A stretch of DNA of 55,876 nucleotides, taken from the NCBI GenBank assembly GCA_003427395.1, contig BFEA01000044.1, positions 1,031,219 to 1,087,094 on the forward strand, read 5' to 3'. This document shows, one piece after another, positions 1 through 55,876 of the stretch. Within the stretch, counting starts at the first letter, position 1. The number at the start of each line of letters is the position of its first letter. The stretch comes from Chara braunii (taxonomy: Eukaryota > Plantae > Charophyceae). A program made the position numbers and the translations under genes. Under the pieces are notes generated by a model, which was not told the DNA's origin, did no database searches, and worked only from the letters and a program-made list of their open reading frames with translations.

Positions 1-29
1 TCTCTCTCTCTCTCTCTCGTTCGGTCCGC

Positions 30-89
<60 letters not shown>
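1..89. repeat. (CT)n microsatellite, interrupted
   Basis: Directly visible. Confidence 0.95.
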
Positions 90-93
<4 letters not shown>

Positions 94-178
94 CCACCGT
101 TTTATAACCTCACATCGGTCTCCCATCGGGCATACTTCCCGCAGGCCTACCCGTCATTGTCGTCCGAGGTCGTCCTCG

Positions 179-451
179 TCGTCCCCGCCCACCCCACTCC
201 CGACGCCACCGCGCCATGGGCCATGCACGACACTGTCCTAGTCCGCACCCCGCTACCGCCTCCCTGCGGCTCCACAGCCTACACACTGCACTCCCCCCGC
301 CGTGGATGCACCCGTCCTTGCCATCCGAGATCGTCCCCGCGCACCCCACTCCCGACGCCACCGCGCCATGGACTACGCACGGTACTCTCGTAGTCCGCAC
401 CTTGCTGCCGCGCCACAGCCTACACATCGCAGTCCCCCCGTCATGGATGCA
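179..451. repeat. Imperfect ~150 bp tandem duplication
   Basis: tcgtccccgc(c/g)caccccactcccgacgccaccgcgccatgg...ccacagcctacaca...tggatgca occurs at ~179 and ~331. Confidence 0.85.
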
Positions 452-844
452 AACCAAAACACGGTCCGATAAGACCACACTCCCCGCTGGCCCGCGCGAT
501 GTGCACGCCGCGCTCGCGCGCAAAAAAAAAGAAGCGAAATGCCGCCGTCGCGTGAAAGAAAAAACCCAAACGCATGACTCGCGCGCACACTTCGGCCCCG
601 CCCCCCAATAACCGTGCGAATGGCCGCCGCACGCATAACTCACGCGCGCGCTCCGGTCCCGCCCTGCAATAGCACCCACGAAACGCCGCCGGGTTCCCTT
701 GGCGTAGTCCCGCCCCTGCCGCACTGAATTTCGCTGGGCCCAGCAGGGGGCGTCACGCTGGGCCCTTTGCATTCTTTAAGAGTATTAGGAAGATACACCA
801 AATTCAGCTATAATGACCGTACGTTGTAATCGGGGGAAGAAGGT

Positions 845-1310
845 ACTCTAGAAACATGTCATTTTTTGAGTGCGGCACCGCTCCACTTACTCTAGACGCC
901 AGGTCTGGAATCCGGGTTCTTGAGCTGTCAGTCTGCACTCACGAAAATGACATCGTGCCTCCATTACCTCAAGAAATGCACTCATGAAAGTGCTTTTCTT
1001 GAGTTGTCAGAGCCTCCTCTCCCATGACACTCTTGACGGTTCAAGAGCCTGCAGCAGCGGGAATTTCAAGGGAGGCATCCAAGACCTTTGAAAGTTGAGC
1101 AATTTTTTTAGTGTGCACCTGGAGTCTGGGCGGACAACGCGTGCTGGCCGTGGTCTGACATCCAAGAGGGCTTCTCGAGTTCGACCGTCTAGAGTAAGTG
1201 GAATGATGTTCACTTTTTTAGTGATTTCTAGAGTCTGACAGCTCCAGACTCACTCTCGAAAATCTTCGAGAGTCTAGAGTAGTGGAGCGAGAGTCTAGAG
1301 TAAGTGATTG
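845..1310. mobile_element. Possible non-autonomous DNA-transposon remnant with dispersed inverted motifs
   Basis: cgctccacttactctagac (~878-896) is inverted relative to gtctagagtagtggagcg (~1272); tctagagtaagtg recurs at ~1188 and ~1295. No TSD found. Confidence 0.25.
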
Positions 1311-1821
1311 TGGTTTGAGAGGTTTCTGGAGGGTTCGGTCCCCTCACCTACAGCAAATGCCTTATGCAGTTACTTTTTTTTTTCCTTTTTCCTCACAATT
1401 CTACCCGGTAATGTAATCTTGAATTTGAGTTTGTGGCCAGACCAACCTGGCGTCACAGCAATGAACCTAAGCAACACAAAACGGTCAGACCAACCTGGTA
1501 GCAACACAAGCAAAGACAAAGGGCCAGACCAATGGCAGAGACAAACTCCAGACCACTCTTTGGGCCTCGGCCCTCTCGACCCTACCGCGGGTCCCTGGCC
1601 TATAGTAATTACCACCAAGGCATTGTGAGCCACCGAGTGACCAGGTTGGTTCAGCCTTGGAGCCTACATCCTGCTACACTATTCTACCACAGCTTCTTTG
1701 AATGCTAATACCCAGATCCCACACCCACTCGGTGTATTCCCAATGTGATGCCCCATGTAGCCCCAACTATTAACTAAACCTCTTTTATTCTAAATTAACT
1801 CGCTTTTTTCTCTACTACTAC

Positions 1822-4205
1822 TTAGCCTGATTTGAGCCATGGTGACAGCACAAGTCTCCCTGTTTGCGCAGACACTGCTACTAACCGATTCTTCTTGGCC
1901 CATGATCGCAGGAACCACAACCTTGCCTTCGATCGTTCTGGGTCGGGTTGGGACAAAACTTTCTTCCTCCAGTCTACCAGTATCATGTGCCTGACTGTGG
2001 CTTTCATCCCTACTTTCAGTGCTGTGTCTGAAAATTACTTTTTCTCAAACAGTACTGAGTTCCTCTTTTTCCATATCCACCAAATTGCCACCACACGAAT
2101 TGACACTGCAACATATCCCCAACCTTTCCCATTAGACAGAGAGGGTGGTAATTTGCCCGTTATTGCCCATACTAGATCCCATTCCACTTCCTCTGGACCA
2201 CCCCAAGCTTTCCAATGATGGGCCTACCACTTCCAAATACGGAAGGAGAGAGGGCACGTGCCCCAAAGATGTGAGCGATCCTCTGGCACTAGGTGACATC
2301 TAACACAGCGTATGTCTACTTCCATGCCACGGGTGAACAGGGAAACGACATCTAGTGGGGCCGAGTGGACTATCAACCACAATACCGAAGAGCATTTCCT
2401 GCTTGGTATCCTCCTGCAGAGCTTCCACATTCCTTTGTAGTATTCCACTGACAGAGCCGATCCCGTGCTTGCGTGGGGGTGTACTGTCTTAATAGCGTCA
2501 TTCCCAGCCCGAAACTGTATCGGCCCAGCCCAGGTTTGCCGCTCATCTTTGACCAACCATATAACTCAGGGTCCAGTCTCATATCCCGGATCGCTGTGCC
2601 GTCCATGTACAGTACAAGTTGGGTTGCACCTCCTGTTGAGAACTGCATGTCGACGCTTACTTCCTCAATTAGGTTGGGGCTGCCCACCTCTCGTTCCTCC
2701 TTGAATGTCAATAGCTTCCCCTGTGTCCCTTCCTTAGACTGCCTCTCCCACACTTCAACTTTATCTTGGGTGACCTGCCTCAGTATTTGCAGGTCTCCGC
2801 CAACAGTGAGTGCAGGACGGTACCACCGGCCTATTGAAGGTGGGTCTTTTAGGATTTGCTTCCAGTCCTCAGGGATTGCTTGAATCAATTCTTCTCTTCT
2901 TGCCTCAATATACCACAGTCTACCTAACTTGCTTTTCCACCTCTTCGCAAGTTCATCCCACAGATCCTCAATGCGCAACACCCCTCTCTCCACCCATGCT
3001 CTTCCAAAACTCCCTCGCCCTGCAATCATAAAGACTGTTCTGTCTTCCTTCTTTATCCATTGATTCTCGAAAAGGGGCTGCCGCAAATTCTCATCCTTCG
3101 TTTGTGGTTCTCTTACAACATCTGGCGCAAGTGTCTTCCATGCTTGGATTACACCTTGCCAAAAGGGGGATTTCAACCTCCTCCGCTGAAAGGATGGGAG
3201 CATTAGTGCAATCCACACATCTTCCCCTCTGCACAAACCCCAGTCCCTAGCCAGGATGTACTCCGCTAGGGCGACCCAGCTGCGGTCCTCTGTGTCCAGG
3301 ATCGCTCTTACCGACCATTTCCCGAGAAGTGCTTTATTCTAGCGAGTCGGGTCCAACACAGCGAGTCCTCCCTCTTCTTTGGTCGTTGTGATCTTCTCCC
3401 ACGACAGCTTAGACATGTGGCCCTTGTTCTCGTCAGCATCTGGTTTCCAGATATACCTTGATGCCGCTGTCCTGATCTCTTGCGCGGGTTTTTTCCCCAA
3501 AGGTCTGACAACTTCTGCATACCAGAGTTGCGAGAACACCGCCGCGTTTACTATCAGAGCTCTCCCGAACAGGGATAGGCCGTAGATAGTCTTTCATTTC
3601 TGTAGTCGCTGTTCCACCCTGCCCAGTAGGATCCTGTCTTGAGCCTCTGCACAGTTTTGCAACGAAACTTGTACACCCAAAAATCTTTCGGACGAGTCAG
3701 CGGGAATTTTTTTCATTCCAAAGTCCACCCCGATCTCGAACTGTTCAGGCAAGAAATACACTGATTTTGACCAATTAACTTGAGCCTCGCTAAGTGCGCA
3801 GTATTCCGCTTGTGTGTCTTTGACCGCCCTGAGTGAATCTGCGGTGTTTTTGGACACAATTGTGAGGTCGTCTACAAGTGCACTACCTTTGAACTGCAGG
3901 TGACCCCGAGTCCGCAGCCCAACTACATAGGGATTACATCTCACATTGTTGAGTAGGACATCCATCTGCAGTACAAAAAGCAATGGCGCCAGTGGGCACC
4001 CTTGACGCAGCGAACGGGTCAGAGGGAAAGGTGGTGAGATCCGGCAATTAATCATTACCGACGCTGTGGCATGGAAGTACATAGCTTTGACCCACTCACA
4101 GAAGTTAGGCCCAATATGCATGTGTCGTAGGGTTGTTAAGACAAAGGGCCAACTAACTCTGTCGTAGGCTTTCTCCAGATCAAGCAGAAGAACTGTCATG
4201 TTCAG
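1822..4205 (-). pseudogene. LINE ORF2 3' half: RT core (LDLEKAYDRV, LRQGCPLAPLLF, LVDD, FLGV) and C-terminal Cys/His motif; frameshifts and stops
   Basis: ORFs 3594-4379, 3339-3539, 2373-3236, 2224-2556 (CVRC...SHLWGTC), 1822-2007. Confidence 0.9.
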
Positions 4206-4208
4206 TAA

Positions 4209-6565
4209 CATATTAGGTCGATGGTGGAGAAGTGTATTGAGGATGGAATCTTTCCGGAGGGGCTTGATCATGGCACCTGTGTAGTTGAGGGCCAGACCGC
4301 TACGATCAAACTGAATCCCAAAATTGACGATGTCGTGGTTAGATGGCTGAAGGAAAGGACGGTGGTGGTCATATTTCAAACCGAGTCAAAAGCTTTACCT
4401 AATAAAATTAAAGAGATGTCGATTCGTATCTATGAGGACAATTGGTGTACGAACCCCGTAGTGAATCCGTCATTGAAGAGAGGGAGAGTTGAGTATGCGG
4501 GGACAAATGTCTTTTCCTACGTAGCGACTTCGAAGGAAATCGTTGACTTTATGGTCGGCAAAGGTACGGATTCAATTGTGTTCAAAGACCCCAACACCCC
4601 TGGTAGTCCAGATACTCGCTACTCTGTCCAGTTCCGATAATGGGCGGCCAAAAAGGAACTGGATGAACGCAGAGCCCAAGAGGCCGCAGGGAAATTCTGG
4701 GTCATGGCCATCAGAGTCTCTCTGAGGACTGTCTTCCAAATGTATCCTCCACAAAAGGATAACCACTTTCCACGCTTAATGAATGTTATAATGGATTTAG
4801 CACCGGAGGCTAGACAAACGTGGAAAGAAAAGTTGGAATTCGAAAAGGATGGGGAAGAGTTTAAGCTGGAATTTGTCTCGCAGGCAACGGAGTGGTGCAA
4901 GAAATGTAAGTGGTTTTACCATACGGAAGACAGTACGGCATGTCCCCACCACCCTGGTCACTACGCTGCACAGGGGACTCCCTCGGCGGCAAATCCAGGC
5001 CCATCGCAGAGACAGAAAAGTCAACAATATGCAGGCCCCCCTCGGTCCACAAGCTATCCCCCAGCTTAGGCTACTCAGCCATCCACGTCACAGCCGATTC
5101 GTCCGATCGGACCCCCGCCTCTACAACTGGCGGACAACTTTTCTCCCTCATATCCCAGTTTTCACGGTCCCTCCCCATCTCCCGCCACACTCCATCAACC
5201 GCAAGCACAACACCAAGCACCACCGCCATTCTTCTCTAGAGGTTACAATGGAGGTTACAATGGATCAACCTCCTTCACATTTCCAGGCTTTGGGTTCCAA
5301 ATGGGACCAGGTTTATTTAACGAAAATTTCCCATGTCAGGCCCGATTTTGGGAACAGGTTCACCATCATTCACTGGGACTCGGAACAATCCGGTTTTCGA
5401 ACCAGAACCCCTACCACCCGGGGTCTCGTCTTACCCAACGGGGGGCGGGCCATCATCATCAACCTCCGTCGGGAGGGCGAGCATGTCCTCTACGAAAGGA
5501 CAACCGATGGAGAACACAGGAGGGGTAAACGGGAAGACCCAGAACCCAGTAGAGCACCACCCAACTCACCCATCTCCATCCCCAGCTCCACATGAGAAGA
5601 CGGGAACCCAGGATACAGCTGAGGGTAGGAACAAGGGACCGGCAAATCAGGGAGGAGGTGAAACTTCAGGGGAGTTATCAGGGCAGAATGCACAAGATAC
5701 AGGGAACGTAGAGGCATGAAGCGAGGGAGAAGGCTCCCCTGCGAATCTGGCCATGAGGGGTAGCAAGTGTCCAATCAAACAGCGTCGTACCCAAGTGGAA
5801 GAGCTGGGGGAAGAAAAATCCTCCAGATTTTTTGGCTACTCGGAAGGAGAATCTTCGGCCTCCTCTGTTCTGCCAGCTTCTGACCTTCTCTGGCAGCTAA
5901 ACAAGGAACAGGAAAGAGAACCCAACATGAACACTCAAACTGGAATGCCCTCAATGCCGAAAGGAGCAGCTACATCTCTGAAGCGTATGGTACCAATTAT
6001 CTGCATCCCACACTCACAGGGAGTGTTGGTGCTATGCTTCGACTCAGGCAATAGATGCCTGACAATGGCATCCTTTCCTACGGAACTGCCTCCAAGCAAC
6101 GAGGTAACACTGAATTGCGTCCAGAACCTATTAAATAATAGGTTTTCATGCCGAGTGGTCCCGAATATCACAATGGGAAGGGTTGTTCGTCAAGTAGCAG
6201 GGGGTATATGCCATCGTCTATATGAACCTTCTGTGGATCTGTGCATCCCCCCGGATGCATTTCCTGTCTTAGAACAAGAGGGGGTGGTGTGGGTCCCAGG
6301 CAGATGGTTTGACAGGGCCGATAATCCAAACCTGGATAGTATTCATCTGGAAGATGGCCTAGCGGTCGACTTCATAGCGGACTGCAACCAGAAACTGAGA
6401 GGAAGGAACCTGCCATCCCTTTTCTTCCAAGACAGCTTGACCTCTCCTTGGTCTATATCCCAAGCTCCCGCAGATGCCAGAAGAAGGAAAACCTCAGCTG
6501 CCAGAGCGGAATCGGGCAACTCCGGTCGCATCCATAAACGTTCAAACCGGACATCGCCAACATGA
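4209..6565 (+). pseudogene. LINE ORF1 (5'-truncated, decayed): RRM/DUF4283-like region, zinc-knuckle-like WCKKCKWFYH...C, Pro/Ser/Gly-rich linker, extra C-terminal globular domain
   Basis: ORFs 4221-4640, 4704-5069, 5333-5719 and 5753-6565 lie immediately upstream of the endonuclease ATG. Confidence 0.7.
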
Positions 6566-8253
6566 ATTCAATATTGGTGGCCACATGGGATGTGAGGGGG
6601 CTAGGGGATAGAAATGGTAGGGAGAAACGCAGTCATCTTAAAACTTGGATACACAAACAGAAAGCACAAATTATACGTTTACAAGAAACCAAGTTAGACT
6701 GATGAATGTTTTGATAATTGGGGCCGATGGGTATGGGTGAAAGGAGTGATTGCAGAGGAATCTTGGGCGGTTATGTGTGTGTACGCCCCGTCCGAGAGGC
6801 CGGAGCGACTGCGGTTTTTGGCAGAACTTGCAGACGTAATCCCTGATGTAGATAATTTAATTATAGCGGGGGATTGGAATGTGATTCTCAACCCAGGAAT
6901 CGACACAGTGAAGGTGGGACCAGTCCGTACAGATGCAAAAATTTTAATATCATTACTGGAAAGATTGGGCCTTATTGATGCATACCGTGTAACACATCCC
7001 AACGAGCACGGTTTCACCTGGCACCCGGCGAGCAGAGGACGGGTGACTCCGGGCCAAGTGCAGATCCCCACAAGCAGCCAGCGCAGAATTGATATGTTTT
7101 TTGTAAGAGTTGCTGTTTGGGAATCCATGTTGTCAGTAGACCCAGTGGTAGACTCCATGTCAGACCACTATCCGATCCTCGCTCGCGTTGCACCAAGCTC
7201 GTGCATCGATAGGGAACGCGGCTATTTTAGACTGAACACAGATAACTTAAATGACCCAAGTTTCACTCAATGGGTGCAACACCAGAATGAGGCATGGGAA
7301 GTTACAAAGGATTTATTCTCATCAAGGGGGGAGTGGCTCGCCACCGGTCTGAAAATTATCTCCAAAGGATTGTCTGTTCTGTCTATAATCAAAGCATACC
7401 AGAAGAATGAGGAAGAACGGACGTGTAGACAGAGGATTGAAGAAGCAGAGGCTGAATTGGGGAAACATTTGATCTCATACGTGTTTTGGTCCAGAGAATG
7501 AGTTCGATGGTTGCTCAAGTGGGATGAGATACAGATAACGAAACAGAAAGTTTGGCTAGAACGGTGCAAGGTGCTAGGAATGGAAAAGCTAGATTATATG
7601 TCTAAGGAAACATTTGCCTTAGTGAACAGACAGACTACGCAGCACCGAATAATGAAAGAACTAGCTCATCTGTTTGATCCGAATCTGCGTACGACCTCGG
7701 AGACAATGGGGATGTGTGACTACGCTATCACATATTTTCGGGATAATTTAACGTCACGCAGACCACCGGAGGAGGCATATTTGGATCTTACTAGGACATC
7801 AACCTTCTGGGCACATACCACAATTCACATCACAAGGGAAGGCAAATTGGCCTTGGACAGACCGATCACCAAGGAAGAGTTAACACATGCTGCCAAACAG
7901 ATGGCGAAAGGGAAAGCTCTCGGAGAAGATGGGCTTCCCATTGATTTTTTTTTAAATTTTGGTCCCTATATTGTGAAGATTTAGTGCATATCTACAATGA
8001 GACAATAACTAGAACAAAACTCCCCTCCAGCATGACCAAAGGGATTAAAACATTGTTGTATAAGAAAGGTGAAAAGAGTAACATCCGTAATTGGCATCCG
8101 ATATCCCTGCTAAACACTGTGTATAAGCTATTAGCGAAATCATTAGCCATCGGATTGGCAGGGTATCTACCGAACTTGGTGGGGGCAGACCAGGGGGCGT
8201 TTGTACGAGGAAGGTCAATTTTGGATAACATAGTTACCATAATAGAGTCAATG
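6562..8253 (+). pseudogene. LINE ORF2 5' half: APE endonuclease and start of RT
   Basis: ATG 6562 reads MNSILVATWDVRGLG, followed by LQET, VYAP, IIAGDWN, RIDMFF, SDHYP (APE motifs), then KALGEDGLP and NWHPISLLNTVYKLLAK (RT N-terminal motifs). Internal stops present. Confidence 0.92.
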
Positions 8254-8484
8254 GTCGGAGGAGGATGCCATCATTCTCAGTAGACCACTCAGCACCCTGC
8301 GCGACCCACAACCTAGTTCTGACTTCCTAGCAATGAGAGGCTCAAGTAACTAAGTCAGACCAATGCATTCAGCCAGACAGTGCAGAAAAACAGGGGGGGG
8401 GGGGGAAGAAGATTGTACCCTCGCTCTTCCCGAACATCTTGTGCTATGTCACGGCAGCGGCTGGATCTATCCTCTGCAGTCTTC

Positions 8485-8850
8485 TCACGATCGTTATTTA
8501 CCGTTTGTATCTCCTGTCATCCATAGTAGAGGTATCTCCCTTCCTTGCTTTGGAGATTGATCCATCTCCCCGCCTGAGGTCTTCCACTTCGACGCCTACG
8601 CGCCTTGGAGCAGTAGGAAGATTCTTCTAAGCGTCAACGTCCGAAGTCTTGATATCTCACCCGTGGTGACAAAACCTTTCTCATGATCGTTATTCACCAT
8701 TTATATCTCTCATGTCATCCATACCGCTTGAAGTTCTCCGCTTCGACGCCTACGCAACTTGGAGCAGTAGAAACACTCTTCCAAAGCGTCCATGTCCGAG
8801 GTCTTGCTACCTCACCCGTGATGACTACACCTTCATGACCGCTGAGCATC
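8485..8850. repeat. Imperfect tandem duplication (~155-195 bp unit)
   Basis: tcaYgatcgttatt...tgtcatccata and cttcgacgcctacgc...ttggagcagtag...tcacccgtg each occur twice. Confidence 0.8.
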
Positions 8851-9429
8851 GCGATCCTGACCTCTCCCTCATACCTATTCTTCGGTATGTTAGGCTCTTC
8901 GATGGGTGCTGAGGCGCTCATCAGTTCGCATAATTTCATATAGATTTCGTCGCATCCTGGGGACTCCTTGTCGGCCCCTATACCTCCCAAGCGCCTGGCT
9001 ATGGTTGGCGTCAACACTTAGATTCAAGGTGGTGGCCGTCTCCCTTCCCTACTGCGTTTGCAGGAAAGTGACGAAAGAGCGCCCACGAAAAACTACTACC
9101 GGCGACGCGTTACGAAGTGCTACCGAGCGCCCGTCGACACGCCCCTATGCAGTTACTCTTGCCCTCCTTTGTCAAAGAGAATTTTTGTCAGAACAACCGA
9201 GCAACGTGCACTGTGGCCCATTTCAAGGAAGCCTCAGAATATTGTCAACGAATATGGTCCATGTGCCGGCTCACATGCAGTCGTCTTGACCACCACAACC
9301 ATGGTCAGTGAATCATGCCTTGACATCTGACACCCCGGCTGGAGCAGACACCATCTGTGAGAAGAGCACTTTCTTTTCGTTTTTAGAATTTTTTTCTTCA
9401 CTTGTTTCGTCATGAAACGGTTTCTTGCA

Positions 9430-11430
9430 TTTAGGTCTGGACCCCATAGAATAAAATCGTGGAAAAGTCCTGGAAAAGATGACCTGGAAAAACTTTTCCG
9501 GGAGTACATCGGAAGAAAATGGCCATCTGGAAACTCGATTGTGGGAGGTTCCGTCTGTTTTTGGAGACCCCACCGCGTCGGAAAGGTTGTCCGAAAAAGT
9601 AAAGTTCTGTGTTTTCACTTTCGTATCGTGGTGTCGTGGCGGCAAGCGAGCATCTTGCGCCGGAATTTTGTGCCATTTCGAGAGGGTAGGGGGGGGGGGC
9701 ATCTCTCTCTTGGAAAGTGCTTCTGGAAAGTGCTGGTCCAACCGTGGTCCGAGCCTGCACGTCCCGTGGTCCTTCCGGTCGGTAGACGGACGTTCTGTTG
9801 TCACCCACAAACGACCGGACACCCACGAAGTGCTCTGTCGAAGCAGGGCCGGACATCCATGACCACCGCGCGGTCCATTTGCAGTTTCCAGACTTTCCAA
9901 GCTCCTGGAAACTGCGTTTTCCAGCCTCTCCTGTGGGGTCCCGCCTTTCCGCAGGCGAACTTTTCCAGCCGGGTTTCCATGGAAACCCGAAGTTGGAAAC
10001 ATTTCTGGGGTTTTTCCTGTGGGGTCCAGGCCTTATTTTCCCTGTTTCACGCTGCCGCCCACCTGTGCCCCGCCACCCCCCCACCGTCACACTAAGGCTT
10101 GGACCCCACAGGTTTCCGCCTGGAAAAGCAGTTTTCCCTTGGAAAACGGGCGAACGATTTCGGAAACCTTGGAAATGCTTTTTCCGGGAACCCATNNNNN
10201 NNNNNNNNNNNNNNNNNNNNNNNNNNNNNNNNNNNNNNNNNNNNNNNNNNNNNNNNNNNNNNNNNNNNNNNNNNNNNNNNNNNNNNNNNNNNNNNNNNNN
10301 NNNNNNNNNNNNNNNNNNNNNNNNNNNNNNNNNNNNNNNNNNNNNNNNNNNNNNNNNNNNNNNNNNNNNNNNNNNNNNNNNNNNNNNNNNNNNNNNNNNN
10401 NNNNNNNNNNNNNNNNNNNNNNNNNNNNNNNNNNNNNNNNNNNNNNNNNNNNNNNNNNNNNNNNNNNNNNNNNNNNNNNNNNNNNNNNNNNNNNNNNNNN
10501 NNNNNNNNNNNNNNNNNNNNNNNNNNNNNNNNNNNNNNNNNNNNNNNNNNNNNNNNNNNNNNNNNNNNNNNNNNNNNNNNNNNNNNNNNNNNNNNNNNNN
10601 NNNNNNNNNNNNNNNNNNNNNNNNNNNNNNNNNNNNNNNNNNNNNNNNNNNNNNNNNNNNNNNNNNNNNNNNNNNNNNNNNNNNNNNNNNNNNNNNNNNN
10701 NNNNNNNNNNNNNNNNNNNNNNNNNNNNNNNNNNNNNNNNNNNNNNNNNNNNNNNNNNNNNNNNNNNNNNNNNNNNNNNNNNNNNNNNNNNNNNNNNNNN
10801 NNNNNNNNNNNNNNNNNNNNNNNNNNNNNNNNNNNNNNNNNNNNNNNNNNNNNNNNNNNNNNNNNNNNNNNNNNNNNNNNNNNNNNNNNNNNNNNNNNNN
10901 NNNNNNNNNNNNNNNNNNNNNNNNNNNNNNNNNNNNNNNNNNNNNNNNNNNNNNNNNNNNNNNNNNNNNNNNNNNNNNNNNNNNNNNNNNNNNNNNNNNN
11001 NNNNNNNNNNNNNNNNNNNNNNNNNNNNNNNNNNNNNNNNNNNNNNNNNNNNNNNNNNNNNNNNNNNNNNNNNNNNNNNNNNNNNNNNNNNNNNNNNNNN
11101 NNNNNNNNNNNNNNNNNNNNNNNNNNNNNNNNNNNNNNNNNNNNNNNNNNNNNNNGTGCTACCCAATGCAGCGTGGATGCCACGCAATGCCACCCACGAC
11201 CTGTCAGCGGCCACCCCGCAGGTCCACCACGGCCTACCCGGGCTTCGACGGCGGACAAAACAGCCAAACTGGTCCGAAAGTCTGGAAGAACTCTTCCAAA
11301 AGTCTGGAAAAGAGGCACTTCGGCGGGGTCCCGTCTTTTCTTTTCCAAAACCTTCCAGGACTTCCGCGTCGCTTTACCAGGGAAACTGCCTTTTCCAGAC
11401 TTTGGGTGGGGTCCACCTCTAATCCAAATC
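9430..11430. mobile_element. Possible DNA-transposon remnant rich in subterminal-type motifs (spans gap 10196-11155)
   Basis: Dense GGAAAA/TTTTCC and GGGGTCC/GGACCCC motifs in both orientations on both sides of the gap; no coding signal. Confidence 0.25.
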
Positions 11431-11466
11431 TGAGTTCGAACCCAGACAAATTACGAGTGTGAATCA

Positions 11467-11590
11467 GGGCCTCGCTGCACCACTCTCGAAATGTGCAAAA
11501 CGAGAGTGAATCTTCTGCTAGAATATGGAAAGATACACACCACCCTGAATTTTGTTTTTTCTGCATTTCGAGAGTAGTGCAGCGAGGCCC
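11467..11590. mobile_element. Tourist/PIF-Harbinger-like MITE (124 bp)
   Basis: 27-bp TIR gggcctcgctgcac(c/t)actctcgaaatg with one mismatch; 3-bp TSD TCA (11464-66, 11591-93). Confidence 0.8.
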
Positions 11591-11800
11591 TCAATTAATG
11601 TTGAATTACCTGGGAACGGTCACTTGGATGATTGACATCTCAAGGGTGTTGCCCTTCTAGAAGGAGGGGGGGAGAGGGGGGGTTTCGAAATGCAATTCTG
11701 AAGTTTGAGTTAAAAACAAAAAGAAGAAGAAGAAAAAGGAAAGAGAAGAAAGAAAACAAAGGAAGGAAAGAAAGAGGGGAGGGGGAAAAAAGGAGCGCAC

Positions 11801-11842
11801 GTAAATTCGCCGATGTAAATTCGCGGATGTAAATTCGCCGAT
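11801..11842. repeat. 14-bp tandem repeat x3 (gtaaattcgcSgat)
   Basis: Directly visible. Confidence 0.9.
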
Positions 11843-13123
11843 GTCGTCTGGAGGCGTACTCCTCCTGGAGCAAGGTCCCACTGGCAAAGACGGTTGGATT
11901 AAACGCCTGAATCTGGATGGGTTTCAAGCAGAGGTGGAGAGGAGCAGATCAAAAGCCACTTTCTGCACGTATGCACAGTGAAGTCCAGATTCAGAGGTAA
12001 AATCCACCCCTCCCTGCTAGTGAGACCTCGCCACTGGATTATCCAGCGTCGACAAGCGGAGGTGTGCGCGGAAAAGAAGAAAGAAGAAAGAAGAAAGAAA
12101 GAACTGGCAACTTTGTTTTTCTTCTCCACAAGAGGGCTGGCCTGGACGTATCTGAGCGTGAATAATGGCCAGATTCAGTCGAAATAGTCCTGGTTCGAAA
12201 GTCCACTACCGAGTGTGATGGCTAATGGATTCCTAAAGTTCCAGTCCTTCGGTGTTAGAAGCGGGATTGTGCGTTTCTTCTTTTTCCCTCTTTTTTTTTG
12301 GATTGAACAATTTCGACCATTTCTCGATTTCCCGAAAAGAAAGATGGAACGACCATGCGAATCTTTTTTTTTTTTNNNNNNNNNNNNNNNNNNNNNNNNN
12401 NNNNNNNNNNNNNNNNNNNNNNNNNNNNNNNNNNNNNNNNNNNNNNNNNNNNNNNNNNNNNNNNNNNNNNNNNNNNNNNNNNNNNNNNNNNNNNNNNNNN
12501 NNNNNNNNNNNNNNNNNNNNNNNNNNNNNNNNNNNNNNNNNNNNNNNNNNNNNNNNNNNNNNNNNNNNNNNNNNNNNNNNNNNNNNNNNNNNNNNNNNNN
12601 NNNNNNNNNNNNNNNNNNNNNNNNNNNNNNNNNNNNNNNNNNNNNNNNNNNNNNNNNNNNNNNNNNNNNNNNNNNNNNNNNNNNNNNNNNNNNNNNNNNN
12701 NNNNNNNNNNNNNNNNNNNNNNNNNNNNNNNNNNNNNNNNNNNNNNNNNNNNNNNNNNNNNNNNNNNNNNNNNNNNNNNNNNNNNNNNNNNNNNNNNNNN
12801 NNNNNNNNNNNNNNNNNNNNNNNNNNNNNNNNNNNNNNNNNNNNNNNNNNNNNNNNNNNNNNNNNNNNNNNNNNNNNNNNNNNNNNNNNNNNNNNNNNNN
12901 NNNNNNNNNNNNNNNNNNNNNNNNNNNNNNNNNNNNNNNNNNNNNNNNNNNNNNNNNNNNNNNNNNNNNNNNNNNNNNNNNNNNNNNNNNNNNNNNNNNN
13001 NNNNNNNNNNNNNNNNNNNNNNNNNNNNNNNNNNNNNNNNNNNNNNNNNNNNNNNNNNNNNNNNNNNNNNNNNNNNNNNNNNNNNNNNNNNNNNNNNNNN
13101 NNNNNNNNNNNNNNNNNNNNNNN

Positions 13124-13257
13124 TTTTTTTTTTTTTTTTGGATCAGAACAGATGCGATCTTAGTCCGAAAATGTAAGTAAAAAAAAAAAAAAAAATCTTA
13201 GTCCGAAAACCGAGAACGTCATCGTTCCAATTTTGACGGCTGTGATGTCCCGAAGGA
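13124..13257 (-). pseudogene. Chimeric snRNA-derived retro-sequence: U6 5' part + U2-like 5' part + poly(A), with a nested poly(A) micro-insertion
   Basis: Minus strand: TCCTTCGGGACATC(acagc)CGTCAAAATTGGAACGAT (U6 5' ~35 nt), then GACGTTCTCGGTTTTCGGACTAAGATCGCATCTGTTCTGATCC once the nested insert is removed (compare U2 TTCTCGGCCTTTTGGCTAAGATC-AAGTGTA-GTATCTGTTCTTATC), then an A-run up to the gap. Confidence 0.6.
13157..13209 (+). mobile_element. Tiny retro-insertion (tgtaagt + poly(A)) with 15-bp TSD
   Basis: atcttagtccgaaaa at 13157-13171 and 13195-13209 flanks 13172-13194. Confidence 0.8.
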
Positions 13258-13384
13258 GGTTCTTCTTTTTCTTCAAACAGTTGCAATCTTCAAATGGATG
13301 AGGGAAAAAAAAATAGAAAAAGAAAGGATAAGGAATGTGGTGTCCCATACCGCAGAAGCAGCCTTTGCTTGGGCTTGTGTTTTT

Positions 13385-13511
13385 GGGCCTCGCTCCGCTA
13401 CTCACCACATGCACAAAAGGGGAAAAAAAAATGACAATGTTATCTTTCCATGTTCCAGCGGAGGATTCACGTTCATTTTGCACATCTCTGGAGAGTAGTT
13501 GAGCGAGGCCC
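13385..13511. mobile_element. Tourist/PIF-Harbinger-like MITE (127 bp), related to 11467-11590
   Basis: TIR gggcctcgctc(cg/aa)ctactc; flanked by TTT/TTT; similar length and the same GGGCCTCGCT terminus as the other copy. Confidence 0.7.
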
Positions 13512-13601
13512 TTTCTCTTGTTTCGATCATTGTCTGTTCTTCCCTTTTTTTCGCCTGATAACGCGCTTGCCGGTAGGGAGCAACCGGACTGCCGCGCCCC
13601 A

Positions 13602-13655
13602 TGGGGCCAATAGTTTTTTTTTTTTTTTTTTTTTTTTTGGTTGGTGGGGCCAATA
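13602..13655 (-). mobile_element. Tiny poly(A) retro-insertion with 11-bp TSD
   Basis: tggggccaata at 13602-13612 and 13645-13655 flanks g(T)n-ggttgg. Confidence 0.65.
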
Positions 13656-14184
13656 ATTTGGGCATTGTGCAAAAGAAGGAAAAAAAGAAAGAAAAAAATG
13701 GGTTTCAGCTTTCCAAAAATACTTTTTTTTTTTTTTTTAATTTAATAATACATTACTGTATTCAGGCGTGCTCATTGTGTTTGTTGTGCAGTGGCGAGCG
13801 GGATGATGATGACTACCCCGGACATTGACGGATAGCAAGATAGTAACAGAGAGCGAGACCAAAATCAAGAGCGAACGAGAGGTAGGCATGTCTCTTACGT
13901 AGTGTTAAATGTGTTTACAAACTCTTTTTTTCTATTTTTTTATGTTTACAACCTCTTATGTAGTGTTATATATATGTTTACACGTGTGTCTATTTAAATC
14001 GAATGCCTCACGTCTTCCCCCGAACACAACACACCCTGATAACGAATGTATACAATCGAGCTCTCCGGTCCGGTGCAGCCAAAATAAGGCTGCGTTGTGT
14101 TCGGGGGAAGACGGTAGTGGCATGATCAACCGGATGATCGTAGTCTTTGTCCTCCTTCACGTTCTCAAATGAACCTCCATCACT

Positions 14185-14199
14185 CACACGCGCACACAC

Positions 14200-14243
<44 letters not shown>

Positions 14244-15065
14244 AGNNNNNNNNNNNNNNNNNNNNNNNNNNNNNNNNNNNNNNNNNNNNNNNNNNNNNNN
14301 NNNNNNNNNNNNNNNNNNNNNNNNNNNNNNNNNNNNNNNNNNNNNNNNNNNNNNNNNNNNNNNNNNNNNNNNNNNNNNNNNNNNNNNNNNNNNNNNNNNN
14401 NNNNNNNNNNNNNNNNNNNNNNNNNNNNNNNNNNNNNNNNNNNNNNNNNNNNNNNNNNNNNNNNNNNNNNNNNNNNNNNNNNNNNNNNNNNNNNNNNNNN
14501 NNNNNNNNNNNNNNNNNNNNNNNNNNNNNNNNNNNNNNNNNNNNNNNNNNNNNNNNNNNNNNNNNNNNNNNNNNNNNNNNNNNNNNNNNNNNNNNNNNNN
14601 NNNNNNNNNNNNNNNNNNNNNNNNNNNNNNNNNNNNNNNNNNNNNNNNNNNNNNNNNNNNNNNNNNNNNNNNNNNNNNNNNNNNNNNNNNNNNNNNNNNN
14701 NNNNNNNNNNNNNNNNNNNNNNNNNNNNNNNNNNNNNNNNNNNNNNNNNNNNNNNNNNNNNNNNNNNNNNNNNNNNNNNNNNNNNNNNNNNNNNNNNNNN
14801 NNNNNNNNNNNNNNNNNNNNNNNNNNNNNNNNNNNNNNNNNNNNNNNNNNNNNNNNNNNNNNNNNNNNNNNNNNNNNNNNNNNNNNNNNNNNNNNNNNNN
14901 NNNNNNNNNNNNNNNNNNNNNNNNNNNNNNNNNNNNNNNNNNNNNNNNNNNNNNNNNNNNNNNNNNNNNNNNNNNNNNNNNNNNNNNNNNNNNNNNNNNN
15001 NNNNNNNNNNNNNNNNNNNNNNNNNNNNNNNNNNNNNNNNNNNNNNNNNNNNNNNNNNNNNNNNN

Positions 15066-15132
<67 letters not shown>
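14185..15132. repeat. (CA)n then (GA)n microsatellites bordering gap 14246-15065
   Basis: Directly visible. Confidence 0.9.
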
Positions 15133-15134
<2 letters not shown>

Positions 15135-15649
15135 TCCGAAGAGTGTATATATGGGCGTCCCTCCCGTCGTCTTCTGGACAACCGCACTGTGGCCATGAAA
15201 CGCATAGTCATTATGAGGGTGCGTTGTGTTTGGAGAAAGACGGTAGTCAGACAGCGATGTGGCGGGAGATTGCTGGATAATCGATTTATAAACCGGATCG
15301 AGTGTGATGGGTTGATTTTTTTTTTACGTAATCAGTTTGCTATTAAGCAGCTTGCCTGATCATCACGGTGATGGCATTGTGCGTGTTTTTGCTAAAGAAT
15401 TGATAGTTGTTGTTTTATTTGTCTGCTTTTGTGTTTGAAGCTATAATTAGGTTCGATTCATCACTGGACGCATTATCTTTCTTGCTTGATTTGTTTGGTT
15501 TTGCTGGTTGGATTGATTGATGATTGGTCCCGACTTGATTGCGTGATGAATTGGTCGTAAAAGCCTAATTGAGCTTGTTGATATCTAGTAATTGGTTTGT
15601 TGATTCGTTAGATTGCTTGCTGACTGTGAAGGTGGAGTTTTGGTTGGTT

Positions 15650-15750
15650 TGATTGATTGAATGATTGATGGATTGATTGATTGAATGATTGATGGATTGA
15701 TTGATTGATTGGCTGACTGGCTGACTGCCTGACTGCCTGACTGCCTGAGT
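15650..15750. repeat. Degenerate (GATT)n/(GACT)n tetranucleotide repeat
   Basis: Directly visible. Confidence 0.85.
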
Positions 15751-16148
15751 GAATGATTGATTTCATGACAGAAAATGAGCGGTGCTTGATTGATGTTCAA
15801 TCTCTCGCCAGGAGTTCTTGGATTCTTCAAGTGTGTATCAAAATGTTCGCTTTTCTCCACTTCTGTCTGGATCAGATTGAGCCGGTACAAGAAGGATTCA
15901 GAGTGAAGTGTATCTGGTCCATCTTGTGAGGTGTGCTGGGTCTTAAGTAGGGTTAATTGCACCAGGGTCTCCCTGGACTGAAATGCGTTTCTTGTGGTCA
16001 GATACATCAGAGAAAGTCCGAGTATGAGTGCATTGGATTTCTAGGGCTGTTGGGGGGCCCACCAATACTTCTTAAAAGCGACACCATGCCGAACTGAAGC
16101 GCTCGACGGATGAGGGAAAGGAAATGAAAACAGACTTGCAGACATCAA

Positions 16149-16149
<1 letters not shown>

Positions 16150-16213
<64 letters not shown>
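16150..16213. repeat. (TG)n microsatellite
   Basis: Directly visible. Confidence 0.95.
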
Positions 16214-16217
<4 letters not shown>

Positions 16218-16565
16218 GTCATGTCCGCTATACACACGTCGGCAAAGAAAAAGTCTGACTGTGCCAGACTGTTTCGTCGGACTTTCAACGACTGATCGGG
16301 AGGTTCAACCCCGACAGTCTGTGCAGGATGCATTTGACTGATGGATAAGGACCCACCACGTCACCCAGAGTTAGCCATTCCCCAACGAGAGAAAAAGTGG
16401 TCGACTTTATTCACAACAACCGTGCAGCTGTAGCAGACTATTTGTGTATGTGTTGGAAAGGCGCACTGGCCAAGCATATCCATTCCATCCTGAACAAAAA
16501 GACCAACATAAGAGTGCGGAAGTGCGTGGTCTGAGCAGGGCGTGCCTACACTGTAAACCATTTAG

Positions 16566-16568
<3 letters not shown>

Positions 16569-16662
<94 letters not shown>

Positions 16663-16679
16663 GGGAAGACAGAGAGAGG

Positions 16680-16733
<54 letters not shown>
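16569..16733. repeat. (GA)n microsatellite, interrupted
   Basis: Directly visible. Confidence 0.95.
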
Positions 16734-16736
<3 letters not shown>

Positions 16737-17349
16737 GTGAGAACACTGAGAAGTGCAGCTAGCGAGGTCCACTTGCGTCTGAGGCTAGTGTGAGAACTCG
16801 GTTAACTGTGCTTACTGAGAAACAGTTGAACATTGCTTCGTAGCTCAAACTTCTTCTAATTAAGAGATGGCATCATGTCAGAGTTTCCACTATATGCAGG
16901 GATATGTCCTGCCAAAGTCTCGACAGGGATGCAGGCTGTTGACTTCGGCTTGCCAGTTGTATACTGTTCTCAGACAAACGGGAGAGAGTGTGTCACATAC
17001 CTTTGTTATCAGGTGAAAGTCTGTGCTTGGCCACAGCCCAGTGTCATCACCTGCAAAAGCCCCCACCATGTATGATGAGATATGTTTCCAGTTTCAGGTG
17101 GGTGACAGTGGCACAGCACGCCCTAGGCCAGGGGACCTTCTCTTACTTGCCCCTGGTACAGCCCCAGTTCCATCTGTGCGGCCATGCACTTGCCACTGGA
17201 CCTGGATGGGAAACCTCTGCTACATGCTAGCTGGGGGGGACTGCATCCTGTTCATCACAATGACTGAAAGAGGTTGAGAAGACTCTGCTCAGTGTGACTC
17301 AGTCAGTATTAGGTAGTGGCACATCTTTGGCCGCTTCTAGGTCATACAG

Positions 17350-17475
17350 TGGTCCACTGGATGGTTCAGTAGATGGTCCAATGGATGGCATAGTAGATGG
17401 TCCAATGGATGGCATAGTAGATGGTCCAGTGGATGGTCCTGTGGATGGTATAGTAGATGGTCCAGTGGACACTGG
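17350..17475. repeat. 12/24-bp minisatellite (gtagatggtcca / Rtggatggcata)
   Basis: Directly visible. Confidence 0.85.
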
Positions 17476-17896
17476 ATAGTCCTTGCTGTTTGGGCCTATG
17501 GTAGCATACATCTGGAAATTCTACAACCGTGCCACATTTTGCCGTGACTCTACCCTCGCTCTTGAGAACCAGCTGTTCCGTTTTCTAGTGTTTGGGGCTC
17601 ATCTCCTCATTAAATTTGCCAATGTCCTCATGTGACCTCTTGTGCATGTCTTGGCAAATCACTAGTGATAGTAGTGAACCACATGCCCACTTATTTCCTA
17701 TTTTGCCCAGTGCTATCCCAGTTGACCGTGTTATGTATTGGGGACTGTGGAATCACAGCATGGCGTGAGGGATGTAGCTGAGGCAGTGGCTGAGGCAGTG
17801 GCGGAGGCAGTGGGAAATTGTCCTGCCTCTGAAAGTGAGCCAAACCCACACATTCTCAGAGGCGCTTCATCCCTGACCAGAGTTTGTTTCATCTAG

Positions 17897-18590
17897 ATGC
17901 TCAAGGATGAAACAAACTCTGGTGAAGGATGGAGGTGTCCATTAGACCCAGCAGTTGCATATACACCAGTGAGGGCAGCTGCACAGGACAAAAATCATTC
18001 TCGCATGCATAGTGCTGCTGAATCAATGCATGATTGCTGGGCTCCTCGTTATCCGGCGAGCTCGCATTTTGAGGGTGAGTGTAACACTACGTCCCACCGG
18101 GGCCTCGGCCTCCGCATATATATTTTATTTTATCAGTGAAAAGAAGTGCCTTTGTGGAACGTATTCTCTTTTTGTTCGAGAGTTTATCATGTTTTCTTCG
18201 TTGTGTGTTCTGAGATGGGTAGCCTGCATGGCGTCCATTTGACGAACAGGTTGCAGCTTGATGTCCTCAGGTGGTAGAGGTTTGTGAGAACGTGTTGTTT
18301 TCCTGTTGGTTTGAGCAGTGGTCTGAGGTTGAGACTGCGAGGTTGTTAACTGACTGATTTTTGTTCACAGAGTTTTTGGTCTGAGGTTGAGACTGCGAGG
18401 TTGTTAACTGACTGATTTCTTTTCACAGATTTTTTTCGAGCTTTGTGCTCACCAGTTGGTCCGTGATCTTCAGGTCAAGGGTTGACTCTCAGTAACCTGC
18501 GGTTGACTAAAGCCGCTGCGCAGCAGGAAAGTGGAATGGAGAAGGACGTTGCCGACGAGGTCCATCCAACATGGCGCTGTGTGTACCCAA
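17897..18590 (+). pseudogene. Possible degenerate host exon-intron-exon; second exon split by the gypsy insertion (continues 27865-28020)
   Basis: G|GTGAGT donor at 18075 and CTTCAG| acceptor ending at 18473 join in frame; removing the LTR element keeps the frame open to 28020. No recognisable homology. Confidence 0.2.
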
Positions 18591-19441
18591 TGCAATCAGA
18601 CTTGTCTTCTTCCGTATTCGGCATGCATGAGAACAGATGGCAATTCACACTGGCGCCAGGCGCACACACAAAACTCAGAGATATGAAGGCCGGGAACACA
18701 GTTCAGATTCAAACTCGCTTCAAAATGGCTATGGCGCCTGAGCGCCCTCACATCACCGTTCTGACACTGGATTCAGAGCAACTGTTCACACACACACTAC
18801 TCTGGATCTCCCTGGATGTTCCACTTACACACACGCACACTTCACACAACTCGCTCACACACGCATGCTACAACCTATCTCTAACCTATGGCAGCTATGG
18901 CTGCCCTCCACTACTAACTACTAACGGTGATGGCCGCTTCTCCTACCTCGCAGCCCCCTTCTACTTTGGTCATCTGCAGACCACCTCGCACAAGACGCTC
19001 GGGCAGCGCTTCCGCATGGCTCAGGCAGGATGAATGAATAACTGGACGCTGCCTCTGGATTTATACTTCTGTTGGCGGCTGGTCTGCTCCTTCCCACCGG
19101 GTCCAGGGTGCACACAGTCCCACATGTACTTGGTGACTGGACACAGTGAGACTGGGACTGGGTACCGCGGACTAGGCAAAGTTAGACTACCCACTTGCCT
19201 ACTTGCCTCTGGTCTAACATGAACAGCTCTCGAAAGGCCACTTCCGGACCTTCCGGAAGTCTGTAGACTTGGCCTTTCGGAACTGTAGCAGCTATGACTC
19301 CTACACAGCTACGACCCCTACGTGACAGACCTACAAAACGAAACCCGACAACTACACAGACAACAACCAACTCCCAAAACACAGGCTAGGGATCAAGCCG
19401 TGGGATCTACATCTGCTACTGCCAAGGTGAAAACCGTTTCA
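18591..19441 (-). repeat. 3' LTR of gypsy 1
   Basis: Near-identical to 26922-27864 apart from indels; adjacent PPT-like ctcccgccgccct (19442-19454). Confidence 0.93.
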
Positions 19442-22400
19442 CTCCCGCCGCCCTAAGTTCGAGGTCCTCCGAGAATACTTCAGTCCAAGGCAGGACCTTT
19501 ACCTTTCTTATCTCTCTCATAGGCTCGGACTACATCGGGAGCAGTCTCTAGAAGCTCTGTTCGTGTAAACCAGCGGTCGTCTTCTGGCTTTTGGAAGGAA
19601 AACCGGACTTCGTACTGTTTCTGCGGACGACCTCTACCTCCTGTTCTGAATACATCCTCACCTACTATGCGATCAATGTCGAACCTCCCATCCATATCCG
19701 GAGGGATCATGGATCTCCACAATGGAAATTGCTGACTTGTAGCACAGGGCAACAACTTTGACGCATGAAAAACTACAGGTGTGGAGGTGTGCTGGAATCT
19801 CTATCATGTAGGACGGTCCATCTTCTCGGCCCTCGACTTCTAGGAATGGCCACGGTCCTCTATATGCAGGCAATAGTTTCTGCGAGATGTTCTCCTCAGG
19901 AGTAAACTCCTTTGACTTGACCCAGACTAAGTCGCCTACTTGAAACTGGGATAGGCGACGGTGTTTGTTGGCTTGTTCTATCATCTTGTGCTGGGCCTTT
20001 CTGAGGTTCTCTACCACGGTAGCTATCTCTTTCTCGTGCTGTAGCGCAAACTCCCTTGTACCGGGCGGTAGCCTCTGGATCTGATCCCGGTTAAGTCCCT
20101 CAAACGGTTTGCGCGGTCTAAAGGACTTATGTAGCTCGTTGGGAGTGCAACAAGTGGCTAAGTGTACACTATTGTTGTACGCGCTGGCTACCTTTGGGAG
20201 CATCTCGTCCTAGTTGACTTGATCGGGTCTAACGTACATCCTAGGAACTTGTTGCAGGATCTTGTTCATCTGTTCAATCTGACCGTTAGTCTCTAGATGA
20301 CAGCCAAACAACATCAACAACTTAGAGTCGTAGACTCTCATCAATTCCTGCCAGTTCTCACTAGTGAACCTGGTATCTTTGTCACTAACTATCGACAGCG
20401 TAGACCATGCTCCCTGACCCAATGATCAAAGAACTTCTGTATTACTAAATCCGCCCGTGCCTCTGAAGGCAAAGGAACCTATGGACTACAACCATGACTT
20501 GGCTCTTGCCATGTCTACTCCTGACCGCAGCATCCAATGGACACAGAATCTCCGGGTCCTGTCGGAATAGGCAAGGGTCTGAGAAAACCAAGAGGGGCTC
20601 GCGTAGTGGTCTTATTCCTCTGGCATACTTTACAATTGCGTACGTACTCTATGCAATCAGCCTTCATGTCAGGCCATGTATACGCACGGACAAGGTTGGC
20701 TAATGTCTTTTGCCAACCAAAGTGTCCCTCTATGTCATGGCATTCCCCAAGAATTAAGCTACGGATCTCCTCACTGTTGGGAACGCACAAACGGTCGACT
20801 ACGTTCGTCTTCTCAAATAGCAATTCATCCGTAGTGCGGTAATCTGGTTCAGTTTCAGGGGCCTCCTTAACTCTCTTGAGGAGGTCGCCATAAATGGGGT
20901 CCTGCATATACGCCTCTTTGACTTTCTGTTGCAGGTCTCTCCCTATGTCCAGATAATGTACTATCGTTCAAAAGTAATTAGTTTTTCTACTCAGAGCGTC
21001 CCCAACTACATTGTACTTTCCTTTGACTGGCTTGAACTCAAAGTCAAATTGGTCTATCTCTGCGGCCCACCTAGTAAGCTTAGGGTCATCTTGGCCTGAA
21101 TTGTCAGCCACCTCAATGTCGCGTGGTCTGAGTCGACTTTGAAGTGCCTCCCAAGCAAGTAGTGCTTCCAGTGGTCTAATGCTTGCCTGAGAGCATAGAG
21201 TTCCCTCTCATAGGTAAATGTCGCTACCTTCTCTGAAGGCATCCTAGCAGACATGAACTCTAGAGGTCTATACCCATTGCCATCATCTTGCTGTAAGACA
21301 ACACCTATATTATACCGACTGGCATCAGTAGTGACAACAAAAGGCAAGGATGAATCAACTACCTTGAGGACTGGGTACTCTAGCTTCTTCAGGGCTGATG
21401 TACCGTCTCGATCCCACTCCCAGATCGCTTCTGTCTTTAGCAATCTGCGAAGGGGTGCAACGATGGCAGAGAAGTTCCTCGTGAACTTCCTATAGTAGTT
21501 TGCTAGGCCTAGGAACGATAGCAACTCTGTCGACGTCCGAGGAGTCGGCCAGTCTCTAATGGCAGCTATTTTACTGTCCTCAGGTTTTAAGCCATCTCGA
21601 TCTAGGACGGGGCCCAAGAACAAAACTTGCGTCTTGGCCCACTCACACCTCTTTGCGTTGATCTTGAAGTTAGCCTCTCTCAACTTCTCCAAGACCTGCC
21701 TCAGATGAGCCTCGTGCTCTTGGAAGGTCTTGCTAAATACTAGAATGTCATCTCGGTACACAACTACAAATCTATCTAACCATGGCCTAAACAAATCGTT
21801 CATACAACGCTGGAACGTGGCTGGTGCATTGGTTAGTCCAAAGGGCATCACTATAAACTCGTAGTGCCCATATCCAGTCCTGAATGCCGTCTTGTACTGA
21901 TCATCAGGATGCACCTTTATCTAATGATAACCATACTTCAAATCTATCTTAGAGAAGTACTTGCAGCCCTGCACCCGATCTAACAAATCATCTATACGGA
22001 GCAGTGGTTCTGCATTAGTCAATGCACATTCGAAGTTCTCCCTCCTTTTTGGGGACAAACAAAACAGGTGCTCCAAATGGAGATGAATTGGGCCTAATCC
22101 AACCCTTCTCGAGGAGCTCATCTAACTGCTTGCAGAACTCCTCTAGCTCCCTTGGGGACATTCTGTAGATGGCTCCCTTATGAGTCCTACTGGCAGGCTC
22201 TATCTCAATGCGATGTTGGATTGGCCGTGGTACTACTCCTGTAGGCGGCTCAGAAAAGTTTGCATATTCTTCCAGCAGCTTGGCAATGATTGGATTTGTG
22301 AGTTCCTCTTAGGCTTTGTGACAGGCCTAACATAGGCCACAAAAACCTGTTCTTCTAATTGCTCCTTCTTTACTAATCACGCGAACGCGGGAGCGTTGAG

Positions 22401-24703
22401 ACAACAATGTGTTAGAGGGTTATCTACTCCTGACACATGGAACAGGCGAGCAGTCTTAACTTCACCTAATGGACTAGGGAGCCTACACTCGTGCTCTCTC
22501 AAATGGAGTGTGGCCCCCGTTGCCTTTCCCCAGCCCATTCCCAGGATCATATCGAATGGGAGGTTATCCTCTACGAGGAGAGTCAGGGAATGGAGAACTC
22601 TCTCTACCTTCCCATCTTTCTCTAGGCGAAAGCATGCCTGGACTCCCACGACGTAAGCCTCAACTCGCATAGTGCGATTGTCTGCGAGGATACTGACTAT
22701 AGGCTCTTCTAGCTTTTGGACCTTCAAATTTAGCTTCAACTTCTGAAGTGCTTTGCGGCTGATATAGCTACGGGTAGCCCCACTGTCTATAAGGGCCCCT
22801 ACCCTGCCTCTAAAAACCTCTGTATCTACTAAAACTAGTTGTCCCTTACCACCTTTCTTCATCTTGGCCCAGGTCGGCATCCTCTCCTTCAACGCCTCTG
22901 CCAAACCTGTGAGGCAAGTGCCTAGACAGACTCTAACACAATCAGTCTCTGGACAGCTACCTAGACGCTGGCCAACAACCTTTGCCATAGACACATGTGG
23001 TTTGGGAGTGTCTCTCTGGTGCGCGCACTCTTCTCCACATGGTCTAGGGGTAAGGGCAATTGCGATCCCTACCGACGGTTGCCTTTTACTGCCTGTGCTG
23101 CAGCTCGCCGGGCATCTCTATATGGGGCAGTATCTGATGATGTGCCCCAGATCACCACAATAAATACACTGATTCCTGGTCTATTCTCCTCTGCTACACT
23201 GTCTGTTCTAAGCCCATCTCTTCCCAGGGTCTGCCTTGTGGCAAGCCAGGGTGCCATTCACCCCTCCTGGGAGGTGATCGATAGGAACGCGGGCGGTTTT
23301 GCAGGGGACCTTGACCCCTTCCTACCTCTTGGCGGTTTCCTCTGCCGCCAACCCCCTGATCGCCTTGCCCTCGACCACCAGAGGCCCGACCCCCTTGGCC
23401 TTGGCCTCTTCCTCTTCCTTGCGGCATCCCTCCAACCGCGACAACAAAATAAGTTCTTCCCTGACTACTGCCACTGTCCTCCTCCTCTAGGCCCCACTCT
23501 ATTTGATAGTAGGGGACCTCTTCCATACCACCTTAATCGAGTGTGAGGATCAAGTGATCCTTGGCCCTAACTTGGCCATAGATGGTACGACCCTTCCATT
23601 TTTGCCCTGTCCAAATCTTTGTGCCAGAAGGTAGAAGCTGGCATGGACTGGGCTTCGAAAGTCACTACTTCCCTACTCAGGGTATCGTAGGTCATAGTAG
23701 ATTCCTTGCTCTTCTCAAAGAAATGCCCATGCAAAGGCTCGAGCATGGCACGATAGAACAATTGGACCAATTGGGTCTCAGTGACCCCATGGCCAGGGAC
23801 GACCACCAACTCGTCCATAACTCCCTTGAGTGCTCTGACACTCTTCCATTGACGAGAGTGGACGGTTTGCAATTTATCAGAGACTCTAATCCCTCTAGTG
23901 GCATCGACACATCTCTCACGAAGCAGCTTGAAAAACTTGTTGAGAGGGGTAATCATGGAGTATGCTACCATATCATTCTCAAATTTGGCAGTGCGGGCGA
24001 GTGATATGGCGAAGCTCGCTGCTTCGTCCTTGAGAGCATGGAAGGCGATAAGAACTTGCTCCTCAGGCAAAATCTTCTGGAGGTGAACATAGGAGTTGAT
24101 GTTAGCCTCCCAATTGTCAAAGTTTTCCCCTTTTTTCCCAATGCAGGAATCATGGAATTTCACTTTGATTGGGTCTCTTCGCGGGCGTACTTCCTCCTCC
24201 TTTGGAGTTGCTAGTTTGGCGCCCTCTATGGCACCCGTGCATAATCGCTCTGTACTTTCTATCCTGGCCTTCATCTCTGTGCCCACGTGCATCATCATTT
24301 CATGAGCAAACTGTCTAAACCCTAGGCGCATGGATTGTAAGTCTATGTCTTGGCCCCGGACGAACTGATACTGATCTTGTTGGGCTTTCGCTAGAAGCTC
24401 TATGTTCCTAGCCATAATGTCCAATTTCCCCTGTAATTCCGCCTGGCCTTCCATTTGCCTTCACTGTTCGTTTATGCCCCTCAACTCCTCCATCTTATCT
24501 ATCACCTCCATTCGTTGCCTCTTTTCTCTATTGAGGCACAATTTCCACTCCAACCTTCTCTCTTCTTCTATTGTTTGGCGGCATAAGGGGTCTTCCTCTG
24601 CCTCCAACTCTTTTATCACTGCCTCCTGTTTTGTCCTGGGGACATATAACATTGCTTCTCTTCGCCCAAGGACAGGCGGTACTTCGACGTGCGAGCACAA
24701 GCT

Positions 24704-24815
24704 CTAGGCGACTTGCTGAAAAACATGAGTTATGGTCAGTCTAGGCGACTTGCTGGAAAACACATGAGCTATGGTGAGTCTAGGCAACTTGCTGGAAAAC
24801 ATGAGCTATGGTGAC
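24704..24815. repeat. ~38-bp tandem repeat x3 inside gypsy 1 gag region
   Basis: ctaggcRacttgctgRaaaacatgagYtatggt repeated three times. Confidence 0.85.
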
Positions 24816-25091
24816 CTCGCCCTTGCTCGGCTATGGCAGTTAAGTGATCCCAGGTTGAAGGACGATCCGAGGCGCCTCTACTACGGCTGTGCTGATCCTC
24901 CAGGCTACCACGCCCCGCACTGAATCGGGGTTGGGGCTCATATGTTTAAAGTTAAAGATATCACCGAAAAGACCAGCACACCCTCACGACACTCGCTCTC
25001 GTTGCCGAATCAAGCCCGCCACTACCGCCGGCTATTTCTTACCAGGGGCACTTCTTCCTCCACCTCTTCTTCTTCTTCCACCGCCTTTAAC

Positions 25092-25204
25092 ATTTTTTTA
25101 TTTTTTTTTTTGGACCATTTCTCGATTTATGCGTGTCATCCTTGCGCAGGGGCCAAGCTAATCTTCTCTGTATCGTTCCAATTTTAACGGATGTCCCGAA
25201 GGAC
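25092..25204 (-). pseudogene. U6: Full-length U6 snRNA retrocopy with poly(A) tail and 12-bp TSD, inserted in gypsy 1
   Basis: Minus strand GTCCTTCGGGACATCCGTTAAAATTGGAACGATACAGAGAAGATTAGCTTGGCCCCTGCGCAAGGATGACACGCATAAATCGAGAAATGGTCCAAA + A-tail. TSD a(c/g)cgcctttaac at 25080-25091 and 25205-25216. Removing the insert restores the [14 protein letters not shown] reading. Confidence 0.96.
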
Positions 25205-26149
25205 AGCGCCTTTAACTTTTCTTCCTCTTCCTTTTTCAACTTTTCCATCTCCTCTTCCAACTATTTCTTTTTCGCCGCTTGCTCCTCCAATAAGGCCAAC
25301 TTCTTGGCCTGCTTCACCAACTCTCTCTTCTCTTTCTTGGCCTTTTGCTCGGCCAGAATCTTTGCGGCTTCCTCCTCCTGCTCCTTCGTGTAAGGAGTGG
25401 TCCCGGTACCACCCCTCGTCTGGACTCTACACGTAACGTGTGCCCAAAACCTGATGGGAACAAGAGACGCCAAAGGGTCTCCCAGAGGGTACATCGGGTA
25501 GTCATCCATGGTGATAGGTGCACGACAAGAGGCTATCCCACTCCTCACCACTTAGACCTAACCACTGACTGACAGCTGACTCTCTCAGGACTACAAAATC
25601 CCTTTGGGACCCTGTCAACTATGGTCTCTAGCCTAGACCTACTGCTAAGGCTGTCACTACAGGACTTTACTGTTGATCAGGAGGCATTTAAGGAGATACC
25701 CCATAACTCCTCAGGAATTCTTTAACGTCGCAAACAGGACGACGTGATCAGCAAGTCCTCTCAAGACTTAGACAAATGGTTGTGCAGCCCACAACTCCGA
25801 TTTGGGGCCAACCATGCCACACTGAGCAGCCCGCGGGTCTGTATCGGTCCTTGGGAGGGTTAGTCCTCCGGGATGTGTCAGTCGTCAGACATGGACAGCA
25901 GCCCTACTCAGCCCGTGTGGGTTTGGTCAACACAGGTCTATGACCACATACACGGAGTTCCTATCACCTAGACAAAGAGACTCAATGCAGAGAGAAGAGA
26001 CAGACAGACTCAGCAAGTACCATGGGGTGAGTGCACATCCATAGGGCGAGGGTATAGGCTGAAGGCTTGGCGAGATTATACCAACTCCAGCTTGGTCAAA
26101 TTCGTGGTCAACAGCTCCAGTCAACGCTGGTCATCGCTGGTCAACTCCC

Positions 26150-26270
26150 CGGTCAACACCTTGGTCAGCACCTTGGTCAGCACCTTGGTCAGCACCTTGG
26201 TCAGCACCTTGGTCAGCACCTTGGCCAGCACCTTGGTCAGCACCTTGGTCAGCACCTTGGTCAACACAGG
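26150..26270. repeat. 12-bp tandem repeat (cagcaccttggt) ~x9 in gypsy 1 leader
   Basis: Directly visible. Confidence 0.95.
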
Positions 26271-26908
26271 TCAACCGTCCGGTCAATGCCTCGGTCAACG
26301 CTCAACTCGACTATGGCTGCCGACCCTTTCTCTCCCACCAACCTTCACTTCCCTCCTTCTCTCTCCTTCCTCCTGTCTTCTTTCACCCCGGCTATAGCTT
26401 CTCTCTCCTTCTTCGTCCCTTCTTTCCTCTCCTCTTCGGCTATGATTTCTCTCTCCTTCTTCGTCTCTTCTTTCTCCTCTTCGGCTATGACTTCTCTCTC
26501 CGTGTCCGAGCTTGGCGGCTATGGCCGCCACCTCCTTCCTTGAACCGCACAATCAATCTTGTATTNNNNNNNNNNNNNNNNNNNNNNNNNNNNNNNNNNN
26601 NNNNNNNNNNNNNNNNNNNNNNNNNNNNNNNNNNNNNNNNNNNNNNNNNNNNNNNNNNNNNNNNNNNNNNNNNNNNNNNNNNNNNNNNNNNNNNNNNNNN
26701 NNNNNNNNNNNNNNNNNNNNNNNNCTCTCTCTTCTTCTTCTTCGTCGTTCCCTGTGCAGGTGCGCGGTGTGTTCTTGCAGCTATGGCGGACCCTTCTTCC
26801 TCAATGGCGCAACTGCTACTATGGCACCCAACTGGCGCTTCTTCTCTTCGCTCTATGGCACACTACTGACGTGGCGACGTGGCGCCTCTCTTGGAACAGC
26901 GGGAACCT

Positions 26909-26920
26909 GCTCTGATACCA
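26909..26920 (-). promoter_or_regulatory. Primer-binding site (tRNA-iMet) of gypsy 1
   Basis: Minus strand TGGTATCAGAGC, 1 nt from the LTR. Confidence 0.95.
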
Positions 26921-26921
26921 A

Positions 26922-27864
26922 TGCAATCAGACCCGTCTTCTCACTTTATTCGGCATGCATGAGAACAGATGGCAATTCACACTGGCGCCAGGCGCCCACA
27001 CAAAGCTCAGAGATATCAAGGCCGGGAACACAGTTCAGATTCAAACTCGCTTCAAAATGGCTATGGTGCCTGAGCGCCCTCACATCACCGTTCCGACACT
27101 GTATTCAGAGCAACTGTTCACACGCACACTACTCTGGATCTCCCTGGATGTTCCACGCACACACACACACACACTTCACACAACTCGCTCACACACGCAC
27201 GCTACAACCTATCTCTAACCTATGGCAGCTATGGCTTCCCTCCACTACTAACTACTAACGGTGATGGCCGCTTCTCCTCCCTCGCAGCCCCCTTCTATTT
27301 TGGGCATCTGCAGACCACCTCGCACAAGATGCTCGAGGCAGCGCTTCCACATGGCTCATGCAGAATGAATGAATAACTGGACGCTGCCTCTGGATTTATA
27401 CTTCTGTTGGCGGCTGGTCTGCTCCTTCCCACCAGGCCCAGGGTGCACACAGTCCCACATGGTACTTGGTGACTGGACACAGTGAGACTGGGACTGGGTA
27501 CCGCGGACTAGGCAAAGTTAGACTACCCACTTGCCCACTTGCCTCTGGTCTAACGCGAACAACTCTCGAAAGGCCACTTTCGGACCTTCCGGAAGTCTGT
27601 AGACTTGGCCTTTTGGAACTGTAGCAGCTACGACCTTGACCTTCCAGGACTGTAGCAGCTATGACTCCTACACAGCTACGACCCCTACGTGACAGACCTA
27701 CAAATCGAAACCCGACAACTACACAGACAACAACCAACTCCCAAAACACAGGTTACGGGTTCAAACATACAGGGGTCAACGTGGTACTGTACACGGGTGA
27801 GAACAAGGCTAGGGATCGAGCCCTAGGATCTACATCGGCTACTGCAAAGGTGAAAACCGTTTCA
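26922..27864 (-). repeat. 5' LTR of gypsy 1
   Basis: Homologous to 18591-19441; TG/CA ends. Confidence 0.93.
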
Positions 27865-28441
27865 CCAAAGTCCATGATGGGCAAAATAGCCAACAGTGGT
27901 CCCTTGGTCCCGGTAGCACCACAGGAGCAGAGCAGAAGTTCAGAACTTCAGAAGTGGAAGAGAAGTGCCATGCTGCTTCAGCTTGCTCAGGGAATGAGGT
28001 CTCCACGTCCCTGGTGGTAACTAAGGCTGCAGAGCATCATGCCAATGTGGACAAAAGCAAAGGGTAGCAGTGCAGTGTACAGCATCTGAAGCGGGAAATA
28101 AGGCGACAACTAACAGTCCCGCTGCGAGCAAAGGGTAACAGTGCAGTGTACGCCATGTAAGGCCCGAAATAAGTTGCCAACCAACGGTGCCATCAAATGC
28201 ATGAGGTGTCCGTTATCTTTCAAGGAACACAGACTTAGGGGACGAGGCTGTTAAAAGTGAACAAAGAAGGTACCTGTACTTGTGTAACTTACAGAAGAAG
28301 TGGAATCTGTATGCCAGTCTACCCATCATGATGATGACTGATAGCGGTCGTGATCGAGCTCGAATGTTTGCGTGCACAAGGACACAGGTGAATGCAGAAG
28401 GTGGAAGAGAGGGAGACGGACATGGTGTGTGTGCACGTATG

Positions 28442-28443
<2 letters not shown>

Positions 28444-28530
<87 letters not shown>

Positions 28531-28531
28531 N

Positions 28532-28597
<66 letters not shown>
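28444..28597. repeat. (GA)n microsatellite
   Basis: Directly visible; contains one N. Confidence 0.95.
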
Positions 28598-28600
<3 letters not shown>

Positions 28601-28700
28601 GAACTCATGAGTTATTTACTGACAAATTACATATATACCATTCAGCTACGTAGGCTGGGTTGCCTGCACTTTTTTTGCTCGTGAGCGACAATGCAAGGAT

Positions 28701-29786
28701 TGCAATGAATTGCAGTGCTACAAGCGGGCTGAATGCTAATTTTGTCCAGTTTGTTGTGTCAGGACTTGATCCCGCAACCTTTGTTTGCTGTTTGCTTGTT
28801 TTGAGCCTTGCAGGACTTGATCCAGTGACCTGTAACTTGTGTGTGTTTTGTTTGTTAGTGTTGCGTCCTCCGGGACTTGATCCCTAGCGATCTCTGTTTG
28901 GTAGTCTTAGGCCAATTGGCCTTTTACTTTTGCCCTGTTTGGTAGTCTTAGGCCATTTTGCCCCTTTTCCTGTTTCCTGGGTAGGCCCAGTGGAGTCGTA
29001 GGTTGCTCTCCTAGGTCTAGTCCGGGAGTAGAAGTAGCTGGCAGGAAATTAGTTTCAGGTCTTTTGCATCTTGTTTTGACTGGGGAAACTCTGCCCGTCT
29101 GTTGCTGGAGCGCTGCTGCGCTATTTTGGGCAAGGTCATCTTCTTCCTCGAAGCCCAGCCATAGCTGGGGTTGGGAAATGAAATTGAAGACTGCACTGCT
29201 GCTATTTCGCAGCTCTGCATGAGGGCTTCTACAGGACTGTGTTGTTTGGTTTGGGCGCTGCCATTTCCACTTGGCAGCCATATCTGCTGTTCCTCCTCAT
29301 GAGGAACTTCATCTTCTTCAAAGTGCTGGATCGACTGCCTCCTTCTTCATCAGCACTTCCAGCGCTGCAATTCCGTGCGGGCTATGAGCTGGCGCTGCTA
29401 TCATTGGGGTTGCTGGTTCAGATTGGCACGTTGTGACAGCTGTGGGGTTACTGCTGCTACGGCAGCCATAACCAGGGGCATGAGGTGGCAAGGAGGAAGA
29501 AGAAGACTCCTGCATACTTCGCTGAACATTTGTTTTTCGTTGTTCGGGGTTGTTGACAACGCGGTTGTGATTCTTGGAAAAAGTACTCTGGATTGATTGG
29601 AGGAGGACGGGGGATTGGAGCATTGAAATTCGTTTTTCTATTCTCTGTTTATTTTCAGCTTCCGCTGTGCATATCTCCTCTCCGGTTTTGTGTGGATTTG
29701 CTTCCTTCGAATCTACTCTGCAATTGCATGCATGAATGGGAACGTGTGAATTCACTGTGGATTGAAGTTCAATTGGGTACATAGCA
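28701..29786 (+). repeat. 5' LTR of gypsy 2
   Basis: Starts tgcaatgaattg, ends ...atagca before the PBS; homologous to 41302-42227. Confidence 0.9.
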
Positions 29787-29788
29787 GT

Positions 29789-29800
29789 TGGTATCAGAGC
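29789..29800 (+). promoter_or_regulatory. Primer-binding site (tRNA-iMet) of gypsy 2
   Basis: TGGTATCAGAGC. Confidence 0.95.
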
Positions 29801-30970
29801 TGCGACTGTGTGCCCCCGGTGAGCAATTGAGTGGCAACCTCCTTTCTGAGCAGGGGTTGGAGTAAGGAAGTGTCGTCCGCTTTCTTCAACGGACGTCGTT
29901 GGTGAGAGGTGGTGAAATGTAGTGTGCAAGGGGAGAATTACCGCAATCAAAAAAAAAAAAAAAAAGATGTGACGTGGCAGAACGACCGTGTGAAGTTTCA
30001 GCCAGCGATAGTGGATTTGACCGGTGCGTCAACCCTAAGTAGCATGGTAGACCTGAGTGTTGGGTGACCCTTAAGTCGCAAACCTTGCCTGTAGACGGCA
30101 GGGGACAAGCGTTTGGGCCGCTGCTGGGGTTACTTCGACAAGCTGTTGATTAGAAGACTCAGGGGGAGATTTGCTGCAGGTCTGACATTAACATCAGATT
30201 GCTCTACGGCGATCTGCTGCAGTGGCTGGTAAACGGTTGACCACCCAGATATCTTCAATCAAGGCTTGCTCAAGTGAGTTCATCCCGTGGATTTCCTGGC
30301 CCGACGTCAGACCCTGTCAATGTCTTTCAGAGTCTGTCAGCGTCAGTCCGCGTGCAGTCTAAGATCAGATTGGTCAGTGCTGACCCCGTCTCTGAGTCCG
30401 TTCTAATCTGATGACGGGAATGCTATTGACGTACCCTGACCTCAACGTGATTGCCAGTCAGTTCTACAAGTGCCAACCATAAACGGTGTCTGTCCCAACC
30501 GTCAGTTTTGGTCTGTCAGTTGGTCCTGTCAGTTGGCAATTACTATAGGCAGTCAGAAAACGGTCAGCCCGGTAATGATGACTGCATTTGTGGTAAAAGA
30601 GGTCTGCTCCAGTTTTTATTTTATTCTTCTGATTGCATTGAATAAGGTCTCTCTCTCTCTTGCTGTGGAGTGCTAACGGTTTCGGGAAGGCTCTGCGGCG
30701 AGCCTGATCAAAAACAACTTGTATTTCGGATCGGGCTCCAGGCTCAGATGTAGCCGTTCCGTTGACTATTTTGGCAGTTTGCCCGAGCCTGAAACCTCCC
30801 AGACTGTTGTCTGACATTTGACACTACCAGCCGTGTTCCCCATACCTTTAAACAACACAGGCTAACTCTCGTTATCTGAGTTCTGAGTGCGAACGATAAT
30901 CTGAGTTATTTTACTTTTATTTCATTTGTAATTTTGTATCCATCTGACAAATAAAAGTTAAAAGACCAGA

Positions 30971-33900
30971 ATGTCGGAGGTGAAGAAGGAGGTGGCTGAA
31001 GGCGGGGAAACACCCACGCCTGTCAGAGAGGGGAAAGAGGAAATAATAGTGGAGGACCCGGTGGATGCCGCACTGCGAGCAGCAAAGGAAATTGCTGCCA
31101 AAGCTCAGAGGGAAGTAGAGAGAATTGAAAGGGAAAAGCCTGAGGCGATCCAGAGAGGAAAGACAACAGCCAAACAAGCTGAGCTTCTGGAGAGCTTTGT
31201 GAAGGCCAAGACTGATGGCCGTATTTCTGATATTATTCAGAATCTTGCAGAGTGGGCCCTGCTGGAATCCGCCCATACCAGGAACGTTTTCACGTTCTGG
31301 GACAACAGGATCACCGCCGTAGAGACCAGACTGGCCTCAATGAACGCCACCCTGCAACGACTATCAGATGCCTTCTTCGGGCAGTTTCCACCATCTCCTA
31401 CCCCTACTCCTACACCTACTCCTCCACCCACTCCTCCTCCTACCCCTCCACCCGTGACACCACCACCATAGCAATCCCATCCTGAAACTGTGCCCACATA
31501 GGGACCGAGTTCTGGCTATGTACAGCCTGAACAGCGGTTTCCCAAGATGGCCCAGCCTGAGAAGTTCAATGGGGAAGACCCCAAAGTGGACGTCTCAGAC
31601 TGGATAGCCCAAATGAGGCCATGCCTCAGGGGCTATACCTGTCCAAAAGCGGACAAGGTACGAGCCACAATGGCCCTTCTGGCAGGGGCTGCGCTGAAGT
31701 GGGCAACTTCTGAGGCCAACAAGGCCCATATTGCAGCTAGATGATGGATTGTTTGTGACTGGACTAGACTCGATCTTTCAGGGTCTGGAAACCAGGTTTG
31801 CTGATAAGGAAAAAGGGCCGCAAGGCCGCTGATGAGCTTGTGAGACTAGGCCAGGGTAACTAGCGAGGATCTCTCTCTAAGCTCTATGCTAAGTGGGAAC
31901 GACTAACATCAACTCCTAGTTTGGAAATGTATGAGCATGATAATCTGACATGGTTTGGCAGAGCTTCTGCACACACATACTCCAAGGCCTTATACACTGC
32001 AGGCCACAAGGATTGGATGTCTTTTGGCAGGGCAGCACGGGACATGGAGGCCACCCTCCATCTCCAGTCCTCTTCCCACAAGGGAAGCACCTCCTCGTCC
32101 CAGAGCAGGAGAACGGAAAAAGAAGGATTTTATGTTGTAGGTTCTGATGATGACTCTGCAGGCTCTGACCAAGGGGGATCTGCTTCCCCAACTGGTCTAG
32201 ATGCAGGAGACACATCAGATCGGGCGGCCTTGCTGTTGGGTCAGACTCTAATGAGCTTCATGAAGGGCAAAAGTCAGTTTCAGCCCCAAAAGACCACCAG
32301 TCCCAAGGGTTCAAGCAAACGCCCAAGTGGCCAGCAAGCACCCAACCTTCCAAAGGGTGCCCAATGTCCAGCTAACCCTATGGATCCTGCAACATTTCCT
32401 TGGAGAGATCTCAAAATTGTAGAGGGAACATGGCAAAAGAGAAAGGATCAGGGAGTTTGCCTGCGTTGTGCAAAGAAGCACTTCGTCAAAGACTTCCCTA
32501 CGTGGGGCATCAAGGGAATAAAATTACTGAGCAGGCCAACATAGGTAGCAGCCACCCCTGTTGAAGTGCATTCACCCTCTGTGGAAGGTGAATTAGTCCA
32601 TGAGCATGTGTGTATGGAGGTTGCAACCGACTCTCTATATTTGTACACTAAGCCTTTTTTGGATGAACCCTTATCTGAGGAGGCAATTGATCAACTTTGA
32701 ACTCTTCATCTCGAACTAAAGGAGGAAAGAAAAGTGAAGTCAGATCTGATCTTTCTCAAACTCTGATCAACAGAATCCAAATCAAGGCGCTCTTAGACTG
32801 TGGTGCTACACAAAATTTCATATCCTCTGCAGGGGTACAAAAACTCCACCTGGGACTCAAAGTCTCAGACCTTGAGCATCCCTTATGCATGCAGGTTGGG
32901 ATGTTCAGTCTTTCACACTCCAATAGATCATCAAAGGTGTGTCAGCCACCTTGGATGCCAAAGGAGAAGTCAGACATAGTCTGGACTTCTATGTGTTCCC
33001 ACACTTGCCTTTTGATCTGGTTCTGAGCCTGAAATGGTTGAGGGCAACTAATCCTGTATTGATTGGGTTGTGCCAGTATTTGGTTAAAGACTGGATAGGG
33101 TGAGCTTAGACAGTTTGTCTTAGCAACATACTATCACCCTAAGACAGGTTGTTATTGCCTGAAGGCATCAGAATTCTACAACTTGTCTAAACAAACCGAC
33201 CATCAAAATCTCTTTGTGACCTACGTGACACAAACTAATTTATCCAGCCCTCAGTGTGATCCATCATCCAGAAAGTGGTTGATGAGTATGACGACTTAGC
33301 TCAAGAGCCTTTTGGACTTATCCATAGGCAGATCAAACACCGCATTGAGACCCTCCCCGACTCTACCCCTCCAGAGGGCAGAGTATATAGAATGTCTCCC
33401 GCTGAGCTAGATGAGCCGAGACATCGACTGAGAAGGGTTGGATCAGGCCCAGTTCATCTGAGTATGGGGCACCAGTTCTCTTTGTCCCAAAGGGAAATGG
33501 TCAACTCAGGATGTGTATTGACTACAGGGACATGAACAAGATCATTAGGAAGAGCTCAAAGCCCTTGCCTAGGATCGACGATTTGCTGGATTTGGTGCAA
33601 GGCTGCAAAGTCTTCAAGAAAATCGATCTGAAATCCGGGTATCATTAGATCGAAATGGCTAAGGAGGATGTTCAGAAAACTGCCTTCAAAACCCGGTATG
33701 ACACCTACGAGTTTCTGGTCATGCCTTTGGGGTTATGCAATGTGCCATGAACCTTTCAGACGGAAATGAGCAAGATCTTCAAACCCTTTCTAGATCGTTT
33801 TGTTGTGGTCTACCTGGATGATATTCTGGTGTTCAGCAAGAACACTGTTGACCATGCTGATCATCTCAGGAAAGTTCTGCAGATTCTCAGAGAAAACAAA

Positions 33901-35047
33901 TACAAAATAAATGCAGAAAAATCATCTTTTGGTGCTTCATCTGTCTTGTATTTGGGACATGTGATTTCTGCAGATGGTCTTTCCCCCGAAGCCTCCAATG
34001 TTGCTGTTGTTAGGAATTAACCACAACCACAAACTGTTAGGGACATTAGATCTTTCATGGGTCTGGCATCTTACTATAGGGATTTTATCAGAAACTTCTC
34101 TATTGTGGCCACTCCCCTAACTAACATGTTGGCGAAAGATGTTCCTTTCAGATGGACACCTACATGCCAATTGGCTTTCTCTAGATTGAAGAAAGCCTTG
34201 ACCCAAGCACCTGTGTTGAAGCTCCCTGACCCTACCCTTCCATTTGTGTTGATCAATGATGCCAGTCAGTATGATGCAGAGGCTGGCCTTCAACAAGATG
34301 ACAGGTCTGGCCTTAAGCCTGTAGAGTTCATGAGCAAGAATATCAAGGCTCAAAAGATCCAAGCATCTACTTATGAGAAAGAACTGTTTGCCCTTGTATG
34401 TGCCCTCAAACAATGGAAAAACTTCTTGGTGGGAAGACACTTCAAGATCTCTTCTGATCATTCGACCTTGCAGTGGATGAAGACCCAGGGGGAGCTGAAT
34501 GATAAGTTGGCGAGATACATTCAGTTCATTGACTCTTTTGACTTTGAACTGAAGCACAAAAAGGGATGTTATAACAGAGTAGCTGATGCACTTTCTCGTA
34601 GGCCTGACACTTTTGCTGCCACTGCTCAGACCTACTCGCTTGGAGACTCCACTCGCCAGACCATTGCTGATGCGTTGCCTCATGACCCTATCTTTGGACC
34701 CATTGTCCTAAATCTGCAGGCCGATCCCAATTCTGCATCAGGCTATGCCTTGACTTCAATCCTCCTGTATACTATCAACGAGGGTGAGGAACGTCTGTGT
34801 ATCCCTAATGATCGCAAGATCATAACTCATCTGATTTCAGAGAGTCATGATGCACGTGGTCACTTCGGATTTTTGAAGACTTATGCTGCCCTGATCCAGC
34901 GCTTCTACTGGCCAAAAGTGAGTGAGGACATACTCCACTACTTAGAGACTTGTGAAGTGTGTGAAATGAATAAGGTCCACAAAATACCTACTATGGGACT
35001 GCTCAAACCTGTACCAATCCATGAAGGGCCAGGTGAGTCTGTGTCTG
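30971..35047 (+). pseudogene. gag-pol of gypsy 2 (gag with Pro-Thr tract, protease LLDCGA, RT YLDD, RNase H, integrase zinc finger)
   Basis: ORFs 30971, 31547 (PEKFNGE), 31921, 32697, 33275, 33766 and 34057; stops and frameshifts. Confidence 0.93.
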
Positions 35048-35143
35048 AACTTCTATGTGTTGCCACAATTGCCTTTTGATCTGGTACTGACCCTAAAATG
35101 GTTGAGGGCAATTAGTCCATGCATTGACTGGGTTGTGCTCGTA

Positions 35144-35484
35144 TCCGTATACTACTAAAGGAAACAGTGGTCCTCACATGGGGCCCAACAGAAACCGGGT
35201 GCCTCCGCGCGGGACCGGTTACGGGCAACAGGCAAGGGGGAACTGGTGGCACTCGCGGCGACGGCCGGACAAATGCTGGCGGGAACTGGCGACAACTTTG
35301 ACGAGTAGGGGGAAAAAAGGCCTTGGGGAAAGCTGCGACGAGGACGAGGGCCGGACACACGAAGACTTGCCAAAAAAAGGTTGTGCCGACACGCGCGATA
35401 ACTAGCGAAAAAAAAGGGTGGGGAATTGGCACAAGCGGCAACGGGGAATGAACGACACGATCTCGGTGGCGCCAAAGGTGGGGG

Positions 35485-35558
<74 letters not shown>

Positions 35559-36103
35559 NNNNNNNNNNNNNNNNNNNNNNNNNNNNNNNNNNNNNNNNNN
35601 NNNNNNNNNNNNNNNNNNNNNNNNNNNNNNNNNNNNNNNNNNNNNNNNNNNNNNNNNNNNNNNNNNNNNNNNNNNNNNNNNNNNNNNNNNNNNNNNNNNN
35701 NNNNNNNNNNNNNNNNNNNNNNNNNNNNNNNNNNNNNNNNNNNNNNNNNNNNNNNNNNNNNNNNNNNNNNNNNNNNNNNNNNNNNNNNNNNNNNNNNNNN
35801 NNNNNNNNNNNNNNNNNNNNNNNNNNNNNNNNNNNNNNNNNNNNNNNNNNNNNNNNNNNNNNNNNNNNNNNNNNNNNNNNNNNNNNNNNNNNNNNNNNNN
35901 NNNNNNNNNNNNNNNNNNNNNNNNNNNNNNNNNNNNNNNNNNNNNNNNNNNNNNNNNNNNNNNNNNNNNNNNNNNNNNNNNNNNNNNNNNNNNNNNNNNN
36001 NNNNNNNNNNNNNNNNNNNNNNNNNNNNNNNNNNNNNNNNNNNNNNNNNNNNNNNNNNNNNNNNNNNNNNNNNNNNNNNNNNNNNNNNNNNNNNNNNNNN
36101 NNN

Positions 36104-36154
<51 letters not shown>

Positions 36155-39100
36155 CCATTGATTGGTCGAGCAATGCAGCGGCTAACAGGTAAGTCTCCAA
36201 CCCCGCGGTTGGCCTCATGCTACAACATCGAAATATACACCACTATAGGTGTGTGTGTGTGTATGTGTTTTATTTGAACAGGAAGCCACCACGCGTATAC
36301 CCGCGTGGCAAACAAAACAATACAATACGCCTTATTTTGACAATGCAGATCCTAACCGTATGGCAAATAAGGAAATACGAAACTAATTCCCTCGGGGGGG
36401 TTTTGCATAAAGTACAAAACCTTTTAGTCTGACATTTTCCCACCTATTGGAATATTTGTGAATTACGTGCAATCGAAGGTAAAACGCCCAATTGGGTGGC
36501 ATGATTAGGAGCAACAATAGGCATCGTAACAGAATCATTTAAAAGTATTGGATGTAGTAAGCACAAATAAGGGGGATTATCAACATACTTTAAATAAACA
36601 GCATATTATAGTATAATGAGAGGGTAACTCCTATGACTCCTATATCGATAAAGGCCGATTGACTGATATACCTACTGCCCCCTTCTTTTTTTGGGGACCA
36701 GCGTGCGAATCACTTTCGAGCTATCCATCCACTCCACCTTGAACGAACATGCATAAGGTACACCACCGATGATTGAAAACCAACCAATGCATCCTAGTGC
36801 GATAAGCAAAGCCGACATATCCATGAGCTAAACACAATTTTTTGTGCATTATGTTTTTTTTTTTTTTTTTAAAGGAACCGAGATATGGGGGTTATTTCAT
36901 GCATTTCTATGACTATACTCGATTAGACTAAATGTATCTCCACTTATTTGAAATTTTCAACCATTACACACGAAACATCAGCGATACTGTATGAAGATAT
37001 TTCAAAACCAAACTATTCAATCCAAAAGCATCTATACACCCAGAAAAAATATTTTTACACACGAGGAAGCGGATGGTTAAAACAACGTTTTGTGATCCAA
37101 AGCGTACGCAATCTTATTAGTTCCAATGGATGAGTTCCACAAACTTCGAGCCACCCATCATTACTTGAGCACGATCCACCGCTACCTCCCCTGAACAATG
37201 CGCATACTCGTCACCAGCGAGTCTCATTCTTCACATCCCCAACTCGTAACACACCCTGGCACCTCAACCGGTTTTAACATAACCCATTCGAGAAATATAT
37301 CCGCTCCCGACCAATATAACCAGATTTCCATGCACGCCAAAATCAAGTATGACAGCAACTATTTGCTCAACAAGTTGACATCAGCGTAAACTATCATAGA
37401 CTTCCTTTTCTCTGCGCTGTTCTAGTACACATTCTTTGGAACACTTCTCATCATATCAACCCTACATTCAATAGCGCAGGAATAAGAACCGGCGTCTCCC
37501 GATCACTCCCACCTCCCTCACTCCTCCGCCAACTTGAACACCTATTTTCATCCTTCCAAAAGCAACAACCCGAACATTCCTACCATTCCAAGCTAAGGTG
37601 TTCCACCATTTGGCGGATGATAGTAGACCAGGAGAAACGCCGACGACTTAGTTCTCCAGTACGCGAATAGAGCATCAATAGCTGCTGTTATACGAAGCAC
37701 TGAACAACCGAAAAAAACAGCCCAAATTTCATCCACTCTCCAACACACATTCTCCCCAGCCGTCCAGAACGCCGAGCATTCACGCACGAACACCATCGTC
37801 GCTACCGCTGAAAACATCCATGCACCTATTAGCAGTAAGAAGATAATCATCCAAACGAAGAGATACTCCATCTCTCTACTCTTCACGACAAAATTTAGGC
37901 TAAGTAGTTCTTGTAAAGTTGATGAGGCAACACCCACAGTCACTAAAGAGCACAACAAAGAATTCCATAGCCATGAAGGAAGCCAATAGTGCAAGAAATA
38001 TGACAAAGATAGCGACTATCGCGACAAATACGTAAGCAGTTTCCATTAGGAATGCCTCATTCCGAAATCAAGCGCTCGCCATCTTTAGCGAGATCGCCCC
38101 AAATCCTACGTACACAGCTCACAATCACACACAATCAAAGATGGAAAAAATATTGTTAGGCAGCAACATGATCCGAATAATTATGCAAAAACACATCATA
38201 ATTAAGTCCTAATTCAACTAAACACCCCTTAGTGTCGACAAAATGGTAGGGTAGTTAGTAGGAAGTCCCAAAAACTTTTTCGTCGATCCCTGCCATGATC
38301 GGCTCGTCAGGGGATATAATACCCTTAGTTATCGTGTCGAAAAGGACAGGGCTTTTATTTTTAAAGCCGTGAAACAATACGTGATGCGGAGGCAAAAAAA
38401 AGTTAGGGAAGAATACGAAGATTTTACCACTCTTGATGACTCTGCCGGATCACCCATAGCTGCGCCCGCTGACCGAGCATCCACTATTCACTTGTTTGTT
38501 TAATCGAAACGCCAGAAGTTTATGAAGGAAGAATACGACACGCTTCGCGTACTTAGATCAGACAAAAGTACGTAACGAGGAGGAAGATATGAATGCGAAA
38601 AAAGAAGAAGACGCAACTGGTTGGACAACCATTCTCTGGAAAGTGACGACGATGCAGAACTTCCAAAGCCACTGGTACCAATATAGCGCCAGTACGCGGG
38701 CCTTTGGATTCAATGAGTCATTATGAACCAAGGCACCGCGCCCGTATGTGCAAAAGTGAGAGGATGAGTTGGTCTTCGAGCAACTCTTAAATATTGGTAT
38801 TCGAACTGGACTACCCTATTCATCAAGGCAATTCCTGCCCAGACCATTTTGAACAACAAATACAGGTCGAAGGGGGAGGTTAGGGAGGGCGCGATGCGGG
38901 GGTAAAAAACCACCCCTAGATAGGACCTGCCTATCGGTAAGTACCCGAATCACAATTCGATTCGTCGGGGAGGACGACCTACTTTCTGAGGACTACTACA
39001 TTTATTGATGGTTTAGAAAACAGTAGGAAACCATTAGCAGGTACCTGAAAAAAATATTTTTCGAAAAGGAAATTGTTTGGCAAGTATATGCGTTTATATA

Positions 39101-39189
39101 CATGCATACACACCCCTTTTAAGTATAAAAGCTAGAAAAAATATTCTTTTTTGGAAAGGACTTATTAAAAATACTTTAAATAAATGTAT

Positions 39190-39232
<43 letters not shown>

Positions 39233-39951
39233 NNNNNNNNNNNNNNNNNNNNNNNNNNNNNNNNNNNNNNNNNNNNNNNNNNNNNNNNNNNNNNNNNNNN
39301 NNNNNNNNNNNNNNNNNNNNNNNNNNNNNNNNNNNNNNNNNNNNNNNNNNNNNNNNNNNNNNNNNNNNNNNNNNNNNNNNNNNNNNNNNNNNNNNNNNNN
39401 NNNNNNNNNNNNNNNNNNNNNNNNNNNNNNNNNNNNNNNNNNNNNNNNNNNNNNNNNNNNNNNNNNNNNNNNNNNNNNNNNNNNNNNNNNNNNNNNNNNN
39501 NNNNNNNNNNNNNNNNNNNNNNNNNNNNNNNNNNNNNNNNNNNNNNNNNNNNNNNNNNNNNNNNNNNNNNNNNNNNNNNNNNNNNNNNNNNNNNNNNNNN
39601 NNNNNNNNNNNNNNNNNNNNNNNNNNNNNNNNNNNNNNNNNNNNNNNNNNNNNNNNNNNNNNNNNNNNNNNNNNNNNNNNNNNNNNNNNNNNNNNNNNNN
39701 NNNNNNNNNNNNNNNNNNNNNNNNNNNNNNNNNNNNNNNNNNNNNNNNNNNNNNNNNNNNNNNNNNNNNNNTTTTTTTTTTTTTTTTTTTTTTTTGTGCG
39801 TAAACTTAGCAACTGCTGGGGCATTTTGCAACGTTGGGCAGTGGCCGGTAGGGGTACATTGCAAAGATGGGATCCAACTGATGGCTGGGTTGTTTCACAA
39901 AATGTTTTGTCATCGTCCTTCCCCGCAGCATAGATGTGGCAAGTCCACTTG
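35144..39951 (+). mobile_element. Helitron (~4.8 kb including gaps; probably non-autonomous) inserted at an A|T site
   Basis: 5' A|TCCGTATACTACTAAAG; 3' imperfect hairpin ccgcagc-ata-gatgtgg followed by ...CACTTG|T (CTAG variant); no TSD. The flanks rejoin as ttgtgctcgta|ttcagttaaagac, matching ttgtgccagta|tttggttaaagac at ~33068-33091. Confidence 0.8.
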
Positions 39952-40285
39952 TTCAGTTAAAGACTGAATAGGGTGAGCTTAGACTTTGTGTATTAGCAAC
40001 AGACTATCACCCTAAGACAAGTTGCTATTGCCTGAAGGCATGAAAATTCTACAACTTGTCTAAACAAACTGGCCTCCAAAATCTCTTTGTGGCCTACGTG
40101 CCACAAAGTGATTTATCCAGCCCTCGTTGCGATCTCATCATCCAGAAAGTGGTTGATGAGTATGCCGACTTAGCTCAAGAGCCTTTTGGACTTGTCCATA
40201 GGCAGACTAAACACCGCATTGAGACCCTCCCTGACCCTACCCCTCCAAAGGGCAAAGTATATAGGATGTCTCCTGCTGAGCTAGA

Positions 40286-41269
40286 GTGCCTCTTGTCAAA
40301 GAGGTATTCGCTGAGAGGTGGGCTAGTGTACATGGGCACCCAACCTCTATTGTGAGTGAGAGAGACCCACGTTTTTGCAGCGATGAGTGGCGGTCCTTCT
40401 ATCAAGATTATCTTCACTCTAGGTTGGACATGACATCTGGTAGATACCCTGAAGCCAATGGATAGGCTGAAGTGATGAACCAGATCTTGTTTCAGCTACT
40501 ACGCCCTGTGATCACACCAGATCAACAGGACCGGGACAAACATCTGTCCAGGGCTCAACTTATGCACAATGCTTCTGTTCATAGTACAACTAGTTTCACC
40601 CCCTACAGATTGCATTGGGGTAGGGACCCTAGACAACCTCTCGATAGTATTATCGATAAGGCTAAGCCCAAATTGACCCTTTGCACTGCCGAGTTTGCCC
40701 GGAGCTATGAGAAGGATTTAGAGAAGGCCAGATTTAACATGTTGAAATCACAAAAGAGAATGATTGAACAAGCTAACAAACACAGACAGCCTTCTCCTAT
40801 CCGTCTTGGGCACAGGGTTTGGGTAAAGCTTTCAAAACTAACAGATGAACAGGACATCTCACGGAAGTTGTTGCCTGTCTATTACGGTCCATGGCAGGTT
40901 CTAGATAGTGTACGGGCAAATCCGTTTGGACCCTCTTATGTCCTCACTGTACCCCCACACATCCGGACCCATCCTATCTTCCATGCTTCAAAACTGTTGC
41001 CGTTCAGCCCTGGTGACACATTTCTTGATTGGCCACAACAGTTCGGGCCTCTTATCCTCGGAAAGGGATATGAAGTCGAAAGCATTGAAGATCAGTGGGG
41101 CACCGGCCCCAGCTGGGAGTATCTTATCAAGTTCCTTTTCCAACCTCCTGCTGAGGACCGTTGGTTTACAAGAAAGGAACTTCTCAAGTCTGCAAATTCA
41201 TTCGTGCAGTTCTACAAGGCTGAGCAAAGTGGGAAATTGCCCAGGCGGTCTCCTTGTGGACACTCCTAG
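40286..41269 (+). pseudogene. Integrase core/C-terminus and chromodomain of gypsy 2
   Basis: HGHPTSIVSERDPRF, YYGPW, HPIFHASKL, YEVESI...YLIKF...EDRWF. Confidence 0.9.
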
Positions 41270-41301
41270 CTCGGGGTCCTCGCTCCCTGGAAGGGTAGGA
41301 A

Positions 41302-42227
41302 TGCAATGAATTGTAGTGCTACAAGCGGGCTGTATACTAATTTTGTCCATTCTGTCATTGTCAGGACTTGATCCCACAACCTTTGTTTGCTGTTTGCTTG
41401 TTTTGAGCCTTGCGGGACTGGACCGCATGAGCTTGTGTGTGTTTTGTTTGTGAGTGTTTCGTCCTCTGGGACTTGATACCTGAGCGTGCCACTAGTGATC
41501 TCTGTTTGGTAGTCTTAGGCCATTCAGCCTTTTACTTTTGCCCGTCATAGGTCTGGGTCCCTTTTTCCTGTTTCCTGCGTAGGTACAGGGAAGTCGTAGG
41601 TTGCTGTCCTAGGTCTAGTCCGGGAGTAGAAGTAGTGGGCAGGAAATTAGTTTCGGGTCTTTTGCATGTTGTTTTGACTGGGGAAACTCTGCCCGTCCGT
41701 TGCCGGAGGGCTGCTGCACTATTTTGGGTGAGGTTATCTTCTTCCCCAAAGCCCAGCCATAGCTGGGGTTGGGAAATGAAATTGAAGACTGCACTGTTGC
41801 TATTTTGCAGCTCTTCATGAGAGCTTCCACAGGACTGTGTTGTTTGGTTTGGGTGCTGCCATTTCCACTTGGCAGCCATATCTATTGTTCCTCCTCACGA
41901 GGAACTTCATCTTCTTCAAAGTGCTGGATTGATTGTCTCCTTCTTCATCAGGACTTCCAGCGCTGCACTTCCGTGCAGGCGCTGCTATCATTGGGGTTGT
42001 TGGTTCAGATTGGCACGTTGTGACAGCTGTGGGGTTATTGCTGCTACGGCAGCCATAGCCAGGGGTATGAGGTGGCTAGGAGGAAGAAGTAGACTCCTGC
42101 ATACTTCACTGAACATTTGTTTTTCGTTGTTCGGGGTTGTTGACAATGCGGTTGTGATTCTCGGAAAAAGTACTCCGGATTGATTGGAGGAGGATCGGAG
42201 AATTGAAATTCGTTTTTCCATTCTCTC
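41302..42227 (+). repeat. 3' LTR of gypsy 2 (3'-truncated)
   Basis: Matches 28701 onward; homology stops at ...cgtttttccattctc where a LINE tail begins. Confidence 0.9.
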
Positions 42228-42379
42228 AGATGGAAGGAAGCGTGGGTGGTTCTTATTGTAATGTCTATTCTGACTTGCCGGTGGAATAGGAACTGGACTG
42301 ATGCTCCCCAGAATGGAAAGGAGCCAGGACCATAAGGTCCTGTTTTTGTTATAAAAAAAAAGAAAAAAAAAAAGAAAAA
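42228..42379 (+). mobile_element. Short 5'-truncated LINE 3' end with poly(A)
   Basis: tattctgacttgccggtggaataggaactggactgatgctc...cataagg + A-tail is shared with 45034-45137. Confidence 0.8.
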
Positions 42380-42393
42380 TGATTCTAAGACAG

Positions 42394-45137
42394 TGGCCCC
42401 GATGCAGACATGACATGGGAGACATCAGAGACCCCTACGCGATATCTAGGCATCTTGCTGACAAAAGACGGCTTTGCCCCTCAAATGGCCCAAAATGTAC
42501 TCATCAACTAGGCTACCAGCCGGGCTGCCCGGGTCTTGGGTGGCCAGCCTGTGCAAGAACCAGGGAAGGTCTCAGCAAAAAAAACATAAAAATAATAAAC
42601 TCCAAAAAATCTGCAAACAAAATATGTTATGCAGAAAAATAAACTGAACAACTTTTGCCTCAGGGTCGCATCGAAATTCTTCACCAAATTGAGAATAAAA
42701 ATTAAAATTTGAAAATAATGTTTTTTTTTTTTTTTTTTTTTTTTTTTTTCGGCCCGGCCGGGCAAGTGACCCCGGGCCACTCTGGTAGCCTAACTCGTCA
42801 AACAAATTAACAAACTGGGCAGGTGGGGTAGCGCATTCACATCATTGTTGGGCCGAGCACTGGCCATCAACACATCAATCTTTTCAATAATGTGGTATAT
42901 AGCGTCAATCTGGACAGTTCCGGACCATTCAATCAAGGTACTTAATCGTAGAGCAAGAGCTTACTTGTGGTCGGGCGACCCCAACAAAGAGAACTGCATA
43001 CCAAAGATAGCCTGGCATATTACATCACAAAGAAACCAGCCAGAGGAGGTCTTGGTATCATAGACCCCAAACAGGAAACCAAAGTCTTATAAGTTAAATG
43101 GATAGTCAAACTATTGACCAAACCTGGAACGGCATGGAATAAACTGGCCTTGGATAGCATCAGGGGCGTAGCACCTACAACCACACCAGAAAATATGTTC
43201 GGTCTGTTCTGGGTAATGACCAAGGAATGGAGCCCAAGTACAGGGCGCAGAAATCAACGAAGAGGAACCGGGCCAAACGAAGCCAGGCCCCACACACCAT
43301 ATCGGACCGCTTTGCTACGGATACGGCGGGAAGTCATCCCGAAGAAGGTGGGTAGACCCAAATCCAAAGATGAGGTACTGAGGCAACCCCTGTTTGGTAA
43401 TCCGTGGTTGAGAGATGAAAGTGATCACCAACTATCCCTTAAGCCTAGAGGAAGGAGATGACTATTGTGGATCAAACATGGAGTCCGGAAAGTGAGCCAT
43501 CCGTGGAACGAGGAGAAAAAGGACTGGGTGACAGAATAGGAACTTGCCGCCTCCCAGCTCAAAGGATGTCACCGTCGGGATGAGAATCTACAATCCATTA
43601 TCAAACAATCCATTATCAACTGCATCCCAGAAGGCTGGAAGGAGTTGTTGAGCGTAGCCTCAACCTGGGAATCGGGCGAATGGGGAGTGAGGGTGCAGGA
43701 GTTAAACCCCTCAAGGGCCTATCAATTTCCCCGTAAGCAGCAAGGGTCGAATACCCTGGTGGTGTTTACCTCTTTCCCAATTACCCTCTCCACGCAAGGC
43801 CTCCCATCTATCCTGAATACGGAGGTAGAAAGAACAGTCCTAAACCCTTTTGTACTAAAAAAAGTAAGAGTGTCGGGATCATGGCCAAAAACAATATTCA
43901 GAATAGATACGGCGATTCAAGACTTGGAATTTGATCCAGCAGAGTGGGCTTGGACACCAGACAGAAGCAGGAATCTCAAAGCGAATGTCCCCATCCAGGA
44001 ATACACAGTCAAACTGGGATACAACCTACTCCTCAAAACAAAGGATCCTGACCCAACAATGAAGACAAAGGATCCTGACCCAACAATGAAGAACAGATGG
44101 CAGAAGTTATATGGTCAGGACGCTAGTCAGATCCCACAAATACCATGGAAAATTTTCAAGTCAATCCGACCGGTCAAAATCAGAAGCCTCCAATGGCTCA
44201 TCTCATATGTGGCTCTACCGGTTAACCAGTGGCTGCATATCAGAAGATGTAAGAATCACCCTAACAGCTCAGATTTATGTGCGGTATGTTCAGAAAACGA
44301 ACCAGAAGATATGATACATTGCCGGATACACTGTAGAGAGGCGATGGAATATTGGGCGAGGTCCTCGGATCTCTGGGACTCCCTCTTCTCAACTCCCCTC
44401 CTGAACACCCCATCCAACTCCTTCTATGGACTAACATCCCAGCTCAATTCCACAAGACAGAGAAAACGTGGTTCGGAATGATGAGAAAGGTAACACTGTG
44501 GTGAGTGTGGTCCATCTGGAAGGAAAGGTGCTGCAGAACCATTGAGGGACTCTCAACTCCAAGGGAGAAGGTACGGGCGGAGACAAGGACCTTGATTGCA
44601 GGCAGAGATTCTGGGTAAGTGGCATAAGACGAGACACTCCATGCCAAATGACGAAGAGCAACAGACAAGAATCAAGGCAAAATTCATTAAGGTGTGGCTC
44701 GCAGGGGGCCAAGTACCTGAGATAAATGACTTTGGCATACGGTGGAAAAACTGGCACAACTCAGAAGCCGGGTGGAGAAGGCAGATATCCCAGCCAGCAG
44801 GTGGACAAGATCCGCCACAGCCCATGTAATATTGAAGGGCAATTACGAGACTGCATCCTCTGTAGCTTCTATTACGTTTCTTGCTCTTTATCTTTCATCT
44901 GACAGGTTCATGCAGTGGACCTGAGAGGAAAGGTGGAAGTAAGAGAAGCTGACAGTCAATCCTCCACAATGCTGGTCAGGGTTCCTTCGGCCAGACGGAA
45001 AGAAGCCTGAGTGTGTTTCATGATGTAATATTTTATTCTGACTTGCCGGTGGAATAGGAACTGGACTGATGCTCTCCAGAATGGAAATGGAGGCAGGGCC
45101 ATAAGGACCGGTTTTAATAAAAAATAAAATAAAAAAA
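42394..45137 (+). mobile_element. 5'-truncated L1-clade LINE (post-RT ORF2, CxxC...HxxxxC, 3'UTR, poly(A)), interrupted near its 5' end by a MITE-like insert
   Basis: SLLGRALAINTSI, RAYLWSG, KIAW, LRQPLFGN, CAVC...EDMIHCRIHC; stop 44829; A-rich tail ~45116-45137; candidate TSD tctaagac(a/g)g at 42384 and 45138; 27-bp in-frame duplication TKDPDPTMK. Confidence 0.85.
42435..42790. mobile_element. MITE-like insert related to 45603-46097
   Basis: Begins ctacgcgatatc (compare terminus CTACGGAGATATC); contains cccggg/ccggcc motifs and A/T tracts. TSD not found. Confidence 0.35.
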
Positions 45138-45602
45138 TCTAAGACGGCTGTTTATCCCAGTTTCCCGTTAACCCTGCCCTGCTGGCAGCGCGTTGGCACC
45201 CACGCGCGAAGAAAGTGCAGGCCGATCTCTTCATTTATGTGTGCTTGCTAGGGAGGGAATCAGGTATATTTAGTGCATCCACATCCAGTGTTCAGATGAA
45301 TTCTTTGGCACACGTTTGGAAACTCACAAAATGGAAGACAGAGTTCATGTGGAAATAGTACATCATGTAAAGTTTTACTCCCCTGGGGGAGTTAATTGCT
45401 TCAAACAACCACATAAAGAGTGAGTTGGGTACAACCGTATTTAAAAATAATAATAATAATGCTGAGATATAGGTCCAAATCCAAAAAGTACTGAGATGAT
45501 CGCATGATCATTCCGCCATCGCCTTTCTGCCTTGTCCACTCAGGCAAAGGGAATCCAGATACGCGTGTGTGCAGGGAAACCTGGTTTTCGTTTGCTGCCA
45601 TC

Positions 45603-46097
45603 CTAGGAAGATTTTCATGACCGGCCAGTCTGGACCGGCCGGTCACCCGGGCAAGACGCCCAGGATACCCGCTCATGGCACACACACAAAAAAAATTGGT
45701 GGTGGGGTTTTTCCGCGCTCTCCAAGAGGAGCCCAAATCCGGGCTCTTTTCTTTTTTTGAGTGTTGGCTGTCAAGGGGGGTGAAGGAGAGTATAAATGAA
45801 TTTTAAAGGGACTAAACTTCCGCAAAAGGGGTTTAAAGGGGGGTGGCTTAGTATGATTTGGTTATTTTCTTTTTTATCTTTAGTTCCGCGAGGAATTCTG
45901 ATGTGACCCTCAGCCAAAAGTTGTTTGTATTGCAATTCTAAACAACATACTGTTTTTTGAACTTTTTTCAGTGTTTTTTTTTTTTTTTTTTGCACTGGGG
46001 CTGCCCGGGGCCATGCCCGGGGGTCATGCCCGGCCGGTCACCCGGTCGCCAAACCAGGCGTGACGTCGGGACCCGGGCACCTGGGATATCTCCGTAG
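45603..46097. mobile_element. hAT-like MITE (495 bp)
   Basis: 8-bp TSD ctgccatc (45595-45602, 46098-46105); imperfect TIR ctaggaagattttc / ggatatctccgtag; GC-rich ccgg subterminal motifs. Confidence 0.65.
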
Positions 46098-46761
46098 CTG
46101 CCATCCCTTTTCTCCTTTTTCTTCTTGGGTACATGACGGACAATCTGGGTGGCGGTAGAGGTAATGGAGCTGTGCAGCAGTGTTGCAAGGGGCTGGCTTT
46201 TTCATGTAGTAAACTTGTCACAGATGGGGTTGCCAAGGGGGACCGGCAGTTGAAAGGAATCCCTAAGCGAAGTAGAATGCGTCTTGACAATGTAAGCTAG
46301 AAGAGGTCAGGTAGATGATGCAGATCAGAGAGGAGGGGGGGATCCGGAGAGCAGCACGTGATGCAGGTAGCTGGGACTCGCTCTCCCTGAAAGCAAACCA
46401 CCTTCAAGTTGTTATTGGAGGAAAGGAAAGACAACATGATGGCATCTTGTGAAAGCATGCACAAGTAGTTAGGTGGAAAGTGGGGAGACAAGGGAGGAGA
46501 GCTGGTAGGGAATGTGTGGCACAGCAATAAACCTTAAACCACCAGTCCCTTTCCCCTAGATCGTCCGCGGGCCAGTACCCACGAGTTCCGCAGGAGGGAA
46601 ACGAAAAGTTGGCCACCGATGAAATTTATCAACTGCGGCCTACTTTCGGCCCGCTCCCCGAAGAATGAAGTATAGGTTATATTCCCACTTTTCCCAACAC
46701 TGTGAAAGGTTGCGTTTTAAGATGGATGTGATTGCTTTCCTTGTGAGCAACCAACCATTCT

Positions 46762-46901
46762 TCTTCTTCTTCTTCCTCCTTTTTTTTTTCTTTTTTCTTT
46801 TTTAATTTGGACCATTTCTTGATTTATGCGTGTCATCCTTGCGCAGGGGCCGTGCTAATCTTCTCTCTATTGTTCCAATTTTAACGGATGTCCCGAAGGA
46901 C
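46762..46901 (-). pseudogene. U6: Full-length U6 snRNA retrocopy with A-rich tail and 16-bp TSD
   Basis: U6 body 46804-46901 on the minus strand, ACAGAGA box mutated to AGAGAGA; ends ...GGTCCAAATT + A-tail; perfect TSD agcaaccaaccattct at 46746-46761 and 46902-46917. Confidence 0.96.
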
Positions 46902-47051
46902 AGCAACCAACCATTCTGGTTTGGAGAAAAGGAAAGAAAGCAGCATGCTGTGTTTTTCTCACGGCCTTCAGTTTTCGGTATCCTTGTGCAGAAATATCTC
47001 CGGAAACATACCGTGGTTCACTTGAGACATTTTTTGGAGAAGGGGAGGGGA

Positions 47052-47837
47052 ATGGCCACATCAACAGTGCCTGGTGAAGCAGCTCTCAACCCAGAAGGGC
47101 ATAGCCTTCCTGTCAGGAGCACAACTGCCGAGGATGTTTCTGTAAGTGGGGAGTTATGTGACATCCTTCAGCAATCGAGGTCGTTCTGTCTTCGCGCAAA
47201 AGCTTTCTTTGTTGCATGGCAAGGTGTCTTGACGATTGCCTATAGTGGGATGCCTCCTGCCATGCTGGAGCTGAGAGAGGCATTTGAGCAAAGATTCCCA
47301 TACTTGAAGGAAAACCCGGGTTCCAGATGGCCTAAGACAACTCTGGGTGCTGTTCAGGACAACAAACGCATCACCCCTGAGCAGTTGAGGACACTGCACC
47401 GAATTTGCGCTGAAGAAAGCCAAAACCTGGCTGCCATTGCAGACAACAGTAGAGATGGCACTTTTTGCATAGATAACATCTCGATTGTGATATACGAGAA
47501 CATGTCACTGGAGAAAACAATCTCTGTCACCACCGTACCGCTCCAGCGCCCAGCTGATCTCTCGCTCCCCAGTGATGAAGAATGTCAAAAGGTGGATGCA
47601 GTTCTTGCTCCGTTCTCCGAGCACTGTTTGGACGACTACTGGTTTCAGGCGTCGAAAGACGGAAATCGTATTTCACACTACAAGCGCATCCAACCGGGGG
47701 CAACTGTTGTTCATTATCTGAGCAAGGTGCCGTCGTTCGTGGGGCGCTTCAAGGATAGAGTAGATGAGGAGTTACCAGCCCTCTACAGTTGGCTCTCGGA
47801 GGACCATCTGCATGTAACTATGCGTGCAATTCTGTGA
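47052..47837 (+). CDS. Intact 261-aa protein; putative circularly permuted 2H-phosphoesterase (LigT/DUF1868-like fold)
   Basis: Uninterrupted non-TE ORF with C-terminal YSWLSEDHLHVTMRAIL (2H motif-1-like) and internal NPGSRWPKTTLG (motif-2-like, H>K). Candidate splice acceptor ttgtgcag| ends at 46991, so the N-terminus could extend. Confidence 0.75.
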   Translation: MATSTVPGEAALNPEGHSLPVRSTTAEDVSVSGELCDILQQSRSFCLRAKAFFVAWQGVLTIAYSGMPPAMLELREAFEQRFPYLKENPGSRWPKTTLGAVQDNKRITPEQLRTLHRICAEESQNLAAIADNSRDGTFCIDNISIVIYENMSLEKTISVTTVPLQRPADLSLPSDEECQKVDAVLAPFSEHCLDDYWFQASKDGNRISHYKRIQPGATVVHYLSKVPSFVGRFKDRVDEELPALYSWLSEDHLHVTMRAIL

Positions 47838-48678
47838 AACACAGCCACAGCTTGTAAACCGTAGGAGGGACGGAGACCGTGCCTGTTGTAGAGTTGGATA
47901 GGTAAATCACTGAACTGAAATCTGGGGAAAACATGAAAAGTTTTCCTCAGAGTTCGGCATTGGGCGGGGACGGGTGGATCCGCCTGTACAATAAAATTGA
48001 ATCTGTCTGCCCCTTGTTAGGTATTAGTTCACATGGACCTATCCTTTTTGTTCTCAGAGAAAGTTGGCCATCAGCATAACTGTATCGAACTGGTTTCCAG
48101 CAGAGTTCTTCCCAGTGCTGAGGCAGTGTGAGCTTCTGGAAATTCATTTTGTGGGATGGATACCAAGTTCCCTTCTGTTGTGAGTTTAGAGGGCTAAGGA
48201 AAGACCAGAATACTAGAACACGACGGTCAGTGTGGTGGTTCCTTTTGGCTGTAGCCGACAGTGCTTTCCTCTTGCTGTATGGGAAAAAAGATAGACAATC
48301 AGTGGCGTGCTGCTGATGTGTATGATGATACTATGATCACTTTTTGAACTTCATGGTTTTTTATATACAATCAGTTCCATCTTGATTTCAGCTCGGGCGG
48401 TATGGGAACAAGGCTCCAATCTATTCGTGGGGAGCAGCACGTGCTAGGAACCGGGCCCAGCGTCCCATATGGAACTTCACATAGACTTTGAAAATTGAGA
48501 TACCGGGGCCATTACCCGGCTTTGGCTATGAAAAATTGGAGCTACTTAGGAAATTACTGCGACAAACTTCAGAAATAGAGAAATCCAGAAAACGACTCAG
48601 GAACCCCCCATCGATTCCTGATCTGAAAGATGAAAGAAAGTGGGATATGTCCTTTCTGTCCCACTAATGGATACAGAA

Positions 48679-48681
<3 letters not shown>

Positions 48682-48762
<81 letters not shown>
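48682..48762. repeat. (CT)n microsatellite
   Basis: Directly visible. Confidence 0.95.
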
Positions 48763-48765
<3 letters not shown>

Positions 48766-48769
48766 GTTT

Positions 48770-49220
48770 GCCCCTCTCATTGCTGTGATGATGGGTGTGT
48801 GGCTGAAAGTTCTGAGGAGAAGTTTTGTTCATTCAGAATGTTAATGCTTTGAGTACTCTGTGGGTCAGGCGTCAGCCATAGCAGTCTTGGGGAATTCTCC
48901 ACGCCCCCCCCCCATGTTTTCTTTCTGCAGTTTGCTCCCGCACTGCTGCGATGATGTCTATGTGGTTGGAACTTCTGGCAAGTAGTTTCTTCAATTCAGT
49001 GTGATAATATTTTGAGCACTCTGTGGTTCAGGCGTCAGCCATGGCAGTCTTCGGGCACTCTCCCCCAACCCCTGAGTGTTTGCGTTTCTGGAGCTTCCCT
49101 CTCACTGCTGTGATGATCTGTATGTGGTTGAAACTTCTGGTGAGTAGTTTCCTTCATTCAGTGCGTTAATGTTTCAAGCTTTCTGTGGTTCAGGCATCAG
49201 CCTTGGCAGTCTCCAGGCAC
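48770..49220. repeat. ~162-bp tandem repeat, ~2.8 copies
   Basis: caYtgctgYgatgat...tctgtggKtcaggcRtcagcc...gcagtct starting at ~48772, ~48935 and ~49097. Confidence 0.85.
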
Positions 49221-49402
49221 AATTTTGGGATAAAGGGGCCATCGTGTCTCATGTGGGTTGTCCTTTGCTGAACTGGATGTGGGAGAGATTATGTGCATCA
49301 GAGTGGAAGTTGTAGGCGTGCTCAGCACCAATAGGTCCAGCAATCCTGATAATACCCCAATTCATGTGGTGTTAATCTTCTTTCTGCTTGTATCATGTGT
49401 TA

Positions 49403-52400
49403 TGAAAGGCCTTCCACGATTCAGACCCCAAAATCGGATCTCAGGGTCAAAGGCCCTGGTCAAGAGAAACCGAGTTCGTCAAATTCAGGAAAGTCACAGT
49501 CGGGTACCTTAGCAGTCTAGTCCAACAGGCACCCAGCAAACAGTCACATCTCAGGGACAAAAGTCACGTTCATAATGAAAAGTCATATTGAAGAGTCACA
49601 TCCCACGAGTGAAAGGGCAGTCCTATAGACTAGGGTTGTGTCCGAGAGGCAGGAGTCACAGTCCACAGTGAAAACCCATATGCCAAAACCGAAAAGTCAT
49701 GACTCAAAGGCCCAAGCAGCAGCAGACCAATGGAAATTCAGGAAGGTTCCAGGCCTTGACATTCAGAAGCAGACAGACCGTGGGGATGCGGTACCGGAAC
49801 CCAGTCAGGCCCGAAGAAGCAGAGGCTGGCACGAGTTGAAGTGCAATCCAAGACTACAAAAGGACTGGTCAGCCTACCATTTGGGAAGATTGCTCATTCG
49901 CAAGGAGTGTGGAAGTGCTGGTGCACTTGTGCGCTGTAGTGAGGGGCAGAGCGCTGAAGCCAGAGTGCTGCTCTAAGAGAGAGAGAGAGAGAAAGAAGAA
50001 GAGATTGCGCTGGCAGGGAGAAGGCAGCCATAGCTGCGCCAGTGCTGAGTGTTAGTAGTAGACTTCAGATGGTTAGTAGGCATATCAGTGGGTGTATTCA
50101 GAGTATATCCTTGAGTAGAAGTTAGTGTGTGTGCAGGCATGCAGGGAGAGAAGACACACAGTAAGGACATAGCTAGAGAGGAGACCAGCAAGAAGGGGAG
50201 ATACATAAGAGAGAAGAGCAGTGGGGAAAGAGATACTCACCTGAGAGCTTATGCTGGTTAATGGTTACCTTTGACATGCACTGATGAGCGCTGGTGCCTT
50301 GGAACTCTTATTGCTCTTGTAATAACTTGTTGGAATTCATAAGCTGCGCTACCTGTTCTTAATGTCTCTGGTCTCCAGTGTGAACTTCGTGTGATCTCAT
50401 ACATGCATGTGGTGTGAATAGGTGCGCTCACTGGTGTTGAACTAGAAGGTTCATTGCAAATTGGTATCTGAGCAGTTGCTCGCTGCATCCACTGGACATC
50501 GCTGGCAATGATTAAGGCCGGCGAGGAGGGAGATAAGGGAGTGAGTTGAGTGGGGAGAAGACTGGCGAAGGGGGTAGAGAACTAGGCCGAGGAAGAAGGA
50601 ACCTGTTGAGTGGTGATTACGCACCTGATTGCTGCTGCGTTGGAGCGTTGGAGCGGCAGTGGAGCTTCATCAACGAACGTTCATTGGAGTGTAGTGCATC
50701 CCCCCATTAAACCTGTATTGCTTGCTGATCTGTCTTGGTGTTTGGTACCTTCCTCATCCTACTGTCGCTGCTGGTGGGCTGGTCCGAATATCGTGACATA
50801 GTTGAGTCTAGTAACCAGTCCAATCGCTAAAAAAAAAAAAAGGTGTATACATATATAGTTATGGGGAGGTATTCAGCAGTCAGCAACAGTCAGACCCACT
50901 TGTGAGTTAGTAATTAGTAGTCGGGGTTAGATCTAAGTGGTGAGGAGGTGGAGGGTAGGTACCTGTGCCTTTGTTTACCATGGGCGATTACCCCATGTTC
51001 ACACTCCTATCCCTGTCTGTGCTATGGGGACCCCTACTTCGCTTATTATTTCCTCTTGGGTTCCAGCGAACCTTCTCCTCACATATGATGCTGAGGTCTG
51101 GGAAGTCGACGCAGGCCCAGACAGTTGAGGAACGGAAAGAGATAGACCGCCGTTTGGCAGAAAAGAAAAAAGAAAAGGAGGAGAAGTAAAGGAAGAAGGA
51201 GGCGGAGATGAAGAAGAAGTTGGAAGAGAAAGAAAAGATGGAGAAGGAGATGAAGGAGAAGGAGAGAAAAATGTTGGAGGAATTGAAAGAAGAAGAAGAA
51301 GAAAAAGAAGTAGTAGAAGAAGAAGAAGATGAAGGAGAAATGTTGGAAAGGAGAAGAACCCAGCTGCAGGAAAGAGAAGGCTGAGAGCAGTCAGGCTGGG
51401 GCAATCCATATACAACAATTGGAGACGCTGAACTAGATTGAGCAGTTCAGGTACAGGACTGAGTTTTCGGAAGAGGAGGAGAAAAATGCCTCTATTATTA
51501 AATTAGCCTCTGCAGCAGACGAGGTGGAAAATAATCTATTATTGGAGGAGAAGAAAGCAGAATTGAACAACAAGATGGTGGCGGCGAAAAGACAGGAGTA
51601 TAACGAAAAGAAAAGGATGAAAGAGGAGGGGTAGAGGCTGCAGAAGTTGCTGCAAGAGCAAAAAGGAAAACAAGCTGCCATACACGAATGGTTAGCTCTC
51701 TTGATTGACACCCTCCTCCACACTAACGAAGAACTCGCTGCCCTCCTTCGATCCGTTAGTAAAGTAGAGTTCCATCAGGGAGAGTTTGAGGGAACTTGGA
51801 ATAACTTCCTGCGCACAACCTCTCACCAAGTAGATGACTGAATCTTTGGATATTTAAAGCAGCTAGATGACGTCCTTACTGAAAAGGTAACTGACCCTGC
51901 CGTAGTAAGGAAGTTGAAGATTGGGGTCGGGGGAGGAGATGGAGGCGATGATGGAGATGATGGGGACAAGAAAGGAAAGGGTCCCAGGAAGGAGAAAGAC
52001 GGAGAAGCAGAGGAGTTGCGTTGAACCTATACGGAGAAGAAAGAAGAAAGTATTTTCTACTGGGAGACGGCTATGGATACATACATGTACGAACGAAAGA
52101 TTCCATACTGGGATCGTGTGTTGATGGCAAGTTCATGGATGGCAGGGGACGCAATGAGTTCCGCTATCTCTTTGATGAAAGAGGCTGGCTGCACAACCAT
52201 GGTTAGGTATTCTCAACGGATGCGGATCGAAGACTTCTTCAAAGCCCTTAGAGAAAGATTTGAAGATAAGAATCTGGCCCGTAGGACTAAGTCTTTGATC
52301 CTTAACATTAGTGACCGTAAATGGAAGAGTGTGTTAGCCCTCAAGGCCACAATGGATGAACTGTTGCAATGCCCGGATCATGGATTAACACCGGCACAGA

Positions 52401-55400
52401 TCCTAAACAACTTTGCTAGAGTATTCCCAGACCACCTAAAAACACAACTATATCCCTGCACTAAAGAAGAAGGAATGACATATGAGAAGTTTAGTAAGAT
52501 CAATGTAGATCACGCTGACTTCCTGCAAGAGACACAATATTGTCATTACTGGAAAGACCTGCAGGTTGGCAAGAAATGGAAAGACCGAACAATTTCGGGA
52601 AATATAGTAGGCAAAGATAACCTATTGGTAACCTTCGAAGAAGGAGGGGTAAAATCACTTACCTATGACCAGATAGACTATGGGTTAGAAGATGGAAGCA
52701 ATAGTCACTTAGCCCAGGGAGGGGACTATGCGGCTGTTGCAACCCGCGGGGGAGGGCGACGAGGAGGAAGAGCTCGTGGTAGAGGAAGATGAGGCTGCAG
52801 TCGAGGTGGAGGAAGAGGGTCCACGCCGAGAGGGGTAGTGGCGAAGGTAGCTACTTATGTGGGAGGAAGGGGTAATGGTCCCTCACAAGGTGGTAGAGGT
52901 CCCAACTCCATAGGGGGTAGAGGTAGAAGTAATTGGCGGCCATATCCAACCCATCTTGGAATTCCCATAGGCAAACCGTGAGAACAAATGGGAATAGAAG
53001 AAAAAGTCTGGCAAGAAAGGAAGGTTGTCGGACAATGTTTCAAATGTGGTGATCCCGACCACATTGTTCCCTTTTGTCCTGAATATAGGTACCCAAAAGG
53101 GAACAACCAGTAGAGGTTTTAGTTGCCTCGACAGGGACTATGGATGCAAGCAGACTGTCATCCTCGCATCAAGACATCCCAATGGCAGAGACTGAGACGC
53201 GAAATGGCCCCCACCTAATTAACTGTCCAAAGGTTGTGTGTGTTAGAACCTCTCTAGGTGGTTCCCCTACAGGCATAGGTGATGAACTAATCACTCGTTG
53301 TCGCGCTTGGGCCGAAATGAAGAAAAAGAAAGGTTAGTTAATAATTGTAGATGTCGAAGTCACAGGAGTCAGGGTTGGCACACTAGTGGACAGTGGGTCA
53401 ACACGCAACTATATCAGTAAGAAGGTTTGCAAAAGCTGCGGTTAGGGCTTAAGGTTCATAAGAACAACCCATCGTGAGTAAACTAGCAGATAACAGGAAA
53501 ATGGTGGTTGATAGATATGTTGAAGGGGTTAAGGCATACTTCCGGTTGGAGGCAATGGGAAAGGTGAAACATGTTCTGCACTCCCTGACACTCTTCGTGG
53601 AGGACAACCTCCCTTTCGACATGATTCTAGGAACTGATTGGGGTGAGGCCGCCAATGCAGATGTGAAACTGGGTGAGCATGACAATTGTTTGCCTAGTCC
53701 TACAAGTGGAAAAAAGAAGATTCGACTTTACCATGCATCTAGCGTAGATAATAGCCTATCCCTTTGTTGCATAAGTGCCCCCGCGTTCGCCCAGCATGTG
53801 GTTAAGAATGACCTCGCCGACCAAGTGTTTGTTGCATATGTGCGCCCGGTGAGTGAAAGTAAGAAAGAGAAAGAGCCTATTCCCCCCAATGTGCAAAAGT
53901 TATTTGTTGAATTCGCTGATGTTGGAGAGGCCCAAAGTGTAGTGGTTGAAAGAGAAACCAAGCACTGAATAGAGTTAGAACCCGGTAGCCGGATTCCCAA
54001 GGGCCCTATCTATAGGATGTCTCCAAAAGAGTTGGATGAACTGTGAAAGCAATTGGATGAATTGCTTGAGCAGGGGTGGATTAAACCAAGTTCCTCGCTA
54101 TTCGGTGCACCAATCTTGTTTGTGCCAAAGAAGGGCGGCGAACTGCGTATGTGCATAGACTATAGGGGACTTAACGCAATAACAGTTAAGAATGTTGAAC
54201 CATTACCACGTATAGACGATCTCCTGGATAGAGTTCAGGGTTGCAGTTATTTCTCCAAGATTGATCTCAAATCGGGTTACCATCAAATTGAGGTATTGCT
54301 TGAGGATCGACACAAAACGGCTTTCCGAACAAGATATGGCCACTATGAGTTTGTGGTAATGCCTTTTGGTTTGACTAATGCCCCTGCAACCTTCCAATGA
54401 TGCATGAATGAACTTTTTCGTGAATGGCTTGACAAGTTTGTCGTTGTTTTTCTTGATGATATATTGATTTTTTAGTAAGAGTCTGAAAGAGCATGAGGAA
54501 CACCTTCGAGTTGTGCTTAATAAACTACGAGAGGCAAAATTCAAGATAGAAGTGTGAGTGGGCAAAGCGTTAGGTCCTTTACTTGGGACGTATGGTAGAT
54601 GGTGATGGGATTAAACCGGAAGACGCTAAGATTGCAGCCATTAGAGATTGGCCTAACCCACGCACGTTGACGGAACTGCGCTCGTTTTTTTGTCTGACCA
54701 ACTATTACCGCAAGTTTCGTTCGGAACTTTACGGTAATTGCTGCCCTATTGCGCAAATTGTTAAAGAAAGAAACTTTATGGGAATGGGATCAGGATTGTA
54801 CTGCATCCTTCAAGCGTTTAAAAAAATGTTTGATTAATTACCCAGTGTTGAAAGTTGCGGATCCATCTCTACCCTTTATTGTAACCATGGACGCCAATCC
54901 ATATGGGATTGGTGTTGTAATCCAGCAAGACAATGGGAATGGGTACAAAGTTACTTTAATCCTATGGAATTCATGTCCTGTAGACTGTCTAGCGAAAAGG
55001 TCGCCGCTTCTACCTATGAGAGAGAGTTGTTCGCATTGAGGGAAGCATTGAATCACTGGCGATATTACCAGCTAGGACGCCACTTTAAAATCTGAGACAC
55101 TTTGCTGGCTAAAAACCCAGGCCCGGATGACACCTAAATTGACTAGGTGGGCTGGGGAGATTGATCAGTTTGTCTTTGAATTGAAGCCAGTAAAGGGTAC
55201 AATGTTGTCGCTAACGCATTGAGTAGAAGAGCAGACTTTTTCGGTGTCATTGTCACATACTTAGATGCAAGCACTGAACTGCAGGAAAAGATTAAGTCTG
55301 CCTACGCAAGTGATCTAGTCTATAGCCAGTTGATTGGCAAGGTGCAGACAACATCTTACGAAGTAAGGACTATATAGTAACGCAGGGACTGTTGTTCGAA

Positions 55401-55652
55401 AAGACAGATGTCCATGANGTTGATTGGCAAGGTGCAGACAACATCTTACGAAGTAAGGACTATATAGTAACGCAGGGACTGTTGTTCGAAAAGACAGATG
55501 TCCATGACCGACTATGTGTTCCGAACAGCCAAGAAATTTGTAGCATAATACTTGGGAAAACCACAATATTGAGGGGCACTTCAGATGGAGAAAGACGTAT
55601 GCTAACCTCCTACACTCCTACACGTGGCCAGGAATGAAGCATGATTGCATCT

Positions 55653-55654
<2 letters not shown>
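49403..55654 (+). mobile_element. Ty3/gypsy element 3 (related to gypsy 1), decayed, interrupted in the integrase by a LINE
   Basis: LTR ~49403-50458 (TGAAA...ATTGCA like gypsy 1; start inferred), PBS TGGTATCTGAGC 50462-50473, gag-pol follows. Confidence 0.88.
50980..55654 (+). pseudogene. gag-pol of gypsy 3 (E/K-rich N-terminus, gag, CFKCGDPDHIVPFC, protease LVDSGS, RT, RNase H, integrase start)
   Basis: VLHSLTLFVEDNLPFDMILG is near-identical to gypsy 1; [39 protein letters not shown]. Confidence 0.93.
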
Positions 55655-55689
<35 letters not shown>

Positions 55690-55876
55690 AAATTTTTATT
55701 CAAAATGAAGATTGAGGCCAGGGTCCTCACAGTCTACCCGGAGTAACCGAACCGAACATGCTGAGAATCGGGCTTAGCGTCCCTCATATGATGATGATGG
55801 TGATACTAATGATCAGGGTTGTCACGCGGGGATCCCCGGGGCCCAAGCCGGGGTAGGGGTTTCACCCCCGGACCCC
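55655..55876 (-). mobile_element. Poly(A) tail and 3' end of a probable non-LTR retroelement (runs off window)
   Basis: ~31-nt T-run abruptly interrupts the integrase; AATAAA on the minus strand near the tail; unrelated sequence follows. Confidence 0.6.

What the first reader, a model, noticed from the sequence alone, without database searches (positions are those of the whole stretch)
47052..47837. Only intact host gene looks like a circularly permuted 2H phosphoesterase with one HxT motif changed to KxT
Seen: the extreme C-terminus GATVVHYL...LYSWLSEDHLHVTMRAIL resembles what is normally the N-terminal segment of LigT/DUF1868-type 2H proteins (strand, helix, W-x-x-x-x-x-LHxTL). The N-terminal half SFCLRAKAFFVAWQGVLTIAYSG-MPPAMLELREAF...WPKTTLG...FCIDNISIV matches the usual downstream half (F-x-L strand, helix, PHxTL, final strands). 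Established: 2H enzymes (LigT 2'-5' ligase, cyclic phosphodiesterases, the U6-trimming enzyme Usb1, AKAP7) use two HxT/S motifs in the opposite order. Inference: a permuted 2H fold with an asymmetric His/Lys active site, possibly with new chemistry or a nucleotide-binding role.
Basis: partly seen in the sequence, partly recalled or inferred. Interest (0 to 1): 0.8.

Follow-up and report, generated by a model that had tools for sequence, protein, structure and literature searches.

The report
Permuted 2H enzyme with His-to-Lys site
This alga gene belongs to an unnamed protein family, shared with mosses, ginkgo, green algae, chytrid fungi and scattered bacteria, that has the shape of the two-histidine phosphate-cutting enzymes but with its chain reordered and one of the two key histidines replaced by lysine, so it probably cuts or binds a different target.

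The parts
47052..47837 (+). Intronless ORF, 261 aa, circularly permuted 2H-fold protein. Residues 1-29 are a variable, poorly modelled tail.
47151..47294 (+). Residues 34-81: helix, long strand, hairpin strand, helix. Equivalent to the part that follows the first HxT motif in ThpR (about residues 53-110); now the N-terminus.
47310..47345 (+). Motif ENPGSxWPKT(T/S)L, residues 87-98. K95 = ThpR His125, T97 = Thr127; ThpR Arg130 aligns to Ala100 (posterior 0.32).
47376..47558 (+). Residues 109-169: helix and final strands, equivalent to the canonical C-terminal part; invariant E154.
47559..47696 (+). Residues 170-215: three-helix linker joining the ancestral C- and N-termini, with conserved Y196, G204, R206, H209, Y210 and R/K211. 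Predicted lid on the Lys side of the cleft.
   Evidence: G58-R206, A100-S208, Q102-I207, L112-A200 couplings
47697..47771 (+). Residues 216-240: strand and helix equivalent to the canonical first strand and first helix (ThpR 7-30), now near the C-terminus.
   Evidence: Y148-G216, I147-A217, S144-V220 couplings
47790..47837 (+). Motif W-x6-H-(V/I/M/L)-T-x-R at the extreme C-terminus. H254 = ThpR His43, T256 = Thr45; ThpR Phe48 aligns to Ala259.

Best explanation
A stand-alone, metal-independent phosphoesterase descended from a 2H (probably DUF1868/LigT-like) ancestor. In that ancestor the N- and C-termini were joined by a linker of about 45 residues and the chain was reopened right after the first HxT strand. 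SHOWN: fold, permutation, register, conservation. INFERRED: the two motif strands still form the V-shaped cleft; H254/T256 protonate and hold the leaving oxygen, as ThpR His43/Thr45 do; K95 and T/S97 (perhaps with R258 or lid R206) bind and stabilise the phosphate, taking over the job of the lost Arg130; and water, or a substrate hydroxyl, is activated by a lid residue (H209 or E154) or by a low-pKa K95. The likely reaction is opening of a cyclic phosphate or cleavage of a phosphodiester on a small metabolite or an RNA end. The substrate probably differs from ThpR's, because the base-stacking aromatic is gone and a lid covers the site.
For: 2H chains fill the top 12 VIA ranks for the full model and the top 18 for residues 30-168; Foldseek CPDase E 4.6e-4, TM 0.65. 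Re-permuted profile aligns colinearly with ThpR 7-164. H254, T256, K95 and T/S97 are 97-99% conserved from bacteria to ginkgo, a pattern typical of a catalytic centre. A small bacterial clade has His at position 95 (P0101, P0134, P0185), so the site tolerates the canonical residue. ThpR roles are from PMC4201822. Extra conserved polar residues (K75, E87, E154, R206, H209, Y210, R258) could supply the missing chemistry.
Confidence: 0.5

Rival explanations
1. A non-catalytic binder: the permuted 2H fold holds a nucleotide, cyclic nucleotide or sugar phosphate between H254 and K95 under the lid and acts as a sensor, chaperone or adaptor, like the AMP-binding 2H domain of AKAP18.
For: The general-base His, the transition-state Arg and the stacking Phe of ThpR are all missing. 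AKAP18 is a 2H domain described as binding AMP (reference title in PMC11214414) and is among the structural hits. Lys-to-Gly variants exist.
Against: Near-invariance of His, Thr, Lys and Arg across bacteria and eukaryotes in a stand-alone protein of about 230 aa with no reliable partner domain is more typical of an enzyme. The fusions seen are one-off and look like merged gene models.
Confidence: 0.25
2. An enzyme with different chemistry: transesterification or phosphotransfer using a substrate hydroxyl (an RNase A-like His plus Lys arrangement that makes a cyclic phosphate, or ligation), or a covalent Lys/His intermediate.
Against: No direct evidence. No co-occurring ligase, kinase or pathway gene was found.
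Confidence: 0.2
3. The 2H resemblance or the permutation is an artefact of the fold's internal two-fold symmetry or of the model; the protein is an unrelated alpha/beta fold.
Against: Weak sequential scores are what a permutation predicts. Both registers leave the chain ending right after a motif strand and starting with the following helix. The N-terminal fragment gives 18 straight 2H hits and Foldseek E 4.6e-4. Language-model features point to DUF1868/LigT. Covariation shows the ring closed.
Confidence: 0.05

Closest known systems
E. coli ThpR / LigT RNA 2',3'-cyclic phosphodiesterase (PF02834, PF13563; PDB 4QAK, 1VGJ, YjcG 2D4G)
   Different: Chain order permuted; His125 replaced by Lys; no Arg130 or Phe48 equivalent; added lid of about 45 residues; no Pfam hit at any useful E-value.
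DUF1868 / 2H-phosphodiest (PF08975; Atu0111, PDB 2FSQ)
   Different: DUF1868 has the canonical order and two His motifs (own knowledge); no HMM hit to PF08975. That it is the nearest relative is a lead, not shown; I could not obtain DUF1868 sequences for a profile test.
Usb1 (5V1M), plant Appr>p CPDase (1FSI/1JH6), AKAP18 (2VFK), ASCC1, viral 2',5'-PDEs, Acb1
   Different: All were aligned in canonical order, and only over part of the chain; all have two His motifs (own knowledge). The neighbouring U6 copy gives no link to Usb1.

Membership tests
2H phosphoesterase superfamily | Two-lobed, pseudo-two-fold alpha/beta fold with a central concave sheet | tested here: met
2H phosphoesterase superfamily | Two HxT/S motifs | tested here: not met
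   One HxT (171/173) and one KxT/S (167/173); His at the second site in only 3 members
2H phosphoesterase superfamily | Canonical chain order (first strand, helix, motif 1 ... motif 2, final strands) | tested here: not met
   Native order aligns as two swapped pieces; full-length colinear alignment only for cuts in the 166-214 linker. In the best 150 of 514 representatives the module is C-terminal in full-length members; two inspected exceptions look like miscalled exon ORFs
2H phosphoesterase superfamily | The two motifs face each other across one cleft | tested here: inconclusive
   One superposition spans both motif strands (model 56-261 on chain 1-132); weak cross-motif couplings T97-L248 and S91-A259; atom distances not available
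2H phosphoesterase superfamily | Metal-independent cyclic phosphodiesterase, ligase or nuclease activity | not testable with these tools
   needs an assay
ThpR/LigT subfamily | Extended motifs HxTxxF and HxTxxR (PMC4201822) | tested here: not met
   Phe48 aligns to Ala/Gly259; Arg130 aligns to Ala/Cys100
DUF1868 (PF08975) | Match to the Pfam HMM above its cut-off | tested here: not met
   No hit for whole proteins or fragments
Usb1 (HVSL) | Match to the Pfam HMM; two HxS motifs | tested here: not met
   fold similarity only

The most novel reading that the evidence does not exclude
An undescribed, circularly permuted 2H enzyme family with a His/Lys active site under a lid built from the permutation linker. 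It performs chemistry not yet known for the fold (for example phosphotransfer, cyclic-phosphate formation or a covalent Lys intermediate) on an unrecognised metabolite or RNA end in green algae and non-flowering plants.
Probability: 0.25. Interest if true: 0.85.

Novelty: new variant of a known kind. Interest (0 to 1): 0.63.

Why it matters
2H enzymes are defined by two histidines in a fixed order, and loss of the second His normally abolishes activity. A family kept from bacteria to ginkgo with both the order and the second His changed tests what the fold minimally needs for catalysis. It also gives a fold and candidate catalytic residues to several hundred proteins now labelled hypothetical, which standard sequence searches and full-chain Foldseek miss because of the permutation. 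Natural His and Gly variants, and a cultured bacterium that carries the gene (Flexithrix dorotheae DSM 6795), make it directly testable.

Tried and rejected
No hits or only chance hits: Pfam (whole proteins, all members, N- and C-fragments), NCBIfam, PDB sequence search with the protein and three profiles, full-model Foldseek against PDB and BFVD (30, 85). No relatives in viral contigs, phages or plasmids; the two plasmid hits followed up or listed were chance. HHalign against a shallow enterobacterial ThpR alignment was uninformative (67) until diverse ThpR genes were added. The alternative register (KTT = first motif, N-terminal helix and strand moved from the C-terminus) is allowed by the fold's symmetry and scores similarly in full-model superposition, but sequence profiles never preferred it. 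A chlorophyte origin of the Chara gene appeared in the quick tree and was rejected by the careful tree, where it groups with streptophytes at 98/96 (108). A functional link with the U6 copy 150 bp upstream (Usb1 analogy) was rejected: the copy has a changed ACAGAGA box and an A-rich tail, a second copy lies in the same window, and bacteria have the family. Gene-neighbourhood analysis found no bacterial neighbour family in more than 3 of 48 identity groups. DUF1868 sequences recalled from memory were not used.

Full report
Observation. The ORF at 47052-47837 (+) encodes 261 aa with WPKTTLG at residues 93-99 and LHVTMRAIL at the C-terminus. It has no Pfam, NCBIfam or PDB sequence match. Earlier scan notes name the genome as Chara braunii, which fits the homologue tree.

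Family. Searches gave 28 and then 219 homologues, and 514 clusters at 50% identity for the C-terminal module alone. Named members include Sphagnum, Closterium, a Mesen1 model, a Gb_ (Ginkgo) model, Klebsormidium, Chlorokybus, Diphasiastrum, many chlorophytes, the chytrids Blyttiomyces and Chytriomyces, and bacteria (Spirochaetales, Phycisphaerae, Verrucomicrobia, Dehalococcoidia, Bacteroidota, Thermodesulfobacteriota). The Atlas lists a diatom-rich cluster. Only 12 loci turned up among 185,579 prokaryote genomes by exact-pattern scan, a lower bound. None was found in viral contigs, phages or plasmids. No angiosperm name appeared among the hits shown, but absence was not tested. All named members are hypothetical proteins.

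Motifs. Among 173 near-full-length members, position 95 is Lys in 167, His in 3, Gly in 2 and Ile in 1; H254 is kept in 171, T256 in 170 and R258 in 167. The three His variants form one group on the bacterial side of the quick tree (SH-aLRT 93); one is from a Bacteroidota MAG. Whether His is ancestral or a reversion there is unresolved. The HxT motif lies 4-13 residues from the C-terminus in all but one scored member.

Register. I built a 15-sequence ThpR/LigT alignment from fetched records and compared family profiles with it in a script. The native order gave two pieces in swapped order: residues 219-261 on ThpR 7-50 (E 0.011) and residues 31-153 on ThpR 53-160 (E 0.12). Moving residues 213-261 to the front gave one 142-column alignment on ThpR 7-160 (E 4.3e-4); the alternative re-permutation did worse (E 0.005-0.008) and the reversed control gave E 0.5. 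A scan of cut points gave the longest alignment (145-146 columns) for cuts at 166-214, against 41 columns for the native order; 1 of 60 motif-preserving block shuffles reached that score. The HHalign probability (35%) is modest, so this test supports rather than proves. Equivalences: H254 = His43, T256 = Thr45, A259 = Phe48 (posteriors above 0.95), K95 = His125, T97 = Thr127 (about 0.63), A100 = Arg130 (0.32).

Topology check. A simple covariation analysis (304 rows, effective number 208) ranked Y64-T96 first and gave Y148-G216, I147-A217, S144-V220, L153-T218 and T156-Y222 (relocated first strand paired with the canonical last strands), L47-V255 and A49-L253 (His strand paired with the new N-terminal strand), G58-R206, A100-S208, Q102-I207 and L112-A200 (linker packed on the Lys side), and weaker cross-motif pairs T97-L248 and S91-A259. 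It is shallow and draws on the same family signal as AlphaFold, but it fits a single closed domain with a lid.

Mechanism. In ThpR, His43 is the general acid, His125 the general base, Arg130 stabilises the transition state and Phe48 stacks the base; H43A, H125A and R130A are inactive (PMC4201822). This family keeps the acid side, puts Lys at the base position, lacks the Arg and Phe, and adds conserved R258, E154 and lid residues R206, H209 and Y210. My best reading (0.5) is a cyclic-phosphate or phosphodiester hydrolase in which Lys holds the phosphate and another residue activates the nucleophile, acting on a substrate unlike ThpR's. Rivals are a non-catalytic binder (0.25), different chemistry such as transfer or cyclisation (0.2), and artefact (0.05). 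All mechanistic steps beyond fold, order and conservation are inferred.

Context. Bacterial neighbours vary: an RlmI-like methyltransferase in one set of similar loci, Sua5 plus an aldolase in Spirochaetales-like loci, and ROK, GlgC, ABC transporter, RecJ or fatty-acid genes elsewhere. No neighbour family recurred in more than 3 independent bacterial groups. The slight lean towards RNA-modification genes is too weak to use. In the careful tree the Chara protein groups with streptophytes (98/96), consistent with vertical descent. Klebsormidium and Sphagnum share three introns at Chara residues 74 (phase 0), 120 (phase 2) and 204 (phase 1), all absent in Chara; this suggests replacement by an mRNA-derived copy. 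No poly(A) remnant is visible downstream, and no second Chara copy was named in the searches. Thirteen small assembled runs from 4 studies that the tool guesses to be RNA hold 93-100% of the ORF's words; this hints at expression but does not show it.

One local script used the stored window file as a tblastn subject for the protein query and printed only letters from 46921 onward. The costly representatives search was run once, because the family scans left the protein open and the claim depends on whether unpermuted close relatives exist; only its best 150 of 514 hits are visible.

Novelty. Eight literature searches found no description of a permuted or His/Lys 2H family; the library is incomplete and the 2002 superfamily survey was not readable. 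No earlier scan note mentions 2H, LigT or DUF1868. Verdict: a new variant of a known kind. It has the 2H fold and probably works like a 2H phosphoesterase, but fails the two-His and chain-order definitions. Interest 0.63.

Noticed in passing
window 46801-46901 (-) and 25104-25204 (-): Two U6 snRNA copies (Rfam 92 and 91 bits), both ending in A-rich tails. The one 150 bp upstream of the gene has a changed ACAGAGA box; likely retroposed pseudogenes.
   Followed up: partly
window 47052-47837 vs L117:3001-4529 and L118:3001-5505: Three introns shared in position and phase by Klebsormidium and Sphagnum are all missing in Chara; probable retrogene replacement.
   Followed up: yes
window 46955-46990: A branch-point-like site, pyrimidine tract and CAG ending at 46990, in frame with the ORF; possible 5' intron or upstream exon. 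Not verified with reads.
   Followed up: no
P0101, P0134, P0185 (His); P0112, P0123, P0131 (Gly); P0217 (Ile): Natural variants at the Lys position; useful controls for assays.
   Followed up: partly
L001, L014, L015, L016 upstream of the gene: In one set of similar bacterial loci the gene follows an RlmI-like PUA plus SAM methyltransferase operon; in L002, L003 and L025 it follows Sua5, with a DeoC/LacD aldolase before that in L002 and L025.
   Followed up: partly
window 3594-4379, 21054-22994, 40472-41269, 43645-44481: Retroelement fragments (RT, RNase H, aspartyl protease, SH3_Tf2, zf-RVT); low-GC stretches at about 9800-15400 and 34000-40000 look like simple-repeat arrays.
   Followed up: partly
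109 hit lists: Family named in algae, moss, a lycophyte, ginkgo and chytrids but in no angiosperm or higher fungus among the names shown; possible lineage losses, not tested.
   Followed up: no
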